From: Patescibacteria group bacterium
GTDB lineage: Bacteria > Patescibacteriota > Microgenomatia > UBA8517
Length of the DNA: 64,000 nucleotides
Assembly: GCA_035291665.1 (NCBI GenBank)
Contig: DATDRP010000001.1
Location: forward strand, 146,952 to 210,951
Direction: 5' to 3'
This document shows positions 1 through 64,000 of the stretch, in pieces. Numbering within the stretch: position 1 is the first letter of the stretch; every line of letters starts with the position of its first letter. The translations under genes were made by a program, and so were the position numbers. The notes beneath the pieces are model-generated. The model made no database searches. It saw nothing but the letters and a program-made list of their open reading frames with translations, and was not told the origin of the DNA.

Positions 1-669
1 GTACGGCAGGAGTCCCGCGATGAATAAGAATATAGATTTTAAGATGGTTTTAAAGTTGAGAAATAGTGACTTATCCCCCATAAAGATGGTTAGTAATATA
101 GAAGGAGCCAAAAGAATTGAGGTTAAATTGTTGCTTAACGCCAAACCAAATAATAATGCTATCAAATAAATGTATTTTTTCTTTTTTGTTTCCAAGAACT
201 TAATTTCTGAAAGAATTACCAAAAGTAATAAAAAAATATGGAGAGCAAAAACTTCAGCTACTTCGGCGAATAACCAGACCGGGTAGGATGTGGCTAAAAT
301 TAATGTCGACAAAAAAGAAAGAAATGAGTTCTTACATAATAATTTAATGATTAGAAAAGCAATTACTGCCGATAATGAAGAGAGAATACTTGATAATAGA
401 CCTATTTTCCAGGCAATCGGGATGTCAAAAGGGATATTTGAAAATATTATCCCCAATATCGTATAAAGCGGGTAGCCGGATGGGTGCGGCACACCCCTTG
501 TAATAATAGCTGAAATTAAGTCTCCTGAATCGCCGGCGTAAACGCTGGGTGATAAGTTTTTTATGTAAATAACTAATGTTACCCCGAAGATTAAAAGGCT
601 CCCGATGTTTTTACTATCTGAAATCTTTTTACCTAGTAATCTGATGGTTTTAAGTATATTAATTTTCAT
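1..669 (-). CDS. DUF2723/TMEM260-like integral membrane protein (N-terminal part; runs off window start)
   Basis: Minus-strand ATG at 669..667 overlaps the stop of the downstream GT2 gene (ATGA). Translation MKINILKTIRLLGKKISDSKNIGSLLIFGVTLVIYIKNLSPSVYAGDSGDLISAIITRGVPHPSGYPLYTIL... is open to position 1. The GDSGxLI...HPxGYPLY motif is typical of DUF2723. Absent from the ORF track because it is truncated. Confidence 0.4.
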   Translation of the reverse strand, partial: MKINILKTIRLLGKKISDSKNIGSLLIFGVTLVIYIKNLSPSVYAGDSGDLISAIITRGVPHPSGYPLYTILGIIFSNIPFDIPIAWKIGLLSSILSSLSAVIAFLIIKLLCKNSFLSFLSTLILATSYPVWLFAEVAEVFALHIFLLLLVILSEIKFLETKKKKYIYLIALLFGLALSNNLTSILLAPSILLTIFMGDKSLFLNFKTILKSIFLFIAGLLPY

Positions 670-1637
670 GAGTCAAGATGCCTGATTGGAGATGTAATTT
701 TTTTGTCTAGCATAAACTTAACACCGTCATAGACTCCTTGTATATAGGAAAGACCCGATTGGAAATTTTCAACTTTAAATAAAAGATAAAGAGGCAACTT
801 GAGGATTATTTGCATAACAATATAATAGCTTCTTTCGAACCCCTGAAGATTTATTGATCCGAAGAGTATTCCGTTTCTTGCAATCAAATAGCTTTGCAAT
901 TTTCCCATTTTTCTTAAACTTTTGCTATTTGTACTCCTGGAAACTTTATGAAAAACTACGCTTTCGGGAATTGCCCGGATAGTTATACCTAATTTCCTAG
1001 CCCGGGAACAGTAATCGAGATCTTCATAATATGCAAAATAAATTTCATTCAACAATCCTGATTTCTTAAAAACAGATACGGGAGCAAAAAAAACGCACCC
1101 GGGTGCATAATCCGGAATAATAACTTTCTTAAATTCGGTAGCCTTTTGGCCTTGGCCTATCATTCTGGGTATGCCCGAAATTTTTGATAACACTCCACCC
1201 ATTGACCATATTAAATTTGTACCGAAATAGAAAATTTTTGATGTAAGTATTCCTTCAAATTTATTCTTTACAGCATATGCAATTAAGAACTTCAGGAAAT
1301 TTTTATCAACTACCGTATCGTTATTAAGAAGTAAAATATAATCCGCTTTATGCCTGATTGCGTATTTAATCCCCTGGTTATTTGCTTTACAGTAGCCTTG
1401 ATTTTTATTATTTGAAAGGTAAATATTTTTCGGGAAATGTTTTTTTAATTTTTTAATTTCGTTATCCTTTGACCCGTTATCGATTATAATGACCTTGAAA
1501 TTTTTATAATTTATTTTATTAAGCGATTGCAGACAGTCAGTGGTATCTTTGATGCCGTTCCAATTAAGAACTATCACGAAAACAAACGGAGTCCCGTTAT
1601 TCAATTCAGTTTTTTTGTAGTTTTTGCTATTTTCCAT
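666..1637 (-). CDS. glycosyltransferase family 2
   Basis: 323 aa; N-terminal GT-A motif FVFVIVLNWNG...IIIDNGSKD (DxD-like). Translationally coupled to the upstream GT2. Confidence 0.8.
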   Translation of the reverse strand: MENSKNYKKTELNNGTPFVFVIVLNWNGIKDTTDCLQSLNKINYKNFKVIIIDNGSKDNEIKKLKKHFPKNIYLSNNKNQGYCKANNQGIKYAIRHKADYILLLNNDTVVDKNFLKFLIAYAVKNKFEGILTSKIFYFGTNLIWSMGGVLSKISGIPRMIGQGQKATEFKKVIIPDYAPGCVFFAPVSVFKKSGLLNEIYFAYYEDLDYCSRARKLGITIRAIPESVVFHKVSRSTNSKSLRKMGKLQSYLIARNGILFGSINLQGFERSYYIVMQIILKLPLYLLFKVENFQSGLSYIQGVYDGVKFMLDKKITSPIRHLDS

Positions 1638-2518
1638 ATACTCTGGTCGCGGATTTTGTACTTTATATCCAAATAACCGAAAATTCTGGCTGTTAATTCA
1701 ACAAAAGCTGATAGGAGTGCGTAATACAATTCTTTTGGACGGCCCGGTATTGCAGATAGAAATACAGGTATAACCGTAAAAGTGCTGAAAGTGATAACTT
1801 CATAACCGTAATTAACTTTCTCTAGATAATGCCCCGCGTAAATACTCCTCCGGCGGCTCAAAAGCTCCCGTAAGTTACTTGGTCCCATATTGAAAACAAT
1901 AGCATCAGGAACATATCTGACTTGATAATCCTGTAGTTTAATCAAAGGTTCTATGCTTGCTTCATCGGCTGCGGTTTTTGGAGGTATACGGGAAAACAAT
2001 TTTTTGAAAGCCACAAGCTCCCCGACCTTTGGCCGTTCAGGATATTTAATATTTATAAGGTGATGGAGCTTCCATCTGAATATATTTGAATAACCGCAGA
2101 ATGTATCTTCATCATCCATTGGGACAATCCGGGCACCAACCATTCCGACATGCGGTTTTGACAACTCAACAAGTACTTTTTTATAGCAGTCTTTCCCGGG
2201 AAGCGTATCCGCACTTTGTAAGATTATCAGTTTAGTATTTATTTTTTTCAAAAGTATATTCACCGCAGATGCCTTGCCTTCCCTATTCTTTTGACTAATA
2301 AGTTTTATGATTTTATATTTACGCATCAGATTCTCGACTATCGGAATTGTGTTGTCAGTACACCCGGAAGCCACGATTATTATTTCTTTGAGTATAAAAT
2401 TCGGAGAAGTTTTTTGGCTAATGACGGAAGTTATAAATTTCTTTATATTATTTTCTTCGTTATATACTGCAGTACCGACTGTATATAAATATTTTTTTGA
2501 TTGGTATGCCATACTCAA
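1601..2518 (-). CDS. glycosyltransferase family 2
   Basis: 305 aa; YLYTVGTAVYNEENNI GT2 N-terminal signature; 37-nt overlap with the downstream GT2. Confidence 0.8.
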   Translation of the reverse strand: MSMAYQSKKYLYTVGTAVYNEENNIKKFITSVISQKTSPNFILKEIIIVASGCTDNTIPIVENLMRKYKIIKLISQKNREGKASAVNILLKKINTKLIILQSADTLPGKDCYKKVLVELSKPHVGMVGARIVPMDDEDTFCGYSNIFRWKLHHLINIKYPERPKVGELVAFKKLFSRIPPKTAADEASIEPLIKLQDYQVRYVPDAIVFNMGPSNLRELLSRRRSIYAGHYLEKVNYGYEVITFSTFTVIPVFLSAIPGRPKELYYALLSAFVELTARIFGYLDIKYKIRDQSIWKIAKTTKKLN

Positions 2519-2568
2519 AGATAATTATTTAATATTAGTTATTATATATTAGCAATCTGATTATAATT

Positions 2569-3276
2569 ATGATTTGCATCGTTTGCGGTAAAAGTGTCAG
2601 AAAGTTCGATCAAATGGATATAATTGGTGATGATCTTTCTGATAAATGGAAATTAACAACAAAAGAAAGATTTCTGTTTGACCAGAGAGAGACCACGTTT
2701 TGTCCTTATTGCCGTTCAAGCCTTAGGGATCGGATTTTAGCTGAGGCAATTATCAAAACCCCTAAACCGGAAGCGAACTTAATCGAGTGGGTGAAAAATA
2801 ACCAAAACCTTAAAGTGGCTGAAATAAACTCCTGCGGATCATTGCATAAATATTTCAAACGACTATCATGCCTGAGTTACAGTGAATTTAAAAGTAAGGA
2901 TTTGTTAAGGAATTTATATAACAAATATATTTTACGGGTGCGGTGCGAAAACATTATGGATCTCAATTACCCCGATAATTATTTTGATTTAGTATTGCAT
3001 AGCGAAACACTGGAACACGTTTCTGATCCTGTTAAGGCTCTTGGAGAATGCCAGAGAGTCTTAAAGAAGGGGGGATGTTGTATTTTTACAATACCCGTGA
3101 TTAAAAGAAGAACTACAAAATATGTCTGTGACAATAATTCATATCACGGAAATCGTAACAGTAAGGATTACTTGGTTTTTTGGGAATTCGGTGGTGATTT
3201 TTTGAGCAGGAATAAAATAAGATATGCTGCAGGTGATGAAAAAAGATTGTGCTCTTCCTATTTAATTAAAAAATGA
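2569..3276 (+). CDS. class I SAM-dependent methyltransferase with N-terminal CxxC Zn-ribbon
   Basis: CIVCGK...CPYCRS Zn-ribbon; Methyltransf_11-like core LVLHSETLEHVSDPVKALGECQRVLKKGGCCIFTIP. Confidence 0.7.
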   Translation: MICIVCGKSVRKFDQMDIIGDDLSDKWKLTTKERFLFDQRETTFCPYCRSSLRDRILAEAIIKTPKPEANLIEWVKNNQNLKVAEINSCGSLHKYFKRLSCLSYSEFKSKDLLRNLYNKYILRVRCENIMDLNYPDNYFDLVLHSETLEHVSDPVKALGECQRVLKKGGCCIFTIPVIKRRTTKYVCDNNSYHGNRNSKDYLVFWEFGGDFLSRNKIRYAAGDEKRLCSSYLIKK

Positions 3277-4004
3277 CAAAAAAACAATTTTTGGTTCACG
3301 AGAGATTGGTACCCGACCGAATCCCTTGGTTTCAAATACAAATGCTTTGGGATCACGTTGACAGATACAAATTTGTCGTACCGTATATCAAAAGTAAAAC
3401 AGTCCTGGACATCGCTTGCGGAAGCGGCTATGGAACCTTATATCTTGCCGAAAACGGGGCAAAGAATGTACTCGGGATGGATCTTTCAACGTCTGCTATT
3501 ACATATGCAAAAAAACATTATTCCCATAAAAATGTACTTTATTCTGTGGGAAACGCAGAATCCATACCATTAAAAAATAATTCTATCGATGTTTTGGTTT
3601 CGTTCGAAACAATCGAACACCTCAATAATTATAAAAATTTTATAAAAGAGATCCAGAGAGTATTAAAAAAGAATGGCTTATTAATCATTTCTACACCGAA
3701 CAATATTACCGGTACGGGATCAAAGAATCCTTATCATAAAAAAGAATTTACTTTTAAGGAATTCCGACAATTAATTGAAAAACAATTCGTAAACATCAAT
3801 GTTTACGGACAAAAACCGGTATTAGTAAAATATATAAAGTTTATTAATGAAGTTACAAAAATGATTAAGAATGAAAAACTTAGATGGATGGCGGATACAA
3901 TCGGAAGAATAATTTTCCGTGGAAGCAAGGTTATGCCTATTGGTCACATCAGGAACGGATTTGAACCTTTATATGTAATCATCGTAGGAAAAAACAATAA
4001 ATAA
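3273..4004 (+). CDS. class I SAM-dependent methyltransferase
   Basis: VLDIACGSGYGTLYLAENGAKNVLGMDLS (motif I) ... LLIISTPN; 4-nt overlap with the previous methyltransferase. Confidence 0.8.
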   Translation: MTKKQFLVHERLVPDRIPWFQIQMLWDHVDRYKFVVPYIKSKTVLDIACGSGYGTLYLAENGAKNVLGMDLSTSAITYAKKHYSHKNVLYSVGNAESIPLKNNSIDVLVSFETIEHLNNYKNFIKEIQRVLKKNGLLIISTPNNITGTGSKNPYHKKEFTFKEFRQLIEKQFVNINVYGQKPVLVKYIKFINEVTKMIKNEKLRWMADTIGRIIFRGSKVMPIGHIRNGFEPLYVIIVGKNNK

Positions 4005-4034
4005 TTTTTTCATTTAATTATTCAAACAAAACCA

Positions 4035-4063
4035 TTGACTAGCCATTTTGAATAAATTATGCT
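4035..4063 (+). promoter_or_regulatory. sigma70-like promoter of the pilin operon (TTGACT-17-TATGCT)
   Basis: TTGACT at 4035-4040, 17-nt spacer, TATGCT at 4058-4063; strong SD GAAGGAGGTG precedes the first pilin ATG at 4104. Confidence 0.45.
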
Positions 4064-4103
4064 GAATAATGAAGGTTTTTGAAGGAGGTGAAAGATTTAA
4101 GTT

Positions 4104-4658
4104 ATGAAAAAATCATATGGTTTTACATTAATTGAACTGTTGATTGTAATGGCGATCTTGGGAGTGTTGGCTGTTGTTGTACTCGTTGCAATAAATCCTG
4201 TTCAACAATTGGCAAGAACCCGAGATGCGGGGAGAAAATCAGCCGTTACCCAAATCGGGCACGCATTGGAGGCCTTCGCAACTGTACATGAAGGTCAATA
4301 CCTGACGGATACGACTTGCGACTTGAATGGTGATTCTGCACTTGACAATGATTGGCAGAATTGTCTGGTCAATGCCGGTGAGCTTTCGACAGCTCCGGCT
4401 TTAATTACTTATTCTCTGACTACGGCTTGTTCAGGTGTAACAACAGCTCAAAATGGTGTTTGTTATGTTGTTAATGGTCCCGGTACTGAAGCAACCATTT
4501 ATGCCACCCTTGAATCAGATTCAGAAGGATCAAAATGCGATGTTCCTGGTGATACTCCGTATTTTGCATGGTCAACGGCAGACGGACGCGGAGGTTTGAT
4601 TTGTATCTCTACAGGCGAGCCGGGTTCCGGTTCTCTCGGATGGAATACAGTTCAGTAA
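4104..4658 (+). CDS. type IV pilin / pseudopilin (class III signal peptide)
   Basis: N-terminus MKKSYGFTLIELLIVMAILGVLAVVV: G-1/F+1/E+5 prepilin cleavage-methylation motif plus hydrophobic helix. Confidence 0.85.
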   Translation: MKKSYGFTLIELLIVMAILGVLAVVVLVAINPVQQLARTRDAGRKSAVTQIGHALEAFATVHEGQYLTDTTCDLNGDSALDNDWQNCLVNAGELSTAPALITYSLTTACSGVTTAQNGVCYVVNGPGTEATIYATLESDSEGSKCDVPGDTPYFAWSTADGRGGLICISTGEPGSGSLGWNTVQ

Positions 4659-4698
4659 AATAGTTTTTTCAAATTCGGACGCGGAGGTTTGGTATTCG

Positions 4699-5238
4699 TT
4701 GGATATGGTTAAGATTCGTAGTGGATTTACACTCATAGAGTTACTTATTGTTATTGCAATCCTGGGCGTGCTTGCGGTTGTTGTCTTTGTGGCAATAAAC
4801 CCCGCTGAACGGCAAGCGCAAGCTAGGGATACCGGAAGAATCTCTTCGGTCACACAAATCGGACACTCATTGCAGGGGTTTTATACGGTAGGAACAGCTT
4901 ACCCCAATGTCGCTACGTGGGCGCAGGAACTGATTGACCACGGCGAACTCAGCACATTCCCAGCCGGAATAAATTACAACATAAACGGGATTACTGCATG
5001 CACTGAATATGTTCAGCCGGCTCTTGATGGAACATATTGTTATAATGAAGACCAGGCTAACGGTAATGGAGCAATTGTTTATTCCAAAGCTGAAGCAACA
5101 GCGAACAGAGATGATTGTACATCTCCCGAGGAGGCATATTTCGTTTTCTCAACTGTAGATGGTCGCGGGGGTACAATCTGTAGTGACGGAGATCCCTTTC
5201 CCTGGACGGCCGGGACCCAAACATACGTAAATAATTAA
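4699..5238 (+). CDS. type IV pilin / pseudopilin
   Basis: SGFTLIELLIVIAILGVLAVVVFVAINP prepilin motif; C-terminal Cys pair. Confidence 0.85.
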   Translation: MDMVKIRSGFTLIELLIVIAILGVLAVVVFVAINPAERQAQARDTGRISSVTQIGHSLQGFYTVGTAYPNVATWAQELIDHGELSTFPAGINYNINGITACTEYVQPALDGTYCYNEDQANGNGAIVYSKAEATANRDDCTSPEEAYFVFSTVDGRGGTICSDGDPFPWTAGTQTYVNN

Positions 5239-5291
5239 CACTTCTCTCAAAACGATTTACTTTCAGGAAAGATTATATATATACTTAATTT

Positions 5292-6101
5292 ATGCCTGAT
5301 TTCTTTATTTACTTTGTGGTCATACTTTTTGGACTTGTGATAGGTTCATTCATCAGCGCATATACTTACCGCTTACCCAAAGGATTAAGCATTGTGAAAG
5401 GCAGATCTTTTTGCCCCAAGTGTCACAACAAAATATCCTGGTTTGACAACATTCCGATACTATCGTTTTATTTACTTCGGGGTAAATGCCGGAATTGCGG
5501 GAAGCCAATATCACTAAGATATTCGATGATTGAATTTTTTACGATGTCGGTGTTTTTATTGATAACAATCAGATATCTTCATTGTTCAAAATTGGATATC
5601 ACCATAACCGATTTTGTTTGTTCATGGAACAATATCATCGGAAGTTTTAATCTTTTTTACCAATTATTTATAGCTGCAATTTTAGTTTCAATATTTGTAA
5701 TTGATTTGGAAAAAAAGATAATTCCTGATCGATTATCATTAGGACTTTTTGCAATCGTCCTTTTAATGTTTATCTTTTTTAATCCTGACTACACATATAA
5801 AAATATATTTACAGGTTTTACCGCAGCTTCCTTTTTGCTGCTGGTGAACTTTGTGACAAAAGGTAAAGGGATGGGATTTGGCGATGTAAAGCTCGCACTA
5901 CCGCTTGGATTAATGCTTGGCTGGCCGCTTACAATCTCATGGTTCCTTCTTTCATTTGTAATAGGAGCCTTGGTCGGAGTGGCTTTAATTTTGGCAAAAA
6001 AAACTACTTTGGGAAAAGAAATCCCTTTTGGTCCATTCCTGGTGATAGGCTATTTCCTGACAATCATATGGGGCGATCTTATTATTTTGAGATTCTTTTA
6101 A
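5292..6101 (+). CDS. pilD: prepilin peptidase (A24 family)
   Basis: Tetracysteine Zn motif FCPKCHNKISWFDNIPILSFYLLRGKCRNCGKPISLRY plus catalytic-region GFGDVKL; multi-TM. Confidence 0.9.
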   Translation: MPDFFIYFVVILFGLVIGSFISAYTYRLPKGLSIVKGRSFCPKCHNKISWFDNIPILSFYLLRGKCRNCGKPISLRYSMIEFFTMSVFLLITIRYLHCSKLDITITDFVCSWNNIIGSFNLFYQLFIAAILVSIFVIDLEKKIIPDRLSLGLFAIVLLMFIFFNPDYTYKNIFTGFTAASFLLLVNFVTKGKGMGFGDVKLALPLGLMLGWPLTISWFLLSFVIGALVGVALILAKKTTLGKEIPFGPFLVIGYFLTIIWGDLIILRFF

Positions 6102-6108
6102 ATTAGTT

Positions 6109-6714
6109 ATGTTTGTCTATACGAAAAAAGAGACAAGAGGAATAATATTAATCTTTATGGTTCTTTCTTTATTAACTTTTGCAAACCTTCAAACATCAAT
6201 CAGAAAGTCCCGTGATGCACAAAGAAGAGCAGATATTAATTCTATTTTTGATGCCCTTTCGAAATATCAAAATGAATTCGGTTTTTTTCCACCTTCATCC
6301 GAATACGGAAAGATTATCGCATGCCGCAGTGGTGAGACTACCCCCCCATCGGAAAATCTGACTGAAGCGGAATATCAGCAATATTTTATTTCGACCTTAA
6401 AAGAGTGTGAATGGGGGCGGGATTCCCTTCGTGACGTTGAAGATCTTTCGTATCAACCATACCTTACGTCAATTCCTCCTGATCCATATCACAATCGCGG
6501 AATTGATTATTATTACCTTTCAAATATGCACCGATTTCAATTATTTGCCTATCTGGAGGGCGGATCGAGAGAGGATGGCTTCAGGGAAGAAGTTGTTTTA
6601 CGCAATATTAAATGCGGTAATAAAACGTGTAATTTCGGAAGAGCGTTTGCTGATGAAAACATCGGGAAAAATCTTGAAGAAATTGAAACAGAATTAAGAG
6701 ATAAAAATAGGTAA
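6109..6714 (+). CDS. atypical pseudopilin-like protein (GspG/GspK-like, lacks Glu+5)
   Basis: Hydrophobic N-term TRGIILIFMVLSLL without E+5; SRDAQRRADINSIFDAL and DPYHNRGIDYYYL resemble the GspG C-terminal region (DPWGNPY). Confidence 0.5.
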   Translation: MFVYTKKETRGIILIFMVLSLLTFANLQTSIRKSRDAQRRADINSIFDALSKYQNEFGFFPPSSEYGKIIACRSGETTPPSENLTEAEYQQYFISTLKECEWGRDSLRDVEDLSYQPYLTSIPPDPYHNRGIDYYYLSNMHRFQLFAYLEGGSREDGFREEVVLRNIKCGNKTCNFGRAFADENIGKNLEEIETELRDKNR

Positions 6715-6727
6715 TATAAAAAATAAT

Positions 6728-7162
6728 ATGAATAGAAATTTGGGAGGATTTACAATAGTTGAGGTGATGATTGTTCTTGTAGTGATCGGCGGTTTGGCAA
6801 CATTTGCAGCATTTACTTATCACAGTTCAACATCCCGTACCCGCGATGCTCAACGGCAGTCTGACCTTCGGAATTATCAGAATGCTTTGGAAATTTACAA
6901 TACGGTAAATAATACATATCCGGTTCAGGATACTGCAGCCGTTGATGTCACTACTTTATGTACAACTCTTAATATGACAACAGCTGAATGCAAAACCGAT
7001 CCTCAAAGCGGAGTTTACAGATACAGAAGCGACAGCAATGGCTTATCATATAATTTATGGGTATTTCTTGAGGGCTCGACAAATTACTTTATTTTATGTT
7101 CTAATGGAGAGGCGGGGTTTGTGACCGCAGAGCCTCCAAACGGAGCGTGTCCTGATTTTTAA
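6728..7162 (+). CDS. type IV pilin / GspG-like pseudopilin
   Basis: GGFTIVEVMIVLVVIGGLA...SRTRDAQRQSDLRNYQNALEIY. Confidence 0.85.
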   Translation: MNRNLGGFTIVEVMIVLVVIGGLATFAAFTYHSSTSRTRDAQRQSDLRNYQNALEIYNTVNNTYPVQDTAAVDVTTLCTTLNMTTAECKTDPQSGVYRYRSDSNGLSYNLWVFLEGSTNYFILCSNGEAGFVTAEPPNGACPDF

Positions 7163-7170
7163 TTTTTTAT

Positions 7171-7692
7171 ATGAAAATTTTTAAAGAGAGACTGATAAAT
7201 AATACTAAAGGTTTTACTTTTTTGGAACTTTTAATTGTGATGGGCATCATTTCACTTTTGTTTACATTTACGCTTATATCATATAAGGGTGTTCAGGCAA
7301 ATGCCCGGGATACACAAAGGAAAAATGATTTGAAGCAATATCAGACACTTTTGGAAACTCAGGCTAACGCAAACGGTGGTTTTTACCCCGGAAGATCAAC
7401 AACTGCCAGGGCTTCGGATGTTGGCACTCCTCCAATAAGTTTATGTGCTGATCTTGGTATTTCTGATTGTCCTTACGACCCCGCTGACGGAGTAAACAAT
7501 TGCAAAAGCGGTTTATGCCGGTATTTTTACCAATCTAACGGCACCTGTGATAACGGTACGGATTGCGGAAGCCGATTCGTTCTTTATTCAAGATTGGAGA
7601 AAGTTAATAATTATTTTATTGTCTGTTCAAGTGGAATTTCCGGAGAAAAGGTTAATACAACTACTTTCACCGCGGGTGCCTGTCCATTATAA
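7171..7692 (+). CDS. type IV pilin / pseudopilin
   Basis: KGFTFLELLIVMGIISLL...ARDTQRKNDLKQYQTLLE. Confidence 0.85.
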   Translation: MKIFKERLINNTKGFTFLELLIVMGIISLLFTFTLISYKGVQANARDTQRKNDLKQYQTLLETQANANGGFYPGRSTTARASDVGTPPISLCADLGISDCPYDPADGVNNCKSGLCRYFYQSNGTCDNGTDCGSRFVLYSRLEKVNNYFIVCSSGISGEKVNTTTFTAGACPL

Positions 7693-7754
7693 GGGCTTTC
7701 GGAGAAATCAAGTTTTGACCCATGCGATAGATGTTATAATTATTTAGTAATCTT

Positions 7755-8216
7755 ATGAAGAAGCCGCAGATGAATTTTGGTTTTACTCTTATCGAACTGA
7801 TGGTTGTTTTGGCAATTATCGGAATTTTGGCCACACTCAGCGCTTTCGGACTTCAGCAAGCAAGGGAATCTTCCCGCGACGCTCAAAGAAAATCAGATCT
7901 TCAGACAATCAGACTGGCATTGGAACAATATAGGACTGATTGTAATGCATATCCGGTTGAATCCGGCATATTTTCAACTTTGCATTCAAGCTTTTCCACC
8001 CCGGCGAGCTGCACGGGTACAGCTGTAAATTTTATAGCAAAATCACCCAATGATCCTATTTCCGGTAGAAATTACTACTATATTGGGACTGCGTTTTCGT
8101 TTACGTTATGTGCCAGTCTGGAAGGCGGAGGTACGTCGGGAGATACCTCTGCCTGTTCGACAGCCGGTGCAAATTGCGGGGGTGCGGCTTGCAATTACAG
8201 AGTAACCAATCCATGA
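7755..8216 (+). CDS. type IV pilin / pseudopilin
   Basis: FGFTLIELMVVLAIIGILATL...SRDAQRKSDLQTIRLALEQY. Confidence 0.85.
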   Translation: MKKPQMNFGFTLIELMVVLAIIGILATLSAFGLQQARESSRDAQRKSDLQTIRLALEQYRTDCNAYPVESGIFSTLHSSFSTPASCTGTAVNFIAKSPNDPISGRNYYYIGTAFSFTLCASLEGGGTSGDTSACSTAGANCGGAACNYRVTNP

Positions 8217-8219
8217 AAA

Positions 8220-8726
8220 ATGAAAATTCTCCGAACAAACTCAGCGAAAAATTATTCAGGATACTCACTGATTGAGGTTTTGGTTGCAATGTTTATTCTT
8301 GTAATAATATTTTCCGTTACTCAGGCAAATCTTCGGGGATATTCGCAAAATAAGTCTTTGGAACAGGCTGTCAAACAGGTCAGATCTGACTTAAAACTTC
8401 TACAGGAATATTCAATAGCCGGAAAATTAATGCCCGGTTGTTCGGGTTTGAATGGGTACATCTTCAGCTATAACACTTCGACGAATCTTTATTCGTTAAT
8501 TGCCGATTGTACTACCGATGTAAATGTTCCTAATAAAACCAGTCTTTCCCTTCCTCAAGGGATAAGCCTTAACAGTTTTCGTCCGCCCAATAACACCATT
8601 TTGTTCAAAGTTCTCGGAAAAGGAACGGACATACCAAACGGTACAAGCATAAACATTATATTAACCCAGCAAACATCCGGAAGTACTGCAACAATAAATA
8701 TTAATCCGGCCGGATTAATAAATTAA
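8220..8726 (+). CDS. minor pilin-like protein
   Basis: SGYSLIEVLVAMFILVIIF prepilin-type N-terminus. Confidence 0.7.
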   Translation: MKILRTNSAKNYSGYSLIEVLVAMFILVIIFSVTQANLRGYSQNKSLEQAVKQVRSDLKLLQEYSIAGKLMPGCSGLNGYIFSYNTSTNLYSLIADCTTDVNVPNKTSLSLPQGISLNSFRPPNNTILFKVLGKGTDIPNGTSINIILTQQTSGSTATININPAGLIN

Positions 8727-8737
8727 ATATTTGAGGT

Positions 8738-9190
8738 ATGACGAATTCATTTTCAAAAAAAGGCCAATCAATATTTGAGGTTGTGATTGCTATTGCGATT
8801 GCTGCCATTGTTATGACAGTTATCGTTTCACTGTCTGCGGATTCTTTGTCCAATTCAATCTACTCGAAAAATAAAACATTGGCCAATAGATATACCAGTG
8901 AAACGATTGAGTGGCTGCGATGGCAAAGGGAAAGTATGGGATGGCAAAGTTTTTCAACCCAAATTACTGCATCTGCCAATTGGTGTTTCGCAACACTTGC
9001 CCTTAGCGCTTCTTATCGGCATACCTGCGTTATTACGAATGCAGCCGACGCGATATCAGGTACTTCTTATTTCAGAAACGTATCAGTATCCAATACCGGC
9101 GGCCGGCTTGATGTTACTATTAATGTTTCCTGGCGCGAATCTGATGGTTGGCATGAAACCGAAACTTCCACATCTTTAGTAAATATATGA
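8738..9190 (+). CDS. minor pilin-like protein
   Basis: GQSIFEVVIAIAIAAIVM prepilin-type N-terminus. Confidence 0.65.
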   Translation: MTNSFSKKGQSIFEVVIAIAIAAIVMTVIVSLSADSLSNSIYSKNKTLANRYTSETIEWLRWQRESMGWQSFSTQITASANWCFATLALSASYRHTCVITNAADAISGTSYFRNVSVSNTGGRLDVTINVSWRESDGWHETETSTSLVNI

Positions 9191-9191
9191 T

Positions 9192-9764
9192 ATGAGAAAA
9201 ATAAAAGGCTATTCGGTAATAGAAGTCCTGGTGGTAATCGGTGTTTTTGCAATCCTATCAGTTATTGCAGCGCAATCCATTATCATTACCCTTCGCTCGC
9301 AAAAGAAAAACGATTCTTTGATAAATGTCAAAGGTGAAATTGATTTTGCAGCAAATATAATCGAAAGGAATCTTCAAACCGCGTCGTATATCATTGTTAA
9401 TCCGGTAACGGTTTGCGATGGCGCTACTGCCACACCGTCAATCGGCTTCTCTACTCCGTACGGCGGAAGGGGGGATTTTGCCTGTTTGGATATTTCCACA
9501 ATCGGAGGCGGAACGAATTTTTATAATTTGACAACACCCGATATCAGAGTTGCGTCTTCATCCGGAATTCCCATCAGATTCAGCCAAAGACTGACGACAA
9601 ATAATTTGGAAATTACTTCATGTTCTTTTACCTGTTTAACATTGGATGAAAAGTCATATGTAACTTTTACAATTTCAGCAAGTGCAAAAAATATTCCTGC
9701 AAGCGACGATAATATTGTCTCAACGTCTCGGCAGGTATTTATACGGTCTTCAAAAAGAGAATGA
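9192..9764 (+). CDS. minor pilin-like protein
   Basis: KGYSVIEVLVVIGVFAILS prepilin-type N-terminus. Confidence 0.7.
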   Translation: MRKIKGYSVIEVLVVIGVFAILSVIAAQSIIITLRSQKKNDSLINVKGEIDFAANIIERNLQTASYIIVNPVTVCDGATATPSIGFSTPYGGRGDFACLDISTIGGGTNFYNLTTPDIRVASSSGIPIRFSQRLTTNNLEITSCSFTCLTLDEKSYVTFTISASAKNIPASDDNIVSTSRQVFIRSSKRE

Positions 9765-9842
9765 ATAATGTGTTTTTTTTGATTTTCCTTCAAAGGAGGA
9801 TGACATACCGTGCCCGCCGGCAGGCAGGTCAGAGTTCAATTC

Positions 9843-9872
9843 ATCCCCGATTAAATCGGGGTTTTCTTGAAC
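9843..9872 (+). terminator. intrinsic terminator after the pilin gene block
   Basis: CATCCCCGATTAAATCGGGGTTTTCTT: GC stem (CCCCGA/TCGGGG) followed by a U-tract. Confidence 0.5.
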
Positions 9873-9933
9873 GCTGTTATAAATGCAATTGACCTTGTAG
9901 ACTTGTTCTTGCTACACTTGAAAATAAGTAATT

Positions 9934-10875
9934 ATGGCAAGACTGCCCTATAAAAAACTCAAACAAAGTGGTCAGGCAGTATTAATGATCGTACTTGTTT
10001 TATCCGTTGTATTAACGCTTGTTGTTTCGGCTGTAACAAGATCTGTAGTTGACCTTGATATTACAAAATATGACGATAACGCAATACGAGCATTTGATGC
10101 CGCACAAGCAGGTATTGAGCGAGTTTTAATCGGCGAAACGGTTCCACCCGGAACAACTCTTCAAAGCGGGGCAACGGTTACTGCTGCATCTACGGATTCA
10201 ACAACTGTTGCCAATATGTACTTATACCCGCTGGAACTTTATTCGGGAGAGTCGGCAGTATTCTGGTTTGTTAACCATAAATTAACCGCTTCCGGCGACT
10301 TGATTGTGGATTGCCTTATGGGTGGTTGTGTTACACCTGCTCAAGTCAGGTTTTGCTGGGGGACGCTTGGTACGGCCGGAGACGGCAACAGCAAAGCCCC
10401 GGCAATAGAAATTGAAACATATTATTCAACTTCCAGTCCCAGCCCTCAGTCTAAATATAATGATATGTATGACTGGTCGACAATTCAGACGAAAAAATTA
10501 AGTATAGATCCGAATACGACCCGGAGATTATCAAACAATTTCTCCGCTCCGGCAGTTGCGGGTGGAATCGGATGCGCTAACCCCATAAACTTTCAGTTTT
10601 CAACCAGGCATGATGACGACCTTGGTGACCTGGGGTACGAATCGCTGCCTAATGGAAGTTTGATATTAATAAGAGTAACAATGCTTTACAATGATGATAA
10701 AACTCATCCAATCGGAATCAGATCGTCCGGAAGCATTCCCCCTCAGGGAAGAGTAATAACATCCACCGGAGTGTCAGGTGACGCAACGCGAAAGTTAAGT
10801 CTTTACCAGGGTTTCCCTGAATTTCCGTTTGAATTTGGTTCGGTAATATTTTCTAAAGGTTCAATAACAAAATAA
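9934..10875 (+). CDS. PilX-like large minor pilin / pilus assembly protein
   Basis: N-terminal hydrophobic anchor QAVLMIVLVLSVVLTLVVS followed by a large secreted domain; sits immediately upstream of pilMNO. Confidence 0.45.
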   Translation: MARLPYKKLKQSGQAVLMIVLVLSVVLTLVVSAVTRSVVDLDITKYDDNAIRAFDAAQAGIERVLIGETVPPGTTLQSGATVTAASTDSTTVANMYLYPLELYSGESAVFWFVNHKLTASGDLIVDCLMGGCVTPAQVRFCWGTLGTAGDGNSKAPAIEIETYYSTSSPSPQSKYNDMYDWSTIQTKKLSIDPNTTRRLSNNFSAPAVAGGIGCANPINFQFSTRHDDDLGDLGYESLPNGSLILIRVTMLYNDDKTHPIGIRSSGSIPPQGRVITSTGVSGDATRKLSLYQGFPEFPFEFGSVIFSKGSITK

Positions 10876-10878
10876 AAT

Positions 10879-11889
10879 ATGATTGGTCTGGATATTGGTT
10901 CCAAAACAATAAAAATAGTCGAACTGGAAAAAGATCATGATGGATATGCTCTTAAAGCCAGCGGTATTATCGGATATAAAAGCACTTCTCCCGAACACCT
11001 GGCAGATGACCGCGAAATTGCAGTTTTATCAGATGTGGTCCGAAAGCTCGTACATGAGGCAAAAATAAGCTCAAACGATGTTATTGTTTCGCTTCCCGAA
11101 ACGCAGGTTTATACCCGGCTTGTAAGATACCCGCTTCTTACTGATTCCGAAATTGCATCAGCAATAAAGTGGGAGGCTGAACAATATATCCCTTTTCCAA
11201 TCGAAGAAGCGGAAATTGATCATCAGATTATAGATAAAAACGAAACCACAACTCCCCCGCAGGTTTTTGTCCTTTTAATCGCAGCTCCCAAAATACTGAT
11301 AAAGCGCTATGTAAAACTGATAGAAATGTCAAAATTGAATTTGGTAGCGATTGAAACTGAACTTATGGCAATGTCCCGGTCGATTTGTCCTCCTGATGCT
11401 ACGGTTATGGTTGCCGATTTTGGTGCAAGATCAACAAATATCGCGATAGTCAGGAATATGAACTTAATGATGAGCAGGTCAATTCCGACAGCGGGTGATG
11501 CACTAACACGGGCTGTAGCACAGGGATTGGGCATTGAAGCTCAGCAAGCTGAGGAATATAAAAAAACCTACGGCGTGGCATCTAATGAGCTTGAAGGACG
11601 CATTAAAGAAATCATGTACCCGGTGCTTCGTGTTGTTGCCGATGAAATGAAAAAAGCGATTCATTACTATCAGGCAGAAGGTGAAGGAAATCCTCCAAAA
11701 ACAATCGTTTTGTCCGGAGGAAGTTCCGGTATGCCTGAAGTCGTGTCTATCATGACAGAGCTTTTAGGTTTGGAAGTTGTAATAGGAAACCCTTTCAGCA
11801 GATTAAAAATAGATCCGTCAGTAACAAAATCCCTAACCGGTTATGCTCCTTTTTATTCAATAGCAGTAGGCCTTGCGATGAGGTCGTAA
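10879..11889 (+). CDS. pilM: type IV pilus assembly protein PilM (actin-like ATPase fold)
   Basis: MIGLDIGSKTIKIVELEK ... VLSGGSSGMPEV: FtsA/PilM family. Confidence 0.85.
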   Translation: MIGLDIGSKTIKIVELEKDHDGYALKASGIIGYKSTSPEHLADDREIAVLSDVVRKLVHEAKISSNDVIVSLPETQVYTRLVRYPLLTDSEIASAIKWEAEQYIPFPIEEAEIDHQIIDKNETTTPPQVFVLLIAAPKILIKRYVKLIEMSKLNLVAIETELMAMSRSICPPDATVMVADFGARSTNIAIVRNMNLMMSRSIPTAGDALTRAVAQGLGIEAQQAEEYKKTYGVASNELEGRIKEIMYPVLRVVADEMKKAIHYYQAEGEGNPPKTIVLSGGSSGMPEVVSIMTELLGLEVVIGNPFSRLKIDPSVTKSLTGYAPFYSIAVGLAMRS

Positions 11890-11890
11890 T

Positions 11891-12430
11891 ATGAATCAGA
11901 TCAATTTATTACCAAAAGAAGAGCGGAAAACCCAAGGTGTAACGGATTTAAAGAGAAAATTAGAAATAATCCTTATTTTGTTGGTCGCGGTATTTGTTAT
12001 ATCAGTTTCTTCTGCATTCGGCGCCACTCTCTATTTAAACAACAAATTAAAAGGACTTGTTTCAGAAAAAGATAAACTTGAAGCGGAAGTTAAGTCTTTA
12101 AGTCAGGCAGAAACAAAAACTATATATTTAAGAAATAGAGTTGAAAAATATAATTTAATAAAAACAGAAAATAACGAAATAGACGCGTTTACAACATTTG
12201 AGAATTTGGCTAAAGATTTTCCTGCAGATTCCGAATTCGGTCAATTAATAATTACTTCATCATCAATTAGTTTTGAGATTAAAATTCGGTCATTGGAATC
12301 GCTTGCCTACATGATTGACCTGATATTAAAAAGCGATAAATACGATCATGTGTTTATTAATAACTTGATTATTCAGGATAAAGATTTTCGATATGTTTTA
12401 GTATTGAGCTTAAATACGAAACAGGTATGA
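11891..12430 (+). CDS. pilN: type IV pilus assembly protein PilN
   Basis: MNQINLLPKEERK start typical of PilN; single TM plus coiled coil; coupled to pilM and pilO. Confidence 0.75.
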   Translation: MNQINLLPKEERKTQGVTDLKRKLEIILILLVAVFVISVSSAFGATLYLNNKLKGLVSEKDKLEAEVKSLSQAETKTIYLRNRVEKYNLIKTENNEIDAFTTFENLAKDFPADSEFGQLIITSSSISFEIKIRSLESLAYMIDLILKSDKYDHVFINNLIIQDKDFRYVLVLSLNTKQV

Positions 12431-13164
12431 AGGATATAAAATTTAATTTAAATAGTTTAGGTAAAGATGCAAGAGCCGTTGGAATTATCGTTTTCGGATA
12501 TGTTATCTTATTGGTGATGTTTATTGCGGGTTTTAATAATTTTTATCGGAATATCACTTCAATTCTTAGTAATATAAAAACCTCTGAGAATGATATTAAA
12601 GCTTTTTCAGCAAAAGCCGAGTCACTAACCGTTATCGAAGAAAAGCTTCCCAGCAATATGCTTGATATACAAATTGCCGTACCCGATGATGAACCGATAT
12701 TATTTTTATATACAAATATCAAAAGATTAGTTTCGGAAAATAATCTTGTTCCGGTATCGGTAGATCTGATACTTGCCGATAAAAGTGAAGCCGAGATGTC
12801 CGTTTCAAAGTTGAATATAATTTTGAATGGCAGTAAAAAAGATATGCTGAATCTGGTGACGCAAATTAAAACGATTGCACCCGCAACAACTATCGACACC
12901 ATAGATTTTGAGAAGTACGCAAACGATGTGAGCATCGGGGCTACGATTAATCTCCAAACATATTCATCACCTCTTCCCAAAGTAATTCCTTCGGGTAAGT
13001 CAAGTATTCAAAAATTAACCCCAACCGAGGAGGAAGTTATTCAGGACTTGCTCTCTTTGACAAAACCGCCAGTAAAATCATATGAAGCTCAAGAAAAAAA
13101 ATCCGGTCAAATTGATCCGTTTAATATATTTTTCGAAAATCCGACACCGACACCTACTCCATAA
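12427..13164 (+). CDS. pilO: type IV pilus assembly protein PilO-like
   Basis: Position after pilN, N-terminal TM, overlapping start; Pro/Thr tail PTPTPTP. Confidence 0.55.
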   Translation: MKDIKFNLNSLGKDARAVGIIVFGYVILLVMFIAGFNNFYRNITSILSNIKTSENDIKAFSAKAESLTVIEEKLPSNMLDIQIAVPDDEPILFLYTNIKRLVSENNLVPVSVDLILADKSEAEMSVSKLNIILNGSKKDMLNLVTQIKTIAPATTIDTIDFEKYANDVSIGATINLQTYSSPLPKVIPSGKSSIQKLTPTEEEVIQDLLSLTKPPVKSYEAQEKKSGQIDPFNIFFENPTPTPTP

Positions 13165-13217
13165 AAGTAAATTGAATGTAAATCAACTGAAGTTCAAATT
13201 GACCGAAATTGATGGAG

Positions 13218-13454
13218 TTACTCTTTTTCCTGAACTTCAAGAGTGAAACCCTTTTTATCGAGTGTTGCTTTTGATCTAAGGATTGCTCTTATGGCATTAA
13301 TAGTTTTTCCCTCTTTCCCGATTACTAATCCGATAAGTTCTTTTGGAAGCTTAGCCGTCAACTTAATAAAACCGTCATCCGAAGTTTCTTCAACAACCTC
13401 AAAGGTTTCAACCCCGGTTAAGTTTTTCAATAAGTAGGAAAGTAAATCTTTCAT
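13218..13454 (-). CDS. KH-domain RNA-binding protein (YlqC/UPF0109 family)
   Basis: KH GXXG motif LIGLVIGKEGKTINAIRAIL; conserved position next to rpsP. Confidence 0.8.
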   Translation of the reverse strand: MKDLLSYLLKNLTGVETFEVVEETSDDGFIKLTAKLPKELIGLVIGKEGKTINAIRAILRSKATLDKKGFTLEVQEKE

Positions 13455-13459
13455 TTATT

Positions 13460-13675
13460 TTAAATTAGCTTTTTAACAGCCGGCGTAACAACTGCTCCTT
13501 TTGCGACCCAATAATCAACTTTCTTCAAATCTATCTTTTTTATTTTTTTTATTGGATCCCAAGTTCCGACAATGTCTACCGCTTTACCGCCGCGTTTTTT
13601 CATTTCGTCAATTGCGATAATTCTATAGAACAATACGTTTTTTGCTCCTTTTCTTGATAATCTGATTTTTAACAT
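13460..13675 (-). CDS. rpsP: 30S ribosomal protein S16
   Basis: MLKIRLSRKGAKNVLFYRIIAIDEMKKRGGKAVDIVGTWDP. Confidence 0.95.
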   Translation of the reverse strand: MLKIRLSRKGAKNVLFYRIIAIDEMKKRGGKAVDIVGTWDPIKKIKKIDLKKVDYWVAKGAVVTPAVKKLI

Positions 13676-13737
13676 ATGCTTATAATTAACCCTAATTTTT
13701 AAGGCAATAGTGTGATTTTACTGATTTTTAGTTGAAT

Positions 13738-14406
13738 TTACAAGAATTTAGCCAATGCAGCTTCTGCAGCACTTTGTGCAGCTTCACTTTTATTTTTTCC
13801 TGTTCCTTTCGCAATTGCTTTATTGTCGACGACAACTTCAATCGTGAACTGTTTTGCATGATCTGGACCCTCCTCTTTTACGACCTGATATTTTGGAGCC
13901 GGCAATCCTTTGGATTGGACAATTTCTTGGAATGCGCTTTTGGAATCTTTAAGCGGAAGTTTTTCGATATCAGCCATTTTTGAGAGAATGTTGGCATTTA
14001 TAAATTCCCCGGCTTTCTCTACACCCCCGTCGATGAACAAAGAACCGATTATGGCCTCTATTGTATCGGCCAATAAAGATTGGTTGCTTCTTCCCCCGCC
14101 GTCTTCTTCCCCTTTGGAAAGATATATATATTTACCGACATTCAGGGATTCCGCAACTTTTGATAAACTGACTGTATTTACCAGTTTTGCCCTGAAAGCC
14201 GTCAGATAACCCTCCTCTTCATTCGGGAATTTATTATATAAATAGGAGGAGACCACATATTCCAAAATAGCATCTCCGAGAAATTCCAACCTTTCGTTGG
14301 ATCGTCTTATGCCTTTGTGTTCATTCACCCACGATTTGTGAGTTAAGGCAAGCTCCATAAGCTCAGTATTTTTATATAGTGTTTTTAATATTTCTATATC
14401 GTCCAT
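13738..14406 (-). CDS. rnc: ribonuclease III
   Basis: RNase III signature ERLEFLGDAILEYVVS plus C-terminal dsRBD. Confidence 0.95.
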   Translation of the reverse strand: MDDIEILKTLYKNTELMELALTHKSWVNEHKGIRRSNERLEFLGDAILEYVVSSYLYNKFPNEEEGYLTAFRAKLVNTVSLSKVAESLNVGKYIYLSKGEEDGGGRSNQSLLADTIEAIIGSLFIDGGVEKAGEFINANILSKMADIEKLPLKDSKSAFQEIVQSKGLPAPKYQVVKEEGPDHAKQFTIEVVVDNKAIAKGTGKNKSEAAQSAAEAALAKFL

Positions 14407-14421
14407 ATTTTGATTGAATAA

Positions 14422-14685
14422 TTAAAGTTCGTCATCGATTAATTGTTCAAAAAGCTCCTGCAAAGTTTCAATTGATTGAAGATTTACAGAATGAGTCGGA
14501 AATCCGTTTTCGTCAAGGATTTCCAGAAAATCAGTAATTTGCGCGGGGTCCATATGAAGATCGTCTTTGATGCTGTCATCAAGATTAATATCATCTTTCG
14601 AAACACCAAGAAATTCAGACAATAATATTTTTACCTGATTAAGTTTCTTGGGGTCAAGTGCTATAGCAACGTTATCGTCATCCAT
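14422..14685 (-). CDS. acyl carrier protein-like small acidic protein
   Basis: 87 aa, highly acidic; LGVSKDDINLDDSIKDDLHMD resembles the ACP phosphopantetheine-attachment region (LGxDSLD). Confidence 0.45.
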   Translation of the reverse strand: MDDDNVAIALDPKKLNQVKILLSEFLGVSKDDINLDDSIKDDLHMDPAQITDFLEILDENGFPTHSVNLQSIETLQELFEQLIDDEL

Positions 14686-14687
14686 TT

Positions 14688-15038
14688 TTATTCCTCCTTA
14701 TATATTGTACCCAAAACTCCGTTTATAAATGAAGGTGAATTTTCTGAACCGTATTCTTTAGCTAATTCCACGGCCTCATCAATCACAACCTTAGGGGGTA
14801 TCTTATCATATTTCAGCTCGTATATAGCAAGACGTAAAATTGCCAGATCGATGCGGTTCAGGTTGTTCACCGGCCAGGCAGGTGCCGAATTTTTAATAAT
14901 TTCGTCGATAACTTTAAGTTTTGTTTTAATTCTTACGACAATCTCAGGAAGACGTTTTTGTTTTGCAAAACTTTCAGCAAATAGCGCTTTGACTGCATTC
15001 TTTCTGTAAACATGTCTCGGATCTTTTGCCGTTTTCAT
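14688..15038 (-). CDS. nusB: transcription antitermination factor NusB
   Basis: [13 protein letters not shown] ... [12 protein letters not shown] NusB signature. Confidence 0.85.
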
Positions 15039-15085
15039 TGTAAGAAAAAAATAAAAACACGAGGTTTTTTGGCGAACCGCCTTTT

Positions 15086-15241
15086 TTACTTATAAAATCC
15101 GCAATAAGGGCATGCCTTATGGGGAAGTTTGAGTTTTTTGCACGACGGACATTTTGTCAATTGGGGTAAAATTGCTCTTTTATTGCCCCTCCTTTTACCT
15201 GAGCGTGAACGTGTATGTCTGCGTTTGGGTAGTGGTGTCAT
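15086..15241 (-). CDS. rpmF: 50S ribosomal protein L32
   Basis: Unannotated 51-aa [54 protein letters not shown]: basic N-terminus plus CxxC...CxxC zinc ribbon typical of L32. ATG at 15241..15239, stop TAA at 15088..15086. Confidence 0.75.
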
Positions 15242-15264
15242 AAAAAAATTTCTGAAATAATTTC

Positions 15265-15292
15265 AGAACTTTTTGATTTTAGCTTAAAAAGT
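15265..15292 (-). terminator. hairpin + U-tract after recG, immediately 5' of the rpmF start codon
   Basis: Minus strand: GTTCTGAAATTATTTCAGAAATTTTTTTATG (9-bp AT-rich stem, U7) abutting the L32 ATG. Confidence 0.45.
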
Positions 15293-15329
15293 AAAATAAC
15301 TCAATGGTTGTAAAAATACGTTTACTATT

Positions 15330-17345
15330 CTAATTTAATACGTAATCTTTAGGTTTAAATTTCTTTAATATTTTATTATATCTTTTGGGATATTTGACGA
15401 TTTCTTCAGCGAAAATTCTTGTCTTTTCAATCAGTTCGAAATCACTCCAGGATGCAATTTTCAGCTCATCAAATCCATGCTGTAATGTTCCATAAATTTG
15501 GCCTGGACCTCTCAGTTTGAGATCCAATTCGGCAAGTTCAAATCCTGACAATGATTTCTGAAGAGCCAAAAGCCGGTTTTTGACTTTTTCAGAGTTAGAA
15601 TTTGAGAAAAGCATGCAATAGGATTTTTTTGTACCTCTTCCGATCCTACCCCGCAATTGATGCAATTGGGCAAGACCGAACCTTTCAGCAGCCTCGATGA
15701 TCATAATGTTTGCATTTGCAACATCAATTCCAACTTCAACTACAGGTGTTGTTACCAGGATATCGGTAAATCCCTGCTTAAAATTATTAATAACTTTTTC
15801 CTTCTCGTTTAGTTTTAATCTTCCATGAAGAAGTCCGACTTTGAAACTCTTAAAAACATTTTTAATATTTTCAAATTCAACCGTAGCGGCTTTAATCTGC
15901 GACATCGTATCAATTTCGGATTCTTCGATGAGAGGGCAAACAATATATGCCTGAGTTTTTTGTCTTTTTAATTCTTTACCAATCCAGGAATATGCATTCT
16001 CTCTTTTTCGTGAAGGAACTATCCATGTTGAGATCGGGACTCTTCCTTTTGGAAGTTCATGGAGGATTGAAAGAGTAAGATCACCATAAATAGTTAGTGC
16101 AATGGTACGCGGAATCGGTGTAGCCGTCATGGTCAAAATGTGCGGACTTTTGCTTTGTAGTCCGATTTTCCTCACCAGATGGTTTCTTTGCTCAACGCCG
16201 AAACGGTGCTGTTCATCGATAACCACTAATGCGACGTTTTGGCTATCAATAACGCGGTGAATTAATGCATGTGTGCCTATATATATGTCGGACGATCCCA
16301 AATCGCCTTTTTCTCCGGCGGATGTAATCAGTTTCGCTCTTATTTTGTAGGGTTCAAAGAGTTTTGTAATTGTTTCAAAATGTTGCGATGCTAATATTTG
16401 GGTTGGCGCCATAATAACTGATTGATATCCGTTTAAAAATGCCGTAAAAGCAGCTGTTGCCGCAACGACTGTTTTTCCGCTTCCTACGTCGCCCTCCAGA
16501 AGCCTGTTCATAGGGACATTTTTTTTCATATCATTGAGAATTTCTTCGCAGGCGTTGATTTGAGAAATTGTTAATTTGAAGGGAAGGTTTTTGATAAATT
16601 GATCTATTTTTTCATCATCAATCTTAAGCTTGAATAAAGTTGCATTTTTTTCCCAATAGCGTTTTCGGTAAAGACTTTTGAGGTGTAAAAATAGCATTTC
16701 GTCAAAAGCAAACCTTTTTCTTGCTGTTTGTGCTTCGGCGATATTATCAGGAAAATGAATTTTTTTGATTGTCTTATTAATTTCCCAAAGATGATATTTG
16801 GATCTATCCTCACCAGATATATACTCATCATAGAAACTGTTATTTTCCAGAAGAAAATGAATTCTGCCTCTTAGCCATTTTGAAGAAAGACCCTTGGTTT
16901 GGGGATAAACTGGCACGATCCTTCCGGTATTAATACTGTCGCCACTGACCATTTCATATTCGGGAGATACCATTGACAATATACTTCCGAAGTAACCGAC
17001 CTCTCCCGAGAAAGAAAAACGCATTCCCTTTTTAATTGTCATAATCAAATATGGTTGGTTGAACCATATAACTTTTAATTTTCCTGTATCGTCTTCCACT
17101 TCGCTAAGCTGCATTTTTTTACCGCTTTTCGTATATTGGTTCTTAATAAATTTTATTTCACCGGTTATTGTAATCTGATCTCCGGGATGCACATGGCCAA
17201 TTTTTGTAATTTTTGAATAATCGATATACCTGAAGGGAATGTGCTTCAAAAGATCGTCAATTTTATTGATACCAACGCTTTTCAGTCGATTAACGTATAC
17301 CGGTCCGACTTTGACAAGTTTGGAAACAGGATCGTTTAGCTTCAT
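15330..17345 (-). CDS. recG: ATP-dependent DNA helicase RecG
   Basis: N-terminal wedge/OB domain; helicase motifs GDVGSGKT, DEQHRFGV, QLRGRIGRG. Confidence 0.95.
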   Translation of the reverse strand: MKLNDPVSKLVKVGPVYVNRLKSVGINKIDDLLKHIPFRYIDYSKITKIGHVHPGDQITITGEIKFIKNQYTKSGKKMQLSEVEDDTGKLKVIWFNQPYLIMTIKKGMRFSFSGEVGYFGSILSMVSPEYEMVSGDSINTGRIVPVYPQTKGLSSKWLRGRIHFLLENNSFYDEYISGEDRSKYHLWEINKTIKKIHFPDNIAEAQTARKRFAFDEMLFLHLKSLYRKRYWEKNATLFKLKIDDEKIDQFIKNLPFKLTISQINACEEILNDMKKNVPMNRLLEGDVGSGKTVVAATAAFTAFLNGYQSVIMAPTQILASQHFETITKLFEPYKIRAKLITSAGEKGDLGSSDIYIGTHALIHRVIDSQNVALVVIDEQHRFGVEQRNHLVRKIGLQSKSPHILTMTATPIPRTIALTIYGDLTLSILHELPKGRVPISTWIVPSRKRENAYSWIGKELKRQKTQAYIVCPLIEESEIDTMSQIKAATVEFENIKNVFKSFKVGLLHGRLKLNEKEKVINNFKQGFTDILVTTPVVEVGIDVANANIMIIEAAERFGLAQLHQLRGRIGRGTKKSYCMLFSNSNSEKVKNRLLALQKSLSGFELAELDLKLRGPGQIYGTLQHGFDELKIASWSDFELIEKTRIFAEEIVKYPKRYNKILKKFKPKDYVLN

Positions 17346-17412
17346 ATTTACATGATACCACCAAATAGATAAAGGAGCGGATTATGATAGGGTTAGTGAA
17401 TCTAAACTGAAT

Positions 17413-17517
17413 CTAAAGATAAAAAAGAAACGGTATAAAGGTCGTCAAAAGAAGTGCAACGGTCGCAATTATGACCACGATTTTAACAATTTTTTTTTGC
17501 CTTTTTGATCGAAGCAT
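17413..17517 (-). CDS. small hydrophobic protein (34 aa), translationally coupled to tyrS
   Basis: ATG 2 nt after the tyrS stop; MLRSKRQKKIVKIVVIIATVALLLTTFIPFLFYL: basic N-terminus plus one TM helix. Not in the ORF track (<60 aa). Confidence 0.3.
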   Translation of the reverse strand: MLRSKRQKKIVKIVVIIATVALLLTTFIPFLFYL

Positions 17518-17518
17518 T

Positions 17519-18667
17519 TTATTTTATTTTTAAAAATACTTTCTCGCCGACTTTGACTTCATCGCCAGATTTAAGTTTATGTCCGGGATTTGTAATCGTC
17601 TCGCCATTCACATCTACTGCCTGTTGCGAAATTAAACGCTTCGCATCAGTGGTGCTTTTTAACGAAGTGTACGGTGCAATTGTTGAGGCTAAATTTTCAA
17701 GTGCGTTTACCATTTGATCAAAGACAGGAGTATTGTCCTGAAAAGTTTTTTCAAAAGACTCCTGTGCCAGGTCAGCCTTTTCATTCCCCCAAATATTTTT
17801 GACTATTTCCCAAGCGAGTGCTTTTTTTTGTCCCATTGGATCTTTTTTTATCGCCTGCTCAAGACCTTTCAAGTCAATATTAGTAAGGAGCTCATACGTA
17901 AGATAAATACCCTCATCAGGAAACGACATAACTCCGCCGTAAAATTTTTCGGGTCCGGAACTTAAGAACAAAGCATTACCCGTAGTTTTTCCGATTTTTT
18001 CACCGTTATCGTCAACAAGAAGTTTTGTTCCAAGAACATATTTATCAATGTTTTTTAAGGCTTTTGAAAGCGATCGCCCGATTAGCATGTTGAAAATCTG
18101 ATCAGTTCCCCCTATTTCAAGATCCACGCCCATTTCTGCGCTGTCATATCCTTGAGCGACCGGATATAAAAACTCATGAAGATAGATCGGCTTTCCGTCT
18201 TTTAGACGTTTTTGGAACATATCTCTCTCAATCAGCTGCTGTACAGTCAGGTTTGAAGTGATATCGATTAGATCTTTGAAATTTATCTTATCGCTCCATT
18301 CTGAATTATATTTAAGTTCAGCAGCATTTTCTCCCTCGAAGTTTAATATGTTATTAATTTGGTCTTTCCAGAGTGATGAATTTTTTAAGACTTCATCGCG
18401 GGTCAATTTTTTTCTGACCGCCAGCTTATCGGTTGGATCACCGATCATACCGGTGAAGTCGCCGACCAAAAAAATTATCTTGTGTCCGAGTTTTTGGAAT
18501 TGAGCCAATTTCATTATCCCAACAAGATTCCCTAAATGAAGAGAATCGGAGGACGGGTCAAACCCCTGGTACAAAGTAATTTTTTTAGCTTCCATCAAAT
18601 TTTTTAATGACTCTTTTGACGGAAGAATTTTTTCTACACCTCTTGTTAACACCTCATCAATATCCAT
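17519..18667 (-). CDS. tyrS: tyrosine--tRNA ligase
   Basis: HIGH-region variant SLHLGNLVGI, KMSKS-like KIGKT, C-terminal S4 domain. Confidence 0.95.
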   Translation of the reverse strand: MDIDEVLTRGVEKILPSKESLKNLMEAKKITLYQGFDPSSDSLHLGNLVGIMKLAQFQKLGHKIIFLVGDFTGMIGDPTDKLAVRKKLTRDEVLKNSSLWKDQINNILNFEGENAAELKYNSEWSDKINFKDLIDITSNLTVQQLIERDMFQKRLKDGKPIYLHEFLYPVAQGYDSAEMGVDLEIGGTDQIFNMLIGRSLSKALKNIDKYVLGTKLLVDDNGEKIGKTTGNALFLSSGPEKFYGGVMSFPDEGIYLTYELLTNIDLKGLEQAIKKDPMGQKKALAWEIVKNIWGNEKADLAQESFEKTFQDNTPVFDQMVNALENLASTIAPYTSLKSTTDAKRLISQQAVDVNGETITNPGHKLKSGDEVKVGEKVFLKIK

Positions 18668-18721
18668 AAGATAATTTTAAATCAGTTTGGCATGAATATA
18701 AAGGTGTATTAAAATAAGAGT

Positions 18722-21517
18722 ATGGTTGAAAATAGTCAGGAATTGTCCAATAATGAAAATTTTGAAATCGATAAGATCATACCGGATAGGAAAAAGATTT
18801 CGTTCAGAAGATATTTTAATTTCATTAAACATTGGTTAAGTAATAAGGTCATAATATTAATCAATTTTCTAGTAATCAAATTTGTTAAAATTAAATCCGT
18901 TTTAAATAATCTCAAATTAAATATGTTTAAAAATAAAAAAAACCGCATGTTTAGGGGATCCCCTGACGGAAGACATAAAAGCATTTCCTCAAAAATTTAT
19001 TTTTTAACAAAACTTGCTTTTGTCGGCGTAATAATAGGTATTCTTATATTGGTAATCTCATTTCCACTGATTGCTTTGGATTTGCCTTCTCCGGAAAAAA
19101 TCATTCGCCATGAAGGTTTTTCAACGAAGATTGTCGATAGGAATGGTAAAGTTTTATATGATATTTATACTAATGAAAAAAGGATTCCGGTAAAAGTTGA
19201 AGATATTCCTGAATACCTAAAGCTGGCGACTGTTTCTATCGAAGATAAAAATTTCTATCAGCATCAGGGATTTGATCCGATCGGTATAATTCGCGGTCTT
19301 TCAAGGGCAATCACAAGAGGACGTGCTCAAGGCGGTTCAACGCTTACTCAACAGCTGGTAAAAAACGTACTTTTAACTTCCGAAAGAAGCGTTTTAAGGA
19401 AATTGAAAGAGTTTGTATTGGCTGTGCAAATAGAACGCAAATACACAAAGGATGAAATACTCTTAATGTACCTCAACGAAGCTCCGTATGGCGGAACTGC
19501 ATGGGGTGTGGAGGCAGCCTCCGAAACATATTTTGGTAAGAACGTTAGAGATTTGAATCTGATTGAATCAGCAATACTGGCGGGTCTTCCGCAGCGTCCA
19601 TCATACTACACACCGTATGGAACCACACCTGATGCCTACAAAGGCAGAACTGAGGATGTCCTGCGAAGAATGCGTGAGGACGGCCATATCAGTAAAGTTC
19701 AGGAAGACGAAGCTTTGAAAATGCTCGAATCTATTGAATTCGTCGGGAAAGGGGCAAATTTCGAAGCACCGCATTTTGTCCAATATGTTCAAAATATTCT
19801 TGAAGACAAGTACGGCTCAGACATTATCGAAAGGGGGGGGTTAAAAGTAACAACAACGCTTGACTTGGATCTTCAGAATGAAGCCCAAAAAGTAGTTACT
19901 GAAGAGATTCAAAAAGTTGAGAATTTTCATATAACAAATGGTGCAGCAGTTGTATTGAATCCCCAAACCGGTGAAATTCTTGCAATGGTAGGGTCAAAGG
20001 ACTTTCTGGCAAAAGATTATGATGGCCAGGTAAATGTCACTTTATCACTTCGTCAACCCGGTTCGGCAATTAAGCCGATAACATATATTACCGCTTTGAT
20101 GGAAAATTACACCGCCTCTACCCTGTTAATGGATGTTGCAACTGAATTCCCGGGAGGTGTGAATCAACCGAACTATAAACCTGTGAACTATGACGGAAAA
20201 TTCAAAGGTCCGATTCAAGTAAGATATGCACTCGCAAATTCCATAAATGTTCCGGCTGTAAAAATGCTGGCGATGGTGGGAATTAAAGATGCTCTCAAAA
20301 CAGCTTATGAACTCGGAATAAAGTCTTTGGAACCGACCGACGAGACGCTTTCCCGTGTCGGGCTATCTTTGACTCTTGGTGGCGGTGAAGTAAGACTTCT
20401 GGATTTAACAGGAGCATACAGCGCTTTCATGAATAAGGGTTACCGAATCGATCCGGTAGCAATTCTTAAAGTTGAAGACAGAGATGGTAAGGTTCTTGAG
20501 AAAATTGATCCTAAAAAAGGCAATCGGGTTTTGGAGGAATCGGAAGCATTCATTATTGCAAGTATTTTATCTGATAATGAAGCCAGATCAGCCGTTTTCG
20601 GATTGAATTCTCTATTAAACTTACCGGGAAAAAATGTTGCAGTAAAAACAGGAACAACAAATGACAAAAAAGATAATTGGACAATCGGGGGCAATTCAAA
20701 TGTGATTGTGGGTGTATGGGTGGGAAATAACGACAACACCTCAATGAAACAAGTGGCATCTGGTATATCCGGTGCATCACCTATTTGGCATCGAATTATC
20801 CTGAAAGCGCTTGAGGGTAAACCCAATGTATCCTTTGAAGTTCCTTCTGATATTGTGACTGCTGCAGTTGATAAAATATCCGGGTACAAGGAACATGATG
20901 GATTTCCCTCGAGGATTGAATATTTCAAAAAAGGAACAGTTCCCGGTGAAGATTCTGTGCATGTCAAGCTGAAAGTTTGTAAAAATGACGGTAAGTTGGC
21001 AACACCTTCTGATATTGCAGGCGGTAATTATGATGAAAAGGAATACCTATCCTTCAAGGAAGAGGATGCTACTGGCGGTATTGACGGTATAAACAAATGG
21101 CAGGAAGGAATTTTAGCCTGGATTGCCGGGCAGAATAACCCTATGTACAATCCGCCTACTGAATATTGCGGTTCCGGTAATCCTGTTAATGTTCAAATAG
21201 TAAGTCCTGAAGACCACTCAAATAACTTGCCGGGAAATTTTAATTTTGAAGCAAAAGCAAGTTCAACATCGAACATTGTTGAAGTAAAATTTGAAGTTGA
21301 CGGATCAAAACTAATCACTTTTGTATCTCCGCCCTACAAGCAGGATGTGAATCTTAATGATGGCATTCATGAATTAAAAGTTGTTGCAAAAGACGAAAAA
21401 GGAAACGAATCGGATAGAACCATAAAGATAGGAGTTGGAGTCCCTTGGGATTATTCACCTACACCGGTACCTACCGCGACCTCAACACCCACTCCATCCC
21501 CTTCCCCCACTCCCTGA
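18722..21517 (+). CDS. penicillin-binding protein 1A (bifunctional glycosyltransferase/transpeptidase)
   Basis: GT51 motifs EDKNFYQHQG, GGSTLTQQLVKN; transpeptidase SAIKP (SxxK), KTGTT; C-terminal beta-rich extension ending in a PTPVPTATSTPTPSPSPTP linker. Confidence 0.95.
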   Translation: MVENSQELSNNENFEIDKIIPDRKKISFRRYFNFIKHWLSNKVIILINFLVIKFVKIKSVLNNLKLNMFKNKKNRMFRGSPDGRHKSISSKIYFLTKLAFVGVIIGILILVISFPLIALDLPSPEKIIRHEGFSTKIVDRNGKVLYDIYTNEKRIPVKVEDIPEYLKLATVSIEDKNFYQHQGFDPIGIIRGLSRAITRGRAQGGSTLTQQLVKNVLLTSERSVLRKLKEFVLAVQIERKYTKDEILLMYLNEAPYGGTAWGVEAASETYFGKNVRDLNLIESAILAGLPQRPSYYTPYGTTPDAYKGRTEDVLRRMREDGHISKVQEDEALKMLESIEFVGKGANFEAPHFVQYVQNILEDKYGSDIIERGGLKVTTTLDLDLQNEAQKVVTEEIQKVENFHITNGAAVVLNPQTGEILAMVGSKDFLAKDYDGQVNVTLSLRQPGSAIKPITYITALMENYTASTLLMDVATEFPGGVNQPNYKPVNYDGKFKGPIQVRYALANSINVPAVKMLAMVGIKDALKTAYELGIKSLEPTDETLSRVGLSLTLGGGEVRLLDLTGAYSAFMNKGYRIDPVAILKVEDRDGKVLEKIDPKKGNRVLEESEAFIIASILSDNEARSAVFGLNSLLNLPGKNVAVKTGTTNDKKDNWTIGGNSNVIVGVWVGNNDNTSMKQVASGISGASPIWHRIILKALEGKPNVSFEVPSDIVTAAVDKISGYKEHDGFPSRIEYFKKGTVPGEDSVHVKLKVCKNDGKLATPSDIAGGNYDEKEYLSFKEEDATGGIDGINKWQEGILAWIAGQNNPMYNPPTEYCGSGNPVNVQIVSPEDHSNNLPGNFNFEAKASSTSNIVEVKFEVDGSKLITFVSPPYKQDVNLNDGIHELKVVAKDEKGNESDRTIKIGVGVPWDYSPTPVPTATSTPTPSPSPTP

Positions 21518-21550
21518 TTTTATGGTACAATTCACAAACTAAAATATAAC

Positions 21551-21796
21551 ATGGAAAAAATAAATGATGGCATCGATTCGGATAAAGTCGCAAAGGAAAA
21601 TTTCCGTAAAAAATTAATTGTCGAAGTTGCATTAAGGCGGCACAGAGGGATTACACAACATGTATTCAGTAAATTGACTAATGAAGAGTTAGAAAATTCT
21701 TCAAAATCAGTTGATAATATAGAACTTATCAAGACTCCCGATGGTGAGGTTGCAGGATTCAGGATTGTTGATCATAAAAGGAACCCTGAAGAGTAG
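21551..21796 (+). CDS. hypothetical small protein
   Basis: 81-aa ORF with ordinary composition in the gap between PBP1A and pheT; no SD. Confidence 0.3.
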   Translation: MEKINDGIDSDKVAKENFRKKLIVEVALRRHRGITQHVFSKLTNEELENSSKSVDNIELIKTPDGEVAGFRIVDHKRNPEE

Positions 21797-21797
21797 G

Positions 21798-23708
21798 TCA
21801 AAGGCTCTTAAGTATTTTCTTTCTAATTTCTTCGATCTCTCCATCTTCCAACGTTTTATTTTCGTCAAGATAATAAATCTTAAGAGTAATATTGTCTTTG
21901 TATTTACCAACATATTCAATGCGGTTTACCCTTTTATCAGATTTTAGGATTTTTGCGACGATATCTTTATAAAGAAAACCAGCCTTTTGAGTTATTGTCA
22001 GATCTTCGATTTGGGGAGGGTGCTTGGAAATTGGATCAAAACTTATATAGTCCTTTTCCAAAGATAGAAGTTCGGGAACGTATAATTCAATAACAATTTT
22101 TCCATCATCCATAATTTCAAAATAGCCCAATATTGCTTTCCCGGCATTAATATTAAATATTTTATAGTTTGACTCCATTTCAATTTCAAATTCAATTTTC
22201 AGCTCTTTTGATAAAAATGTTTCAATGATCCCCTTAACGGAAGTGTACCTATAACCGTCAAAAACCATTCCTAAGGTTAGTTTTTCTTCAGGAAGTTCAT
22301 CTTTCTTTGGTATGTAGACATTTGATAGTTCATATAAAAATATATTATCGTATTGGCCTTTATTCGATTGAACCGCTTCAAGAAGTGAATTTTTCAAATT
22401 ATTACGTAAATATTTTGTATCTGATCCGAGCGGGTTTTTCAATTCCAAACTGCTTTTATTGTCAGTCAGTTTATCCGATACAAGAGATAACGTAAACATT
22501 TCGTTACCTCCTAATGCTTTTAAAATGTTTTTTATTTTCCATTCAAAAGGAAGACCCGATTTGAATAAAGGATCCGGAATCTTTCCTTCCATGAGATTGG
22601 AAGGCAAATTATGATAGCCGTAAATTCTGGCAACTTCTTCGACAATATCTTCAGGAATTTTTACATCGTTAAGCCTGAAAGAAGGAACGGTTACAGAAAG
22701 ACGATTCCCCTTCCACAAGCAACCGAAACCCAAACTGGTTAAATATTTGGTAATATCATCTTTTGCTATAGCAATGCCGAGTCTTTTATTTATGAATTCA
22801 TCAACTAAATCAATTTTAGTGACCTTTGGTTTTACTAAATATTCATCATAGATTTTACTGTCAACTTTAACTTTACAAATATTTTTATAAAGCTCAATTC
22901 CTCTTAACAACGCATCCTCGGAAAGCATCGGGTCAACTCCTTTTTCATTTATCATTGCCGCAACTGTACGTATTCCCAACGTCATTGATGTATTCCGGAT
23001 TCTGACCGGATCATTGTTATCGATAAAGAAAAAAATGCGTTTTGTGTTTCCGTCAACGACTGAATTTTTGGTACCGATAATTCCCGGTAAGTCAATAATT
23101 TCACCATCTCCGTCGTCAAAAACAATATCACCCCCCGGAAGGGAATAGGTTTTACCATCGAAACTGGTTACTTTTTCACCCTTAGACGATTCTCTTATGA
23201 CAAATTTTGCGTTTTTTATTTTATCGTAATCGAAAGCATGCGATGGTTGACCGAGTTCGAGCATAATATAGTTTGTAACGTCTACGAGTGCGTTCAGAGA
23301 CCTTAGACCGGACACTTCTAGACGTTTCTTCATCCATTCAGGAGTTTGGCGGTTTTTTATATCCGACAAAACTACTCCCATTGCCCGATAAACAAGTTTT
23401 TCTTTATTTATAATTGTGAACGGAAGCTTATTTCCGACCGTTTGAGGCTTTTTTGTGTTTTGCTTTTTCAGTTTTGCACTGATTCCGAAACGGGGTAGAA
23501 TAGCTGCGCATTCTCTGGCAAATCCATATATCCCCACCGTATCAATTCTATTTGTTGTAATTTCAACATGATATACAAAATCACTTCCGATTTTTTCTAC
23601 TTTTTCTATGGAAGGACCACACAATGAAATGTATTTTTCAATTTGCTTCGGTGTCGCCTTTGTAATAAGGAATTCCCTGAGCCAATTATCTGAGATTAAT
23701 ATATCCAT
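21798..23708 (-). CDS. pheT: phenylalanine--tRNA ligase beta subunit (short form)
   Basis: MDILISDNWLREF start typical of PheT; B3/4 and B5 regions; 636 aa, so lacks some accessory domains of the ~800-aa bacterial form. Confidence 0.9.
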   Translation of the reverse strand: MDILISDNWLREFLITKATPKQIEKYISLCGPSIEKVEKIGSDFVYHVEITTNRIDTVGIYGFARECAAILPRFGISAKLKKQNTKKPQTVGNKLPFTIINKEKLVYRAMGVVLSDIKNRQTPEWMKKRLEVSGLRSLNALVDVTNYIMLELGQPSHAFDYDKIKNAKFVIRESSKGEKVTSFDGKTYSLPGGDIVFDDGDGEIIDLPGIIGTKNSVVDGNTKRIFFFIDNNDPVRIRNTSMTLGIRTVAAMINEKGVDPMLSEDALLRGIELYKNICKVKVDSKIYDEYLVKPKVTKIDLVDEFINKRLGIAIAKDDITKYLTSLGFGCLWKGNRLSVTVPSFRLNDVKIPEDIVEEVARIYGYHNLPSNLMEGKIPDPLFKSGLPFEWKIKNILKALGGNEMFTLSLVSDKLTDNKSSLELKNPLGSDTKYLRNNLKNSLLEAVQSNKGQYDNIFLYELSNVYIPKKDELPEEKLTLGMVFDGYRYTSVKGIIETFLSKELKIEFEIEMESNYKIFNINAGKAILGYFEIMDDGKIVIELYVPELLSLEKDYISFDPISKHPPQIEDLTITQKAGFLYKDIVAKILKSDKRVNRIEYVGKYKDNITLKIYYLDENKTLEDGEIEEIRKKILKSL

Positions 23709-23743
23709 ATACGAAAATATTTAATTACTAATTTCATATTCTT

Positions 23744-24772
23744 TTAGAATTGTCTTAGGTATCGTAAATCTGTACTATAAAGCTGACGTAAATCAGGAAT
23801 ATTAAGATTCGGTTTCATCATCAAAACGCGCTCAACTCCCCAACCAAAGGCGTAACCTGTGTATTTTTGAGGATCGATTCCCCCCTCTTTTAGGACATTG
23901 GGGTGCACCATTCCGGATCCGCCCACTTCCAGCCAGCCAGCTTTACAAAGTTTACAACCGGCTCCCTTGCAAACAGTACAGGAGAAATCGACTTCAAAAG
24001 ATGGTTCCGTGAATTGAAAATGATATGGCCTGATCCTGGTCTTTACATCGGGACCGTAGAATGATTTTGCGAAATAATCAAGAGTCCCTTTAAGATGTGT
24101 TATATTTATACCTTCATCAATAACAAGACCTTCAAATTGATGAAACATCGGATAATGTGAGATGTCAGATTGTCTTCGGTAGCATTTGGCAATATTTACC
24201 ATTCTAACTGGAGGAGTTTTAACTCGCCACATTTCCCGGACTTGTCCTGATGAAGTGTGCGGAGTCAAAAGCATTGCCCCGTACTTAGGATTTGGTTTTT
24301 CGTCGATAAAAAAAGTTTCCCATTCATCCCGTGCCGGATGTTTTTGCGGGAAATTTAAAGATCCGAAGGCAAAATAATCCCATTCAACTTCCGGGTATCG
24401 CATACGGGTAAAGCCTATCCGTTCAAAAATATTCGTAATTTCTTCTATAGTCTTGCTTATTAAGTGAATTGTACCCAAGTTTTTCTTTTTTCCCGGAATT
24501 GAATAATCAAATGGTTGTCTGGCTTTCGTTTCTTTTAAATCGGAGAGTTTATTTTCAATTGTATTTTCAATTGTATTTTTTGTTTCATTAATTAAGATAC
24601 CGATTTCCTTTTTTTCATCCGGTAATAGATTTTTGAGAACTGTAAGAAGCGAGTTAACTTTACCGTTCCTGCCGAGATAGTTAATTCGTAATTCCTCTAA
24701 TGTATCCGTTGAATCGGCATCCAAAATTCTTGAAATTGCTTCATTTTTAATACCGATAATATCTTCTCTCAT
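23744..24772 (-). CDS. pheS: phenylalanine--tRNA ligase alpha subunit
   Basis: Class II motifs: FRPSY-like ...FTEPSFEVDF..., GWLEVGGSGMVHPNVL, GFAFGWGVERV. Confidence 0.95.
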   Translation of the reverse strand: MREDIIGIKNEAISRILDADSTDTLEELRINYLGRNGKVNSLLTVLKNLLPDEKKEIGILINETKNTIENTIENKLSDLKETKARQPFDYSIPGKKKNLGTIHLISKTIEEITNIFERIGFTRMRYPEVEWDYFAFGSLNFPQKHPARDEWETFFIDEKPNPKYGAMLLTPHTSSGQVREMWRVKTPPVRMVNIAKCYRRQSDISHYPMFHQFEGLVIDEGINITHLKGTLDYFAKSFYGPDVKTRIRPYHFQFTEPSFEVDFSCTVCKGAGCKLCKAGWLEVGGSGMVHPNVLKEGGIDPQKYTGYAFGWGVERVLMMKPNLNIPDLRQLYSTDLRYLRQF

Positions 24773-24877
24773 ATAAAAAACTCTCCTAACTAATATTAGC
24801 TGGAGAGTTTGGGAAATACAAAAAACCCCGTCCAGCTTATCAAATATTAAAGCTAAAGCCGAGGAGAATTATAATCA
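24773..24877 (-). promoter_or_regulatory. pheS leader with alternative hairpins (SD-sequestering or terminator-like)
   Basis: Minus strand: ...AGCTGGACGGGGTTTTTTGTATTTCCCAAACTCTCCAGCTAATATTAGTTAGGAGAGTTTTTTATATG. CTCTCC/GGAGAG hairpin + U6 contains the only SD (GGAGAG). AGCTGGA can pair alternatively with TCCAGCT, which overlaps the 5' arm. Confidence 0.4.
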
Positions 24878-25222
24878 TTATTTTTCTTTTACGGAAGAAA
24901 CAATCTTTTCGAATGTTGTTGGATCTTTGATTGCAATTTCTGATAATATTTTTCTGTCTAAACCGATTTTTTTATCACCTAAGGCTTTAACGAATTTTGA
25001 ATAATTCATACCATGTTCTCGGACCGCTGCATTGAGTCTTGTGATCCAGAGTTTCCGTAAATTACGTTTCTTATTTTTTCTTCCGATATAAGCATGTTGT
25101 CCAGCATGAAGAACTGCGTCTTTTGCCGATTGTACACGTTTGCTTCTTGCCTGTTTGTACCCGCGGGCAAGTTTAAGTGTTCTTCTGTGGTTCCTTTGTG
25201 ATGGTGATTTAACTCTGGTCAT
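24878..25222 (-). CDS. rplT: 50S ribosomal protein L20
   Basis: MTRVKSPSQRNHRRTLKLARGYKQARSKRVQSAKDAV... Confidence 0.95.
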   Translation of the reverse strand: MTRVKSPSQRNHRRTLKLARGYKQARSKRVQSAKDAVLHAGQHAYIGRKNKKRNLRKLWITRLNAAVREHGMNYSKFVKALGDKKIGLDRKILSEIAIKDPTTFEKIVSSVKEK

Positions 25223-25226
25223 AGAT

Positions 25227-25421
25227 TTATTTTCCTAATGCTTTTTTTACTTTCTTCGCGAATGTTTTTTTTGAAACAATCATGCCGCTTAACCTTCTTT
25301 TCCGCTTTGAGGATTTTTTTTCATTCAAATGACGTCTGAAGCTCTGACCACGCATAACTTTTCCGTTTTTTGTAATACGCAGGCGTTTTGTCAGAATCTT
25401 TTTTGTTTTTAATTTAGGCAT
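25227..25421 (-). CDS. rpmI: 50S ribosomal protein L35
   Basis: MPKLKTKKILTKRLRITKNGKVMRGQSFRRHL. Confidence 0.95.
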   Translation of the reverse strand: MPKLKTKKILTKRLRITKNGKVMRGQSFRRHLNEKKSSKRKRRLSGMIVSKKTFAKKVKKALGK

Positions 25422-25443
25422 ATGTAAAATCTTAACTCAACAG

Positions 25444-25995
25444 TCACGATTTTACATCGTCTGAGGCTTTTTTGGAAGAAGATGTTGCTGAAATGCTCAT
25501 AATGAGGTGTTTTCCCAAGAATTTGGGTTCCATGTCAACTTTTACCCGCGGCTTTAAATCGGTAAGTAGTTTTTGGAGAAGATCATAGCCGAATTGCTTA
25601 CTGCCTAGCTGTCTGCCTTTAAAAACGACTGCTACGCGTATTTTATTGCGATCGTCGAGAAATTCATTAATTCTTTCAAGCCGGACATTATAGTCATGCG
25701 GCCCAATAAAAGGAGTAAAACGGATTTCTTTAAGTTCTCCGGCTTTACTGCCCTTTTTTTCTTTTCTGGCTTTTTTGTCTTCAAGATATTTGAGCTTTCC
25801 GAGTTCTGTAATTTTTGCAACAGGTGGTTTTGCCATTGGAGCTATTTCTACAAGATCAAACCCTTCTATTTCCGCATGCTTGAGAGCATCCTGCAAACTC
25901 ATGACGCCTAGCTGTTTACCTTCGGAGCTGATGACCCTAAGTTCAGAAGCACGGATCTGATGATTAATTTTCCAGTTGATTTTAGATTTTTTCAA
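25444..25995 (-). CDS. infC: translation initiation factor IF-3
   Basis: INHQIRASELRVISSEGKQLGVMSLQDALKHAEIEGFDLVEIAPMAKPPVAKI; conserved thrS-infC-rpmI-rplT order. Confidence 0.9.
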   Translation of the reverse strand: MKKSKINWKINHQIRASELRVISSEGKQLGVMSLQDALKHAEIEGFDLVEIAPMAKPPVAKITELGKLKYLEDKKARKEKKGSKAGELKEIRFTPFIGPHDYNVRLERINEFLDDRNKIRVAVVFKGRQLGSKQFGYDLLQKLLTDLKPRVKVDMEPKFLGKHLIMSISATSSSKKASDDVKS

Positions 25996-26089
25996 TTTTT
26001 ATTATTTTTTTCGACTTCGGCTGAAAAATACTTCCAATTACAATTATTTTACTAAACTCTTTGTAAATAGCAACAATATCTTTGTAAAT

Positions 26090-27880
26090 TTATCTCTTCA
26101 GGTCTGATTTCCAAATTACTTTATCTTCAATTTCCTTTTTAATATTTTTTATAAAGATATCAAGATCGAACGGACCGTCCACTTCTCCTGACCTGGCTCT
26201 TTCTGTAACTGTCTTATTTTTTACTTCTTTGTCGCCAACAATCAGCATATAGTTTACTTTTTGATTTTGTGCATCACGGATTTTTGCACCCAAAGTTTCA
26301 CTTCTGTCGTCAAGTTCGGTTCGTATATTTTCGGCTTTCAGTCTATTGACTACAGATTCTGCATAAGACAATTGCCTATCGGTAATCGGAAGAACTTTAA
26401 CCTGAACCGGAGCTAGCCAGGTTGGGAAATTGCCTTTGAATTTTTCAATCAAAAATGCCATAGTACGCTCAATACAGCCGATTGCAGCTCGGTGAATAAC
26501 AATCGGTTGAACATCTTTTCCGTTTTTGTCGATATATTTAAGGTCAAATCTTTTTGGCATAACGAAATCATACTGGACCGTGAAGGCTGTTTCTTCCTTT
26601 CCGTTTACTTTTTTAACCTGAACATCAATTTTGGGTCCGTAAAAAGCAGCTTCGTTATCAGCTTCGTAGTAAGGGGCTTTTGTATCAACGAGTACTTTAC
26701 GGAGAATTGCTTCAGCCTCATCCCATTGAGCGTCGTCTTTATAATATTTTTTATTATCTTTCCTGTCACCCAACGACAATCTAAAAAGGTAATCAACACC
26801 TTTTACCAAACCTAAGGTTTGGTTGGCATAATCGATAAGATCCAAGACGGATTTTATCTCATCTATTGCTTTTTCTTTCTGTATGAAGATGTGAGCATCG
26901 TTAAGAGTAAACATTCGTACACGAACTAAACCTGATAGCTCTCCACTTTTCTCATATCGGTGTTGTGAAGCCATTTCTGCATACCTTATGGGTAAATCCT
27001 TATAACTGCGGGTATCTGACTTGAAAAGCATAAAATGATGCGGACAAGTCATTGGCCGAAGGATGAGCTCTTCATCGTCGACTTTCATCACCGGATACAT
27101 TGTGTCTTTGTAATAAGGATAATGACCCGACATCCTGTAAAGATCCGTTTTTGCCAACGGCGGAGTAATAACGTGTTTGTAGCCGCGTTTTATTTCTTCG
27201 TCGACGATAAACCTTTCCAATTCCCGCCTGATTGTTGCGCCTTTATCCGTAAGAAGGGGTAATCCTTTCCCAACAAGATCGGAGAAGGTAAAAAGGCCTA
27301 GTTTTTTACCGATAATTCTGTGATCTGATTCTTTTGCCTCATCAAGAAGTTTGAGGTGGTCATCGAGTTCTTTTTGCGAAAAGAAAGCAGTGCCGTAAAT
27401 ACGGGTCAGCATTTTATTTTTTTCAGACCCCCGCCAATAAGCTCCGGCAATAGAAAGCAGTTTGAAATATTTAAGATTTTTGTCAGGATGTTCGATGTGG
27501 CCTCCTTTGCAAAGATCCCAATAATTCCCGGATTTGTAAAAACTAACTTTCATTTTTCCGTTTTCTGAAAATTCATCTATCATTTCATGTTTGTAAGGGT
27601 TATCAGGGTGTTCTTTTTTTGCATCGTTAGCCGACACAAGATGTTTAACAAATCCTTTCCATGAAGGTTGAATTTTCCGCATTTCGCCTTCAATTTTCGT
27701 AAGGTCTTCATCGGAAATCTTTATATTGTCAAAATCATAATAAAACCCTTCCTCAATTGCAGGTCCGATTGTAGGTTTTGCATTCGGATACAGCTTCAAA
27801 ACCGCAGCAGCCAGGAGGTGGCTTGCGGAATGTCTTAAATGCTCAAGATTTTTATTCTCTTTGTGAACTTTTGTTTTCAT
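26090..27880 (-). CDS. thrS: threonine--tRNA ligase
   Basis: Editing domain LRHSASHLLAAAV, class II core, C-terminal anticodon-binding domain. Confidence 0.95.
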   Translation of the reverse strand: MKTKVHKENKNLEHLRHSASHLLAAAVLKLYPNAKPTIGPAIEEGFYYDFDNIKISDEDLTKIEGEMRKIQPSWKGFVKHLVSANDAKKEHPDNPYKHEMIDEFSENGKMKVSFYKSGNYWDLCKGGHIEHPDKNLKYFKLLSIAGAYWRGSEKNKMLTRIYGTAFFSQKELDDHLKLLDEAKESDHRIIGKKLGLFTFSDLVGKGLPLLTDKGATIRRELERFIVDEEIKRGYKHVITPPLAKTDLYRMSGHYPYYKDTMYPVMKVDDEELILRPMTCPHHFMLFKSDTRSYKDLPIRYAEMASQHRYEKSGELSGLVRVRMFTLNDAHIFIQKEKAIDEIKSVLDLIDYANQTLGLVKGVDYLFRLSLGDRKDNKKYYKDDAQWDEAEAILRKVLVDTKAPYYEADNEAAFYGPKIDVQVKKVNGKEETAFTVQYDFVMPKRFDLKYIDKNGKDVQPIVIHRAAIGCIERTMAFLIEKFKGNFPTWLAPVQVKVLPITDRQLSYAESVVNRLKAENIRTELDDRSETLGAKIRDAQNQKVNYMLIVGDKEVKNKTVTERARSGEVDGPFDLDIFIKNIKKEIEDKVIWKSDLKR

Positions 27881-28094
27881 AATAAAGTTTATAAAATTTT
27901 ATCTTCTTAAAACAAAAAAAGCGTCCTTAAGAAAATTTGCGGGACTCCGCATCTCGGATCAAAACCGACTCTGCGGGGGGTTCCATCCCACTTTCCATAT
28001 AGGACACTTAATTACGTTTAAAGCTTTGAGGTTGGTTGAGTCTCATGCAATCGCTTTATATTCTTAATATATTACGATCTACTACAATTGTCAA
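27881..28094 (-). promoter_or_regulatory. thrS leader: promoter plus structured 5' UTR with terminator-like hairpin (T-box-like candidate)
   Basis: Minus strand TTGACA(28094..28089)-17-TATATT(28071..28066). About 180-nt leader contains GGGATGGAACCCCCCGC (resembles the T-box consensus AGGGTGGNACCGCG) and GCGGAGTCC...GGACGC followed by U7, 30 nt before the ATG. Confidence 0.4.
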
Positions 28095-28099
28095 AAAAG

Positions 28100-28279
28100 T
28101 TATTTAGAATCTTTTCCTTTTTGATTTGTTGTTTCAACTCCCCTGACAACTTTATTAGAGACTTTAAGTCCTTTTAATGCCTCATCTTCGGTAGGTCTGG
28201 TTAAATCCAAACTCCCGCTAGCTGAAGTTTCTACAGTATATTGACTAACTACTGCCTGTTCAGTCGATATTCTTGTCAT
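28100..28279 (-). CDS. hypothetical small protein (59 aa)
   Basis: ATG at 28279 preceded by strong SD AGGGGGTG (10-nt spacer); MTRISTEQAVVSQYTVETSASGSLDLTRPTEDEALKGLKVSNKVVRGVETTNQKGKDSK. Below the ORF-track cutoff. Confidence 0.4.
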   Translation of the reverse strand: MTRISTEQAVVSQYTVETSASGSLDLTRPTEDEALKGLKVSNKVVRGVETTNQKGKDSK

Positions 28280-28523
28280 TATTCTTACACCCCCTAACTA
28301 AATATATATTACGTTTAAACCTATCACCTTCAGTATTATACATAATTTTTATGTAATATGAGGTACCCCGACCGATAAATAGTATAAAGAATGAAGAATA
28401 TAGTAATAGCGTATTTGACAATTTACGTTATTTTCGATACTCCCATGTCACATATAATGATATATGTGACATGATATAGTATACAGGGAGTTATATAGGA
28501 AAAGGGTAAAAGGTGTTGATTAA

Positions 28524-30332
28524 TTACTTAAGGATCTTGTTTTTTCTTCTTTCCTCAACTTCATCAAGAATAATTTTTCTGATTCTGACGCTTTTCGGTG
28601 TAACCTCAACAAGTTCCGTGTTGTCAATGTATTCTAAACTTTCTTCGAGGCTCATAGTTTTAGGGGTATTAAAATGCGCAGTCGGACCATCACCTTTTGA
28701 CCTCATGTTCGATAGTTGTTTTTCTTTACAGACATTGACACTCATGTCGCCGCTTCTTGAGTTTTTCCCGACAACCTCACCTTTATAAACTTTTACGGCA
28801 GGACCATAAAATAGTTCTCCCCTATCCTGAACATTAACAAGTCCGTAAAGACGTGTTTCTCCCGTTTCATGGGCAACAAGCGAACCTTGTTCCCTTGTTC
28901 GTTGGAATCCGTCATCCGGAAGGTAGTCAAAAAATGATGTATTTATGATTCCCAATCCTTTAGTGTCTGTTATAAATTCCGATCTGTAACCGATTAGCTC
29001 TTTTGTGGCAACTGTAAATTCCAGATGAGTTACACCTTCAAAGCTTTGCATGTTGATAAGTTTTGCATGCCGTTTACCCATCTTTTCGATGTTATTTCCG
29101 GTATATTCATCGGGTATTTCAATTTCGACGGTTTCGTAAGGGGTCAGTTTTTTACCGTTAACAATTTTATTAATAACTTGAGGTTGGGAAACCTGGAATT
29201 CAAAGCCTTCCCGTCTCATCCTTTCGATAAAAATAGCTAAATGCAGCTCTCCCCGGCCGGAAACCGTCCATGTACCGTTTTCATTATCTTCCACCCGTAA
29301 AGCCACATCTGTTTCAAGTTCTTTATACAACCGGGCTCTTATTTGGCTAGATGTTTTGAATTCACCTTCATACCCGCCAAAAGGAGAATTATTTACCATA
29401 AAAATCATCTTTACAGTCGGCTCTTCAATATCAAGAAGAGGTAAGGCAGAACCAAGTTTCGGATCGGCAATTGTTTCTCCGATTGTCACGTCGGATATTC
29501 CCGAGACGGCAACAATATCACCCGCGAATGCCTGATTAACATACTCTTTTTCTAAGCCTGTAAAAGTAGCTATTGAAGTTATTGTGCAATTTTTTACAAT
29601 CCCTTTTCGATTAATGTGCGCAATAGTCTGGCCTACGCTTATGGTACCGTTAAAAATTTTTCCGATTGCAATTCTACCTTTATAATCGTCTCTGCCTAGC
29701 GTTGTCACCCTCATCTGAAGTGGTTTGTCGGGATTTGATTGCGGACTCGGGATTGTTTTTATAATTTCATCAAAAACAGGCGTGATGTCTTTCATTGAGG
29801 TCATATCCGGCAGTATTCCCGCCAAACCATTCTTTCCGGAGGCATAGATCACCGGAAAATAAGCAGTTTCTTCATTTGAACCCAAATCAATGAATAAATC
29901 GAAAGTTTTATTTACGATCTGTGACGGGTTGGCGTCTTTCTTATCGATCTTATTGACAACAACGATGATCTTAAGTCCCATTTTTAATGCCTGTTTCAGA
30001 ACAAACCTCGTCTGAGGCATTGGACCTTCTTTTGCATCAACCAAAAGAAGAGCTCCATCAGCCATTGAAAGAACCCGTTCGACTTCTCCCCCAAAGTCAG
30101 CGTGACCCGGTGTGTCAATGATATTAATTTTGTTATTTTTATAAACGACTGAGGCGTTCTTTGAGAAAATTGTTATACCGCGTTCTCTTTCGATCTCATT
30201 TGAGTCCATAATTTGGTTTGTTTCTGAGAGCGTTTTATCCAAGTGTGTATGCGACTGGCGCAAAAGCGCATCCACAAGGGTAGTTTTACCGTGGTCGACA
30301 TGTGCAATAATAGCGACATTTTTTATATCCAT
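28524..30332 (-). CDS. typA: translational GTPase TypA/BipA
   Basis: G1 AIIAHVDHGKTTL, EF-G-like domains; start moved to MDIKNVAII (30332) from the track's 30440, whose N-extension is non-conserved. Confidence 0.9.
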   Translation of the reverse strand: MDIKNVAIIAHVDHGKTTLVDALLRQSHTHLDKTLSETNQIMDSNEIERERGITIFSKNASVVYKNNKINIIDTPGHADFGGEVERVLSMADGALLLVDAKEGPMPQTRFVLKQALKMGLKIIVVVNKIDKKDANPSQIVNKTFDLFIDLGSNEETAYFPVIYASGKNGLAGILPDMTSMKDITPVFDEIIKTIPSPQSNPDKPLQMRVTTLGRDDYKGRIAIGKIFNGTISVGQTIAHINRKGIVKNCTITSIATFTGLEKEYVNQAFAGDIVAVSGISDVTIGETIADPKLGSALPLLDIEEPTVKMIFMVNNSPFGGYEGEFKTSSQIRARLYKELETDVALRVEDNENGTWTVSGRGELHLAIFIERMRREGFEFQVSQPQVINKIVNGKKLTPYETVEIEIPDEYTGNNIEKMGKRHAKLINMQSFEGVTHLEFTVATKELIGYRSEFITDTKGLGIINTSFFDYLPDDGFQRTREQGSLVAHETGETRLYGLVNVQDRGELFYGPAVKVYKGEVVGKNSRSGDMSVNVCKEKQLSNMRSKGDGPTAHFNTPKTMSLEESLEYIDNTELVEVTPKSVRIRKIILDEVEERRKNKILK

Positions 30333-30505
30333 AATTGGAAAAGTATAGTGAAAAATTCGAATCAAAAAAAATGCCGAGCTAATCTCGGCTTGTTTTCTTA
30401 ACCTAAACGATATTTTACTCTTATTTAAGCTAATTAACAATTAAATTGGTTTTTCATAAACTCCTTTTACATATTTCACTTAATCTTGTAAAATATCACT
30501 CACTA

Positions 30506-30579
30506 GGACGGTTAGCTCAGTTGGCTAGAGCGTTTCTTTGACGTAGAAAAGGTCAGGGGTTCGAGTCCCTTACCGTCCA
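30506..30579 (+). tRNA. tRNA-Val (anticodon GAC)
   Basis: Cloverleaf folds: acceptor GGACGGT/ACCGTCC, anticodon loop TTGACGT, T-loop TTCGAGT. Confidence 0.85.
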
Positions 30580-30602
30580 CATCTCACATACGTTCGATGT
30601 GA

Positions 30603-30893
30603 ACTTGGGATTTACTGTATAATGTCAAAGAATGGTTTGTATACATCCTAAAATGCCGAGACAATACATTCTATACAGGATTAACTACAAATCTTAATCG
30701 AAGAGTTCAGCAACATACTTTAGGTGTATTTTTAAATTATACAAAATCAAGAAGACCGATTAAATTAGTATATTTTGAAATTTTTAATGATAAGCATGTT
30801 GCTGCATTACGAGAAAAACAAATAAAAAATTACAGCCAAAAGAAGAAAGGATTATTAATTTCCATGTTTACTTCGAAGATACAAAGTACCTGA
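30603..30893 (+). pseudogene. GIY-YIG nuclease family gene lacking an in-frame start (degenerate or non-canonical start)
   Basis: Open frame between tRNA-Val and tRNA-Ala translates ...EWFVYILKCRDNTFYTGLTTNLNRRVQQHTLGVFLNYTKSRRPIKLVYFEIFNDKHVAALREKQIKNY..., a clear GIY-YIG (UPF0213-like) signature. The only nearby ATG (30632) is out of frame by 1 nt. Confidence 0.55.
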
Positions 30894-30896
30894 GAA

Positions 30897-30970
30897 GGGC
30901 CTGTAGCTCAATTGGCCAGAGCACTTGGCTGGCAGTCAAGGGGTTGGGGGTTCAAATCCCCCCGGGTCCA
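30897..30970 (+). tRNA. tRNA-Ala (anticodon GGC)
   Basis: Acceptor GGGCCTG/CGGGTCC with the G3:U70 alanine identity pair; anticodon loop CTGGCAG; T-arm GGGGG-TTCAAAT-CCCCC. Confidence 0.85.
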
Positions 30971-31000
30971 CCCAGTAAGATTCATTTTAATAAGAAGAGT

Positions 31001-31279
31001 TTAGAGATTGGTGTTTATTTTCACTCTTTTTCGAAGCATATTACCGTCAGCATCAATTACGGGTTCTCCATCTTCATATACATAAGTGATTACTAATGTA
31101 TCTCTCCCATCGTTTCCCGCTCTATTTCCAGTACCATGCCCGGATTTACGGTGGCCTCTGACGTCGATAATTAATTCTGAGTCGGGATTATCTTCAATTT
31201 CTTCCAGTACTATCTTCTCTGCCGATTTAAGATAATGTTTAGCATTAGATTGTGAAAGGATCGATTCTGTTGATGTCAT
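31001..31279 (-). CDS. hypothetical protein (92 aa)
   Basis: No recognised motif; Gly/His-rich stretch RGHRKSGHGTGNRAGNDGRD; downstream of the HNH-like gene. Confidence 0.4.
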   Translation of the reverse strand: MTSTESILSQSNAKHYLKSAEKIVLEEIEDNPDSELIIDVRGHRKSGHGTGNRAGNDGRDTLVITYVYEDGEPVIDADGNMLRKRVKINTNL

Positions 31280-31312
31280 AGGCTTACAATTTTAGCGGAG
31301 AAACTGAAAAAA

Positions 31313-31759
31313 TCAAATTTCTGATAATTTTAAATCTCCGATTTTTACAACCCAATCGTATTTTGATCGTCTTTCGAACATTTTTAAAGCTTTTTGATAG
31401 TCGCTTTTGAAAAATTCTTTCCTACATTTATTGACAGTGCAATAGTGTTTTACTAATACTTCCCAGTCAATATCTCCTCTATCTGACTGGATTTTTGCAA
31501 AACCAATATGCTTGATTGCATGACAAAGCTCGCAAAGAGCGATGAATCCGGTTAAAGTTTGAGTGTGATCTTCGTCATCAAATTTCCAAATTTCATGACA
31601 TTGAAGTTTCCTCTTGGTTTTGCAAATTCCACACTGCAACTTATAAAGTTTGTATACTTTTTTACGAAGCTTATCCCACTCAGATACCCCCATCATGTTT
31701 CTAATATTATTGTTCCAAGTTGTATCAGGAAGTAGGTCGAAAGTTAATTTCATTATCAA
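31313..31759 (-). CDS. HNH-type zinc-finger nuclease-like protein
   Basis: CGICKTKRKLQCHEIW ... LCELCHAIKH: paired CxxC with His residues in HNH-like spacing. Confidence 0.45.
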   Translation of the reverse strand: MIMKLTFDLLPDTTWNNNIRNMMGVSEWDKLRKKVYKLYKLQCGICKTKRKLQCHEIWKFDDEDHTQTLTGFIALCELCHAIKHIGFAKIQSDRGDIDWEVLVKHYCTVNKCRKEFFKSDYQKALKMFERRSKYDWVVKIGDLKLSEI

Positions 31760-31804
31760 GATACTTTTATGCTTGAATTTTTAGCAAAGATTTTTACGGA
31801 AAGA

Positions 31805-32581
31805 TTACCATTTTTCATAATTATCTTCTATGAAATTGAAATGTATATTAAATTTGTTTTGAAGATGATTTCCAAGAGCAATAACTCCCCATTTTTCTGT
31901 ATTATAATGTCCTGCTGCAACGTATACGATTCCCAGTTCATTGCATAATGCGATAACTCCTTCATCAATGTTGCCCGACACATAGCAATCAATATTGTTA
32001 AATTTTGTTTCATAAAAATATTCAGATCTTGCTCCACCCCCGCTTATTACTGAAATATTATTAACACTCCTTACATTTCTTGGCCAGATTATTTCTAAAG
32101 GTTTAATATTAAGACAACTTTTTAAATATTTCTCCAATCCATATTTATCTGAAATAGCTTTGGGTAGCTTGCCGGAATAGCCAATCTTTATTCCATGATA
32201 TTCACCGAATTTTTCAACATGCTTCAGTTTAAGCAATTTAACCAATTGCGTATTATTTCCGTATATTTCATTAACATCGAGCGGAATATGATAGGAAATA
32301 TAAGAGATATTATTTTCATTTAAGAAATTTATTCTGTCTTTAAATGAATATAAAAACGGTTGGGACTCTATTTTCAAAAGTCCATGATGGGCGAGTATTA
32401 AATCTGGTTTATTTTTCAATGCTTTTTGAAATACATTAATATTGGGTGAAACAATTCCGGTTATTTTTGATATTTCACTGTTATTTGATACGAGTTCGAG
32501 ACCATTGACAAAAGATCTTTCAGGGATACTACCTTGATTCAAAATCTTATCCAGATATTTCGTTAATTTAAATATATCCAT
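31805..32581 (-). CDS. Nif3-family dinuclear-metal protein (GTP cyclohydrolase 1 type 2 homolog)
   Basis: LILAHHGLL ... YISYHIPLD ... VAAGHYNTEKWG: conserved His clusters of the NIF3/YqfO family. Confidence 0.75.
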   Translation of the reverse strand: MDIFKLTKYLDKILNQGSIPERSFVNGLELVSNNSEISKITGIVSPNINVFQKALKNKPDLILAHHGLLKIESQPFLYSFKDRINFLNENNISYISYHIPLDVNEIYGNNTQLVKLLKLKHVEKFGEYHGIKIGYSGKLPKAISDKYGLEKYLKSCLNIKPLEIIWPRNVRSVNNISVISGGGARSEYFYETKFNNIDCYVSGNIDEGVIALCNELGIVYVAAGHYNTEKWGVIALGNHLQNKFNIHFNFIEDNYEKW

Positions 32582-33810
32582 TAATTTAATAATAATACTG
32601 ATTGGTCTCTCATTGGATAACTGTTTTCAGGTTTCGCATATACAGCACTAAACTGATCAATTGATATATTACTTTTTCTTATTGCATTATCAAGGGTTCG
32701 GGTTCGATCTTCAAAAGATTGCATTACTAAAGTGCAATTGTCAATCCTTGCTCTTTCAATGATATATGCTAAAACATTTTCTCCGGTGAAATATCTTCGG
32801 TGCCCATTGTGCTTGAATAATTCGCCGACAAACTTTTTGGGCTTTACTGCCTCATCCAGCCTTTTATGATAATTTATTGGAGAAATATTACTTTTTAGTA
32901 TTTCATCAACGCATCTCGAAGTTATTTCAGTGGGTTCGTAGACAGTAAAAATATCCCAGATGTCTTCTTTTTGAATACCTTTTTCGGTTAGTAAGCGATT
33001 GAAAAAAGCATTAGGATCACTTCTTTTAATGGGTTCTTTATTATCCATTCCCAGATCCTTTTTAATAGCTGAGTAGTCTCTGTTTTCCATAGCAGAGCAA
33101 ATCATTTTATTTAATTTATTACCGGCTTCAATTAAGGTTAAAGACCCTTCAGCGTATTCGGTAAGTAACGTGTTTAGTATGTAGGTTTCAAATCTTTTTA
33201 CAATCCTATTCCTTAATTCTTTTGGAAACACTAAATCGAACGCATCTTGGTCAATTTTTTTACCAGCATATAAATTATATTTAATTTCATTTCCCGATGT
33301 ACTGGGTGGAACGGAAACAACTTTAGTTTCAATTGAATTTCTTTTAAAATGTAGATCGAGAACGTGTTGGTCAAATTCTGCAAAAGAATCTGCAAGAGAC
33401 ATTTGAGCCCTGGTTGTATTGTGATTTAGAGAAAAATTCAGATATCCCAGACTATGTATAAATTTATTAAATACCGCAGGTTTAGTCTCCACTTCGTCCG
33501 CAGGTTTTGTAAAATCTACTGAAGCGCTTTCTTCGCCAGTAATTAATTCGCAAAAACTACTTTGAATTGAATTTTGATCGCGCTCAGATAAACCGTTTGT
33601 CAGATTAATAAAATATTTTGATACAGGTACGGCCGGAATCGGAACAACGATGAATTTATTCGGTGTTCCGTAGGCTTTTATAGTGTCTACTGCACTGAAA
33701 ACATTATTAGCTGTAATTGGACCCCTGCGCGATCCAGGCACGAAATATACCGGTTTTCCTTGTATACTTTCTTTACCCCCTTCTTCAGTAAACAAATGTT
33801 CGTGTCCCAT
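32581..33810 (-). CDS. hypothetical protein (409 aa), co-directional with the aromatic operon
   Basis: No recognisable family; start codon directly preceded by a hairpin + U-tract and its own TTGACA-17-TAAAAT promoter. Confidence 0.5.
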   Translation of the reverse strand: MGHEHLFTEEGGKESIQGKPVYFVPGSRRGPITANNVFSAVDTIKAYGTPNKFIVVPIPAVPVSKYFINLTNGLSERDQNSIQSSFCELITGEESASVDFTKPADEVETKPAVFNKFIHSLGYLNFSLNHNTTRAQMSLADSFAEFDQHVLDLHFKRNSIETKVVSVPPSTSGNEIKYNLYAGKKIDQDAFDLVFPKELRNRIVKRFETYILNTLLTEYAEGSLTLIEAGNKLNKMICSAMENRDYSAIKKDLGMDNKEPIKRSDPNAFFNRLLTEKGIQKEDIWDIFTVYEPTEITSRCVDEILKSNISPINYHKRLDEAVKPKKFVGELFKHNGHRRYFTGENVLAYIIERARIDNCTLVMQSFEDRTRTLDNAIRKSNISIDQFSAVYAKPENSYPMRDQSVLLLN

Positions 33811-34001
33811 ATAACTAAAAAACCTCTCGGGTGAGAGGTTTGTTCTTTAAAAAAATGGTTTATAAAATATTTAATCCCTCACCATATTAACCCCTCCTCG
33901 AATGAGGAGGCTAATAATGCTGAGCAAAACTTGCTCAGTGGTGAGAAAAAGATTCTTCATATCTTAGCAAGTATTTTAAGCAAAATTTAGATTACTGTCA
34001 A
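33811..34001 (-). promoter_or_regulatory. promoter plus highly structured leader of the 409-aa gene
   Basis: Minus strand: TTGACA(34001..33996)-17-TAAAAT(33978..33973). Three-way structure CUCACC[CUGAGCAA-guu-UUGCUCAG][CCUCCUC-auuc-GAGGAGG]GGUGAG. Then AAACCUCUC-accc-GAGAGGUUU + U-tract ends 9 nt before the ATG and sequesters the only SD-like GAGAGG. Confidence 0.5.
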
Positions 34002-34016
34002 GAAAATGTTATAGGA

Positions 34017-35336
34017 TTATATTCTTTCTACGACAAGGAAACTGGTGTAATTTTCTTTGGCATCCTGAAGATTATCCTCAACAATTCTTAAATCATAAAT
34101 TTGAGCTAATATTTTACTTCCCATGACAGCTGTATTTTTCCCCAACGTCCTTTCTGATAGTCGTTTTGCCACAAGTGCATGGTCAACTAATTTTCCTTTT
34201 CCTGATATTCTTTTCAGATAAGGATATTTTTCATCTAATGTCCTTTGGCATTGCGCAAAAACCTGAGGATGAGACATGATTGAATCAACTTCTCCAAAAG
34301 TTGCGTCTGATCGAATCATTAGAGCATGAGATATTTTTATTGAAAATTGATCAGTTATATTAAATTTGTATTTTGACATTGCCTCAATACTTTCTCCCAC
34401 CACCCCGCCTAATGAATTATGTATAGCAAACTGACCAAGGTCTATGCTTCCTTCATGTAGTGCCTTGAGGACTGCACCGGATGTATAAAGGAATTTAATT
34501 TTATATTTTTTATCGGTTTCTCTCTCGAAATAATATTTGGCTGCTTCTTCATTAAAACTACCCCTACCTCCTTGTATACCATAAGTGACGAAGTTCTTAT
34601 TGACTGCTTTTGGAAGCAGTTTGTTATAAAGCGAATCATATTTTTCACCTATTTTTATGCGCATTTCTTTTGTATAGGAGTTGTAATTTTGTAAATTTAA
34701 AAATAATTGCATGGTGTCATTACATGTTTGATTTTTGACCTCAAGTAGTTTTTTGGTTCCAAGAGTGTCAATTTCAGAAGGTGATAAACCGAAAGAATCA
34801 AGTAGTCTTCCGATAAAATGTGTTAATCCCTGAGAATTTGCAGCTATTTTGTCGTGTTTTTGCGGAGACATCTCAATCACTTTAAGTCCCTTTTGGGTAA
34901 AGTAATTTTTCCAAAACTTGAAATTATTATTGTTAGATAAAAAACGATTTAAAACGATTGGCAGATTTGAAAATCCACCTTTACTGCTATCTGGACCAAA
35001 CATTGGATGTGTAAGGATTGCCTGTGTTTTTAATCCCTTCAAATGTTTTGTTAAAATTTTAGCCGGATGCATTTTTACAGACAGAACATCTATGAGCAAG
35101 TGATTATCTGAGAAGTATGATTTGTGGGCAGAAATAACATTCTCAAATTCATCTATAGGAACTGCAATAAATATTATTTCCGATTTATATACTTCTTTAA
35201 TATTTTCTGCAATCTTTAAACCATCCTTATGGGCAATCACTTTTTTGTCAAAGACAATTACATCAAAGTCAGATTTCAATAAACGATATAAAACCTGACC
35301 AAATCTTCCATAACCCACAATGCTTATTTTTTTCAT
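34017..35336 (-). CDS. bifunctional prephenate dehydrogenase / prephenate dehydratase (TyrA-PheA fusion, no ACT domain)
   Basis: N-terminal NAD-binding ISIVGYGRFGQ and HPMFGP (prephenate dehydrogenase). C-terminal PDT catalytic domain: TYGIQGGRGSFNEEAA, SHPQVFAQC, TSFLVV. Confidence 0.8.
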   Translation of the reverse strand: MKKISIVGYGRFGQVLYRLLKSDFDVIVFDKKVIAHKDGLKIAENIKEVYKSEIIFIAVPIDEFENVISAHKSYFSDNHLLIDVLSVKMHPAKILTKHLKGLKTQAILTHPMFGPDSSKGGFSNLPIVLNRFLSNNNNFKFWKNYFTQKGLKVIEMSPQKHDKIAANSQGLTHFIGRLLDSFGLSPSEIDTLGTKKLLEVKNQTCNDTMQLFLNLQNYNSYTKEMRIKIGEKYDSLYNKLLPKAVNKNFVTYGIQGGRGSFNEEAAKYYFERETDKKYKIKFLYTSGAVLKALHEGSIDLGQFAIHNSLGGVVGESIEAMSKYKFNITDQFSIKISHALMIRSDATFGEVDSIMSHPQVFAQCQRTLDEKYPYLKRISGKGKLVDHALVAKRLSERTLGKNTAVMGSKILAQIYDLRIVEDNLQDAKENYTSFLVVERI

Positions 35337-35626
35337 AAGTCATTAATTTCTTCTATTATCTGACTTTCAATTGTCAATGATTCCTCATGAAGTCTTTCGA
35401 AAATGTCCAAAATTAATTTCTCAGACAATCCCAATTTTCTACCAATTTCAATTCTATTTTTTATGACCTTATCCCATCTGTTTTGATCCAATGGTATTAT
35501 TTTATTCTCTTTTTTTAAAATCCCAACTTTTTTGACAAGCTCAATACGTTTCGAAATTATAGAAACTAAAGCCACGTCGTTTTCATCAATTTGAATCCGC
35601 AAATCATTTAATATTTCTCTTCCCAT
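35333..35626 (-). CDS. chorismate mutase (AroQ class)
   Basis: 97 aa; LRIQIDENDVALVSIISKRIELVKKVG...RWDKV: AroQ helical CM. Confidence 0.8.
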   Translation of the reverse strand: MGREILNDLRIQIDENDVALVSIISKRIELVKKVGILKKENKIIPLDQNRWDKVIKNRIEIGRKLGLSEKLILDIFERLHEESLTIESQIIEEINDL

Positions 35627-35629
35627 ATT

Positions 35630-36604
35630 TTAAGATAAATTTTTTTGCTCGACAAAATCGGGTGATCTTAAATTTCTGAATCTTGCCAAATCCTGAAGCA
35701 GGCACCTCAACTCGTCATGTGTTATATGTTGTTCGGAATCTGTGATAGATTCTCCGGCTTCGATTAAAAGTCCGTCATAAAGCCAATTATTACCATCTTT
35801 CATTCTCATTACTTTTATTGATTCATCAACGATTTTGTTTCTCATGTTTGGTCCACAGCTGTGGCTGGGGTCAAAAAATAATCGAGCTCCGATTACAGAT
35901 CTTTTTGTATGTCTGGCAATTTCATGGACAGGTGCACTTCGCCATTCACCTTTATCTGGTGAATCGATACCTCTGTGGATAAATATCAATCTTTCATTAT
36001 TTTGCGCAAAACTTGCCTGTCCGCTCCATTGTCTTTGAAGTGCGCTTCCACTATATTTTACAGGATCATTCGACATATCAAGAGAAATATCAAGGTTTTT
36101 AGCGTTTTTCACTCCCTGAAACCAGATGTTTCTCCTTGCATATTCTCCCATCGTAAGTTGAGCATATCCAAGACCCTCAACCGAAGGCTGCCAGATTAAG
36201 AGTTTTTCTGGTTGGATTCTTCCCTCATATTGTGGCAATTGAACACTCGGCATCATTATCTCAGTTGCAATTAGAAGTCCTGTTTCTTTGACTATTTTTA
36301 TTCCTGCCTCAACGCTCGGCGGTGGTGCAGTGGGAAGCGGGTTTTTAAGGACAATGATATTTTCTTTACATTCAAAATAATAATTAAAATCTGCCCCCAT
36401 CGGACTTTTTCCATCTAAATTAGTTCGGGATTTAAGTCCAACTACTCGTGTACCCCACAAACATGTTTGGATTTGACCTTTTATATTTCTAACCTTAATT
36501 TCCGAAAGATCATAGTATCCGGATAGATTTCTCACGAGTTCCAAATCTACCGAACATGGACCGGCTATAACTTCTGTGTCAAATTGATTTAATGATTCTG
36601 ACAT
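35630..36604 (-). CDS. 3-deoxy-7-phosphoheptulonate (DAHP) synthase, class I-beta (KDO8PS-like)
   Basis: VIAGPCSVD and FDPSHS motifs of the I-beta DAHPS/KDO8PS family; first gene of the aromatic operon. Confidence 0.8.
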   Translation of the reverse strand: MSESLNQFDTEVIAGPCSVDLELVRNLSGYYDLSEIKVRNIKGQIQTCLWGTRVVGLKSRTNLDGKSPMGADFNYYFECKENIIVLKNPLPTAPPPSVEAGIKIVKETGLLIATEIMMPSVQLPQYEGRIQPEKLLIWQPSVEGLGYAQLTMGEYARRNIWFQGVKNAKNLDISLDMSNDPVKYSGSALQRQWSGQASFAQNNERLIFIHRGIDSPDKGEWRSAPVHEIARHTKRSVIGARLFFDPSHSCGPNMRNKIVDESIKVMRMKDGNNWLYDGLLIEAGESITDSEQHITHDELRCLLQDLARFRNLRSPDFVEQKNLS

Positions 36605-36615
36605 ATTTATACATT

Positions 36616-36639
36616 AAAAAACCCCGACTATGCGGGGTT
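36616..36639 (-). terminator. attenuator terminator 2
   Basis: AACCCCG-CATAGT-CGGGGTT + T6; its 5' arm CCCCGCAT is also complementary to upstream ATGCGGGG (36670..36663). Confidence 0.7.
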
Positions 36640-36669
36640 GGTATTTTTACATAGAGAATTTTCCCCGCA

Positions 36670-36726
36670 TTAGTTAGGATAAAAATAATAAAAACTAAAC
36701 AGATTGTTTTTGTAAATATTGTTCAT
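36670..36726 (-). CDS. leader peptide 2 (MNNIYKNNLFSFYYFYPN)
   Basis: 18 codons, 7 Phe/Tyr; SD AGGAGGG 13 nt upstream; stop TAA overlaps the 5' strand of the antiterminator (TAATGCGGGG). Confidence 0.6.
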   Translation of the reverse strand: MNNIYKNNLFSFYYFYPN

Positions 36727-36840
36727 ACTTCAATAGCACCCTCCTAATTTTCACACTTGGCTTTTTGGGAACTATTCGTTCACGCCTCGTGCCAAAATTG
36801 GTCGGAGGGTTATGTACTATTTGAAAATTACAAAGTACAT

Positions 36841-36867
36841 AAAAAAACCTCCTAACTCTAGGAGGTT
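36841..36867 (-). terminator. attenuator terminator 1
   Basis: AACCTCCTA-GAGT-TAGGAGGTT followed by T7 (read on the minus strand). Confidence 0.7.
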
Positions 36868-36920
36868 GATTTTCTGGGATTTATTTAATTAAACCAAATA
36901 AACTCGCCCCCTAGGGTTTC

Positions 36921-36965
36921 TTAGGAGGTAAAGTAAAAATAAAATTTTACCGAATTTATTTTCAT
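36921..36965 (-). CDS. leader peptide 1 (MKINSVKFYFYFTS)
   Basis: 14 codons with FYFYF run; stop UAA lies inside segment 1 (ACCUCCUAAG); starts ~10 nt after the -10 box (leaderless-like). Confidence 0.5.
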   Translation of the reverse strand: MKINSVKFYFYFTS

Positions 36966-37029
36966 ATTAGAGGTTATTATAGATATTTATAAAACTATTG
37001 TCAATAATTCAAAAGCTATTCAAAATATA

Positions 37030-37674
37030 CTATCCTGCTGATCTTGTTACGTAATGTTCGCCGGAAAGCAAAAACTTTGCTCCGTGTTTTTTGTATGAGC
37101 TCCAATAATTTTTCTTTTGTGCCCTTTTATTAACTGAAAAGAGCCAATTGGTGGACTCCTGAATGTTCTTTCTGAATGAAATGATAAAACTCAAAAGTTT
37201 TTCAAAAAATACAACGTGATAAATTCCAGGTTCAATTGGTGCTTGCATCGATGCAATTTCAACTTGGGTACCGAGACCTGATGTGGTTTTTGCCAATAAT
37301 ATTACCTCATCAGTAATTGCTTTCAGCTGCATTCGAAGTTCGTTTGTCTTTTTTTGAATCATCAATGATTCTTCCTGATGAAGTCGTCTTTCAAAAGTTA
37401 TTTGTTTTTGTAATTTATCTCTTTCTTCTTTTTGGGCTTTGGCAATGGGATTGAACTCCAATGATTCACCCGGATGCAGTTCGCCGGAATAATTTGGTGC
37501 ACTTTGCGGACCGAATAATTGATCCATAAAATCACCCGGCATCTTGTCAAAAAGGTCTTGTTTGATCGATTTTGCTGTTGATGTGCCCACGTCTTTTAGG
37601 GATTCCAAAACATTCGGTTGATTTTGACTTTTTTGGCCTTTCCCCGATTTGCTCTTAGGATTGTTGTTAGGCAT
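37030..37674 (-). CDS. hypothetical protein with coiled-coil
   Basis: 214 aa; Lys/Gln-rich N-terminus, central coiled coil; no recognised motif. Confidence 0.5.
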   Translation of the reverse strand: MPNNNPKSKSGKGQKSQNQPNVLESLKDVGTSTAKSIKQDLFDKMPGDFMDQLFGPQSAPNYSGELHPGESLEFNPIAKAQKEERDKLQKQITFERRLHQEESLMIQKKTNELRMQLKAITDEVILLAKTTSGLGTQVEIASMQAPIEPGIYHVVFFEKLLSFIISFRKNIQESTNWLFSVNKRAQKKNYWSSYKKHGAKFLLSGEHYVTRSAG

Positions 37675-37754
37675 ATAATTATCCTATAATAACTTCAACG
37701 GTGATGATATTCTACCAAAAAATTATATATTTTACAACCGGACCTAAGTACAAA

Positions 37755-38666
37755 TTATACTAATGAAGTCAGGAAATCAAGCGCTTTTCTTCTTTGCAGT
37801 ATGACTCTGATCACAGATCTTTGTTCGGGAGTTTCTCCACTATTTTTCAGATTGGGGTCTGAATGGCTTGCCTTGATTGCCTCGTCTATGTCTTTATCAT
37901 CAACATTTAATGATTCATTTTTAGCTATTTTTTCCAGTATAAGTTCGAGTCTTATAGCTTTCTCGGATTGATCTTTATAATCACTTCGTATTGATTGTGC
38001 GGTTTTTCCGATTGAATTGAGGTATGAATCTAGTGTTAGACCCAATTTTTCGGTCTGTTCAAGAAGCTTTGATAATCTTGTGTTTACTTCTTCATCAATA
38101 AGAACGGTTGGGACAATAAAATTTATTGTTTTAAGTAAAATATTTATAACTTTTTGTTCTTTTTCCTGACGGGAAAGCCCTTTATCGTCAACGTCCTTAT
38201 TTTTTCCGGGAGTCCATATTTTACCTGAAGCGAGTTCGGTTTTAATGGGATCCTTATAGTTCCCCAATTCAAATTCCGTTATTTGACAAGTTGTCGCACG
38301 GATTTGCCACGTTTCATTTTGTTGTGCGTTAATGAGTTCGAATTTAGGAAAAACAGCCGGTCGGATTTTTTCTGACATAATGACTTCGTTAAACATTTGA
38401 GGCAATAGTCCCGAAAGCGTCTGTTGAATTAATTTATCCCTGGATACCGCCGATTCAATTTTATCAAGCGGGGCTTTTCCTTTTCTGAATCCGGCGATTT
38501 CAAGATCTTTACCCAATTCATGAAGAGCTTTTGTTTTATTTTCTTCAACCGTCTTCCAGGGTATATTGAATGTAATTTGAATCGTTCCGTCATCCTGTTT
38601 GGCTACAATCGGTTTAAAATCCTGATTTACGGACTTTTTCTGATTTTTTATGTTTGTTTTTGCCAT
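37755..38666 (-). CDS. tig: trigger factor (short form)
   Basis: Ribosome-binding signature GFRKGKAP in the N-domain; 303 aa, shorter than canonical ~430 aa. Confidence 0.75.
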   Translation of the reverse strand: MAKTNIKNQKKSVNQDFKPIVAKQDDGTIQITFNIPWKTVEENKTKALHELGKDLEIAGFRKGKAPLDKIESAVSRDKLIQQTLSGLLPQMFNEVIMSEKIRPAVFPKFELINAQQNETWQIRATTCQITEFELGNYKDPIKTELASGKIWTPGKNKDVDDKGLSRQEKEQKVINILLKTINFIVPTVLIDEEVNTRLSKLLEQTEKLGLTLDSYLNSIGKTAQSIRSDYKDQSEKAIRLELILEKIAKNESLNVDDKDIDEAIKASHSDPNLKNSGETPEQRSVIRVILQRRKALDFLTSLV

Positions 38667-38735
38667 AAATTATTACTATATACCGCGCTATAACAGATTT
38701 CAAGAAAACTACGTTCAGTTTACATAAACGTAGAT

Positions 38736-38803
38736 GAATTGAATTCTGATATGTCATCCTCCTTTCGAGGAAACCCCGCTCGCAAGAGTGGGGAGGATGT
38801 CAT
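38736..38803 (+). repeat. structured REP-like repeat, copy 1
   Basis: GAATTGAATTCTGATATGTCATCCTCC-[CCCCGCUC-GCAA-GAGUGGGG hairpin]-GGAGGATGTCAT; arms ATGTCATCCTCC/GGAGGATGTCAT form a ~12-bp outer stem. Confidence 0.7.
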
Positions 38804-39011
38804 TATACATAAATAAAGTCTGATTTGATACAAACAGCTATCCTTTATGCTGTGTTCTGAAGACTCCCGTTGCCGGTTTAAGATTTTTTGCGCTATACGA
38901 CGGGTTTTGAGAACCAAAGCGGCTGAATTGCTGCTTCGGCAAAGGTTGATACGAATTCAACTTTTTTACGGGATCTGAGGATGATTTTTGAGATTGGGTT
39001 ACCATAAAATG

Positions 39012-39350
39012 TTATCCTTTTGAGAGTTTGGAAAGAAAAGTTGAAACCAATGTCAAAACTATAGAAGAAATGACAGCCGTTAGGAAATTGTTGATAGTAA
39101 AACCTGGAACAATATAGGCTACTACCCAGAGCAAGGCAACATTTATCAAAAAAGCTGTAATTCCGAGAGTTACGATTGATAAAGGCAGTAAAAGTATTTG
39201 GATAATAGGACGGATAAATGTATTAACTACACCTATCACGATAGCGGTAACTATTGCTGCCCAAATTGTATCGAAGAGAAATCCGGGAATAAGATACGAA
39301 ACAATCAATAAAGTAAAAACATTGATAATAATTTTCATTAGTAATTTCAT
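39012..39350 (-). CDS. DUF360-family membrane protein (phage holin 4-like superfamily)
   Basis: MKLLMKIIINVFTLLIVSYLIPGF...GVVNTFIRPIIQILLLPLSIVTLG...; start trimmed from the track's 39410 because the extra 20 codons are the translated repeat copy 2. Confidence 0.6.
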   Translation of the reverse strand: MKLLMKIIINVFTLLIVSYLIPGFLFDTIWAAIVTAIVIGVVNTFIRPIIQILLLPLSIVTLGITAFLINVALLWVVAYIVPGFTINNFLTAVISSIVLTLVSTFLSKLSKG

Positions 39351-39389
39351 AGCAATTTCAAGGAAACCGTGGGCTTTCAGCCAACGGAG

Positions 39390-39456
39390 GAATTGAATTT
39401 GATATGTCATCCTCCCTCACGGGAAACCACGGACTATGGTCTGTGGAGGATGTCAT
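39390..39456 (+). repeat. structured REP-like repeat, copy 2
   Basis: GAATTGAATTTGATATGTCATCCTCC-[CCACGGAC-uaug-GUCUGUGG hairpin]-GGAGGATGTCAT. Confidence 0.7.
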
Positions 39457-39515
39457 GATTTTATTATAATAGAAAGGTGTAAGTTTTTAAACTAATGTAT
39501 ATAAATCAGGCTGAA

Positions 39516-40550
39516 TTACTGTTTATTTGCGTTGAAAAATTCCAGCGATCTTTCTGCGACTGTATTCCAGGATGGACGCATGTCATGGTCTGATCCCGGA
39601 TATTTATGGTAATCAACTTCTTTTTCAATTTTCTTAAGTTTTTTTGAAAAAGTATCACTCCAGGCAACAGGGACCGCATCATCTGCCGTTCCCTGATGGA
39701 GCTGGATTTTAGCCTGGATCCGATCAAGATATTTGTCGAGTGAGAATTTATCTGAATCATTCATAGTTTCGAATTTAGATAGTTCAGACCGAATAAGTTT
39801 TCCTCCGTCGGGTGATTCATCTGTGTAATAAAGAACAGAATACGGGAAAGGTTTTGTGACAGGAGCCCACAATACGGTTGGATAGGCTTTTTGCGAGGCT
39901 TCGAGGGCGGTTATAGCAATTTGTCCACCGTTTGAATGTCCCCAGATGAAAATATTTTTACCGTCCCAACTGTCAATCTGACCCTCCTCAATACTTTTTA
40001 AAAGTGAAAGGATTGTGATATATGATTGAAAACGCGATTCAAAAATATTTGAAGATTCGGAATCAGAGTTTGCGTATCCCAAGAAATCCGGTGCAATGGT
40101 TATGAAACCATTGTTGGCAAGGAATGTACCGAAATTATAACTACCCATGCCTGTTTTATATATATTTTGATCAACGTATCCTCGGATCAAAATAACAATC
40201 GGATATTTATTTACTTCATAGTCTGAAGGAAGATTTAGTAGCCCGGAAGTCGTTTTATATTCCCCATCCTTTGCGGGTGAAAACGTAAATTTGAATACAT
40301 ATGGTAGAAACTTTTCTTCAGGGGGCAGTTTATCTGCAATTGAAAAATGGGCTCGTTTCAAATTCTCGTTTAATTTTTCAATTTCATATTTCTCAAAAAT
40401 ATTTTCAGGAGTTACATTTACACTTTTTTTTATTAAGCCTTCTATTTGTGAGGGATTTTTTCTGGAACCAAAATGATAACCAAAAAGAAATATCAATAAA
40501 ATAAATCCGGCCATCAATATCGAAATTAATAATTTATTCACAATTCGCAT
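39516..40550 (-). CDS. alpha/beta-hydrolase (S9 peptidase/esterase-like), membrane-anchored
   Basis: N-terminal TM; nucleophile elbow IWGHSNGGQIA (GxSxG); Asp/His-containing C-terminal region. Confidence 0.7.
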   Translation of the reverse strand: MRIVNKLLISILMAGFILLIFLFGYHFGSRKNPSQIEGLIKKSVNVTPENIFEKYEIEKLNENLKRAHFSIADKLPPEEKFLPYVFKFTFSPAKDGEYKTTSGLLNLPSDYEVNKYPIVILIRGYVDQNIYKTGMGSYNFGTFLANNGFITIAPDFLGYANSDSESSNIFESRFQSYITILSLLKSIEEGQIDSWDGKNIFIWGHSNGGQIAITALEASQKAYPTVLWAPVTKPFPYSVLYYTDESPDGGKLIRSELSKFETMNDSDKFSLDKYLDRIQAKIQLHQGTADDAVPVAWSDTFSKKLKKIEKEVDYHKYPGSDHDMRPSWNTVAERSLEFFNANKQ

Positions 40551-40640
40551 CCTTATTTTAGAACAAAGTTCAAATTACTTCACGAATATCCGGATATCTT
40601 CAAAACTAAGTATAGTAACATTAGAAAAATTTAATTAAAA

Positions 40641-41222
40641 TTGTGGAAAGGTTTTATCATGAAAAAAATTTTAGTATTAACTTTTCTTGCTTTGTTGGTT
40701 TTTGTTATATATTACTTCTTTTTCAGAAATTCTCAGGATTTTGAAGTAAATGTGGGAAATCAGATATTTCCTGTAAGCGAATTTGTATATACCAAAGATA
40801 ATGAAAAAATTCAGCAAATATTATTAACCAATCTGCCGACAAAAATCATTACGACAGACAGAGGAAAAGTATTTTGTTCAACAAAAGTTTTTGATTCTCT
40901 TTATGATAAAAAAACCGATTTAATAAATACCTATATTTGGGCTTATTGTAACGAATTCTTCCTTAACGATACCGATATTATGAAAGGATATTCATACAAC
41001 AACCCGGCTCTGGTAAAGTTATCGCACAATGGCGATGCATATGACATTGCTGAAGTAATTAGAATTGATAACGGCTCTGATCGTAATTTATGGATTATTG
41101 AAAATTTTCCGAAACAACTTTCCGAAAACTTTAGTTTTGATTTCGACTTCAAGAGCTTGAATCCGAGTCCTGAAATTCAGGCTAATAATTATTATAAAGG
41201 TATACTTGAAGCTTATTTTTGA
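40641..41222 (+). CDS. hypothetical secreted/membrane-anchored protein
   Basis: Signal/TM MKKILVLTFLALLVFVIYYFFF; probable true start at 40659. Confidence 0.5.
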   Translation: MWKGFIMKKILVLTFLALLVFVIYYFFFRNSQDFEVNVGNQIFPVSEFVYTKDNEKIQQILLTNLPTKIITTDRGKVFCSTKVFDSLYDKKTDLINTYIWAYCNEFFLNDTDIMKGYSYNNPALVKLSHNGDAYDIAEVIRIDNGSDRNLWIIENFPKQLSENFSFDFDFKSLNPSPEIQANNYYKGILEAYF

Positions 41223-41491
41223 ACCTTTTTACTTTTATCACTTAATAATTTTGTAACCTTTTTCAATTTATCGGAGCTTAAGATTTTAGCGTCCCTGATT
41301 TTTTCTATAATTTCGTCGAGTTCCTTTTTACCGAGTTTTTCAAGACTTTTTACTTTTTTGCTGAGTGCTCTCCTGGTCTTTTTGTTGGATAGCGCAACAC
41401 CTACTCCGACAGCAGCTGCTGAAACCAAAGCTGCAGAAATAGCTTTTTTACCTATTTTAAGTTTTTTCTTTTTTTGAGGCATCTTTCTCAC
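41213..41491 (-). CDS. YtxH-like small membrane protein
   Basis: Basic N-terminus, TM AISAALVSAAAVGVGVAL, charged coiled-coil tail. Confidence 0.4.
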   Translation of the reverse strand: MRKMPQKKKKLKIGKKAISAALVSAAAVGVGVALSNKKTRRALSKKVKSLEKLGKKELDEIIEKIRDAKILSSDKLKKVTKLLSDKSKKVQK

Positions 41492-41729
41492 CCCCCTCTT
41501 CGGCAGATATAAAATTTTTCAGTTTCGTAAAAAATTCTTCAAGAACGTCCAATATTTTAAGTTTAATTTCTTCTTTATCTTTAGATAATAAATCTAATTG
41601 TATATCGATTTTTATTAATAATTTTTTAAGGATAAGGACTGATTGGGTGAGAACAATGATGAAAATAATCATAAAAATTATTACCATCGAAACCCCCAAC
41701 ACTAATAAAATTAATAAAACGTCGTTCAT
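41457..41729 (-). CDS. DUF948-like small membrane protein
   Basis: N-terminal TM LLILLVLGVSMVIIFMIIFIIVL plus coiled coil; adjacent to the YtxH-like gene as in the Firmicute ytxG/ytxH pair. Confidence 0.35.
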   Translation of the reverse strand: MNDVLLILLVLGVSMVIIFMIIFIIVLTQSVLILKKLLIKIDIQLDLLSKDKEEIKLKILDVLEEFFTKLKNFISAEEGGEKDASKKEKT

Positions 41730-41810
41730 AAAAGGTTATCTATCGCCCCGATTAAATTAGGAAGGCAATAATCGAGCATAATTAAACTGGGCAAAAAATT
41801 AATAATAATG

Positions 41811-43205
41811 TTATAAGTTTTTTATCAATGTAAAAAGACTAAAGCCTCCGTATAAAAATATACCTCCTAAAATCATAGCACGTCTAAAAGTTGTTGGCCT
41901 GATTGCATACGGTAGTGATTTTGTATTCAATATGTAAAGCATCACGGAATAGAAAAACATTGTTATAGCATTAAGAACCGCTCCGGTAATCACCAGTTTC
42001 AATGGTTCATTAAATCCCAAAAGCATGATTACTATTCCGGCAAGGATCTGAAACCATAAAAATAAATAGAAATATTTTGATAATTTATTAACGCTGAATT
42101 TTTTCGGAGATGCGAGGACAAGATTTTCCGACATAATTCTTGCAGTAGACGCAAACACGGAAAATTGTGTCCCAAATAGCATCAAAGCTGCAACAAGTAC
42201 AAATGCAGTTCCAACAAATAAAGTCGTTTTTTCAGATATAAAGGAAGATTCACGCAATAAAAAATTAATACCGTTTTCGATACCAGGTGCTTTATAGGCT
42301 GTTGAGTAAGCCAATAGTGAGAGCATGAGCATTGTTAAAAGTCCGGTTCCCCAAAAGACTACAAGATGTTCGAGATTTATTCTTTTCCACCAGAGTCTGA
42401 ATAATTTTAGATTTTCGATACTTTGTCGGAAAAGAGATCCGGTTAAGCTTAATTTTTCAGTCTTTTTGGAAAATAAAGCCGTAATTTTCCCCGAATATTT
42501 TCCCATACCATAACCTTTTTCCTTAACGTAATAAGATTGGGCTAAGTTTAGATTGCCTCCGGCTCCGGCATATGCAAGGGCGCCTAAAAAAGTTGCCATC
42601 ACAATCCCTTCAGGTAGAAAAATAAATCCCTCGCCGATCCCAAAAATACCTTTCCCTAAAGACAGCCAATCAGTTGGTTTTGCCAATATAAATGTCAGAA
42701 GCAAAACAAACGGTATACCGATAAAAATTATTGATTTTTGAAATTTCTCCTGAGTTTTATAAAGGTATGATCCCGAACTTAAGATTGCACCGATTAATAT
42801 AAGCAATATTATCGGGAACGTAATATTATATTTAAGTCCGAATGCGGCTGTAAAAAGCTTTGCCGATGTAGCAATAATTCCCGGCCAAATCCATGGGAGA
42901 AACGTTGATAATAAAAACCAATATGATGATAGTTTCCCGAACTTTCTCCGAAGACCTGTAAAAATGCTTTCACCGGTTGCCAGGGTATATCTTTCTATTT
43001 CCATATTCAGAAAAAATTGCATTGTAATTCCGAGAACTGCTCCCCATATTATGCCCAAACCATAATTTGAAGAAAGGTATGGCCACAAAATAAGCTCCCC
43101 GCTCCCTAATCCCAATCCCAAAAGAATAAAGCTCGGGCCGACTAATTTTGAAAACGGCAGCGGTTTGGGCAAATCGTGTTCGGAGATCTTCAAATCCTTA
43201 TCCAT
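41811..43205 (-). CDS. polytopic membrane transporter, NRAMP-like (divalent metal)
   Basis: ~11 TM segments; GPSFILLGLGLGSGELILWPY resembles the NRAMP TM1 (GPGFLMS...DPGN). Confidence 0.45.
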   Translation of the reverse strand: MDKDLKISEHDLPKPLPFSKLVGPSFILLGLGLGSGELILWPYLSSNYGLGIIWGAVLGITMQFFLNMEIERYTLATGESIFTGLRRKFGKLSSYWFLLSTFLPWIWPGIIATSAKLFTAAFGLKYNITFPIILLILIGAILSSGSYLYKTQEKFQKSIIFIGIPFVLLLTFILAKPTDWLSLGKGIFGIGEGFIFLPEGIVMATFLGALAYAGAGGNLNLAQSYYVKEKGYGMGKYSGKITALFSKKTEKLSLTGSLFRQSIENLKLFRLWWKRINLEHLVVFWGTGLLTMLMLSLLAYSTAYKAPGIENGINFLLRESSFISEKTTLFVGTAFVLVAALMLFGTQFSVFASTARIMSENLVLASPKKFSVNKLSKYFYLFLWFQILAGIVIMLLGFNEPLKLVITGAVLNAITMFFYSVMLYILNTKSLPYAIRPTTFRRAMILGGIFLYGGFSLFTLIKNL

Positions 43206-43287
43206 GAGTAGTTAATATTAGTATATTATTTTGTACTTTTGAAGTAAGTCAAAAAAAGCTTGCAGAGGAGATATAAAAAAACCTAAA

Positions 43288-43938
43288 TTATCTCGAAAAG
43301 ATTATTTGATGCTTGAATCCTGTATTTTGTTTTTCCTGAACTCCAACACCCTTACTCAAAATGTAATAATTACGCTTTTCGTTGGATGCCTGATACAAAG
43401 GTTTAAATTTAGTGCTTCCGATTATTGACAAAAACGTATCCGGATCAAAATGGCTGATATACATTTGGATATTTTCAACAAAAGAAACAACTTGGTCTTT
43501 TGCTCCCATCGGATGGCTAAGAAGAAGTTTACCTCCGTCGTTAAGAGAATTATGAAATAAATCCAAGAGGTTTTTATGATATTCTCTTTGGATATTTTCT
43601 ATACTGTGAAGGCAAACTATTCCGTCGTATTTTTGGTTGTTTTTAAGAATTTCGAGGATGTTGCCTTCCAAAAATAAGGTTGACGGGTAAATTCTTCTGG
43701 CGATTTCCAGTTGGTTTTTCGAAATATCGACTCCTGTTACATTATGGTTTTTATTCAAAAAATATGAAATTACTGGCTGTCCTGTTCCACATCCTGCATC
43801 AAGAATATGGGAATTTCTGCCGAGAAGTTTTTCAAATTTACTAAGATATTCTATTTCTTCAGATAAATCACGATGGCCAAAATTTCTTTTTGCATATTCA
43901 TCCCAACCGATTCTTACCAAGTTTGCCTTATCATACAT
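43288..43938 (-). CDS. class I SAM-dependent methyltransferase
   Basis: ILDAGCGTGQPVISYF...VTGVDISKNQLEIARR. Confidence 0.8.
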   Translation of the reverse strand: MYDKANLVRIGWDEYAKRNFGHRDLSEEIEYLSKFEKLLGRNSHILDAGCGTGQPVISYFLNKNHNVTGVDISKNQLEIARRIYPSTLFLEGNILEILKNNQKYDGIVCLHSIENIQREYHKNLLDLFHNSLNDGGKLLLSHPMGAKDQVVSFVENIQMYISHFDPDTFLSIIGSTKFKPLYQASNEKRNYYILSKGVGVQEKQNTGFKHQIIFSR

Positions 43939-44014
43939 ATTATAGGTTATTATAAACCATTCGGATGTTTATTCAAAGTAAAAGAGTCATGACTCTGGAA
44001 TTAAAAGATCCAAC

Positions 44015-44159
44015 TTGACTTCGGGTAATATTCGGGATAGAGTGAAATAGATTGGAAGAGTGTAAGAGTAGAAGAGTGTAAGCAAAACTTAAGACAAATG
44101 TCAAAAGAAATCTCAACTTTTACTCTCCCCGCTCTTATACTCTTTTACTCTAATTTGCC
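44015..44159 (+). promoter_or_regulatory. R1: promoter/operator element built from AAGAGTNN 8-mer arrays
   Basis: TTGACT(44015-20)...ATTCGGGATAGAGTGAAATAG; direct 8-mers GAAGAGTGTAAGAGTAGAAGAGTGTAAG (44054-44083); spacer with ACTTAAG; inverted copies TTTTACTCTCCCCGCTCTTATACTCTTTTACTCTA (44119-44152) ending 8 nt before the ATG. Homologous to R2. Confidence 0.55.
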
Positions 44160-44420
44160 ATGCTTGATAAAATTTCTCTTCCCGTATCAGTCAGCCTTAT
44201 TTTTGACAGTACCAAGCGCAGTGTCTATCCGAAGTCTCTTGTCTGGAACGGACGAAAGTACCCAATTTTGAAGATTGGCCTGCATCATACATATCGAACC
44301 GGAAAGGTCCTTTTCCATGTGTTTAGTGTAGCCAGCGACACGCTTTTCTTCCGGTTGGTGCTTAACACAGAAACACTGCACTGGCGGCTTGAAGAAATTG
44401 CGGACAGCTTTACCGATTAA
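44160..44420 (+). CDS. hypothetical small protein (86 aa) under the R1 element
   Basis: MLDKISLPVSVSLIFDSTKRSVYPKSLVWNGRKYPILKIGLHHTYRTG...; preferred over the antisense ORF 44187..44426 because of upstream R1 homology to the dinB promoter. Confidence 0.4.
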   Translation: MLDKISLPVSVSLIFDSTKRSVYPKSLVWNGRKYPILKIGLHHTYRTGKVLFHVFSVASDTLFFRLVLNTETLHWRLEEIADSFTD

Positions 44421-44913
44421 ATGCATTTTAATACCCGACCTGCATTCTGATTAAAGCTACAATGGCGGCGAATAGGACTATCACTAAAACGAAATATATT
44501 TTGTTCATCTGAAATAATTTTACAACACAAATCAAGTGTTTATTTTAAAATAGCTATTTATCTATATCTTAGGAGTCTTATGGTTTGAATTAATTCGGAA
44601 TTTTACGCTGATTGAAGTTGCTAATTTTTAATTCATGCTGAATTCTTGCATTCGTACCCGGTTTATCTTTCTGATTCTGCGATAATAGACCTGATGGTTT
44701 TATTCTTATCGTGGATATTCTGAACGGTAATCGGGTTTTTTTCTGCGAAGCTGAAAATTCATATTTCATTTCTGGTGCCATAGTGAAATTACATCAATTG
44801 TTAAGATCGGTTTCAACTCTTGAAAAGTAAACAATATGTAGGTTAGGATGTAAAGTTGGCGGGAGGGTTATAACAGTTTCGAGAAAACCGCGTCTTTTAA
44901 GATAGGGAGGATA

Positions 44914-45705
44914 TCATAGCGTATAAGTATTAATTAGTTTTTTTTCAGTTTCTTTGGCTACAACAGCCTTAACTTCAACAAATTTTTCTATCCTTGATTT
45001 TTTAAGTTTGCTTTTTAAGAGTTCATCTATTTGAAATATTCCGGCAGAATTATTAAGCGTGATGAAAATCTGGATAATTTTTTTTGATCCTTTTTTTATT
45101 TCCACTTTATCAATAGCTGCAGCAGAAATAGCATAAATATCTTTCTCGCCTTTTTCATATGGTATTCGGGATCTGCCTTCGCTCATATCCAGGGCGTCTG
45201 CAACCCGGACTATTCCAGCTTCAATTGTATTGGGAATACCGTTTTTACGATGACTGATGATTGCATGTAAGACTTCTGACGAAATGATGACCCTTTCCCT
45301 TGTTGGTAAAAAGGTGAGAATTTCATGAAGCAAATTGTTTGACAGAAATAAACTATACTCCTCATGACCTTCGCGGTTTATGCTCATTCCAAGATCGTGC
45401 ATGATACTTGTCAAAAAAACGACCAGCTCCGCATGGTGATAAGACAATCCGAAATCTTTTACAATGCTCATTTCTACGTTTGCTTCAGATAGCATTCTGG
45501 ACAACCTTAAAGCAATATTGGAAACAATCTGGAAGTGAACAGGACCGTGATCGCTCATCCCCAACCTGTCAATCGCGTTGACATTAATAACGTCCCAAAG
45601 TGCATATATCTCATCATTTTGATTGATTTTCTCCAAACACATCTCAAGGAGTTTGTTTCCTTTTGTCGGAACATGTATTTTGACTGTACCTTTTTTATTT
45701 TTCAT
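44914..45705 (-). CDS. HD-domain metal-dependent phosphohydrolase
   Basis: His/Asp-containing HD motifs: DHGPVHFQIVSNIALRL ... IMHDLGMSI. Confidence 0.7.
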   Translation of the reverse strand: MKNKKGTVKIHVPTKGNKLLEMCLEKINQNDEIYALWDVINVNAIDRLGMSDHGPVHFQIVSNIALRLSRMLSEANVEMSIVKDFGLSYHHAELVVFLTSIMHDLGMSINREGHEEYSLFLSNNLLHEILTFLPTRERVIISSEVLHAIISHRKNGIPNTIEAGIVRVADALDMSEGRSRIPYEKGEKDIYAISAAAIDKVEIKKGSKKIIQIFITLNNSAGIFQIDELLKSKLKKSRIEKFVEVKAVVAKETEKKLINTYTL

Positions 45706-45864
45706 CTAAAGAATTTTCTTGGATTTTTCTGTTCGGATTTATGCCTTCCATAGAATACGTTTGAGGCGAATGGTATTTTAGCATTTTGGTAGTAATTGCG
45801 CCATAAAAAAGGAAATTTAGCTATAGCAGCGTTCAAGAGAACCCCGGACTTCCAGTCCGGGGGT

Positions 45865-45932
45865 GAATTGAACTCTGATATGTCATCCTCCTCTAAAGGA
45901 AACTCCGTCTTTTAAGGCGGAGAGGATGTCAT
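45865..45932 (+). repeat. structured REP-like repeat, copy 3
   Basis: GAATTGAACTCTGATATGTCATCCTCC-[CUCCGUC-uuuuaa-GGCGGAG hairpin]-GAGGATGTCAT. A degenerate fourth copy (3' half only: ...CCGCGTCTTTTAAGATAGGGAGGATATCAT) is at ~44866-44916. Confidence 0.7.
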
Positions 45933-45935
45933 TGA

Positions 45936-46056
45936 TATTCGGGTAATTTATGGGTAGAGTGAAAGAGTAAAAGAACAGGAGAGTATAAGAGTGTAAGTAT
46001 TTTTTAAACTTAAGCTTTTCTACTCTTACACTCTTCTACTCTTATATTTTAGGTTT
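45936..46056 (+). promoter_or_regulatory. R2: promoter/operator element homologous to R1, upstream of dinB
   Basis: ATTCGGGTAATTTATGGGTAGAGTGAAAGAGTAAAAG...AGAGTATAAGAGTGTAAG, spacer with ACTTAAG, inverted copies TTTTCTACTCTTACACTCTTCTACTCTTATATTTTAGG ending 8 nt before the ATG. Confidence 0.55.
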
Positions 46057-47349
46057 ATGTCTAGTAAATATATTCCGTCCGGACTTTCTTTTAACCCCGC
46101 AGCTCCTGCCATAATGCACATCGATCTTAATTCCTGCTTTGCGACAATTGAGCAGCAGGCAAACCCCTTCCTGCGCGGTAAACCTGTTGCAGTTGCCGCA
46201 TATACAACTCCGTCGGGCTGCATTGTTGCACCTTCGGTTGAAGCCAAGAGACTTGGTATAAAAGTCGGAATGCGCGTTAAGGACGGAAAAGCGATTTTTC
46301 CGAAACTGATTATCCTTCCGCCCGACCCCTGGAAGTACAGAGATGTGCATCTGAAATTAAGGCGTCTCTTGGAAGATTACTCCAGCGAGATTTTACCCAA
46401 ATCAATTGACGAGTTTGTGCTTGATCTTCGGGGAATGCCCGTTTTGAAAAGCGGCTCTTTCGAAAGTGCGGCAAAAGAGATAAAAAAAAGGATCAGGAAC
46501 GAAATAGGAGACTGGCTTATGGTTTCAATCGGCTTTGGCCCCAATAGGTTTTTGGCAAAGCTGGCCTCGTCATTACATAAGCCGGATGGATTGGATATCA
46601 TAAGAAGAGGCAACTTCAAGGATATCTATAAGAATCTGAGCCTCACCGATCTTTGCGGAATAAAGTTTAGAAATACCCTCAGGCTTAACAATTTCGGAGT
46701 GTTTGATGTTTGGGATTTTTATGAAAGCCCCTACTGGAAATTGAAGGCTACTTTTGCATCAATTGCCGGATATTATTGGTATTTGCGTCTCAGGGGGTGG
46801 GAAATTGATGATTTCCCCTACTCCAGGAAAAGCTATGGCAATTCATATGCACTTCCCAAACCTTTGAAAACCGTAGAAGAGCTTTCTCCGATACTTTCCA
46901 AATTAACGGAAAAGATGAGCTTCAGGCTCCGCCGTGCGGGTTATGTTGCCAGAGGAATCCACCTTGCACTGGGATTTCGCGACGGCAGATTCTGGCACAA
47001 GGGAAGCACTTTCTCCAAGGTTATTTTTGACTCGAGGGAGATTTACAAAAAAGCCGTTGGGCTTTTGACGATGTCTCCGCTTGACGGTCCCGTGCGTGAT
47101 ATTGCGGTTTCGGTATTCGATCTTAAGAAAAAAAACATTCTTCAGCTTGATCTTTTTGAAGACGTTGTTAAAAAAAGTGAATTGTCCGATGCGGTGGACC
47201 TTGTAAACGAACGTTGGGGAAATTTTGTCATTACACCAGCCAGAATGGCATTGGCCGAAAAGAACGCTGTTCCCGACCGGATCGCTTTCGGAGGTGTTAA
47301 GGAACTGGAGGAATTTACTATAGAGGACGTTGGTAAATTGGATGCCTAG
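46057..47349 (+). CDS. dinB: Y-family DNA polymerase IV
   Basis: IMHIDLNSCFATIEQQANPFLRGKPVAV (catalytic Asp region), palm/fingers/little-finger organisation. Confidence 0.9.
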   Translation: MSSKYIPSGLSFNPAAPAIMHIDLNSCFATIEQQANPFLRGKPVAVAAYTTPSGCIVAPSVEAKRLGIKVGMRVKDGKAIFPKLIILPPDPWKYRDVHLKLRRLLEDYSSEILPKSIDEFVLDLRGMPVLKSGSFESAAKEIKKRIRNEIGDWLMVSIGFGPNRFLAKLASSLHKPDGLDIIRRGNFKDIYKNLSLTDLCGIKFRNTLRLNNFGVFDVWDFYESPYWKLKATFASIAGYYWYLRLRGWEIDDFPYSRKSYGNSYALPKPLKTVEELSPILSKLTEKMSFRLRRAGYVARGIHLALGFRDGRFWHKGSTFSKVIFDSREIYKKAVGLLTMSPLDGPVRDIAVSVFDLKKKNILQLDLFEDVVKKSELSDAVDLVNERWGNFVITPARMALAEKNAVPDRIAFGGVKELEEFTIEDVGKLDA

Positions 47350-47864
47350 AAATTAATATCAACTTCATTTCCCGGAATAAAACTATATTTATCGGAAAGA
47401 CCGGCATTAATCTCCAATACAAAATCAACAGGCGCTCCGGGTGTGTAAAGTGTCAAATTGTAATCAGGCGTGTTTTTTAAAGGGATCGGAGCATTTTTAG
47501 AAATATAAATAATTTTTAAGTCCTTTATCCATATCAAATCGAGTGGAATCAACATGTCCTTCATCCAAAAAGTTCTAATTGATGGGGGTTCTATCACAAA
47601 AAGCATTCCCCAATCTTCGCCCAAAGATGCTCGGTCTGAAAGTCCCTTGGCAAGTTTTTGGGGAGTATCCGCAATCTCAACTTTAAATTTATGATTATTA
47701 ATAACAACGGAACCTGATTTATAGTTATCCCCTTTTGCAGTTGAGTTAGATTTACTGAATGAGAAACTAAAAGGTGAGAGATTCAATTTTTTGGAAAGAT
47801 AAAAAATTAAGGCTCCAAAGAACATTAAAACAAATAAGATTAAAAAAATATTATTTTTACTCAT
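47346..47864 (-). CDS. DUF192-domain protein
   Basis: N-terminal TM; ADTPQKLAKGLSDRASLGEDWGMLFVI matches the DUF192 (COG1430) core. Confidence 0.6.
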   Translation of the reverse strand: MSKNNIFLILFVLMFFGALIFYLSKKLNLSPFSFSFSKSNSTAKGDNYKSGSVVINNHKFKVEIADTPQKLAKGLSDRASLGEDWGMLFVIEPPSIRTFWMKDMLIPLDLIWIKDLKIIYISKNAPIPLKNTPDYNLTLYTPGAPVDFVLEINAGLSDKYSFIPGNEVDINF

Positions 47865-47875
47865 GAAGATAACCC

Positions 47876-48139
47876 TTAAATAGCGGTATCAAGTTCAGCT
47901 TCAATATTTATTAATTCTTTATCGATATTTTCAACATCGGTGCTGTCGATATCTTTTTTGATTTCACTTACTTCATCCGAGTTTGATTGAGTATTTATTT
48001 TGACAGCGTCAGGATCAACTTCCGTTAGCCTATTGAGTTTTTTATAAATATTTTCTTTTATCAAAAAGAATGAAAGAATTGCAAGAACAGCAAATGCAAA
48101 AAAGAAGAATGTTTTTTTGGGATCTTTTGATATTTCCAT
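47876..48139 (-). CDS. hypothetical small membrane protein
   Basis: 87 aa; N-terminal TM FFFAFAVLAILSFFLI; acidic tail. Confidence 0.4.
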   Translation of the reverse strand: MEISKDPKKTFFFFAFAVLAILSFFLIKENIYKKLNRLTEVDPDAVKINTQSNSDEVSEIKKDIDSTDVENIDKELINIEAELDTAI

Positions 48140-48140
48140 A

Positions 48141-48767
48141 TTAAGCGCTAGTTGGTATTGGTGTTACGGTGACTCCGGGAGTCGGTGTGACATTTTTTGA
48201 TTGTCCGACCCTTAATCCTGCAACTTTACCGATAACCTTAACCAAAATTAAATGCACCTCCTTCAAGTTGTTTTTTATATCTTTAAAATTTTCTCTTACC
48301 ACCAAGAATGCCTGTTTTGGATCAGAAGATTTCAAAACCTCTTCCATCATAGTATTTGATGAATCAAGAAGTGTTTTTGTTTCTTTCAAAAGCGCTTTCG
48401 CTTTATCAAGTTCAACCTGAATCATTGCAACATCCGTAGGTTTATTAAGCTCATCAACTTTGGCCAGTCTTGATTCAATACGCGATGTCAGGGTTTCAAG
48501 TCTTTTTATCATTGCTTCAATCCTTACCGCCATTGACGCATAATATTTTCGAATTATTTTGATTCTTGTTTCTTGGAGCATGGCTGATCTTGAAGCTTTT
48601 CTTTCCTGGAAACGTTCCTCAATCATTTTGAGTTTTTGTTCACGAAGCTCTAATTTTTGCTGAATTTTGTCTTGGACAACAGTCGGCATCTTTGCGTTTG
48701 CAACTGATGAAGAACTAAACGTTAAAGCTGCAAAAAGAACCAAGATAGCCGTAATACCGTTTTTCAT
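48141..48767 (-). CDS. secreted coiled-coil protein
   Basis: Signal peptide MKNGITAILVLFAALTFSSSSVANA; extended heptad-like helices; Thr/Pro tail. Confidence 0.5.
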   Translation of the reverse strand: MKNGITAILVLFAALTFSSSSVANAKMPTVVQDKIQQKLELREQKLKMIEERFQERKASRSAMLQETRIKIIRKYYASMAVRIEAMIKRLETLTSRIESRLAKVDELNKPTDVAMIQVELDKAKALLKETKTLLDSSNTMMEEVLKSSDPKQAFLVVRENFKDIKNNLKEVHLILVKVIGKVAGLRVGQSKNVTPTPGVTVTPIPTSA

Positions 48768-49004
48768 ATAATAGATTTAATAATAAAAACTACCCAAAAG
48801 TCAAATGGATAGGATTAAAAAGAAAAAATATAATAAGAAACCAAAAGTGTCAAGAAAAACAGAATTGCAGGGAAAAAATACAATAGATATAAATTTAATT
48901 TTGAGGAATCTGTTTTTTGAATATGGATATTTTGATTCATATATTAATTATATCAGTTTTGGAAAAATATCACTTTTTGATGCGCGGTAGATGACTAAAT
49001 AAAA

Positions 49005-49220
49005 TTATTTATGTCTTTTTAAAAAGGAAAAAAAGGACTTTTTGGGAGCTAAGGAATCATGAGCCATTTGTAAAGCCAATTCTAATGCTTCACTGTCACC
49101 TTTATCGATTCTTTCAAGTAATGGGCCATAAAGTTCCGACACCATAGGACAATCAGGATTCTCAGATAATTCCTTTTGTATGGCAGAAAAAATTAAAGAT
49201 TTATCGATTTCAGGAATCAT
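49005..49220 (-). CDS. hypothetical small protein
   Basis: 71-aa ORF; no recognised motif. Confidence 0.3.
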   Translation of the reverse strand: MIPEIDKSLIFSAIQKELSENPDCPMVSELYGPLLERIDKGDSEALELALQMAHDSLAPKKSFFSFLKRHK

Positions 49221-49360
49221 ATCTTTTCGTTAATTACTTCATACAGATTGGATTTGTGCCAAATCAAACCCGGTTAAACAAGATTGACTTGGTGCCGGGA
49301 AGAGGACTTGTCATGGCAAAGCAAGATCCTGCTTTGCAGGAAACCTCCAACCAAAAGCTG

Positions 49361-49445
49361 TGCCGAGAGAGGGAGTTGAACCCACACGTCTTATAAAGAC
49401 ACAGGATCCTAAATCCTGCGCGTCTGCCAATTCCGCCATCCCGGC
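49361..49445 (-). tRNA. tRNA-Leu (anticodon TAG), type II
   Basis: Reverse complement folds: acceptor GCCGGGA/TCTCGGC, anticodon stem-loop CAGGA-TTTAGGA-TCCTG, long variable arm, T-loop TTCAACT. Confidence 0.8.
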
Positions 49446-49611
49446 TTATACAACTTCACTATTATATCAATACTAAAGTTTTTCCCAAAAAAAAGAGGCG
49501 CACCTTGGGGTACACCTCATAAAAAAATCCTAACGCCCATCTAATCTATAGGATTAGTAAGCCTCAGAATCTAGAGATACTATAACATAAGACTATAAGT
49601 ATGTCAATATA

Positions 49612-50364
49612 TTACTTCTTGCTTGCTAATATGAATAATGAAGGACCAAATCTTGTTTTAGAAAACATCCTTTGTAGATATTTTTCAAGATACAATAAAA
49701 TCTCAACGGGAAGTAGTTTTTTAAGAATTACGCTTCGTATATTGGACACGGATTTGATGTCAATTATGCGGAAACCGTTATTTTCCAAATGATTAAGGAC
49801 ATCATCCGGATGATAATTAAAAAAATCTATACAACCTGTATTAATAGATTTTTTACTCCGAATGTCTTTTGGAAATATATCAAGTAAAAAAGTCAAATTC
49901 CCATGACGCAATTCATTAAGAGCAGATTTAAAATGAAGTTTATTGGGAAATTCGAGAATCAGATGTCCATTATTTTTTAAAAGCCTGTTGATGATCCTGA
50001 ACGCATTGTCGAGATTTTTGACGTGATGCAACACTCGGATAAATAGAACCAGATCAACACTTGATGGCTTTATTTTTGTTTCTAAATTTTCTATTTTTGA
50101 ATGGATAAATTTAATTTTTTTGTTTTTGTATTTTTCTTTTGCTATGGAGAGTAATTTTGAAGAAGGGTCCGTGAGGTAAATTCGTTTGGCTCGGTGGATG
50201 TATGTGGGAATCAAACGCCCATACCCCGCGCCGATATCGGCAATGGTTCCGATAATTTTTAGTCTTTTGAAAAAATTTTCAAGTACAAAAACTTCTGACT
50301 TGTGTTCGTAGATTCTGGACTCCCAATATGATGGATAATCGAAATTATCGTAATGAGCAGACAT
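49612..50364 (-). CDS. class I SAM-dependent methyltransferase
   Basis: IADIGAGYGRLIPTY...RIYLTDPS; DLVLFIRVLHHV. Confidence 0.8.
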   Translation of the reverse strand: MSAHYDNFDYPSYWESRIYEHKSEVFVLENFFKRLKIIGTIADIGAGYGRLIPTYIHRAKRIYLTDPSSKLLSIAKEKYKNKKIKFIHSKIENLETKIKPSSVDLVLFIRVLHHVKNLDNAFRIINRLLKNNGHLILEFPNKLHFKSALNELRHGNLTFLLDIFPKDIRSKKSINTGCIDFFNYHPDDVLNHLENNGFRIIDIKSVSNIRSVILKKLLPVEILLYLEKYLQRMFSKTRFGPSLFILASKK

Positions 50365-50449
50365 ATTATGTGTATTGTAAGGATATATGATTGATGCAAA
50401 TTATGTCAAAAGTAATCATAGATAAGAAATATATTTGTGGCTGGAATTG

Positions 50450-51076
50450 CTATTCCATTTCAGACATGAAGCTTGAGACGCCCTCCGCCCAGCTCCCATT
50501 TGACAGAGGCGTATATTTTGTCATTATTTCTTCGGGTGTTGTGTAGCCTTCGTCCAAGTAATCATCCCGAATCCCCTTTGTTACAGTATTTATTCCTTCT
50601 TCAAATGAGGAAAAGCCGAGTGTTCCTCGACTGTGGATTCCCCACCCCCAGCAGTTGAATGTTCCTTCCGGATAGGCTTTACAAAGATTTGATTCCTGCT
50701 GGGCAATGGCAGTAACCAGTCTGAAATCTACATCGTATTTATCTGCCGTATTTACAATATAAAAAGAATACGGTTCCAGAATTGAATCATATCTTTGAAG
50801 ATATGATTTAACTATCTCCCCTCTTGCATCCGATTCTACCGGATAGCCATTTATGGTTTGTGCTGATGGAGGAAGTGAAGAAAAAATACGAATATTTTGT
50901 GAATTATCACCCAGTACAGAAGGTTTTTTTTCACTCGAAATGTTTAAAAGGGCGTATAAAGATAAAGCAATAACTACTGGTGTTATGAGAAAAAACATTG
51001 AAGCTGTTATAAGACTATTGATATAAGATAATCCCCTGAGGTGCTTAAAATTAAATATAGGCATTTCAAATATCAT
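50450..51076 (-). CDS. membrane-anchored lytic transglycosylase-like peptidoglycan hydrolase
   Basis: N-terminal TM; LVTAIAQQESNLCKAYPEGTFNCWGWGIHS resembles the SLT-domain catalytic ES motif. Confidence 0.5.
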   Translation of the reverse strand: MIFEMPIFNFKHLRGLSYINSLITASMFFLITPVVIALSLYALLNISSEKKPSVLGDNSQNIRIFSSLPPSAQTINGYPVESDARGEIVKSYLQRYDSILEPYSFYIVNTADKYDVDFRLVTAIAQQESNLCKAYPEGTFNCWGWGIHSRGTLGFSSFEEGINTVTKGIRDDYLDEGYTTPEEIMTKYTPLSNGSWAEGVSSFMSEME

Positions 51077-51301
51077 ATCAAAAATAAATAATTATTAATA
51101 ACGATAATGAAGTGTTGGAGGTTTTCAATTGTTGATATACCGGAAGGAATCGGTGATTTGATGTAAAGAAAATCAGCTTATTACCGAAGCAATCTTCTTT
51201 ATTAAAATATTAAATTATATGTGAGCTTGGAAGGATTCGACCAAGTACAACTTGGGTTCATTCCTGAAATCGCTTCCTGAATTCAATTTTGATTTTTGAG
51301 G

Positions 51302-51373
51302 TGATCCCGGAAGGAATCGAACCTTCGACCATCTCCTTAAGAGGGAGTTGCTCTACCGCTGAGCTACGGGACC
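51302..51373 (-). tRNA. tRNA-Lys (anticodon CTT)
   Basis: Reverse complement: GGTCCCG-TA-GCTC...CTCTTAA anticodon loop...GAAGG-TTCGATT-CCTTC-CGGGATC-A. Confidence 0.75.
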
Positions 51374-51386
51374 ATACTCCTCAGTA

Positions 51387-52640
51387 TTATAATTTCCGAA
51401 ACATTAAAATGCCAATATGACCGGGATCGATCCTCGTAAAGAGCGGGTATCCGATTTCGGCATCGATATCATAGCCTTCTATCTTTACAATATACAGATT
51501 ATCCATTTCCCAAATCATCTGACCGGTATTTTTCAGAATCGAAAGTTGGTAAGTCTTATCGTCTTTTTGAATCAAGTCGGGAGTAAGCTCGGCCACCATA
51601 GTTGCAGAGTTAATTCTTTTGGGATTACCGGATTTTTTTAGCATTTTTTGAATTTCCGAGTAAAAATCATAAAAGCTTCCATCAGCCTTTTTGAATGAGA
51701 AAGTATTGAAAGGTTCACTCTGATAATTCAACATGAATGGGGTTACCGCCACTATATTTGGATCTTTTAACCATTTTTCAAATGCCTGTGTATAGTATTT
51801 TTTCAAAACATCAACAGACAAAAATTTATTTTCACCCCCCACATCGTGCGTCCAGCCTGTTTCGGTTATAAATATGGGTAAATTCTTTTTAACGCTCAAG
51901 GTTTTTATAAATTCAATTTCGTTAATATAACCCGTAATACTAACAATCCCCGTTTTATCGGGGCTTTCGGAAAAATTCGGATTTGGATATGAGTGTGAAG
52001 TCCACCCGTCGATATGGTCAAAAATATCAGGAACTTTATCGTGCATTGACTTAATAAAATTTGTTTCGCTCATATGCGTTTTGTTGTTGGGAGAAGATGC
52101 ATCTAATCCTGCTGGAAGAACAAAAAAATCATCATCTTTTCTTTTAAGTTGTATTGAAAATTCTTTTAAGAATTCAGCATAACCTTGAGGATCAATTACA
52201 CCTCCCCATTCAGCTGCATGATTCGGTTCATTACCAACCACAACATACCTATTTTGAGTGACCCAATTAAGAGAGTCCAGGAAATTTACCCAGCCATCAA
52301 TATCGTCAGTTGTCGGTTTCAACCAGCCTGAACCCTCTTGTTTCGTAGCTATTCTTATAATCGGAATAAGATGAAGTTCCCGCATCCGGTCAAAAACATT
52401 CTGCCACCTGTTTACATCCCTCTCATCTGATCTTAGTACCATAGTCACATACCCCCATTCGCCACCGGAAGAATTCACCAACTTTGCAGCATCGATTAGA
52501 TCGTTTTCATCCTGAATATGGATACCGAAAATGTTATTTTCCGTCGAATGCGGATTAGTTACAGCAAAAGTTGATTTATATGATTTAAAAAATATTAGAG
52601 CAGCTGCAATTAATATTATTAATTTGTAAAATTTTTTCAT
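51387..52640 (-). CDS. secreted glycoside hydrolase (GH5/GH53-like TIM barrel)
   Basis: Signal peptide MKKFYKLIILIAAALIFF; catalytic-like motifs VVGNEPN (acid/base) and ITETGW (nucleophile). The track's 110-codon N-extension to 52970 is antisense to the tRNA-Leu genes and was trimmed. Confidence 0.65.
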   Translation of the reverse strand: MKKFYKLIILIAAALIFFKSYKSTFAVTNPHSTENNIFGIHIQDENDLIDAAKLVNSSGGEWGYVTMVLRSDERDVNRWQNVFDRMRELHLIPIIRIATKQEGSGWLKPTTDDIDGWVNFLDSLNWVTQNRYVVVGNEPNHAAEWGGVIDPQGYAEFLKEFSIQLKRKDDDFFVLPAGLDASSPNNKTHMSETNFIKSMHDKVPDIFDHIDGWTSHSYPNPNFSESPDKTGIVSITGYINEIEFIKTLSVKKNLPIFITETGWTHDVGGENKFLSVDVLKKYYTQAFEKWLKDPNIVAVTPFMLNYQSEPFNTFSFKKADGSFYDFYSEIQKMLKKSGNPKRINSATMVAELTPDLIQKDDKTYQLSILKNTGQMIWEMDNLYIVKIEGYDIDAEIGYPLFTRIDPGHIGILMFRKL

Positions 52641-52745
52641 ATTAACCATTATACAAAATCCAAAAGATATAAGGGCGTTATGTAATAAATTCCAACTGTA
52701 TTTGGTATAATACAGGTGAAGTTTTGCCCTTGTGGCGGAATTGGC

Positions 52746-52830
52746 AGACGCGCAGCGTTCAGAACGCTGTCTCGATTTCCGAGGTAGGGGTTCAAATCCT
52801 CTCAAGGGCACTCGATAAACTCGTGCTCCT
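52746..52830 (+). tRNA. tRNA-Leu (anticodon CAG), type II
   Basis: GCCCTTG...CAGCG-TTCAGAA-CGCTG...long variable arm...TTCAAAT...CAAGGGC-A. Confidence 0.85.
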
Positions 52831-52903
52831 GTTCGGGTTTGATAGTGCGAATTAAGGTAGATATTATGCACACAAATCCTCTCAAGGGCACCGTTATTTA
52901 TAC

Positions 52904-52985
52904 GCGCGGGTGGCGAAATTGGTAGACGCGCAGTCTTGAGGAGGCTGTGGAGTAATCCTTGCAGGTTCAAGTCCTGTCCCGCGCA
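52904..52985 (+). tRNA. tRNA-Leu (anticodon GAG), type II
   Basis: GCGCGGG...CAGTC-TTGAGGA-GGCTG...TTCAAGT...CCCGCGC-A. Confidence 0.85.
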
Positions 52986-53155
52986 CTAATACAAAATGAC
53001 GAAAACTTTCGTTGTTTTGTTTTAACGGATAGGAATTGAACCGAAGGTCATGGGTGAGCGAAAGCGAATCCCTGGATACCCTTGTGGTATTCAAGTCCTG
53101 TCCCGCGCACTAAATCGGTCGCTTGGCTCAGTTGGTCAGAGCATCTCGTTTATAA

Positions 53156-53229
53156 GGATCTATAGCTCAGTTGGTCAGAGCGTTCGGTTTACATCCGAAA
53201 GGTCGTAGGTTCGAACCCTACTAGATCCA
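53156..53229 (+). tRNA. tRNA-Val (anticodon TAC)
   Basis: GGATCTA-TA-GCTC-AGTTGGTCA-GAGC-G-TTCGG-TTTACAT-CCGAA...GTAGG-TTCGAAC-CCTAC-TAGATCC-A. Confidence 0.85.
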
Positions 53230-53372
53230 CATTATTATAGAAAGTCGGGGGAAATGACACCGAGTCTGACTCGGACGAATCCCTCAGCGACTACAAATAT
53301 GATAGAATTTGAAAGAAAATAGCCGAGGTACCCAAGTTTGTTATAAATGTTAAGAATTGGAGGTGACATAAA

Positions 53373-53585
53373 ATGGCAATACCAGAAAACAAGAGCAAAA
53401 TATTAAAAGTTAAGTATATTAGTTTCAGTATACTGCCAGGTCAAGAAATTAAAAGTTTTGAAGAACTTTCAAAATCTGAGCCAGGTACAAGCGTAATAGT
53501 TGAAGGTGGCGGAGATTTGGACTACCTATCTTCAGATTTACAGAATGTTAAAAAAACAAGTGAGGATGATACATCTCAGGGTTAA
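53373..53585 (+). CDS. hypothetical small acidic protein (70 aa) inside a duplicated tRNA-Phe 5' segment
   Basis: Strong SD GGAGGTGA 7 nt upstream; MAIPENKSKILKVKYISFSILPGQEIKSFEELSKSEPGTSVIVEGGGDLDYLSSDLQNVKKTSEDDTSQG; flanked by a tRNA-Phe 5' fragment (53322-53338) and intact tRNA-Phe. Confidence 0.5.
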   Translation: MAIPENKSKILKVKYISFSILPGQEIKSFEELSKSEPGTSVIVEGGGDLDYLSSDLQNVKKTSEDDTSQG

Positions 53586-53594
53586 ATATTATAA

Positions 53595-53667
53595 GCCGAG
53601 GTAGCCAAGTTGGTCACGGCGGGCGCCTGAAGAGCGTCAGATTCGGGTTCGATTCCTGACCTCGGCA
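53595..53667 (+). tRNA. tRNA-Phe (anticodon GAA)
   Basis: GCCGAGG...GGCGC-CTGAAGA-GCGTC...TCGGG-TTCGATT-CCTGA-CCTCGGC-A. Confidence 0.8.
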
Positions 53668-53674
53668 CATTTAC

Positions 53675-53746
<72 letters not shown>

Positions 53747-53751
53747 CAAAA

Positions 53752-54819
53752 TTAATTTATTTTTGTCTCTTCACCTTCGCTAGGAGTTATCGGCAGCCTT
53801 TCTTTACCTACTGCATCACGCATTGTATTAAGCAGCAGCCTTTTCAGAATTTCACTAAATTTGACTCCATACATATCAAGAATTGTTGAAATAGCTACAG
53901 CTGCCTCTTTTGGTGCAAATGCGGGATTACAATTTGAATCGATAAAAAAATATCTCCCCGACTGATCCAACCTGACATCAAATTTTCCGTAATCGTACAT
54001 TTTATTAACATCAAATGCTTTTTTTACATACTCTTTTAATATCGGATCTTCATACTTTTGATAATAGAATGCATCGTAAGATTTACTCATCCATTGGTCC
54101 TCAAATGTAGAAAATATATATTTTTCGTTTTCTTTATTGAATATTTTTTCTGCAAGATAAACTTTTTTGTTAAGTCCTTCAAGAAGCATGCATGTGATTT
54201 CCCTTCCCACAATAAACTCCTCAACGATAACGGATTGTTTGTATGTTGATATCAAAAACTTCAGTCTTTCTCTTAAGTGCTTTTCATTTTCCGATACAGC
54301 ATCTTGTGTAATTTCTACTCCTCCGTGAATTTCATTAAGTTTTGATATCAAAGGAAAACGAAGTGTTGGATCTTTCAAATCATTTGAAGTATTAAACAAT
54401 TGGAAGTTTGGAATAGGGACTCCGTTTTGCTGAAGAAGTTTTTTTATTAAAAATTTATTTGACGTTAAAGAAAGTCCCAGTATATCCCCGCCGGTATAAG
54501 GAATATCAAGAATTTCCAAAACTCCAGGAATTGATGAAGCAAGACTTTCAATTCCTTTAACTGAATCTACAAGATTGATTACCATATTAGGTTTATCTTT
54601 GCGAAGATGAGAGGAAAGATCCGAATTGCCGGGATATAATTTGACTTCAATAAAAAGTTTCTTTAAGTAGTCTGCAACCATTCTTGCATCATCTTCCGCA
54701 TCTTTTTCAGTAATATACTGTTCTTCCGTCGGGAAATATTCTCTTTTTACATCACTAAAAACTATCCCTACCTTTTTAGGTAATTCATAAGTTGAGGACA
54801 ACCCATTTTCTTGAACCAT
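53752..54819 (-). CDS. ATP-grasp enzyme, D-Ala--D-Ala ligase family-like
   Basis: 355 aa; N-domain VGIVFSD...; central ATP-grasp region EEFIVGREITCMLLEG; C-terminal FIDSNCNPAF resembles the Ddl (E/D)xN metal-binding loop. Confidence 0.6.
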   Translation of the reverse strand: MVQENGLSSTYELPKKVGIVFSDVKREYFPTEEQYITEKDAEDDARMVADYLKKLFIEVKLYPGNSDLSSHLRKDKPNMVINLVDSVKGIESLASSIPGVLEILDIPYTGGDILGLSLTSNKFLIKKLLQQNGVPIPNFQLFNTSNDLKDPTLRFPLISKLNEIHGGVEITQDAVSENEKHLRERLKFLISTYKQSVIVEEFIVGREITCMLLEGLNKKVYLAEKIFNKENEKYIFSTFEDQWMSKSYDAFYYQKYEDPILKEYVKKAFDVNKMYDYGKFDVRLDQSGRYFFIDSNCNPAFAPKEAAVAISTILDMYGVKFSEILKRLLLNTMRDAVGKERLPITPSEGEETKIN

Positions 54820-54942
54820 TATAATTTCTTAAACATTACTAAATTATTAGATTATTTGGTAAAATACAATAGCTAGATTATAAAACAAGAAGTGTATTTT
54901 AAGTTAGTAAACAAAAAATACAATAGTTAAATCTTTTCAATT

Positions 54943-55018
54943 GGCCCAGTAGCTCAATGGACAGAGCAGTTCCCTTCTAAGGAAAAGGTTGGTGGTTCAA
55001 CTCCACCCTGGGTCACCA
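54943..55018 (+). tRNA. tRNA-Arg (anticodon TCT), CCA encoded
   Basis: GGCCCAG-TA-GCTC-AATGGAC-AGAGC...GTTCC-CTTCTAA-GGAAA...GGTGG-TTCAACT-CCACC-CTGGGTC-A-CCA. Confidence 0.8.
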
Positions 55019-55125
55019 AGACTGATCGGTTCTTCAGAGGAAAATCAAAAAACATGTTCAACGTATCTAAGCCATTTTCAATTATATTTTGAAGACTAAT
55101 TTTTAAGGATTTGGATAATGTTATT

Positions 55126-56094
55126 TTAAAATAACCCCTCTTTCAGCTCGTTAATTGACAAAACAACTTCGAATGTTGTCATATCACCGACATTAACAAA
55201 AAGAGAAAGCGAATCTTTATTGTCTCTTTTTATTATTCCCCCACAGGAATAAACTACCCGCCGGTTAGAATGTAATTCACTGACCAGTGGCTTACCGTTT
55301 TCTTTGATAAAATTGTCAGGAGTAATAATAGGTTCTTCGGCTACTTTTACTTTAAATTTATTACCTTTACGGGTTAATTTTGCACGACCGATACTATATA
55401 CAAATTTTCTAATGCCGTGAATTTTTTGAATAGTAATACCATGAATAATAAATAAAGCCTCGTTTTCATTAATCCAAATTGGCGGCATAGTTGTACCTAT
55501 CCTCCATTTAGCCCAATATAAATTTTTCGGAAATACTATATCATCAAGTTTTCGCGGAAGCTGATGATGCAATGAAAATGCGAGAATCTTATGGTGATAT
55601 TTGAGACCTTCCGGACGGAAAAAATAAGTAACATCATCGATCGGCGTCGTATTTTTACCGGGTCCGAAAGTGTTGATAATTAAATAAGGAGGCAGTTCTT
55701 CATTCCATGAACTATGAGAGTCGATTTTAATGATTGCAGGGAAGGGAATCGGGCGTCCCTTTTTATCCCGTAATAATGCAGTGACCCCAATAAGAAGATT
55801 TTCATTTGGAAGCTCAATTACTCTGGGGTCTTCCAAATTTACTCCATCGTACACCGGTTTCCATATGAGGCGTTTATGAACTATATTTCCTGAAATATCC
55901 AATTCAAATAATTTTAATACTCCTGTATCGGGTTCTCCCCTGCTGCCCGGTCTTTTTACTTCTCTGCCTATGAAATAAACCGAATCATTATGAAGGTTTT
56001 GCCAGGCTGCCATATTATATCGGGAAACCCTGCTGCCCGGAAATAAATTTTTTATATTTTTAATTTTCATGGTGTTCTTCGACGATTTTATCAA
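55126..56094 (-). CDS. hypothetical protein, possible beta-propeller glycosidase/phosphorylase (GH130/DUF377-like)
   Basis: 322 aa; no firm motif; assignment rests mainly on the overlapping upstream GT4-GH fusion gene. Confidence 0.3.
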   Translation of the reverse strand: MIKSSKNTMKIKNIKNLFPGSRVSRYNMAAWQNLHNDSVYFIGREVKRPGSRGEPDTGVLKLFELDISGNIVHKRLIWKPVYDGVNLEDPRVIELPNENLLIGVTALLRDKKGRPIPFPAIIKIDSHSSWNEELPPYLIINTFGPGKNTTPIDDVTYFFRPEGLKYHHKILAFSLHHQLPRKLDDIVFPKNLYWAKWRIGTTMPPIWINENEALFIIHGITIQKIHGIRKFVYSIGRAKLTRKGNKFKVKVAEEPIITPDNFIKENGKPLVSELHSNRRVVYSCGGIIKRDNKDSLSLFVNVGDMTTFEVVLSINELKEGLF

Positions 56095-58267
56095 TATTGT
56101 TATATAAATTTAATTTGGATATTGCTATACGGGATAATAAATAAGAAACAAGAGATTCCGCTCCTTGATTTAAATTAATTCGGTCAGGATGCAGTCCGTC
56201 ATAACAACCGCCATTCTGATCATTATAAAGCGGGATTTGTAAACTATTATTTCCCAAAAACCAGCTAAAAGATATTCCAATTAGATTAAGATAATTTTCA
56301 TCGTTAGTTATTTTATGAGCAGTCGATAGAGCCATTATCATAGAAGCAGGATCTTCCGGCTGCTGATCAAAATTACTTCTTTTCCGGTTATTTTTATACC
56401 AAAATGAATGACCAATAGGAATATATCTATTTGATGAAAATGTTTTATTTATGAGAAATGTTAGTGAAGCCTTACCTTTTTCAGTATAGATTTTTGAATG
56501 TGTAATATTTCCGGCGATAAGCAAAGATTCAGGTATGATTGCATTATTGTATCCCAAATAATCAGCAAACCAATTCCAGGATTTTATTGAATTTTTTTTG
56601 TATTCCTTAATCAGTAAATCGGCATGCTCTATGATTAAAGCCAGAAGTTCATCCCGATACTCGGAATAAGCAGTTGAAACCATAGCTAAAGATTTAATAA
56701 TAAAAGCAGAAGAGCGTATATGTTTTAGTTTTCGGGTGACCGGAAGTGCTTTTAAAAATATATCTTTAGCGATATTCCGTAATAATTTTGTATTTTTTTT
56801 GTTACTCATAACTTCACTTACTGCCCATATTGCTCGTGCCGACGAATCTTCCAAATCCTCCGAACTGTTTTGAGTCGTGGCTTCTTTGTGTAAATAATCT
56901 AAATAATTTATAAAACTACCATCATCCTGCTGACACCTTTTAATGAATAAAAGATATTTCAATATTTGCGATTCAGAATACTTATAAGAATCAGATGTCA
57001 TCCAACTGCAGATAACCAACGCCCGCGCATTATCGTCCAAAGTGTACCCGAATTCTTTACTTGGTTTATCCAGTTTGGCAAATTGAAAAAGACCAAAATC
57101 ATCAGTCATATTATTTAAGTGTGTAAAGTTTATTGTTGGCAAAATATTTTGTTTTAGAAGCTCCGAATATTTTTGCGCAACATTGCTCCATAGCATCGGT
57201 CGTGTTTGTTTATAGGCATTCAAATGTTTTTTTTCAAGTTCGGATTTATCACTAAGAAGACCCTTTAATGCTCTCGCATATGCATTGGAATCTTTAATAG
57301 GCACAAGGATTCCGGAATCTTTATTTATAATTTCCTTTGCCTGGGCAAATTCAGTACTTACAACCGCTCTCCCTGTTCCCAATGCATAAGATAAAGTTCC
57401 GCTTACAGCCTGGTTGATATTAATTGAAGTGGATATATAAATATCTGTAGCTTTCAAAAATGTAAATAAATCAGATAGCGATAAATATTGATCATAAAAC
57501 CTAACGTGATTTTCTAATTTCAATTCAGTAACAAGTTCAATCAACCCGTTTCTGTAACTTTCACCTTCATCTCTTTTGACTATCGGATGGGTTTGTCCCA
57601 AAATAAGATAAAGTAATTTAGGTTGGGTTTTTATAAGTTCTGGAAGAGCTTTTATAACATATTCAATACCTTTTCCTCTACTCAGTAACCCAAATGTTGA
57701 CAGGATGCTCAAGTCTTCATTTAATTTTAGTTTTTGTTTTGCCTTTTTGGTAGTCGAAAAAGCAGTGAAGTGGATACCGTGAGGAATGACATAAACTTTC
57801 CCTTTTGATTTTGGGTATAGTATTTCTAATATACTTTTCGAACTTTCTGTTAATACAACAATTATGTTAGCCCTATTAATTATCCTTTCTGTTACATCTT
57901 TCATATGGGTAGATGGTGAAGGAAGTACAGTATGGAGTGTAACCAGTAACGGTTTTTTATAAGAATCGATAAATGAAAGAATGTATTTACCATCAATTCC
58001 GCCATAGATTCCGTATTCATGCTGAATCATTACCCCGCTTATTTCGGAGTCAGAATTAAAGCGTAATGCTAGTTTTTTATATTCTTTTTTGTTGTTCTGA
58101 TTAATAATCCATTCCACCTCCGAAGGATAATTGAATAAATCGAGAGGTGAAAAGTTCATCGCCGCAACTTTACATTGAATCTCATTACCCAGAAGCTTTT
58201 GACTTGAGTTTAATAAATCCTGGTTGAATGTTGCTATTCCGCATTCACGGGGAGGATATGTTCCCAT
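56060..58267 (-). CDS. glycosyltransferase family 4 fused to a C-terminal (alpha/alpha)6-barrel glycoside-hydrolase-like domain
   Basis: N-terminal GT4 MGTYPPRECGIATF... with RGKGIEYVIKAL...; C-terminal ~350 aa helical-repeat domain (DDNARALVICSWM...) like amylo-alpha-1,6-glucosidase/GDE_C. Confidence 0.6.
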   Translation of the reverse strand: MGTYPPRECGIATFNQDLLNSSQKLLGNEIQCKVAAMNFSPLDLFNYPSEVEWIINQNNKKEYKKLALRFNSDSEISGVMIQHEYGIYGGIDGKYILSFIDSYKKPLLVTLHTVLPSPSTHMKDVTERIINRANIIVVLTESSKSILEILYPKSKGKVYVIPHGIHFTAFSTTKKAKQKLKLNEDLSILSTFGLLSRGKGIEYVIKALPELIKTQPKLLYLILGQTHPIVKRDEGESYRNGLIELVTELKLENHVRFYDQYLSLSDLFTFLKATDIYISTSININQAVSGTLSYALGTGRAVVSTEFAQAKEIINKDSGILVPIKDSNAYARALKGLLSDKSELEKKHLNAYKQTRPMLWSNVAQKYSELLKQNILPTINFTHLNNMTDDFGLFQFAKLDKPSKEFGYTLDDNARALVICSWMTSDSYKYSESQILKYLLFIKRCQQDDGSFINYLDYLHKEATTQNSSEDLEDSSARAIWAVSEVMSNKKNTKLLRNIAKDIFLKALPVTRKLKHIRSSAFIIKSLAMVSTAYSEYRDELLALIIEHADLLIKEYKKNSIKSWNWFADYLGYNNAIIPESLLIAGNITHSKIYTEKGKASLTFLINKTFSSNRYIPIGHSFWYKNNRKRSNFDQQPEDPASMIMALSTAHKITNDENYLNLIGISFSWFLGNNSLQIPLYNDQNGGCYDGLHPDRINLNQGAESLVSYLLSRIAISKLNLYNNIDKIVEEHHEN

Positions 58268-58437
58268 GAAGACAACAGTAGGTTTTATTGTCAGCGTACT
58301 TATCCATTATACGCTTTTGGATCAAATTAGACTGAAATTAGTGTTTCAAAACCGATGTAATTAATAGAATAATTTACCTGCTGTAACATTATTCTTAAAT
58401 GTTTTTTGGAAATAACGATAGTTACAAATTAGTCAGA

Positions 58438-59580
58438 TCATATAAACCTGATCTTCATTCCGTCTTCAACTTTTGTTTTCAGTGAAACTTCCTGTCCGGG
58501 AAACTTTGACCCGGTTCCCCAAATTTTCGCTTTTATTATATTTTCGGAAAATTCTTCACCAATTTTCTCCAAAATTTTTCCAAGATCATAGCCATTTTTA
58601 ACCACCATTGGTTGATCATCTCCCGGCTCATCATCATGTTTAATCAAGTATATTCGAATAAGACCAAGTGTCTTCAATACCTCATCTTTTAATTCTTCAA
58701 TTCCGATTCCCATTTGAGCACTAACTTTAAAAATCTTCTGCAAATGAATCGATTCATTAGAAGTATCAGTTTGATCAATTGAATCATTGTTTTTTCGAGA
58801 CTCATCCAATAAATCAACTTTGTTCAAAAGATATATTGCCGGAATATAGACACGGTTTCTCGATGTTGCGTCAATTAATTGCTCAAGGTCAACCTTTTCA
58901 TTTATAGTAATTTCAGCATTTTTTATTCCCATTTCAGAAACAACTTCTTTTATCGTTTCCTTTCCGATTTCTTGATGATGATTTGAGTGAATTGTAATTC
59001 CGCCTTTGAGTTTTTTATCGATTAGTATTTGTGGTTTTTTCTTATTAATTCTGATCCCGTGTTTTTCCAAAGAATCCGTTATTTTTTCTAATGCATTCGG
59101 GAATTCGTTATCGGTCATAATTATCAAAAGATCAGCCCCCCGTACAACAGACAAAACTTCCCTGCCACGGCCTTTTCCGATTTCAGCTCCTTCAATAAGC
59201 CCCGGAACATCCAATATTTGAATTCTAGCGTCTTTATATACCATCATTCCGGGAATAACAGTAACGGTCGTAAAGGCATATGGTGCAACTTTACTTCTCG
59301 CATTAGTAAGCTGATTTATCAAAGTTGATTTTCCAACTGAAGGAGGACCAACCAAAACTACTGTAGCATCCCCTTGGTGTTTAACTGAATAACCTCCTCC
59401 GCCTCCGCCTTTTGATTTGATAACGCTCTCAAATTGTTTATCTTTGAGCCTCGAAAGTCTTGCCCGGAGCATCCCGATATGATGTTCAGTCCCTTTGTGA
59501 TAGGGAGTTTCCCTGATTTCTTTTTGAATTGACTCAATTTGTTCTTGAATTGTTGACATTTCAGTGAAATTATACCTCAT
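58438..59580 (-). CDS. DRG-family (developmentally regulated GTP-binding protein-like) GTPase with C-terminal TGS domain
   Basis: N-terminal helix IQKEIRETPYHKGTEHHIGMLRARLSRLK, G1 LVGPPSVGKSTL, G2 FTT, G3 DVPGLIEGA, DRG hallmark GKGRGREV, NKVD (G4), C-terminal TGS. Confidence 0.8.
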   Translation of the reverse strand: MRYNFTEMSTIQEQIESIQKEIRETPYHKGTEHHIGMLRARLSRLKDKQFESVIKSKGGGGGGYSVKHQGDATVVLVGPPSVGKSTLINQLTNARSKVAPYAFTTVTVIPGMMVYKDARIQILDVPGLIEGAEIGKGRGREVLSVVRGADLLIIMTDNEFPNALEKITDSLEKHGIRINKKKPQILIDKKLKGGITIHSNHHQEIGKETIKEVVSEMGIKNAEITINEKVDLEQLIDATSRNRVYIPAIYLLNKVDLLDESRKNNDSIDQTDTSNESIHLQKIFKVSAQMGIGIEELKDEVLKTLGLIRIYLIKHDDEPGDDQPMVVKNGYDLGKILEKIGEEFSENIIKAKIWGTGSKFPGQEVSLKTKVEDGMKIRFI

Positions 59581-59682
59581 ATTGAGTATAATTAGCGGAT
59601 AAGGAAAGTATTTATCTGATTTTAAGGATATTTAGCCACTGTGATGAAATGGATATCACATCGGTCAGATAATCAAAATATA

Positions 59683-59712
59683 TGTGCTCGTAGCTCAATG
59701 GATAAGCAGAGC
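59683..59712 (+). pseudogene. tRNA 5' fragment (resembles the 5' half of the downstream tRNA-Arg)
   Basis: GTGCTCGTAGCTCAATGGATAAGCAGAGC parallels GCCCGTGTAGCTTAACGGATAAAGCAGCGG of tRNA-Arg(TCG), but no T-arm follows. Confidence 0.35.
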
Positions 59713-59772
59713 TTGGCCAAACTACGTTTGGTAGATCATCTGTCTTAGACATTGATGATGACAAGAAAATTA

Positions 59773-59844
59773 GCCCGTGTAGCTTAACGGATAAAGCAGC
59801 GGTCTTCGGAACCGCTGATGAGGGTTCAATTCCCCCCACGGGCA
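59773..59844 (+). tRNA. tRNA-Arg (anticodon TCG)
   Basis: GCCCGTG-TA-GCTT-AACGGATA-AAGC-A-GCGGT-CTTCGGA-ACCGC...TTCAATT...CACGGGC-A. Confidence 0.8.
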
Positions 59845-59897
59845 CATGAATTATTTGGAAAGCAATTGTAGAGTATAGTTAAAAAATTGAATATTAG

Positions 59898-59982
59898 GCC
59901 GAGGTGGCGGAATGGCAGACGCGCAGGACTTAAAATCCTGTTTCTGAAATCAGAAGTGAGGGTTCGAGTCCCTCCCCCGGCA
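59898..59982 (+). tRNA. tRNA-Leu (anticodon TAA), type II
   Basis: GCCGAGG...CAGGA-CTTAAAA-TCCTG...long variable arm...GAGGG-TTCGAGT-CCCTC-CCCCGGC-A. Confidence 0.8.
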
Positions 59983-60011
59983 CACCTGCATAGCAGGTTT
60001 CAGTCTGGCTA

Positions 60012-60272
60012 ATGTACATTGTTTACTTGTTACAAAGCAAAACTAATCCAGAAAAGAGTTACGTCGGTCGAACTATTAAGCCTATTCTTGTAAGATTAGA
60101 TGAACATAATAAAGGTTTAACAAAATCAACCAAACCTTATATTCCATGGAGATTGGTTTATTATGAACAGTTTTATTGTAAACTCTGTTCAGATAAACGA
60201 GAGATTTATTTGAAATCAGGTAGGGGGTTTAGACTAAGAAAATTAATATTGATCAACCAAAATATGTTGTAG
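60012..60272 (+). CDS. GIY-YIG nuclease family protein (UPF0213-like)
   Basis: MYIVYLLQSKTNPEKSYVGRTIKPILVRLDEHNKG...PWRLVYYEQF; begins 30 nt after tRNA-Leu(TAA). Confidence 0.7.
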   Translation: MYIVYLLQSKTNPEKSYVGRTIKPILVRLDEHNKGLTKSTKPYIPWRLVYYEQFYCKLCSDKREIYLKSGRGFRLRKLILINQNML

Positions 60273-60292
60273 TTGAATTCTGCTTTGCAGAA

Positions 60293-60365
60293 CGGAGTGT
60301 GGCTCAGCTGGTAGAGCGCCGCGTTTGGGACGCGGAGGTCCCCGGTTCGAATCCGGGCACTCCGA
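60293..60365 (+). tRNA. tRNA-Pro (anticodon TGG)
   Basis: CGGAGTG-TG-GCTC-AGCTGGTA-GAGC-G-CCGCG-TTTGGGA-CGCGG...CCCGG-TTCGAAT-CCGGG-CACTCCG-A. Confidence 0.85.
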
Positions 60366-60505
60366 CAAGTGAAAATCGATAGTGTCCGGGTTCGATGGTG
60401 CAACTTAAGGAAAAATTATGCACGGCGAATCCCTGTCTGCCGACAGGCAGGCGGGCACTCCGACTGATAGATTTTGTTTTGATATAATATATTTTGACAA
60501 TTTAA

Positions 60506-60576
60506 GCGGGTGTAGTTGATCGGCTCAACACCTCCCTTCCAAGGAGGAAAGACGGGTTCAACTCCCGTCACCCGCT
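60506..60576 (+). tRNA. tRNA-Gly (anticodon TCC)
   Basis: GCGGGTG-TA-GTTG-ATCGGCT-CAAC-A-CCTCC-CTTCCAA-GGAGG...ACGGG-TTCAACT-CCCGT-CACCCGC-T. Confidence 0.85.
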
Positions 60577-60656
60577 CAAAAATCTGAGATTAAATAGAAG
60601 AACAACGTATTATTTTGTTTTAAGTCTTAAGTTTTCTGAAGGTTGCGAAATGAAGA

Positions 60657-61571
60657 TTATTTCCTGACTCCGATAATTACCTGGACGTCAAATGCAGAAT
60701 CTTTATTCAATTCACTTGATTTTGATGCTACTTGGAAAGTATCTGAAAGAGCTTCTTTCAAATCTTCATAAACTGAATCGGGAACTCCATCTTTCAACTT
60801 AATTTCAGCATCTTCATAATTATAATTGTCAGCGTTACCTGCTGTAACAGCGTCAAACTCAAATTCTTTAAGAAGATCCTTTGCAACACCTGCTTCTCCC
60901 GGAACACCTGAACCGTTAAGAATACTTAATTTATACTTTGAATAATCAACTTCACTCGATGTTTCTGCTGGTGTGGGAGTGGCGGTTGGTTCAGTTTCAA
61001 CCGGTTTTGGTTCTTCTTTATTTTCATCAGTTGTTTTTGTAGCAATACTTTTCTGATAGTAAATTACTCCTCCAGCAATTGCGGCAACAAGAGAAAGGAT
61101 CAGTAGAATGATTAAGAATATTTTGAAAAAACTTCTGTCTTTTTTTGGTTGGTTGGTCGGTTCAGATTCATTATAATTCTCGATCCATTTATTTACTTCT
61201 TCAGCCGATGATTTTGGTTTTTCATCAGTAGTTTCAGTAGTCGCCTCTTCGCTTGGAGGGTTTGAAGTGGGATCTTCTTTTTTATCTGAGTCGATTAATG
61301 AAAACGAGGTAACGCCAGTTGGTGAGGAAGTTTCAGTTTTGACATCCGAATCTGAAGATAAAATATCAGTTTCGGGTTTCAGATCAACCTCTTTTACATC
61401 TTTAGATGATTCAGGTTCGACCTTTTTGCTATCAGCTTTTGGAGATTTTGTTGAAGTTTTAACAGTTACAACTTCTTCTTTTACGTCTGATTTATCAACT
61501 ATAACCGAATCTTCATCACCGGGAACTTCAATTTCAACTTCTTCTTTATCTTTTTTGTCAGCAGATACCAT
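60657..61571 (-). CDS. membrane-anchored protein with C-terminal LytR_C domain
   Basis: Acidic low-complexity N-region, one TM (FFKIFLIILLILSLVAAIAGGVIYY), C-terminal LSILNGSGVPGEAGVAKDLLKEFEFDAVTAGNADNYNYE. Confidence 0.6.
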   Translation of the reverse strand: MVSADKKDKEEVEIEVPGDEDSVIVDKSDVKEEVVTVKTSTKSPKADSKKVEPESSKDVKEVDLKPETDILSSDSDVKTETSSPTGVTSFSLIDSDKKEDPTSNPPSEEATTETTDEKPKSSAEEVNKWIENYNESEPTNQPKKDRSFFKIFLIILLILSLVAAIAGGVIYYQKSIATKTTDENKEEPKPVETEPTATPTPAETSSEVDYSKYKLSILNGSGVPGEAGVAKDLLKEFEFDAVTAGNADNYNYEDAEIKLKDGVPDSVYEDLKEALSDTFQVASKSSELNKDSAFDVQVIIGVRK

Positions 61572-61765
61572 GTCTATTGTTTATTTTGTAAGATATAGAA
61601 TGTTTTGTCAACATATAACTGTAGGATCAAATATGTTAAAATATCAATGTAAATAGTTAGAACTTTGAAAAAATTGGAAATTGAACATCATGAATTGATC
61701 ACTTGAAGTTTGTAATTTCATAATTTTATTAGAAATTAAGAATTAAAAATTAGTAATTTGTTTAT

Positions 61766-61839
61766 GGTGGGTGTAGCTTAATGGCTAAAGCGCTTCCCTG
61801 TGGAGGAAGAGACTGCCGGTTCGAGCCCGGTCATCCACC
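61766..61839 (+). tRNA. tRNA-His (anticodon GTG) with encoded G-1
   Basis: G(-1)+GTGGGTG acceptor, C73 discriminator, anticodon stem-loop CTTCC-CTGTGGA-GGAAG, T-loop TTCGAGC. Confidence 0.85.
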
Positions 61840-61843
61840 CCTA

Positions 61844-62893
61844 TTAAACTTCAACCTTTTCTGTTGATTCGATGTAATTTATAAGTTGGTCACCGATGCT
61901 TTGGTCTTCTCCGCTAATTCCGATTTCTGTGGTTAATGCTTTTGAACCAAATTTTGTATGGTTACTGGTCCCCACAAACCACCAGTATTTTCCCTGATTT
62001 TCAGTTAATATGAATTTTGCATGTATTTGTTTACCTGTTGGATTAAATATTTTTAATATTGAATTTTTAGTAGAAGATCTAAATTCGTTATTTGAAAGAA
62101 TTTTAGTAATATTAAAAGGAATCTTTTTTAAACTCTCCCATTCGTACTGTCTATTAACTAATAGATTAATGTTTGAACCTCTGGAACTCGCAAAATTAAC
62201 AGTATCATTTAGTTCATCCGGACACCATGAAGATACAACCCATAGGTTTGAGCTTGCATTGAGATTTTCGTGTAGTTTTTGATCGGCATATCTTGAAAGT
62301 ACACCAGCTGAACTTTTACCAGTATCGAAAACCAATTCTAAATCTCCAGCTTTTTGATTCCAACTCTTTTTTTCTTTACTATAATCCCAAAAACTTACTA
62401 TTTTTAACATTTGCACGATTTCTGGTTGAGTAATTTTCATAAACAGTTCATCACGATTAAATGAAGGTTCTGCAAAATCAAAAGATGATAAATATGCTGT
62501 TTCTCCAAGCATAATAATTCTTACATGGTTTCTTCCGACATACTTATTTATTATTGGTATATTGGAATATTTTTCATGCGTGAAGCGAATTACGAAACCA
62601 TCGCCATTGATACCGTCTGCTGGAAATCCCTTTTCGAACTCTTTTCTTGCACTAGAATCGACATTTACGATAGTTTTACATTTCTTTTCTGATAAATCAT
62701 GATAAAAAGGAGTACATCGAGTTCCGGCTTCAAACTGTCGTGACTGCAATATGATTACCTCTATATCATCTTGTTGTAGCTTTTGGTGAATTTCTTCAAT
62801 AACACTTTTTAAATTCATTAACTCAACCCCGGTTTCCGCTTTTTCCCCAAGAACAGAGTCTGCCTGTTTAAGATTAACTACACTTTCTATCAT
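61844..62893 (-). CDS. phospholipase D-like (HKD motif) domain protein
   Basis: C-terminal HKD motif IHAKFILTENQGKYWWFVGTSNHT; degenerate N-terminal repeat (NHVRIIMLGETAYLSSFDF). Could be a PLD-family nuclease or phosphodiesterase. Confidence 0.55.
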   Translation of the reverse strand: MIESVVNLKQADSVLGEKAETGVELMNLKSVIEEIHQKLQQDDIEVIILQSRQFEAGTRCTPFYHDLSEKKCKTIVNVDSSARKEFEKGFPADGINGDGFVIRFTHEKYSNIPIINKYVGRNHVRIIMLGETAYLSSFDFAEPSFNRDELFMKITQPEIVQMLKIVSFWDYSKEKKSWNQKAGDLELVFDTGKSSAGVLSRYADQKLHENLNASSNLWVVSSWCPDELNDTVNFASSRGSNINLLVNRQYEWESLKKIPFNITKILSNNEFRSSTKNSILKIFNPTGKQIHAKFILTENQGKYWWFVGTSNHTKFGSKALTTEIGISGEDQSIGDQLINYIESTEKVEV

Positions 62894-63069
62894 AATAATA
62901 CCTATAGTATATCATATCTAAAGTTCATAATTAAATATTAAACGTCTATATTTTAACCGAATATTTAAGTTTTTAAGCACAATAAATTTAGACTCAATAT
63001 TTATTAATCATTATCATATAGTACAGATTTGAATCTACATAAATAATATGATAAAATTTACCCTATATT

Positions 63070-63495
63070 ATGAAAAGCGTATTGATTAAAATAATTTTAT
63101 TTGTCGCAGTATTGATCTCGACATCATATTTATTGGGAGATAAACAGATATTAGCCAAACAAAACAACAAGAACGTTCCAATCGTTGATTTTCATTATAA
63201 CTGGCTTGATCTTTATGTTGGTTTCGATATTGAAAATACATCACAATATACCCAAATAGGATACGAAATTAGTTATATTAAAAACGATGATCAGACGATG
63301 GTTGTTAAAGGGATTATTGATAATTCAACCAGACAGTCTTTTATAGAAAGAGAGAAAATAATTTTGGGTAGTTGTTCTACTGGAGGAACGTGTATATATG
63401 ATAACCGTACGTCCCCCGTCACACTTACTCTTAATTTTAGTAGATCTCATAATGGACACCACTTCAATTATTCGGTAACAGAAATCTTAAAATAA
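63070..63495 (+). CDS. hypothetical secreted protein
   Basis: Signal peptide MKSVLIKIILFVAVLISTSYLLG; 141 aa; no motif. Confidence 0.45.
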   Translation: MKSVLIKIILFVAVLISTSYLLGDKQILAKQNNKNVPIVDFHYNWLDLYVGFDIENTSQYTQIGYEISYIKNDDQTMVVKGIIDNSTRQSFIEREKIILGSCSTGGTCIYDNRTSPVTLTLNFSRSHNGHHFNYSVTEILK

Positions 63496-63667
63496 TTAGT
63501 GTTTTCGGTAAGAAGTTATACCCGTATACTCTCAAAATCTTTGGAATCCGGGGCTATTGTAGCTTGAACATCGTTTAAGGTGACCCTCATTTATTTGTAA
63601 ATTACATACCTAAAAAATACCCATTAGTAATCTAACTGATCCTAATTTGGGTTATAATAAGTAAATT

Positions 63668-64000
63668 ATGTTAATTGACAGGGCTGAAATTACCTTATCC
63701 GGTGGGCACGGCGGAGCCGGAATGCTGAAAAAACCCAAAGGACCGGATGGAGGAAACGGAGGAAACGGCGGTGATGTTTATATAGCAGGATCTTCTAATT
63801 TGAATCTATTGAACCAGTTTGGACAAGTAGACTTTTTCTCTGCTGGTAATGGTGGAATGGGAGCACGTAATAATAAAACTGGCAAACGAGGGGATGATAT
63901 TGAAATACTTCTACCGGTCGGAACATCTGTTTACAATAGAAAAACGAGTGAGTTAATTATTGACATAAGAAAGACTGACGATCGCTTTCTTATTTGCAAC
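63668..64000 (+). CDS. obg: GTPase Obg, N-terminal Obg-fold region (partial; continues beyond window)
   Basis: MLIDRAEITLSGGHGGAGMLKKPKGPDGGNGGNGGDVYI: glycine-rich Obg fold. Confidence 0.8.
   Translation, partial: MLIDRAEITLSGGHGGAGMLKKPKGPDGGNGGNGGDVYIAGSSNLNLLNQFGQVDFFSAGNGGMGARNNKTGKRGDDIEILLPVGTSVYNRKTSELIIDIRKTDDRFLICN

Follow-up and report, generated by a model that had tools for sequence, protein, structure and literature searches.

The 425-nt gap that lies 5' of a divergent DAHP synthase (DAHPS) gene on the minus strand of the DNA analysed here, a 64-kb stretch, hereinafter called the window, from the metagenome-assembled genome of an uncultured member of the Patescibacteria, consists of a promoter, two Phe/Tyr leader ORFs and two terminators (Table 1). 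Domain matches confirm the originally predicted order of the downstream genes, namely, DAHPS, chorismate mutase and a TyrA-PheA fusion, and the products of this operon, Phe and Tyr, are the very amino acids that are encoded in the codon runs of the two leaders, as had been proposed from the composition of the leader peptides. The first of these genes is the least typical one: the protein encoded in the window has no match in Pfam at the default cut-off, and its identity is derived from homologues that carry PF00793, from weak matches in NCBIfam (NF006421, E 7.5e-4) and the PDB (DAHPS chains, E 2.6e-5), and from the operon context, the homologues in relatives adjoining shikimate-pathway genes. 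An ACT domain was looked for in the prephenate dehydrogenase-dehydratase fusion and was not detected. The interval 36616-36604, between the end of the second terminator and the DAHPS start codon, is too short to house a separate promoter for this gene.

Table 1. Coordinates of the promoter, leader elements and operon genes in the window
Feature	Coordinates	Strand	Remarks
-35 hexamer, TTGACA	36999..37004	-	12/12 sigma-70 match together with TATAAT, 17-nt spacer
-10 hexamer, TATAAT	36976..36981	-	10 nt 5' of ORF1 AUG
Leader ORF1, MKINSVKFYFYFTS (then stop)	36921..36965	-	FYFYF; F/Y codon run 36944-36930
Outer stem, 5' strand (AAAAUAAAUUCG region)	36951..36961	-	pairs with 36906-36896 in MFE folds
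Segment 1, ACCUCCUAAG	36920..36929	-	spans ORF1 stop and last two sense codons
Segment 2 (CCCUAGGGGG, 36916-36907) and outer-stem 3' strand (36906-36896)	36896..36916	-	
Terminator 1 (segments 3 and 4), AACCUCCUA-GAGU-UAGGAGGUU (36867-36846), then U7	36841..36867	-	hairpin -12.0 kcal/mol
Mini-ORF1b, MYFVIFK (then stop)	36817..36840	-	Shine-Dalgarno is AGGAGG of terminator-1 segment 4, 7 nt upstream
H1-H2 two-hairpin insert (95-nt)	36738..36840	-	predicted fold; between modules
Putative Shine-Dalgarno of ORF2, AGGAGGG	36739..36745	-	12 nt from AUG, paired within H2
Leader ORF2, MNNIYKNNLFSFYYFYPN (then stop)	36670..36726	-	F-S-F-Y-Y-F-Y; F/Y codon run 36699-36679
Module 2 anti-terminator 5' arm, ACUA.AUGCGGGG	36663..36674	-	overlaps ORF2 stop codon
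Terminator 2, AACCCCG-CAUAGU-CGGGGUU and U-run (36639-36620 plus U6)	36616..36639	-	-10.0 kcal/mol
DAHPS ATG	36604	-	
Divergent DAHP synthase (type I-beta-like), first regulated gene	35630..36604	-	homologues with PF00793, weak NCBIfam/PDB matches, context
Chorismate mutase (CM_2)	35333..35626	-	domain match, E 1.9e-17
Prephenate dehydrogenase-prephenate dehydratase fusion (PDH_N and PDT)	34017..35336	-	domain matches

The promoter is exactly the perfect consensus that the original prediction had claimed, and a 12/12 match occurs nowhere else within 35500-38000. No Shine-Dalgarno sequence was found between the -10 box and the AUG of ORF1, so the ORF1 mRNA would be leaderless or nearly so. From the promoter spacing only, we infer leaderless-type initiation at ORF1, the distance from the -10 box making a 5' UTR of 2-4 nt likely, rather than a truly leaderless start. 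Equivalent promoters are present upstream of 36 of the 46 leaders in relatives, where the -10 box and the AUG are 5-11 nt, most often 7 nt, apart, and this spacing indicates that the leader ORFs there are apparently leaderless as well.

Alternative structures and the predicted switch

In module 1, the outer stem encloses both the F/Y codons and the 1:2 hairpin, and the region of segment 2 has two pairing options, that is, either segment 1 together with the 5' outer strand, or segment 3. The 1:2 pairing joins CCUCCUA (36928-36922) with UAGGGGG (36913-36907), and the competing 2:3 duplex has a computed energy of -14.2 kcal/mol. Module 2 lacks segment 1 and therefore departs from the trp-type scheme. 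Here, AUGCGGGG (36670-36663) is exactly complementary to CCCCGCAU (36637-36630), the anti-terminator duplex formed with 36637-36627 has an energy of -16.4 kcal/mol, and the stem of terminator 2 ends 15 nt before the DAHPS start codon. The ORFs, segments, stop-codon overlap and terminators of both modules lie precisely where they had been predicted. The claim that ORF2 possesses its own Shine-Dalgarno sequence holds in part: the AGGAGGG motif is present but is suboptimal, given its distance from the AUG and its location in the 3' strand of a stable hairpin.

That hairpin belongs to the H1-H2 insert, which separates the two modules. H1 occupies 36840-36812, and in H2, ACCCUCC (36810-36804) pairs with GGAGGGU (36744-36738) and thus sequesters the Shine-Dalgarno of ORF2. 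With its ribosome-binding site placed and paired in this way in the predicted fold, ORF2 may be translated inefficiently, and module 2 would then read through most of the time. No Rfam match was found for H1-H2, and the possibility that it is a repeated or mobile element was rejected after BLAST searches of the window and the related loci, with the insert as the query, had yielded no second copy. No covariance model was built for the insert because its alignment was too irregular for a reliable one. The insert also accommodates mini-ORF1b, which sits where leader ORF2 begins in the related locus L001; in another relative, L081, a mini-ORF at the equivalent place overlaps the AUG of leader 2 as AUGA. 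Since mini-ORF1b has a perfect Shine-Dalgarno and stops just short of the 5' strand of H2, a ribosome translating it could open H2 and, conceivably, mini-ORF1b serves as a relay toward ORF2.

Aromatic runs of this kind are hardly expected by chance. Among 5000 dinucleotide shuffles of the 425-nt gap, 1.2% contained at least one ORF with at least 5 aromatic residues in a 6-residue window, and 0.02% contained at least two. On both strands of the window, there are only about 9 other such F/Y-run ORFs, and most of those that were checked are intragenic; one of them, at 23568-23627 (MIYKITSDFFYFFYGRTTQ), lies within a gene on the opposite strand and was counted as background. The leader RNA also folds more stably than its shuffled versions (z-scores: module 1, -3.5; remainder, -3.7; entire leader, -5.7).

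The MFE folds, along with folds in which a ribosome was masked, reproduce the mutually exclusive structures, and the masked folds bear out the trp-type 1:2/2:3/3:4 logic that had been proposed for module 1. In these models, which employ an assumed ribosome footprint and nascent transcripts truncated before segment 4, both modules switch as expected: the anti-terminator is favoured when the ribosome is stalled on the regulatory codons, and the terminator is favoured when it has reached the stop codon. Equilibrium folding of the full-length RNA with a masked ribosome was set aside as uninformative for a kinetic switch because it mostly yields the terminator even so. When loop costs are counted, neither anti-terminator exceeds the respective terminator hairpin in stability, so read-through would rely on kinetics, as in the E. 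coli trp leader.

Taken together, the sequence, the modelling and the comparison with relatives that is described below make it probable (at roughly 85%, in our estimate) that two serial ribosome-mediated attenuators respond to how much charged tRNA-Phe and tRNA-Tyr is available and, in this way, govern the transcription of the DAHPS, chorismate mutase and TyrA-PheA genes. Under this mechanism, transcription would start at the AUG of ORF1 or a few nucleotides before it, and a ribosome would load on the leaderless-type 5' end. In module 1, segment 2 would be held by segment 1 and the outer stem when no ribosome is present, and would be covered when a ribosome sits at the stop codon; segment 3 would then be free to form the 3:4 terminator, and transcription would end at 36841, which is the predicted default of this module. 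A ribosome stalled on the UUU/UAU/UAC run would instead open the outer stem and cover segment 1, so that segment 2 would pair with segment 3 and RNA polymerase would read through. Module 2 is a three-segment version of this design that would read through by default, its anti-terminator forming unless a ribosome at the ORF2 stop codon covers the 5' arm. Termination in module 2 would thus occur only when a ribosome reaches that stop codon, and a stall on the F/Y codons would again give read-through. Two such filters in series would multiply the read-through probabilities, resulting, presumably, in a lower basal expression and a sharper response. Furthermore, because ORF1 has no Shine-Dalgarno, transcripts entering from the upstream gene would go untranslated, and terminator 1 would, by implication, double as the terminator of that gene.

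The leader family in related genomes

The comparison included 80 species-level genomes that carry this DAHPS, mostly Patescibacteria along with two Elusimicrobia. We employed two covariance models, R1 and R2, which were built from the relatives only, with the window left out, and which span the AUG, outer stem, F/Y run, 1:2 hairpin and terminator. R1 detected a matching leader upstream of the operon in 62 of the 80 genomes (73 matches, nearly all on the same strand as the gene and upstream of it), and, according to an ORF scan, 41 of the 80 loci have ORFs with F/Y(/W) runs 5' of the DAHPS operon. Of 151 such ORFs in 1.26 Mb, 46 lie on the same strand within at most 600 nt upstream, a zone that accounts for 3.8% of the sequence. 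The best two matches of both models in the window are module 1 (36965-36841; 46.0 bits, E 7e-7, with R1 and 61.1 bits, E 7e-8, with R2) and module 2 (36726-36616; 31.8 bits with R1 and 38.5 bits, E 6e-4, with R2). The match of module 2 is weak, given that a generic 'AUG + AT-rich + terminator' match upstream of typA comes close, with 29.6 and 33 bits, respectively, so the case for module 2 needs more than the model. That third match (30366-30472) has no F/Y codons and was rejected as generic. A separate, third leader-type element is located at 33811-34001 of the window.

Terminators are present in 45 of the 46 leaders examined, and tandem leader pairs occur also in L001, L081, L005, L024 and L059. 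Homologues of ORF2 are recognizable in L001 (…VFNFYYFNPS) and L081 (MNINQKSNNFYYFNPI). The operons that follow the leaders in relatives include shikimate-pathway, chorismate mutase, prephenate dehydrogenase, prephenate dehydratase and aminotransferase genes; in one case (L082), the leader is followed by DAHPS-pheS-pheT. The leader in another locus (L021) is of an Ile/Thr type.

Comparative alignment shows that the leader ORFs and their F/Y runs are conserved and that the outer stem, the 1:2 hairpin, the terminator and the anti-terminator all contain compensatory changes, as the original prediction would have it. RNAalifold, when applied to a MAFFT alignment of 36 leaders, returned no structure, because the helices occur in different registers in different leaders; it was replaced by a hand-given structure on a 16-sequence alignment, alignments based on the covariance models, and energy tests on individual sequences. 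In the structure alignment, which was itself fitted to the structure tested, 82% of the cells are paired, compared to 46-53% upon sliding of the partner, and each of the 20 pairs varies at both positions. There are 237 compensatory cells compared to 85 in shuffles, and none of the 500 shuffles reaches the observed value, with the same proviso that the alignment was fitted to the tested structure. For the anti-terminator columns, the paired fraction is 66.7%, against 45-54% upon sliding. The energy tests point in the same direction: segment 2 forms, on average, a duplex of -18.8 kcal/mol with its own terminator and of -14.2 kcal/mol with foreign ones, and the fit to the own terminator is in the best quartile in 33 of 45 leaders. 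In the window, the rank of the own terminator is 0.05 for module 1 and 0.00 for module 2, which means that the latter fits better than all 44 foreign terminators. At the level of individual helices, the outer stem AUUCG/CGAGU of the window corresponds to ACCCG/CGGGU in L001, and the arms of segments 2 and 3 change in a compensatory manner from CUAGGGGG/CCUCCUAG in the window to UAAGGGGG/CCUCCUUA in L001 and are complementary in L081 as well.

Competing explanations

Could module 1 be the sole working attenuator, with module 2 a duplicate in decay or an element that reads through constitutively? The decay would be attributed to the insertion of H1-H2, which separated ORF2 from its ancestral start site and buried the Shine-Dalgarno: in L001, the AUG of ORF2 immediately follows terminator 1, with AGGAGG of segment 4 serving as the Shine-Dalgarno, and it is at this place that the window has the 95-nt insertion, leaving ORF2 with the distant, stem-bound motif described above. 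An untranslated module 2 folds into the anti-terminator, and its modest covariance-model score fits with decay, too. However, the F/Y run, stop codon, anti-terminator and terminator of module 2 are all intact, these parts are conserved with matching changes in the arms in L001 and L081, and the order leader, H1-H2, leader recurs in the distant L005; moreover, access to ORF2 could be restored through mini-ORF1b in the manner suggested above. We consider this explanation improbable, and two functional attenuators remain the preferred reading.

Far less probable still is control of the terminators by a riboswitch ligand, by uncharged tRNA in a T-box-like fashion or by an RNA-binding protein, with the F/Y ORFs being incidental U-rich sequence. 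U-rich tracts are, indeed, common in a genome with 35% GC, and H1-H2, an unexplained structure sited between the modules, is kept in shape among those relatives that have it; against this, it is missing from L001 and most of the other family members. No T-box or riboswitch family gives a match up to E = 10 in 36300-37300, or at the gathering score in 16 related loci, and the U/A/C pattern preserves the F/Y/W reading frame, which in 36 of the 46 leaders is in frame with an AUG at the start point of the promoter, with the leader stop codon placed at segment 1 or 2. The least likely explanation, to which we assign hardly any weight, is that the short ORFs are genes in their own right, for small proteins or small RNAs, each with its terminator, and have no part in regulating the operon. 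A promoter, an ORF and a terminator do make up a complete small transcription unit, and in other bacteria, attenuator RNAs and leader peptides can act in trans (PMC7298713). Yet conservation of the peptides is limited to the F/Y run, the other residues tracking the RNA pairing (e.g., T-A-S-G-G, from ACCGCC…GGCGG), and the element nearly always immediately precedes, in the same orientation, aromatic operons that lack any other promoter.

Known attenuators and the place of the Phe/Tyr leaders

None of the Rfam families is matched at the gathering score in the window or in the 16 related loci. Under the criterion of Rfam, the window falls outside Phe_leader (RF01859), for which modules 1 and 2 score 31.7 and 17.4 bits, respectively, compared to the gathering score of 55. 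T-box, riboswitch, PyrR, L10 and other Rfam families were discarded, having yielded only sub-threshold matches that were mostly driven by the terminators. A literature search for leader peptides in Patescibacteria or the candidate phyla radiation (CPR) found no paper. The suggestion that the arrangement is undescribed therefore stands with regard to Rfam and the CPR but not with regard to the principle, which has a precedent in the aroR leader of Corynebacterium glutamicum (PMC11802643, PMC4046766). The Phe/Tyr leader family is, accordingly, an uncatalogued one that is widespread in the CPR, and is a new instance of a known attenuator type.

The closest precedent, by analogy, is aroR, a leader peptide with a Phe-Tyr-Phe sequence that attenuates the DAHP-synthase (aroF) operon (PMC11802643; PMC4046766; PMC3890552). 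As described there, aroR resembles the window leaders in being a mixed Phe/Tyr leader, in having the DAHPS gene first in the operon, and in that ribosome stalling increases read-through. The two systems, compared by description rather than by sequence, come from different phyla and involve different DAHPS families; aroR has 3 aromatic codons, compared to runs of 5 to 7 in the window, only Phe limitation is effective in C. glutamicum, and the window, unlike aroR, has two attenuators in series. The attenuators of pheL-pheA and pheST in E. coli, which precede genes for Phe biosynthesis and Phe-tRNA synthetase, respectively, share with the window a leader ORF with a Phe run, the 1:2/2:3/3:4 helices and an intrinsic terminator, whereas the mixed Phe/Tyr(/Trp) codons, the leader ORF devoid of a Shine-Dalgarno and the outer stem around the regulatory codons set the window apart from the E. 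coli Phe_leader. The aroR leader upstream of aroF was reportedly described by Neshat et al. in 2014. In the masked folds, module 1 follows the logic of E. coli trpL, with termination when the leader is untranslated or the ribosome is at the stop codon and the 2:3 anti-terminator upon a stall; the differences from trpL are that other amino acids would be sensed, that module 2 is without segment 1, and that segments 1/3 and 2/4 in the window are near-repeats of each other. With respect to the predicted 5' end, a parallel is provided by the leaderless polycysteine short ORFs of mycobacteria, which are Cys-responsive attenuators (bioRxiv 10.1101/834739) and, as ORF1 probably is, are regulatory short ORFs at or near the transcript 5' end that lack a Shine-Dalgarno; they act on operonic expression and are not described as terminator/anti-terminator switches of the present kind.

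Organisms of the CPR are, by most accounts, poor in biosynthetic pathways and in known regulators. If the proposed mechanism is correct, the leaders would be the first documented family of amino-acid-sensing cis-regulators in this radiation, would imply tight transcription-translation coupling and, probably, efficient leaderless initiation in CPR bacteria, and would flag the lineages that retain a regulated shikimate and Phe/Tyr pathway; the covariance model could be used to annotate aromatic regulons in thousands of uncultured genomes. A broader reading, under which leaderless leader-peptide attenuation is a general, ancestral form of amino-acid control in Patescibacteria and the conserved H1-H2, which comes after the terminators of some leaders, is a new cis-acting RNA, draws on the breadth of the aromatic family, on the Ile/Thr leader of L021 and on the third leader-type element of the window, and appears to us unlikely. 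Were it true, H1-H2 would couple or gate the next step, perhaps, by exposing the Shine-Dalgarno of ORF2 once mini-ORF1b has been translated or through an effect on RNA polymerase.

Tandem arrangement of regulatory leaders is not without parallel, given that tandem riboswitches and T-boxes exist. Two serial attenuators of the same specificity would, in addition, make for a natural test of whether such an arrangement sharpens the response. The tandem attenuators of the Salmonella mgtCBR operon (PMC3641672) likewise place two termination checkpoints in a single 5' leader, with the distinction that the mgtCBR ORFs sense different signals, whereas both ORFs in the window carry Phe/Tyr codons.

Leader elements and the genes downstream

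The RNA leader that precedes the divergent DAHP synthase (DAHPS) gene very probably (at a rough probability of 0.85) operates by classical leader-peptide attenuation, a reading already put forward in the original prediction and supported here by related leaders, by covariation and by folding with a masked ribosome. Reading of the minus strand over 37300-36400, combined with consensus scans, located every sequence element listed in that prediction, within a gap of 425 nt between the stop codon of the upstream DUF5660 gene (37030) and the DAHPS AUG (36604). The promoter is the sole 12/12 match to consensus within 35500-38000. A chance origin of the leader is excluded on several counts: among 5000 dinucleotide shuffles of the gap, 1.2% contained at least one ORF in which 5 or more of 6 consecutive residues are aromatic and 0.02% contained two, with about 9 other such ORFs on both strands of the 64-kb window; and the leader RNA folds more stably than its shuffled versions (z = -3.5 for module 1, -3.7 for the rest and -5.7 for the whole).

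Features of the leader, its operon and similar elements (coordinates without a locus prefix refer to the window)
Feature	Position	Strand	Basis or detail
-35 TTGACA	37004-36999	minus	sequence reading, consensus scan
-10 TATAAT	36981-36976	minus	17 nt from -35
ORF1, MKINSVKFYFYFTS	AUG 36965, stop 36921	minus	sequence reading
7-bp hairpin CCUCCUA/UAGGGGG	36928-36907	minus	sequence reading; ORF1 stop codon inside
Terminator 1, AACCUCCUA-GAGU-UAGGAGGUU + U7	36867-36846	minus	consensus scan
Hairpin H1	36840-36812	minus	fold
Mini-ORF MYFVIFK, 7 codons	36840-36817	minus	opens at AUG equivalent to ORF2 start of L001
ORF2, MNNIYKNNLFSFYYFYPN	36726-36670	minus	sequence reading
AUGCGGGG	36670-36663	minus	overlaps ORF2 stop codon; exact complement of CCCCGCAU
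CCCCGCAU	36637-36630	minus	sequence reading; 5' arm + loop of terminator 2
Terminator 2 + U-run	36639-36620	minus	stem ends 15 nt 5' of AUG 36604
Divergent DAHP synthase	35630-36604	minus	homologues, weak model/structure matches, operon context
Chorismate mutase (CM_2)	35333-35626	minus	Pfam
PDH_N + PDT fusion (TyrA-PheA)	34017-35336	minus	Pfam
Third-leader promoter	TTGACA 34001-33996, TAAAAT 33978-33973	minus	17-nt spacing
Third-leader ORF, 29 codons, MKNLFLTTEQVLLSIISLLIRGGVNMVRD	33960-33871	minus	
Third-leader terminator AACCUCUC-ACCC-GAGAGGUU + U6	33840-33821	minus	
typA-upstream element: SD, 7-codon ORF (MKNQFNC), terminator GCCGAG-AUUA-CUCGGC + U8	30366-30472	minus	R1/R2 match
H1-H2, window	36738-36840		
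H1-H2, related loci	L005:3718-3812; L009:3802-3899; L036:3874-3977; L042:3299-3404; L046:3859-3950; L077:1898-1990; L078:3785-3867; L007:1007-1098; L021:1713-1800		

The first gene of the operon has no Pfam match at the default cut-off. Its product, recorded in identical form from a 'Patescibacteria group bacterium' MAG, is one of a large family in which most members carry PF00793, and weakly matches DAHPS NCBIfam models and solved type I-beta DAHP synthases; downstream of the gene, some relatives have dehydroquinate synthase, EPSP synthase/shikimate kinase and shikimate dehydrogenase, and others chorismate mutase (CM), PDH, PDT and an aminotransferase, so we consider the product a divergent DAHP synthase. 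In the PDH-PDT fusion of the window, the C-terminal part of which is the PDT domain, no ACT regulatory domain was detected, whereas the separate PDT of one related locus (L030) has one. Given this lack and the divergence of the DAHPS beyond the reach of Pfam, feedback control of the pathway may rest largely on attenuation.

A family of Phe/Tyr leaders in relatives

With a single genome scanned for each species, 80 loci with this DAHPS were obtained, mostly from Patescibacteria and two from Elusimicrobia. Every locus with a gap ahead of the gene has, 50-250 nt upstream, a short ORF on the same strand that contains a Phe/Tyr (in some cases also Trp) codon run (for example, MVQKASHNSFYFYFYFTASGGVGSCA, MNNLLPKHSLFYFFYYPSGGRYPQ and, in Elusimicrobium, MNKLHSPKFYFYFNFYF…); if one or more other genes come before DAHPS, in many loci a PfkB-family kinase, the leader is found 5' of these. 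Of all such ORFs in 1.26 Mb, 46 of 151 fall inside the 3.8% of sequence that lies at most 600 nt upstream on the same strand. Downstream of the codon run lie segment 1 (ACCGCC or ACCUCC) and then segment 2 (GGCGG or GGGGG), which are repeated as the 5' and 3' arms of the terminator, respectively, and codons ahead of the run pair with codons past segment 2 in an outer stem common to the family (CUUCCCAC/GUGGGAAG in L030; CAGAGUG/CACUCUG in L064).

A covariance model of 16 leaders built without the window (R1) produced 73 matches in 62 of the 80 loci, nearly all 5' of the gene and on its strand; within the window, module 1 ranked first (46.0 bits, E 7e-7), followed by module 2 (31.8 bits, E 6e-4). 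An iterated model from 60 hits that excluded the window and the relatives L001 and L081 (R2) gave 61.1 and 38.5 bits, respectively. The element upstream of typA scored 29.6 and 33 bits with these models, yet contains no Phe/Tyr codons; because such a generic match reaches 33 bits, the models support module 1 strongly and module 2 weakly. The true start of typA/bipA is likely 30332, not the TTG at 30440. The two closest relatives each have a homologue of ORF2 (L001, …VFNFYYFNPS; L081, MNINQKSNNFYYFNPI), with the terminator of the second leader complementary to its own anti-terminator arm, and tandem leaders also occur in L005, L024 and L059.

In a model-based alignment of 72 distinct leaders, itself fitted to the structure, the termination state was 82% paired compared to 46-53% with a slid partner, both sides changed in 20 of 20 pairs, and 237 compensatory cells were observed against 85 in shuffles, none of 500 of which reached 237. 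When the post-run segment of each leader was set against the 5' terminator arms of all leaders, the anti-terminator duplex averaged -18.8 kcal/mol with the leader's own arm versus -14.2 with foreign ones, and the own terminator was in the best quartile for 33 of 45 leaders (rank 0.05 for module 1 and 0.00 for module 2 of the window); fixed-column counts were 66.7-79.9% paired versus 42-61% slid. Between the window and L001, covariation is seen in segments 2/3 (CUAGGGGG/CCUCCUAG to UAAGGGGG/CCUCCUUA) and in the outer stem (AUUCG/CGAGU to ACCCG/CGGGU). The R1 matches and the compensatory changes thus bear out the conservation of leader ORFs and paired segments.

Predicted switching and initiation

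Nascent transcripts cut before segment 4 were folded with a ribosome mask of 29 nt. Folded without a ribosome, module 1 adopted both the outer stem and the 1:2 hairpin in the model and left segment 3 unpaired, free for termination; an A site placed anywhere within F8-F12 gave the 2:3 anti-terminator instead (-17.0 kcal/mol), so that a stall there would let the polymerase read through, and with the A site at the stop codon the ribosome would cover segment 2, again with termination. In module 2, the modelled anti-terminator was present without a ribosome or with a stall at F10-Y14, weaker with the A site at Y16 and lost at the stop codon, and this module is therefore predicted to be a three-segment switch that terminates only once ORF2 has been translated to its end. 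The mutually exclusive structures of the original prediction were reproduced for both modules in these folds; the trp-type 1:2/2:3/3:4 logic that it gave for module 1 appears to apply to that module, with module 2 behaving as the three-segment switch. We are less confident that module 2 is fully active than in the assignment to the attenuator class.

Beyond what the original prediction describes, ORF1 of the window lacks a Shine-Dalgarno sequence (SD), with 10 nt between the -10 box and its AUG, and the leader carries a two-hairpin insertion. Among 46 related leaders, 36 have a promoter matching at least 9/12 positions that ends 5-11 nt (mode 7) ahead of the leader AUG, and none of these promoter-bearing leaders has an SD; hence, judging from sequence, the leader ORFs look leaderless or near-leaderless and, in this respect, resemble the leaderless Cys-sensing short ORFs described in mycobacteria (10.1101/834739).

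Compared with L001, the window contains a 95-nt insertion that consists of two hairpins, H1 and H2. ORF2 of L001 starts right after terminator 1, its SD being the AGGAGG of segment 4; in the window, the fold places the SD of ORF2 inside the closing stem of H2 (ACCCUCC/GGAGGGU), and the mini-ORF stops just short of the H2 5' strand. A mini-ORF in the equivalent position of L081 overlaps the AUG of leader 2 as AUGA; conceivably, translation is relayed from the mini-ORF to leader 2. Elements of equal shape and position, starting immediately past the U-tract of leader terminators, are found in about a dozen loci, with the rough consensus U7-AUGG…CCGU-UUCC…GGA-UU-ACGG…CCAU-UAUCC…CCGAAG…ACGAAGG…GGAU. 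H1 bears a bulge of 2 nt, and H2 has an internal loop rich in purines; the shape is conserved, and the sequence is variable with partial conservation. H1-H2 has no match in Rfam, and a search of the insert against the window and the loci revealed no repeat copy.

Precedents and other leader-type elements

In the parts of the literature consulted, the closest functional precedent is aroR of C. glutamicum, a Phe-Tyr-Phe leader 5' of aroF (DAHPS) (PMC11802643, PMC4046766). The closest catalogued RNA family, Phe_leader (RF01859), scores 31.7 bits in the window, below its threshold of 55; neither the window nor 16 related loci gave an Rfam match that attained its threshold, and we found no literature on leader peptides in the candidate phyla radiation (CPR). 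To that extent the system is undescribed, as originally proposed, although it has the aroR-aroF precedent and a classical mechanism. The family stands out by its mixed Phe/Tyr, sometimes Trp, codons, by its apparent leaderless-type initiation, by the outer stem around the regulatory codons and, in several lineages, by the presence of two attenuators of like specificity in series. It is near-universal 5' of the DAHPS operon across an understudied superphylum.

In a small sample, leaders in L036, L045, L048, L054, L063 and L075 were compared with those in L001, L002, L005, L006, L024, L026 and the window. Trp codons (e.g. YFWFYF) are present in roughly half of the leaders before operons with only common shikimate-pathway genes, versus none of those of DAHPS-CM-aminotransferase-PDH/PDT operons, the type of the window, so that the make-up of a leader seems to follow the end products served by its operon. 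At L082:1-2511, pheS and pheT lie downstream of a DAHPS of 49% identity, which is preceded by a leader ending in …FTS*, whose segments ACCUCCUAA/CUAGGGGG/AACCUCC…GGGAGGUU are those of module 1 of the window; by analogy, this would link the family to control of Phe-tRNA synthetase, reminiscent of E. coli pheST. R1 also matched an Ile/Thr-rich leader ORF (MLTERISNIITTTIITAQCVVRW) at L021:1598-1719, followed by a terminator and H1-H2 and located 5' of a kinase-like gene and a PLP-dependent (PALP) enzyme, which points to a putative Thr/Ile attenuator of like build in Patescibacteria. A third candidate attenuator in the window (33811-34001, minus strand) lies directly past the stop codon of TyrA-PheA and shows an outer stem CUCACCAC/GGUGAGGG, the 3' strand of which also complements the terminator 5' arm, a fold z of -6.2 and an R2 score of only 21 bits. 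The 409-aa ORF downstream has no family match, and the residue sensed is possibly Leu or Ile. Of the 15 tRNA genes of the window, 13 lie within a 12-kb stretch (49361-61839), and the remaining two occupy 30506-30579 and 30897-30970.

What the first reader, a model, noticed from the sequence alone, without database searches (positions are those of the whole stretch)
38736..45932. Family of ~68-nt structured REP-like repeats flanking two genes
Three full copies (38736-38803, 39390-39456, 45865-45932) and one degenerate copy (~44866-44916) share the same layout. A 5' motif GAATTGAAYTYTGATATGTCATCCTCC is followed by a 6-nt spacer, GGAAAC(C), and a variable internal hairpin (one with a GCAA tetraloop), then GGAGGATGTCAT. 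The two arms pair into a ~12-bp outer stem.
- The internal hairpins differ in sequence but keep their base-pairing, which suggests selection on structure.
- All copies lie on the + strand. Pairs of copies bracket the DUF360 membrane-protein gene and the HD-phosphohydrolase gene, resembling REP/MITE-like elements or small mobilisable cassettes.
- Their translation creates spurious ORF extensions (MTYQIQF...).
Basis: seen in the sequence. Interest (0 to 1): 0.55.

Follow-up and report, generated by a model that had tools for sequence, protein, structure and literature searches.

The report
Miniature IS200/IS605 transposon ends (PATEs)
The repeats are ~110-nt gene-less remnants (left end fused to right end) of a TnpB-carrying IS200/IS605 transposon that litter the genomes of Woesebacteria-like ultrasmall bacteria; this is a known kind of selfish DNA, notable here because copies also sit in-frame inside essential genes.

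Summary
The repeats are real, but each unit is about 110-115 nt rather than 68. The window holds five copies: three full on the + strand, one internally deleted chimera, and one truncated copy on the - strand at 9.8 kb.

Each unit has two hairpin domains. Scans found more than 180 copies in more than 170 loci from Woesebacteria/Microgenomates MAGs and groundwater metagenomes. Every helix covaries (97% of cells paired; 0 of 500 shuffles reach the observed value).

Orientation relative to neighbouring genes is mixed. There is no target-site duplication and no real terminal inverted repeat.

Full-length relatives (L078, L157) carry domain A, then a tnpB gene, then domain B. The domain-B module GGAAWC-hairpin-GAGGATGTCA also ends annotated tnpB genes on Acinetobacter, Streptomyces and Klebsiella plasmids. 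An in-silico deletion between two (A/T)TTGAAC repeats recreates the mini-element.

The repeats are therefore PATEs: fused left and right ends of a tnpB-only IS200/IS605-family element. They are presumably moved in trans by a Y1 TnpA, which was found in one related locus but not in the window.

Copies also lie in-frame inside housekeeping genes (Dtd, ArgRS, MurC, Fmt, UppP, a P-type ATPase). A clean occupied-versus-empty comparison shows a 108-nt insertion in Dtd.

Verdict: a new family of a known kind.

The parts
38689..38803 (+). Full mini-element, copy 1. The first TAT may belong to the target motif. Domain A (left end) spans 38689-38750 with hairpin A at 38709-38733. Domain B (right end) spans 38751-38803 with hairpin B at 38774-38793 (GCAA loop).
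   Evidence: Model R1 E = 2.8e-12 and model R2 E = 3.5e-20.
39348..39456 (+). Full mini-element, copy 2. Its reverse strand supplies the false ATG (39410) that extends the DUF360/Phage_holin_4_2 ORF.
   Evidence: R1 E = 8e-10; R2 E = 3e-17.
45822..45932 (+). Full mini-element, copy 3, in the divergent region between the HD gene (-) and dinB (+).
   Evidence: R1 E = 6e-14; R2 E = 1.2e-19. This was the query that matched tnpB 3' ends on plasmids.
44869..44917 (+). Internally deleted chimeric copy: TATAACAGTTTCGAGAAAAC (the 5' half of the left end), a decayed hairpin B, then GGAGGATATCAT (the right-end terminus).
   Evidence: family D11; R1 E = 0.038 across the whole stretch. The deletion lies between the two GAAAC-hairpin half-units.
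9783..9881 (-). Truncated fifth copy. Domain A is intact, a GC-rich hairpin (cctgcctgccggcgggcacgg) is inserted at the CTGA|TATG junction, and domain B is cut off after GGAAAA.
   Evidence: (R1 E = 3.4e-13).
39012..39352 (-). DUF360/Phage_holin_4_2 membrane-protein gene. The true start is probably near 39352. It is a neighbour of the element, not part of it.
   Evidence: the PF04020 match starts at residue 21 of the 132-aa ORF.
37755..38666 (-). Trigger factor gene, 23 nt from the left edge of copy 1. A neighbour only.
44914..45705 (-). HD-domain gene lying between the chimeric copy and copy 3. A neighbour only.

Best explanation
The repeats are PATEs (palindrome-associated transposable elements). 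They are gene-less miniature derivatives of a tnpB-only (IS1341-type) member of the IS200/IS605 family. Each consists of the transposon's left end (domain A) fused to its last ~55 nt (domain B, the right end with its 8-bp tetraloop hairpin).

Shown here:
- Full-length elements have the order domain A - tnpB - domain B.
- The mini-element is colinear with a deletion between two (A/T)TTGAAC repeats, one at the end of the left end and one in the last codons of tnpB.
- Edges are sharp, there is no target-site duplication, and there is no real terminal inverted repeat.
- The left edge abuts a conserved (T/A)TTAT.
- Copies are polymorphic between relatives and include truncated, chimeric and nested forms.

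Inferred, not shown:
- A Y1 (HUH) TnpA supplied in trans binds the two subterminal hairpins on one DNA strand while it is single-stranded.
- It cuts after the TTAT-type target motif and after ...GGATGTCAT, circularises the strand, and re-inserts it 3' of another TTAT-type motif ('peel-and-paste').
- Because TnpA reads hairpin shape rather than stem sequence, the stems drift by compensatory change and by swapping of hairpin alleles.
- The right end derives from the tnpB C-terminal coding region and most copies are 105, 108 or 111 nt with one stop-free sense frame. Copies that land in genes can therefore persist as ~36-residue in-frame loops.
- Copies may also be transcribed as omega-RNA-like guides used by TnpB in trans. 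This was not tested.
For: 1. Family and structure. 97% of cells are paired, 20 of 36 pairs show double changes, and 0 of 500 shuffles reach the observed values, against 35-46% pairing in the slid controls. The outer stem of domain B covaries in a set ascertained on domain A only.

2. Not a cis-regulatory element. Orientation relative to neighbours is mixed.

3. Transposon ends. There is no target-site duplication. The left flank is W-T-T-A-T then AACAG, and the right edge is GGATGTCAT followed by W-A.

4. Link to tnpB. Hairpin B plus the 3' arm matches the extreme 3' end of annotated tnpB genes on Acinetobacter, Streptomyces and Klebsiella plasmids, on the same strand; in Streptomyces a Y1 tnpA is adjacent. 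L078 and L157 carry domain A, a 384-391-aa ORF with OrfB_IS605, Cas12f1-like_TNB and HTH_OrfB_IS605 domains, then GGATAC-hairpin-GAGGATGTCAT. L122 has the left end plus a broken tnpB. In-silico deletion products align colinearly with mini-elements.

5. A possible mobiliser. A classical 128-aa IS200 TnpA in L139 (PF01797, E = 1e-26) is flanked on both sides by CCACGGCTTTAGCCGTGG. That hairpin class is used in the family's alternative 3' module and resembles several hairpin-A alleles.

6. Mobility. The occupied Dtd (L019 and P0121) carries exactly 36 extra residues (108 nt) compared with 145-aa homologs that are 80% identical. One genome (LBWP01) has at least 15 near-identical copies. The same subfamily occurs at non-syntenic sites in different genomes.

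7. In-frame gene residence, with Pfam domains on both sides of the insert: P-type ATPase, MurC, ArgRS, a GT4 transferase, Dtd, Fmt, a Mur ligase, UppP and a RimK-like protein.

8. The literature definitions match: PATE features and origin by repeat-mediated core deletion (PMC3119063); trans mobilisation and PATE-encoded omega-RNAs (PMC10055086); the 8-bp tetraloop hairpin at the right end, in HgcC and in a transcribed PATE RNA (PMC4615843).
Against: - No tnpA or tnpB lies in the window, and I could not scan the rest of the source genome. A mobiliser in this organism is therefore not shown.
- The only classical TnpA found (L139) is linked to the alternative 3' module, not to the canonical domain B.
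- The five RAYT-like Y1 proteins found near copies are flanked by unrelated hairpins.
- Hairpin stems differ between copies within one genome, more than is usual for ends read by a single TnpA.
- The plasmid matches are short (35-37 nt, E = 6e-4). They become convincing only together with L078 and L157.
- The strong outer stems (P1a, P1b) have no assigned role in the textbook TnpA mechanism, and P1b is weaker in the full-length element.
- Five independent assemblies of this population are 100% identical across all four + strand copies, so there is no sign of current activity.
- The exact boundaries and the TTAT-type target motif rest on one 80%-identity empty site plus flank statistics.
Confidence: 0.85

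Rival explanations
1. The copies are primarily functional RNA genes. They would be orphan omega-RNA-like guides, or other small RNAs, whose fold is selected at the RNA level and which serve TnpB or the host in trans. This is not exclusive of a PATE origin.
For: There is strong covariation in every helix, including outer stems with no known role in transposition. Domain B corresponds to the terminal part of the tnpB-overlapping RNA region, and there is a weak HgcC hit exactly there in L078 (E = 0.88). The literature reports that PATEs often encode omega-RNAs and that a fused left-end/right-end PATE RNA is transcribed and has a phenotype.
Against: Only the last ~55 nt of the tnpB-proximal region is retained, less than typical omega-RNA scaffolds (that comparison is from my own knowledge). 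There is no conserved promoter. There is no strand-of-folding signal (G.U 27 vs A.C 18, p = 0.23). There is no Rfam match at E <= 10 for the window copies. Many copies are truncated, chimeric or inside coding sequence. No expression data were available.
Confidence: 0.25
2. A selfish palindromic repeat unrelated to any insertion sequence, of the Rickettsia palindromic element (RPE) or BOX type, with an unknown means of spreading.
For: It sits in-frame in housekeeping genes, mostly in sense orientation. It has a modular build with optional and tandem internal modules and nested insertions. These are the traits of RPE and BOX elements summarised in PMC10969869.
Against: The two halves are demonstrably the left and right ends of tnpB-carrying elements. 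The right-end module is shared with annotated IS200/IS605 elements. The RPE-like behaviour is therefore a property of this PATE family rather than a separate explanation.
Confidence: 0.05
3. A cis-acting RNA element of the flanking genes: a leader, riboswitch, RNase site, terminator or promoter cassette.
For: Copies are intergenic in the window and always antisense to the nearest minus-strand genes. On the antisense strand, the hairpin-A complement is followed by GTTTTCTTGAA, and two such sites are flagged as terminator-like. The left-end complement also reads CTGTTATAA(T), which resembles an extended -10.
Against: Across about 180 copies the orientation to neighbours is mixed. Copies lie inside coding sequences. 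Terminator-like sites in the region are not above shuffle expectation (5 against 6.3). There is no association with any particular gene family.
Confidence: 0.03
4. Recombination sites (attC-like) that bracket mobilisable gene cassettes.
For: Pairs of copies flank DUF360 and HD in the window. In L032, partial elements flank a Nudix gene. The structure is conserved while the sequence varies, as in attC sites.
Against: No integrase was found and there is no regular array. The flanked neighbourhood includes core genes. The ends carry no R'/R'' core-site logic. The element's homology to transposon ends explains the structure. Partial copies next to genes are what recombination between dispersed repeats would produce.
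Confidence: 0.01
5. In-gene copies are intervening sequences removed from the mRNA, or bypassed by the ribosome, rather than translated.
For: The RNA fold is compact and stable, and Patescibacteria are rich in introns (literature listing).
Against: Every interior in-gene copy keeps the host frame open with no stop, and every one measured is a multiple of 3 in length. No gene was found split by a stop or frameshift at a copy. At ~110 nt the element is far below group I or group II intron size, and no ribozyme family matched.
Confidence: 0.03

Closest known systems
PATEs (palindrome-associated transposable elements) of haloarchaea, and the PATE-like elements of Geobacillus stearothermophilus (PMC3119063; PMC10055086)
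   Same: No transposase gene. Near-terminal palindromes. No target duplication and no true inverted terminal repeats. Ends homologous to IS605-type (IS1341/tnpB) transposons. Origin by deletion between short direct repeats. The terminus-to-palindrome distance is longer at the 5' end than at the 3' end. Other small repeats are found inserted into them. Both homogeneous bursts and heterogeneous old copies occur.
   Different: The host is a CPR/Patescibacteria lineage (Woesebacteria-like), for which I found no such report. The sequence family is different. Each end is wrapped in an additional covarying outer stem, and domain B forms a three-way junction. Hairpin alleles are reshuffled between copies. 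Copies are frequently in-frame inside essential genes and are biased toward lengths of 3n.
IS200/IS605-family insertion sequences carrying tnpB (IS1341 type; e.g. IS608, ISDra2)
   Same: The left and right ends carry subterminal hairpins on the same strand. Insertion is next to a short conserved motif. There is no duplication. The tnpB 3' end overlaps the right-end hairpin, and the GGAAWC-hairpin-GAGGATGTCA module is shared with plasmid-borne copies.
   Different: The window copies have lost the whole tnpB core, so they cannot encode any protein of their own.
Rickettsia palindromic elements (RPEs)
   Same: Palindromic repeats of ~100-150 nt that sit in-frame in unrelated housekeeping genes, add a peptide loop, and also occur between genes.
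   Different: There is no sequence relationship. RPEs have no identified parent transposon, whereas here the parent IS is identified. The hosts are unrelated.
REP/REPIN elements mobilised by RAYT
   Same: Short, structured, intergenic repeats tied to HUH-Y1 enzymes. The hairpin matters more than the stem sequence.
   Different: REPs are single ~35-nt palindromes with a conserved 5' tetranucleotide and flank their RAYT gene. Here the unit is a fusion of left and right ends, and the RAYT-like genes found nearby have unrelated flanking hairpins.
HgcC RNA (Rfam RF00062) and sotRNA / omega-RNA regions at tnpB 3' ends
   Same: An 8-bp stem with a tetraloop just inside the right end. There is a weak positional HgcC hit on the full-length element.
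   Different: The hit is far below the gathering score (15.7 against 50 bits). The window copies give no Rfam hit at all.

Membership tests
PATE (as defined in PMC3119063) | Too short to encode a transposase | tested here: met
   The element is 105-115 nt. The only ORFs over it are read-through or spurious.
PATE | Near-terminal palindromes at both ends | tested here: met
   Hairpin A lies ~21 nt from the left edge and hairpin B ~10 nt from the right edge. Both covary.
PATE | No target-site duplication | tested here: met
   Flank profiles of 43 copies show no direct repeat. The Dtd occupied and empty alleles agree.
PATE | No inverted terminal repeats | tested here: inconclusive
   There is only a weak 9-nt resemblance: TTATAACAG against the reverse complement of ATGTCATAA, 7 of 9 positions. 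Part of it may be the target motif.
PATE | Ends homologous to those of an IS605-type transposon, with origin by core deletion | tested here: met
   L078 and L157 have left end - tnpB - right end. In-silico deletion products are colinear with mini-elements. The right-end module is shared with annotated tnpB 3' ends.
PATE | Insertion polymorphism between related genomes | tested here: met
   The 108-nt insert in Dtd is absent from homologs that are 80% identical. No polymorphism was seen among five assemblies of the window population.
IS200/IS605 family | Mobilisation by a Y1 (HUH) TnpA through a single-stranded DNA intermediate | not testable with these tools
   A classical TnpA exists in a related locus (L139), but none is in the window. 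Activity on these ends is untested.
IS200/IS605 family | Insertion immediately 3' of a conserved 4-5-nt target motif that abuts the left end | tested here: inconclusive
   The left flank is W-T(39/43)-T(41/43)-A-T before AACAG. Removing AACAG...GTCAT from Dtd restores a frame of the right length. However, window copies 1 and 3 have GCTAT, and no high-identity empty site was available.
TnpB omega-RNA / Rfam HgcC (RF00062) | A match to the family covariance model at its gathering score | tested here: not met
   The window copies give no hit at E <= 10. The right end of L078 scores 15.7 bits against a gathering score of 50.
Rickettsia palindromic elements | In-frame residence in unrelated housekeeping genes, with an element-encoded peptide | tested here: met
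   This is a resemblance in behaviour only; sequence or phylogenetic membership is not claimed.
REP/REPIN-RAYT | Repeats flank a cognate RAYT gene in inverted orientation and share its hairpin | tested here: not met
   Five RAYT-like Y1_Tnp genes in the loci are flanked by different hairpins.
Integron attC / gene cassette | Regular cassette array with an integrase and conserved core sites | tested here: not met
   No integrase was found among neighbours. Spacing and orientation are irregular.
Known self-cleaving ribozymes / other Rfam families | Covariance-model match | tested here: not met

The most novel reading that the evidence does not exclude
This PATE family has been shaped by lineage-level selection to be frame-neutral: 3n in length, with one stop-free sense frame inherited from the tnpB C-terminus. 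That would let an IS200/IS605 derivative colonise essential genes of genome-reduced CPR bacteria and add ~36-residue loops to their proteins. It would be an independent recurrence of the Rickettsia 'protein-coding palindrome' phenomenon, this time with an identifiable transposition machinery. In addition, the intergenic copies would act as orphan omega-RNA genes that program TnpB in trans.
Probability: 0.3. Interest if true: 0.65.

Novelty: new member of a known kind. Interest (0 to 1): 0.45.

Why it matters
It explains a conspicuous repeat family in Woesebacteria-like genomes as transposon debris rather than a new regulatory RNA.

It will help annotation in several ways:
- false ORF extensions, such as the DUF360 start
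- contig breaks at repeat edges
- 36-residue 'insertions' in ArgRS, MurC, Fmt, UppP, Dtd and similar proteins that could otherwise be read as lineage-specific protein features

It gives a worked example in which RPE-like in-frame selfish DNA can be tied to a defined transposon family. That suggests a route by which such elements arise.

It also points to CPR TnpB proteins with defined ends and a predicted TTAT-type adjacent motif. Those could be tested as compact RNA-guided nucleases.

Tried and rejected
1. Ribozyme readings (hammerhead, twister, pistol, hairpin). I checked the conserved cores by eye and they did not fit. Rfam gave nothing for the copies at gathering thresholds or at E <= 10.

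2. A one-arm search pattern in viral contigs gave nine hits, all chance matches in coding sequence. L011, L012, L016 and L041 from the genome scan were also chance hits.

3. Plus-strand RNA folding inferred from G.U pairs in the three window copies did not generalise (27 vs 18, p = 0.23).

4. Synteny between the window and the fetched loci was too sparse to use.

5. Strain polymorphism: five assemblies carrying the identical trigger factor were 100% identical over 20.9 kb. The next homolog is only 60% identical, so no empty site was available for the window copies themselves.

6. The target-site duplication search found none.

7. The second pass gave RAYT-like Y1 proteins and small GIY-YIG nucleases, but their flanks are unrelated or they show no positional link.

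8. L032 'domain A ... cargo ... domain B' turned out to be partial copies around a Nudix gene.

9. L039 as a gene split by the element turned out to be two different genes.

10. The promoter/terminator reading: site counts are not above shuffle expectation.

11. A phage-collection search for the region and for the element found nothing.

12. The RPE-only interpretation, which I held until, was superseded by the tnpB link.

Full report
**The observation**

The 12-mer arms are strongly over-represented: GGAGGATGTCAT with up to 2 mismatches gives 15 matches against 3.8 +/- 2.0 in shuffles.

Reading further upstream showed that each copy is preceded by a second module, TATAACAG-CATTCAAGAAAAC-[hairpin]-GATGAATTGAAC. 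The real unit is therefore about 110-115 nt and has two domains.
- Domain A is an outer stem with one conserved mismatch, a 5x5 internal loop, and a variable hairpin A.

Whole-unit folds have z-scores of -3.6 to -5.2.

Covariance models built from each domain found a fifth copy in the window, on the minus strand at 9783-9881. It has an intact domain A, an extra GC hairpin at the A/B junction, and a truncated domain B. The models also showed that the 'degenerate' copy at 44869-44917 is a chimera of the 5' half of domain A with hairpin B and the 3' terminus.

The spurious ORF extension (MTYQIQF) is real. The Pfam match of the DUF360/Phage_holin_4_2 protein starts at residue 21.

**Context**

The window is a bacterial chromosome segment. 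It carries 15 scattered tRNA genes, a trigger factor without a PPIase domain, DinB, an Nramp transporter, type IV pilin-like genes and DUF5660. The trigger factor is annotated in public sources as coming from a Patescibacteria-group MAG. Neither the region nor the element matches phage records. Rfam gives only tRNAs at gathering thresholds and nothing for the copies at E <= 10.

**The family**

A two-arm pattern scan of one genome per species returned 58 loci. 54 of them hold true copies, in Candidatus Woesebacteria, Microgenomates and Patescibacteria MAGs. Several MAGs labelled 'uncultured Gammaproteobacteria' also carry it. One of their proteins is named Candidatus Microgenomates by NCBI, so that label is probably wrong.

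The conserved frame is tTTATAACAGCATTCAAGAAAAC-[hpA]-GATGAATTGAACGCTGATATGTCATCCTCC-[small hairpin]-GGAAAC-[hpB]-GGAGGATGTCAT(a/t)a.

On 44 full copies, 97% of cells are paired and 20 of 36 pairs show changes on both sides (183 cells). No shuffle out of 500 reaches the observed values, and slid controls pair at 35-46%. The outer stem of domain B was fixed by my first pattern. In the set ascertained on domain A only, it covaries in 5 of 8 pairs. That alignment was fitted to the model, which favours the structure.

G.U versus A.C counts give no strand signal (27 vs 18, p = 0.23). The hairpins occur as recurrent 'alleles' shared between genomes and combined in different A/B pairs.

One genome (LBWP01) has at least 15 nearly identical copies. 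It also has variants with extra modules at the A/B junction, among them one to three tandem 24-nt units, and a long hairpin inserted after GATGA. Solo domains and 5'-truncated copies occur as well.

**What it is not**

Orientation relative to flanking genes is mixed in both data sets:
- same/same 17, opp/same 11, same/opp 10, opp/opp 9
- opp/opp 20, same/same 16, opp/same 14, same/opp 7

This rules out a conventional leader, riboswitch or terminator. Terminator-like and promoter-like sites in the region are not above shuffle expectation. No integrase or cassette logic was found.

**In-frame gene residence**

Clustering ORFs from the loci showed that many ORFs read straight through the element. 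Only one sense frame is open through the conserved core (...GDELNADMSSSF...). The other two sense frames hit TGA in GATGAATTGA.

Pfam confirmed real genes with domains on both sides of the insert:
- P-type ATPase (L058), MurC-type ligase (L038), arginyl-tRNA synthetase (L029), GT4 transferase (L061), D-Tyr-tRNA deacylase (L019)
- in the independent metagenome set: methionyl-tRNA formyltransferase (L111), a Mur ligase (L131), UppP/BacA (L174), a RimK-like ATP-grasp protein (L124) and others

Deep interior cases are about 11-12 in sense orientation against 1-2 antisense. L057 is a probable antisense case, but it is cut off by the contig end.

For Dtd the insertion is explicit. Residues 1-115 and 146-180 align to PDB Dtd residues 1-115 and 110-144. 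Homologs that are 80% identical are 145 aa and lack exactly 36 residues. At the DNA level the empty alleles read TATGAATATTTT|GTTGATAAGC, and the occupied allele has 108 extra nucleotides.

An AlphaFold model of the occupied Dtd gives a moderately confident core (pLDDT 70-87) and a disordered insert (pLDDT ~30, residues 119-152) between two helices.

No gene was found split by a stop or frameshift at a copy.

**Edges**

Flank profiles of 43 copies show no target-site duplication. The left flank is W-T-T-A-T followed by AACAG. The right edge is GGATGTCAT followed by a weak W-A preference. Removing AACAG...GTCAT (108 nt) from the occupied Dtd restores E-Y-F-I-S-K-L-K, the same length as E-Y-F-V-D-K-L-K in homologs. 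This fits insertion 3' of a TTAT-type motif, but that is an inference.

**The origin**

A sensitive BLAST of copy 3 against plasmids matched hairpin B plus the 3' arm (35-37 nt, 89-91% identity). The matches fall at the extreme 3' end of genes annotated 'RNA-guided endonuclease TnpB family protein' in Acinetobacter, Streptomyces and Klebsiella, on the tnpB strand; in Streptomyces a Y1 tnpA lies next to it. The shared module is GGAAWC-[TCCGTC...GGCGGA]-GAGGATGTCA, and the tnpB stop codon sits in the hairpin loop.

Searching the fetched CPR loci with those TnpB proteins found two homologs, in L078 and L157. They are 384 and 391 aa with OrfB_IS605, Cas12f1-like_TNB and HTH_OrfB_IS605 domains. In both, domain A lies immediately upstream of the tnpB start. 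The gene is followed by ...ACATTAAGGTTCATTGGATAC-[hairpin]-GAGGATGTCAT, which is the terminal half of domain B. L122 has the same left end with a broken tnpB.

The motif (A/T)TTGAAC ends the left end (GATGAATTGAAC) and recurs in the last tnpB codons (ATA TTT GAA CCT GCA TAG). Joining the two at that repeat in silico gives sequences colinear with real mini-elements over their whole length.

L139 carries a classical 128-aa IS200-type TnpA (PF01797, E = 1e-26). It is flanked on both sides by CCACGGCTTTAGCCGTGG. That is the hairpin used in the family's alternative 3' module, and it is close to several hairpin-A alleles.

**Comparison with the literature**

Dyall-Smith et al. define PATEs by these features (PMC3119063): no inverted terminal repeats, near-terminal palindromes, no target duplication, too short to encode a transposase, ends related to IS605-type transposons, origin by repeat-mediated core deletion, a longer terminus-to-palindrome distance at the 5' end, and frequent invasion by other small repeats. 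Every feature I could test is met.

Meers et al. describe PATE-like elements that are mobilised in trans by TnpA and that often encode omega-RNAs (PMC10055086).

Gomes-Filho et al. describe the 8-bp tetraloop hairpin just inside the right end. They find it in tnpB-overlapping RNAs, in Rfam HgcC, and in a transcribed PATE RNA made of fused left and right ends (PMC4615843). In line with this, the only Rfam hit near the full-length right end is a sub-threshold HgcC match in exactly that position.

The geometry (about 21 nt from the left edge to hairpin A, about 10 nt from hairpin B to the right edge) also resembles IS608. Those IS608 figures come from my recollection of Ton-Hoang 2005 and Barabas 2008 and were not checked with the tools.

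The in-frame behaviour parallels Rickettsia palindromic elements (PMC10969869).

**Mechanism: shown versus inferred**

Shown:
- the anatomy and its covariation
- homology to the left and right ends of a tnpB-bearing IS200/IS605 element
- colinearity with a deletion product
- absence of target duplication
- insertion polymorphism
- in-frame residence in genes

Inferred:
- trans mobilisation by a Y1 TnpA acting on single-stranded DNA
- the TTAT-type target motif
- hairpin shape as the recognised feature, which would explain the compensatory drift

Untested:
- transcription of the copies and any use as omega-RNA
- translation of the in-gene copies

**Against the model**

- No tnpA or tnpB lies in the window.
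- Five assemblies of the population are identical, so the window copies may be fossils.
- The outer stems have no assigned role in the known mechanism.

**An open observation**

Element lengths are concentrated at 108, 105 and 111 nt. 74% of the copies that are not inside genes are multiples of 3. After collapsing to 37 clusters, 21 are still 3n (p ~ 0.004, not corrected for shared ancestry). This may reflect lineage-level selection for frame-neutrality, or inheritance from the tnpB coding frame.

**Verdict**

This is a real, abundant family of miniature IS200/IS605-derived elements (PATEs) in Woesebacteria-like CPR bacteria. It is a new member of a known kind. The unit size, the strand statement and the gene-cassette idea are not.

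Noticed in passing
window 37755-38666 (-): The trigger factor is only 303 aa. It has Trigger_N and Trigger_C but no PPIase (FKBP) domain, and it scores below the NCBIfam tig cutoff. More than 100 homologs are likewise ~290-300 aa with only those two Pfam domains, so a PPIase-less trigger factor seems typical of this lineage.
   Followed up: partly
window 30633-30860 (+), between tRNA-Val (30506-30580) and tRNA-Ala (30897-30972): A small GIY-YIG nuclease-like ORF (tblastn E = 1e-17 to the L010 GIY-YIG protein) sits between two tRNA genes. Similar ~100-aa GIY-YIG genes recur in several element-bearing loci (L010, L025, L033, L055, L090). No positional link to the element was seen.
   Followed up: partly
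window 49360-61841: There are 13 tRNA genes within ~12.5 kb, and 15 in the whole window, with different anticodons and mostly on the + strand. That is an unusually dense scatter for a chromosome segment.
   Followed up: no
L140:1355-2119, L021:6878-7612, L061:3354-4040, L124:5255-5947 and 12871-13542: Five 225-255-aa Y1_Tnp (IS200-like/RAYT-like) proteins, longer than the classical TnpA. Each is flanked by its own distinct hairpins (e.g. CAAGGGTCACCCTTTAAAGGT, CAGGTTCCGAACCTG). They probably belong to a separate REP/RAYT-type system in the same bacteria.
   Followed up: partly
L032:5900-6010, L051, L090, L129, L130, L139:898-1010, L164, L175, L180: A second mini-element type joins domain A to a different 3' module (AGTTTCAAACTCGTCGAAGACG...AATACC-hairpin-GGTAGTTTAT). 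Its hairpin matches the one flanking the classical IS200 TnpA in L139.
   Followed up: partly
L059:1466-1586, L037, L044, L051, L063 (LBWP01); also L049, L083, L085, L128, L133, L067: Optional internal modules occur at the left-end/right-end junction: one to three tandem 24-nt units (TTGATAAAATCTTAAGCTTTGCTT), and a ~30-nt segment ending CCAAGCTYYGCTTA. The latter recurs across genomes and once lies inside the hairpin-A loop (L067). These could be nested small repeats or alternative deletion end-points.
   Followed up: no
L019, L021, L023, L024, L026, L028, L031, L034, L038, L040, L045, L049, L052, L054, L056, L062: MAGs deposited as 'uncultured Gammaproteobacteria' carry this CPR-specific element. 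One of their proteins (Dtd, P0121) is named Candidatus Microgenomates by NCBI, so the taxonomic label is probably wrong.
   Followed up: partly
window 38675-38733 and 45822-45862, minus strand: Read on the antisense strand, the left end gives a GC hairpin followed by GTTTTCTTGAA (terminator-like; two sites flagged) and then CTGTTATAA(T), which resembles an extended -10 box facing outward. Copies might therefore incidentally terminate or start transcription of neighbouring genes.
   Followed up: no
L071 (ends at window 38718), L072 (ends at window 38677): Two independent short assemblies of this population break at the left edge of copy 1, as expected for a dispersed repeat that fragments metagenome assemblies.
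   Followed up: yes
all loci; element measured from AACAG to GTCAT: Element lengths cluster at 108, 105 and 111 nt. 74% of copies not inside genes are multiples of three, and 21 of 37 sequence clusters remain so (p ~ 0.004, uncorrected for shared ancestry).
   Followed up: partly
L038 (aa 276-314) and L131 (aa 247-285): Two different subfamilies of the element interrupt Mur ligases at a similar point, just after Mur_ligase_M profile position ~150. This may be a permissive loop or a preferred target.
   Followed up: no

Follow-up and report, generated by a model that had tools for sequence, protein, structure and literature searches.

The 64-kb window analysed here (the whole stretch of 64,000 nt, to which all positions refer) belongs to a Woesebacteria-like genome and carries two intergenic elements, R1 and R2, in which tandem octamers are followed by their reverse complements in front of a start codon. 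The first-pass annotation had tentatively read these octamers as an SOS operator of the lineage, and the question was whether the arrays are operators, leader hairpins or dispersed repeats. The arrays proved to be real and correctly placed. Tandem Repeats Finder (TRF) detected period-8 arrays at 44056-44082, 44132-44151, 45956-45992 and 46022-46044, covering all four arms with 2.5-4.6 copies of imperfect units (68-91% matches). Within the window, exact chains of the 8-nt unit occurred only in R1 and R2. AGAGT/ACTCT pentamers, never more than two per 150 nt elsewhere, rose to seven in just two places (44008-44157 and 45925-46074). Inverted-repeat arms, both within each element and between the two, were fully complementary over as many as 20 nt and 85% complementary over as many as 34 nt. 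Both elements belong to the short tandem repeat/LSSR/STRR class, taken as three or more tandem copies of an intergenic unit of 5-11 nt, with a complementary array nearby that allows a stem-loop to form. The R1 leader folded at -36.9 kcal/mol (z = -4.6 against shuffled sequences) and the R2 leader at -33.5 kcal/mol (z = -3.8), giving hairpins of approximately 100 nt each, both placed between a predicted sigma-70-like promoter and the start codon (Table 1).

Two details of the original description had to be corrected. The arrays were said to end 8 nt before the start codons; the R1 hairpin ends 7 nt from the ATG at 44160, while the last ACTCT of R2 lies 14 nt from the ATG at 46057, with weak pairing running beyond it toward this codon. 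R1 and R2 were also described as homologous over their whole length. They are indeed homologous promoter-plus-leader elements (mean column identity 73%), but only their promoter halves are co-linear, as the hairpin module of R1 fits the reverse complement of R2 better than R2 itself (72 versus 56), so the modules are flipped.

Table 1. Features of the region around R1 and R2 (positions in the window)
Feature	Position	Strand	Description and evidence
Putative promoter P1	44015-44043	+	-35 TTGACT (44015-44020), 17-nt spacer, -10 TAGAGT (44038-44043); 9/12 matches (consensus scan)
Direct repeat TTCGGGT-AATA-TTCGGGA	44020-44037	+	Candidate operator/activator site with 11-bp period; fills the P1 spacer
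R1 hairpin, 5′ arm	44054-44082	+	GG AAGAGTGT AAGAGTAG AAGAGTGT AAG, tandem octamers; TRF period 8, 3.4 copies; paired in minimum-energy fold
R1 loop	44083-44116	+	CTTAAG and a minus-strand promoter-like site
R1 hairpin, 3′ arm	44117-44152	+	CTTTTACTCTCCCCGCTCTTATACTCTTTTACTCTA; inverted-repeat search, fold, TRF
86-aa gene	44160-44420	+	Conserved all-beta product; homologues, synteny, AlphaFold
1.5-kb segment between the 86-aa and polymerase genes	44421-45931	.	Separates two genes that usually form one operon
36-nt direct repeat	44882-44917 and 45897-45932		Flanks the HD-domain gene
HD-domain gene	44914-45705	-	Lies in the 1.5-kb segment
Putative promoter P2	45932-45960	+	-35 TTGATA, 17-nt spacer, -10 TAGAGT (45955-45960) (consensus scan)
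Degenerate direct repeat TTCGGGT-AATT-TATGGG	45938-45954	+	In the P2 spacer
R2 hairpin, 5′ arm	45955-45998	+	TAGAGTGA AAGAGTAA AAGAACAG GAGAGTAT AAGAGTGT AAGT; TRF period 8, 4.6 copies; fold
R2 hairpin, 3′ arm	46008-46051	+	ACTTAAGCTTTTCTACTCTTACACTCTTCTACTCTTATATTTTA; inverted-repeat search, fold, TRF
Y-family DNA polymerase gene	46057-47349	+	DinB/Pol IV-like, 430 aa; IMS and IMS_C domains

The assignment of the two elements to the 86-aa gene and a Y-family polymerase gene was borne out, and the polymerase contains the IMS (PF00817, 2e-34) and IMS_C (PF11799, 2.8e-16) domains. Its matches to the NCBIfam DNA polymerase IV models were below the cut-offs, so it is a divergent Pol IV-like enzyme. 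The 86-aa protein has 304 homologues, and in most relatives its gene is adjacent to an IMS polymerase gene (with 18-148 nt between the two in L001, L004, L008, and L150). What holds of the earlier idea of a polymerase accessory factor is that the small protein is a real, conserved genomic partner of the polymerase. Its AlphaFold model (pLDDT 92.5) has eight strands, and neither a PDB relative, by sequence or by fold, nor a Pfam match was found for the window protein. The Nitrospirota homologues, which are distant ones, are encoded in a lexA-X-radical SAM-IMS cassette. One of them scored 19.7 bits against DUF6504 (PF20114), below the cut-off of 24.2, and a precomputed PF20114 match was present in 2 of the 44 relatives of this homologue; judged by these scores, the 86-aa protein is at most a distant DUF6504 relative. 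A literature search found no paper mentioning DUF6504. If the small all-beta protein is a partner of the polymerase, its link to lexA in Nitrospirota would make it a candidate new SOS component. A longer duplication joining the flank of the HD-domain gene to R2 was also considered and dropped, the alignment being marginal (z ~2.8).

Comparison of orthologous loci indicated that the conserved candidate control site is likely a TTCGGG direct repeat inside the promoter and not the octamer hairpin. The cTTGAC...TAnnnT layout is kept upstream of the orthologous small gene in approximately 20 distinct Woesebacteria loci, and in these the sequence cTTGAC-TTCGGGT-N4-TTCGG combines the -35 box with two 11-bp direct repeats that fill the spacer. 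The core TTGACTTCGGGT..TTCGG is conserved while its flanks diverge. In the form TTCGGGT-(A/T)4-TT(C/T)GG, the approximately 20 promoters display the spacing, the core, the A/T spacer and the overlap with the -35 box and promoter spacer by which we defined a tandem direct-repeat operator. The repeat is a perfect 11-bp one in L008 (ACTTCGGGTAA ATTTCGGGTAA), and the only exact TTCGGG-N5-TTCGGG of the window is the one in the P1 spacer. Three loci (L129, L131, and L149) have the promoter before both genes, with an intact second TTGACTTCGGGTAWTATTCGG promoter immediately 5′ of the polymerase gene, and carry no arrays. The ATTCGGG that had been noticed in each element is present, but the conserved TTCGGGT-N4-TTCGGG repeat of the promoter spacer, to which it belongs, had been overlooked. 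Where orthologues lack a hairpin, 6-12 nt separate the -10 box from the start codon, a distance suggestive of leaderless or near-leaderless mRNAs. The genome shows no enrichment of Shine-Dalgarno motifs (6 of 53 ORFs versus a background of 8.7%), and, with start codons being uncertain, a positional analysis of -10 boxes yielded only a weak signal.

Considering these data together with the distribution of the hairpins, we propose, with a probability of about 0.6, that two layers are superimposed at this locus: an old, conserved direct-repeat promoter and a young octamer hairpin, which would act as a 5′-terminal stem-loop of the mRNA. The first layer would be a promoter of the sigma-70 type with two 11-bp repeats (TTCGGGT plus four A/T, then TTCGG(G)) across its -35 box and spacer, these repeats being the likely site for a tandem-binding regulator of the small-protein and Y-family polymerase genes. 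Sites of the Pho-box type are such 11-bp tandem repeats. The second layer would be a palindrome of 80-110 nt (AAGAGTNN ×N, a loop, and NNACTCTT ×N) wedged between the -10 box and the ATG, belonging to a dispersed and unstable class of short-tandem-repeat hairpins, gained and lost in the intergenic DNA immediately 5′ of start codons.

Candidates for the regulator of the first layer would be a winged-helix activator or a LexA that recognises direct repeats. By tblastn, neither LexA nor RecA was found to be encoded in the 64-kb window. The Gram-positive-type LexA box GAAC-N4-GTTC had 16 matches with at most one mismatch in the window, compared with 21.9 expected, and none of them at 43900-46200; the earlier remark that no LexA-box consensus is present was thus correct for this type of box near the operon. 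The direct-repeat LexA motifs that were compared, such as that of Balneolaeota (TTACACATATTTTWTACATA, PMC7739468, a paper in which Patescibacteria are cited as well), are tandem like TTCGGGT-N4-TTCGGG but differ from it in sequence. Here, the repeats are spaced by one helical turn over the -35 box and spacer of translesion polymerase promoters.

The octamer arrays, in contrast to the TTCGGG repeat, are missing from most of the orthologous promoters. A hairpin 5′ of the small gene was found only in the window, L071, L150, and L132-135, which are scattered in the tree of the small protein, and a covariance model search of approximately 294 kb of related Woesebacteria DNA returned no copies beyond the training set. 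Across related genomes, copies occur at at least five different loci, while the window has two. The related MAG CAZAUT01 carries arrays before pheT (in pheS-pheT), after rplT and before a gene of no known function. In L064, a hairpin lies between lemA and htpX, two genes that abut or overlap in L152, L154, and L155. As these relatives have no spacer there, the lemA-htpX hairpin is an insertion, and a hairpin conserved upstream of htpX was ruled out. The AAGAGTNN arrays are consequently rejected as the SOS operator of this lineage, being absent from most orthologous promoters, present at housekeeping sites unrelated to DNA damage and of a build shared by hairpins in many phyla; the octamer hairpins are a young, lineage-specific, dispersed and fast-changing repeat. 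The first-pass annotation had itself named occurrence at intergenic positions without gene association as an argument against its proposal, and this was what we observed in the related genomes.

The same distribution speaks against the octamers being operator iterons, cooperatively bound by an oligomeric regulator that represses the small gene and dinB together. Proteins of this kind are MetJ, which binds 8-bp met boxes, and the omega repressor, which binds 7-bp heptads. Regular direct and inverted 8-bp units just 3′ of the -10 box would suit such binding, as would the reuse of the AAGAGT unit in at least five Woesebacteria genomes and the tolerance of either orientation of the module. However, most orthologous promoters manage with the TTCGGG repeat and without arrays, and arrays also stand at pheT, rplT, and htpX. 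Moreover, the arms in L071, L064, and L150 keep different “flavours” (AAGAGC/GAGAGC versus ACTCTT) with no single consensus, the spacing of the arms ranges from 9 to ~50 nt, transition mismatches tend toward G-U pairs in the sense strand, and each hairpin in other phyla has its own unit. We regard binding of such a regulator to the octamers as very unlikely, and of the two options offered earlier, cooperative binding or a large 5′-UTR hairpin, the hairpin is the better one.

A dispersed-repeat origin of the palindromes, selfish or neutral, is possible though on balance unlikely. They would then be REPIN/MITE-like or produced by replication slippage and template switching, would have landed in permissive spots between promoter and start codon without a selected regulatory role, and would affect the two genes incidentally. 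Their patchy distribution among orthologues, the lemA-htpX insertion, the solo arms present in L055 and the flipped R1 module are all consistent with this. The 5′ arm of R1 is identical over 28 of 28 nt with a hairpin arm of L110, the CAZAUT01 copy before the unknown gene, so near-identical arms occur at non-orthologous loci of genomes whose coding DNA shares only ~69% identity. Purine-rich seeds, for example TAGAGATAAGAA and TAGGTAAAAGG, are already found in leaders that have no hairpin. On the other hand, no target-site duplication is definable: at the boundary between lemA and htpX, the left terminus falls on sequence that was already there (TTAGAGTAAT), and a direct duplication could not be delimited. 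Inverted termini TAGAGT...ACTCTA are present in the palindromes. No transposase or RAYT gene was seen close by, and there are just two copies per 64 kb, both at one functional gene pair. The G-U bias of the sense strand and the placement at start codons in many phyla also suggest a constraint at the RNA or translation level. Extragenic palindromes of the REPIN/MITE type, such as the Correia elements of Neisseria, are dispersed hairpins of ~100 nt. Like the hairpins described here, Correia-type elements are found in either orientation, are sited in leaders and may supply -10-like ends, whereas for R1 and R2 neither target-site duplication, transposase nor high copy number was shown and the arms are internally periodic.

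Further evidence for an RNA-level structure of the second layer came from the folds. The sense RNA was more stable than the antisense RNA in all five hairpins, by 2.5 to 9 kcal/mol, and among the arm mismatches, 31 would allow a G-U pair in the sense strand compared with 14 in the antisense strand (p = 0.008, with related sequences counted as independent). This strand bias favours RNA structure. The consensus fold over the five hairpins comprised 31 pairs, seven of them with changes on both sides; in L132, AGAGT/ACTCT was replaced by AAGGT/ACCTT through compensating changes in both arms. A simple stem would not require units of regular 8-nt spacing, and the 28-nt identity between R1 and L110 together with the shared AAGAGT unit hints at sequence-specific recognition or mobility, which a structure-only model does not explain. 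An intrinsic terminator or attenuator was rejected, as the hairpins lack a consistent U-tract on their 3′ side and the promoter regions that hold R1 and R2 are divergent ones. At Rfam 15 gathering scores, only tRNAs passed in the window. A search of 43900-46200 by E-value likewise pointed to no known RNA family, the matches being sub-threshold ones to generic hairpins (miRNA precursors).

If P1 and P2 are used as predicted from the promoter consensus, their transcripts would begin no more than a few nucleotides from the base of the hairpin. An otherwise leaderless mRNA would thereby gain a strong 5′-terminal stem-loop but no Shine-Dalgarno sequence. This structure may alter mRNA stability, by protection from 5′-end-dependent decay or through cleavage by RNase III, and may also alter the translation of both genes. 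Bacteria of the Candidate Phyla Radiation (CPR) are reported to have kept both RNase III and RNase J (PMC12641178). A TAnnnT hexamer is kept 6-8 nt from the start codon in every hairpin-bearing leader; in R1, it is the final unit of the 3′ arm, TACTCT (44146-44151), and in R2 it is TATATT (46043-46048), both 8 nt from the ATG. A second promoter inside the element could therefore yield a leaderless, hairpin-free mRNA. In its strongest form, this hexamer would be the working promoter and the palindrome an untranscribed spacer, possibly a cruciform, that uncouples or modulates the upstream -35 box and operator. The position of the hexamer in R1, R2, L071, L150, and L132, matching the -10 distance of hairpin-less leaders, and the apparent use of short or absent leaders in this genome would agree with that. 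However, no -35-like hexamer lies 16-18 nt upstream, TACTCTA is the reverse complement of the 5′-terminal TAGAGTA and may be a by-product of the palindrome, and the upstream TTGACT-17-TAGAGT is closer to the consensus, all of which make the strong form most improbable.

The two-layer interpretation, with its scattered hairpins and their counterparts in many phyla, places the arrays with the cyanobacterial STRR sequences and the Haemophilus hmw 5′-UTR hairpins. STRR hairpins, found for example in hupS-hupL and upstream of hoxW, have been proposed to act in transcript stability, translational coupling and pausing (PMC2670836). Like R1 and R2, they are short intergenic tandem units that pair into a stem-loop and are dispersed in the genome, but their units are 7 nt long and not 8. 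The present hairpins come from a Patescibacterium, have a clear array in each arm, occur in few copies per genome segment and are placed between the -10 box and the start codon. In Haemophilus influenzae, the heptamer SSR in the 5′-UTR of hmw1A forms a hairpin that is cleaved by RNase III (PMC12721329). It resembles R1 and R2 in being a tandem repeat between promoter and start codon that gives a long 5′-UTR hairpin. The hmw1A hairpin is transcribed and sets expression post-transcriptionally, while transcription of R1 and R2 is suggested by the position of the putative promoters. Furthermore, only the left arm of hmw1A is repetitive, with perfect repeats whose number varies (phase variation), whereas here both arms are arrays of imperfect units, and in the one strain checked (L064), six independent assemblies were identical over 2,933 bp including the hairpin. 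This constancy of repeat number does not support SSR-type switching. Beggiatoaceae, Cyanobacteria, and Bacteroidetes have TAACTGA and other heptamer direct repeats just 5′ of start codons (PMC4679880), and in Nostoc, heptamer repeats lie near the recF and recO promoters (bioRxiv 10.1101/2022.06.06.494920). As here, such repeats stand a few nucleotides from start codons in genomes with little Shine-Dalgarno use, and the downstream genes, including ribosomal-protein and DNA-repair genes, share no common function. However, nearly all of them are direct repeats without an inverted partner, while an inverted partner and a hairpin are the rule in our set.

In an uncultivated Patescibacterium, the comparison thus tells a real conserved cis-regulatory site, the TTCGGG direct-repeat promoter of the gene pair with the translesion polymerase, apart from a conspicuous, fast-evolving repeat that would mislead motif-based regulon searches. 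It also extends the tandem-repeat hairpins long known in cyanobacteria to CPR genomes and several other phyla. A scan of genome contigs for three copies of AAGAGTNN gave at least 119 loci, mostly in unrelated phyla, and thus revealed this wider class rather than a regulon of the MAG. Among the matches listed, same-build hairpins, each with its own 7-8-mer unit, were found in Spirosoma, Cytophagales, Chloroflexota, and other groups, and 16 of 37 such hairpins lay within -12 to +10 nt of an ATG opening an ORF of at least 150 aa, compared with 8% of random positions. The comparison further points to an evolutionary event by which leaderless genes may have been converted to genes with structured leaders. 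A much broader generalization appears unlikely, namely that two-array 7-8-mer hairpins set against start codons form a widespread, unrecognised class of 5′-end or translation-initiation elements in low-Shine-Dalgarno bacteria (Patescibacteria, Bacteroidota, and Chloroflexota), where a conserved factor might read them as signals for processing or ribosome loading. If it were true, a sequence-specific Woesebacteria factor reading AAGAGTNN would account for the 28-nt identity between unrelated loci.

The first-pass annotation had described R1 and R2, which lie in front of the 86-aa gene and the polymerase gene, respectively, as homologous elements built of repeated octamers, and both the repeats and the homology were confirmed. 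AGAGT/ACTCT pentamers reached seven per 150 nt at 44008–44157 and 45925–46074, with at most two elsewhere in the 64 kb, and exact chains of 8-nt-spaced units were detected in the window only in the R1 and R2 regions. Tandem Repeats Finder identified period-8 arrays in all four hairpin arms, inverted arms were found by a repeat finder both inside each element and between the two, and the alignment of R1 and R2 showed 73% column identity. For both leader RNAs the predicted fold was a long hairpin far more stable than shuffled controls (−36.9 and −33.5 kcal/mol; z = −4.6 and −3.8, respectively). The promoter halves P1 and P2 (Table) are co-linear, and the hairpin module of R1 is closer to the reverse complement of the R2 module (72 vs 56), the module thus behaving as a separable palindrome tolerated in either orientation. 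No Rfam family matched the octamer hairpins; a sub-threshold HgcC match just upstream of R2 (27.6 bits vs the gathering score of 50) is probably spurious. A GC-rich hairpin also lies just upstream of R2, and the R1 loop contains a minus-strand promoter-like site facing the divergent methyltransferase gene, which has a promoter-like site of its own.

The upstream regions of about 20 distinct Woesebacteria loci were compared, and all of them shared the pattern cTTGAC-TTCGGGT-(A/T)4-TT(C/T)GG(G), in which the −35 box is joined to a pair of direct repeats (period 11 bp); at locus L008 the repeat is perfect (ACTTCGGGTAA ATTTCGGGTAA). The repeats are followed by a TAnnnT −10 box and the start codon comes 6–12 nt further on, a distance suggesting that the mRNAs of these loci are leaderless or nearly so. 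Consistent with this, Shine-Dalgarno-like motifs were not enriched upstream of the window ORFs (6/53 vs 8.7% background). Together with the TAnnnT hexamers that pile up 4–6 nt ahead of first start codons throughout the window, this suggests that leaderless or Shine-Dalgarno-independent initiation is widespread there. In the closest relatives (L129, L131, and L149) the conserved promoter occurs twice, once before each gene, and there are no octamer arrays, which makes the presence of two homologous promoters an older trait of the subclade. Across about 380 kb of related DNA, the direct repeat in TTGAC context was found only before the small gene and the polymerase gene; the only exact copy in the window is that of R1, the R2 copy having two mismatches. 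The direct repeat, rather than the octamers, is the conserved candidate operator, with a layout like that of tandem winged-helix sites. LexA proteins binding direct repeats are known, and Patescibacteria have been cited among them (PMC7739468). The earlier remark that no LexA box is present holds for the Gram-positive type, as no GAAC-N4-GTTC was found near the operon, and neither lexA nor recA was found within the 64-kb window. At locus L130, the conserved TTCGGG promoter precedes the small gene by about 200 nt, the space between them being taken up by another, non-repetitive insert; the stretch from promoter to start codon seems to be an insertion hotspot.

Upstream of the small gene, octamer-type hairpins occurred only in four lineages, namely the window (R1, R2) and the Woesebacteria loci L071, L150, and L132–135, the last having an altered unit (AAGGTRAA pairing with TYACCTT), and these lineages are scattered across the small-protein tree. 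A search of about 294 kb of related DNA with a covariance model built from five hairpins gave no further copies. Hairpins were also found at unrelated genes. In Woesebacteria L064, the 81 nt separating lemA from htpX are occupied by a hairpin with about 75% identity to that of L071 (64/87 aligned positions); the left end of the L064 hairpin coincides with sequence that was already present. Since the two genes abut or overlap (TTAGAGTAAT-ATG) in three relatives, one of which is the genome carrying the L150 hairpin, the L064 hairpin is an insertion. The order PolX-like polymerase (HHH_8/DNA_pol_B_thumb/PHP), lemA, htpX is conserved in Woesebacteria L152, L154, L155, and L157, and an OmpR-type (Trans_reg_C) regulator gene lies near it in L152. 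The MAG CAZAUT01 (contigs L055 and L110) is labelled ‘uncultured Gammaproteobacteria’; its identity of about 69% at the nucleotide level to window genes (20.7–25.6 kb) shows that the contigs are Woesebacteria-like and the bin mislabelled or chimeric. Its AAGAGTNN arrays occupy three sites: four copies of ACTCTTTT lie five nucleotides ahead of the pheT start, a solo purine-rich arm follows rplT, and a full hairpin, whose 5′ arm equals that of R1 in 28/28 nt, precedes an uncharacterised 349-aa gene. The pheS–pheT spacer of the window has no such array. As an alternative, the palindrome may be a selfish repeat without function.

The first-pass annotation had proposed that the octamers form a DNA operator array, possibly the SOS operator of this lineage. 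The SOS reading was not borne out, as arrays also occur at lemA–htpX, pheT, rplT, and the 349-aa gene; a DNA operator array as such is an unlikely alternative. The five compared hairpins share a consensus structure of 31 pairs, seven with changes on both sides. The sense RNA was more stable than the antisense in all five, by 2.5–9 kcal/mol, and transition mismatches of the arms fitted G-U pairing in 31 cases on the sense and 14 on the antisense strand (p = 0.008, with related sequences counted as independent). Sense-strand folding and G-U compatibility favour a structure acting at the RNA level over a DNA operator.

According to the model proposed here, a putative tandem-binding regulator would control P1 and P2 by way of the TTCGGG direct repeat. 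In the window lineage, both genes have gained the tandem-octamer palindrome between the −10 box and the start codon. Since the hairpins start within about 0–8 nt of the predicted start site in R1, R2, L071, L150, and L110, the mRNA would bear a strong 5′-terminal stem-loop ending 4–14 nt upstream of the start codon, which lacks a Shine-Dalgarno sequence; alternatively, an internal −10 box might keep the transcripts leaderless. The stem-loop would be expected to change translation initiation, in either direction, relative to the leaderless mRNA of the ancestor, and likewise RNase III processing or decay that depends on the 5′ end. CPR bacteria are reported to have kept both RNase III and RNase J (PMC12641178).

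Comparable repeats are known elsewhere. The STRR sequences of filamentous cyanobacteria are short tandem repeats forming intergenic hairpins, with a function described as unresolved (PMC2670836), heptamer direct repeats have been described right before start codons in Beggiatoaceae, Cyanobacteria, and Bacteroidetes (PMC4679880), and Nostoc has heptamer repeats close to the promoters of recF and recO (bioRxiv 10.1101/2022.06.06.494920). Among these systems the mechanism is best studied for the Haemophilus hmw1A 5′-UTR, where the heptamer array is transcribed and folds into a long hairpin; RNase III cleaves this hairpin, which sets expression (PMC12721329). Unlike in hmw, the repeat number was constant in six assemblies of one strain (that of L064) and the window arrays are imperfect. 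The octamer arrays are a new case of this known class, labile tandem-repeat hairpins, and not a lineage-specific SOS operator.

The 86-aa ORF exactly matches an NCBI protein of a ‘Patescibacteria group bacterium’ MAG and has 304 homologues, nearly all of 86 aa and mostly from Woesebacteria, while no family match was obtained in Pfam or NCBIfam. AlphaFold predicted, with high confidence (pLDDT 92.5), an all-beta fold of eight strands, and no relative was found in the PDB either by sequence or by fold. The 430-aa downstream protein has IMS and IMS_C domains, which identify it as a Y-family polymerase. The two genes are adjacent in L001, L004, L008, and L150 (gap of 18–148 nt), lie 284 nt apart in L151, and are separated in the window by 1.5 kb containing an HD-domain gene on the opposite strand. 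A 36-nt direct repeat (78% identical) borders the HD-domain gene, its second copy adjoining the −35 box of R2; it may mark the insertion route of the 1.5-kb segment or a promoter duplication, and the extended alignment of this region is marginal (z about 2.8). Distant homologues of the small protein (30–36% identity) are encoded directly downstream of lexA in Nitrospirota, followed by genes of a radical-SAM/HHH protein and an IMS polymerase. The cassette on contig L147, whose small-protein homologue scores just under the DUF6504 threshold, links the family to SOS-type loci beyond Patescibacteria. Gene context supports a putative role of the small protein as a polymerase-associated factor of the damage response, in line with the earlier suggestion of a polymerase accessory factor.

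Among the unrelated matches listed in the genome scan (L010–L128), the five-hairpin model matched hairpins of like build in Spirosoma, Cytophagales, Chthonomonadales, Chloroflexota, Caldilineaceae, and others. They often occur several per 8 kb, both arms consist of tandem 7–8-mers, the unit differing from copy to copy, and their folding energies range from −50 to −86 kcal/mol. Sixteen of the 37 listed hairpins fall in the interval from −12 to +10 nt around an ATG that starts an ORF of 150 aa or more, compared with 8% of random positions; a caveat is that the last columns of the model include an ATG. Repeat-built hairpins placed directly against start codons, in several phyla with little Shine-Dalgarno use, are the observation most worth following. 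The window also carries 15 tRNA genes, 13 of them within about 12.5 kb.

Table. Positions of promoter-like sites, repeats, hairpins, and gene groups
Feature	Sequence	Position	Remark
P1, start of R1	window	44015–44043	TTGACT-17-TAGAGT
P2, start of R2	window	45932–45960	TTGATA-17-TAGAGT
Minus-strand site in R1 loop	window	44075–44104	TTGACA-18-TACACT (10/12 matches)
Site of methyltransferase gene	window	43949–43976	TTGAAT-16-TATAAT
36-nt direct repeat	window	44882–44917, 45897–45932	
GC-rich hairpin	window	45842–45862	terminator-like on minus strand
HgcC match	window	within 45823–45940	
tRNA genes	window	49361–61839 (13), 30.5–31.0 kb (2)	
Conserved promoter with insert	L130	215–451	
lexA–small protein–radical-SAM/HHH–IMS polymerase	L147 (Nitrospirota contig)	9225–13413	homologue of 82 aa, 36% identity
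Example hairpins, other phyla	L099	1928–2016, 4236–4343, 6742–6847	also L080, L104, L072, L082
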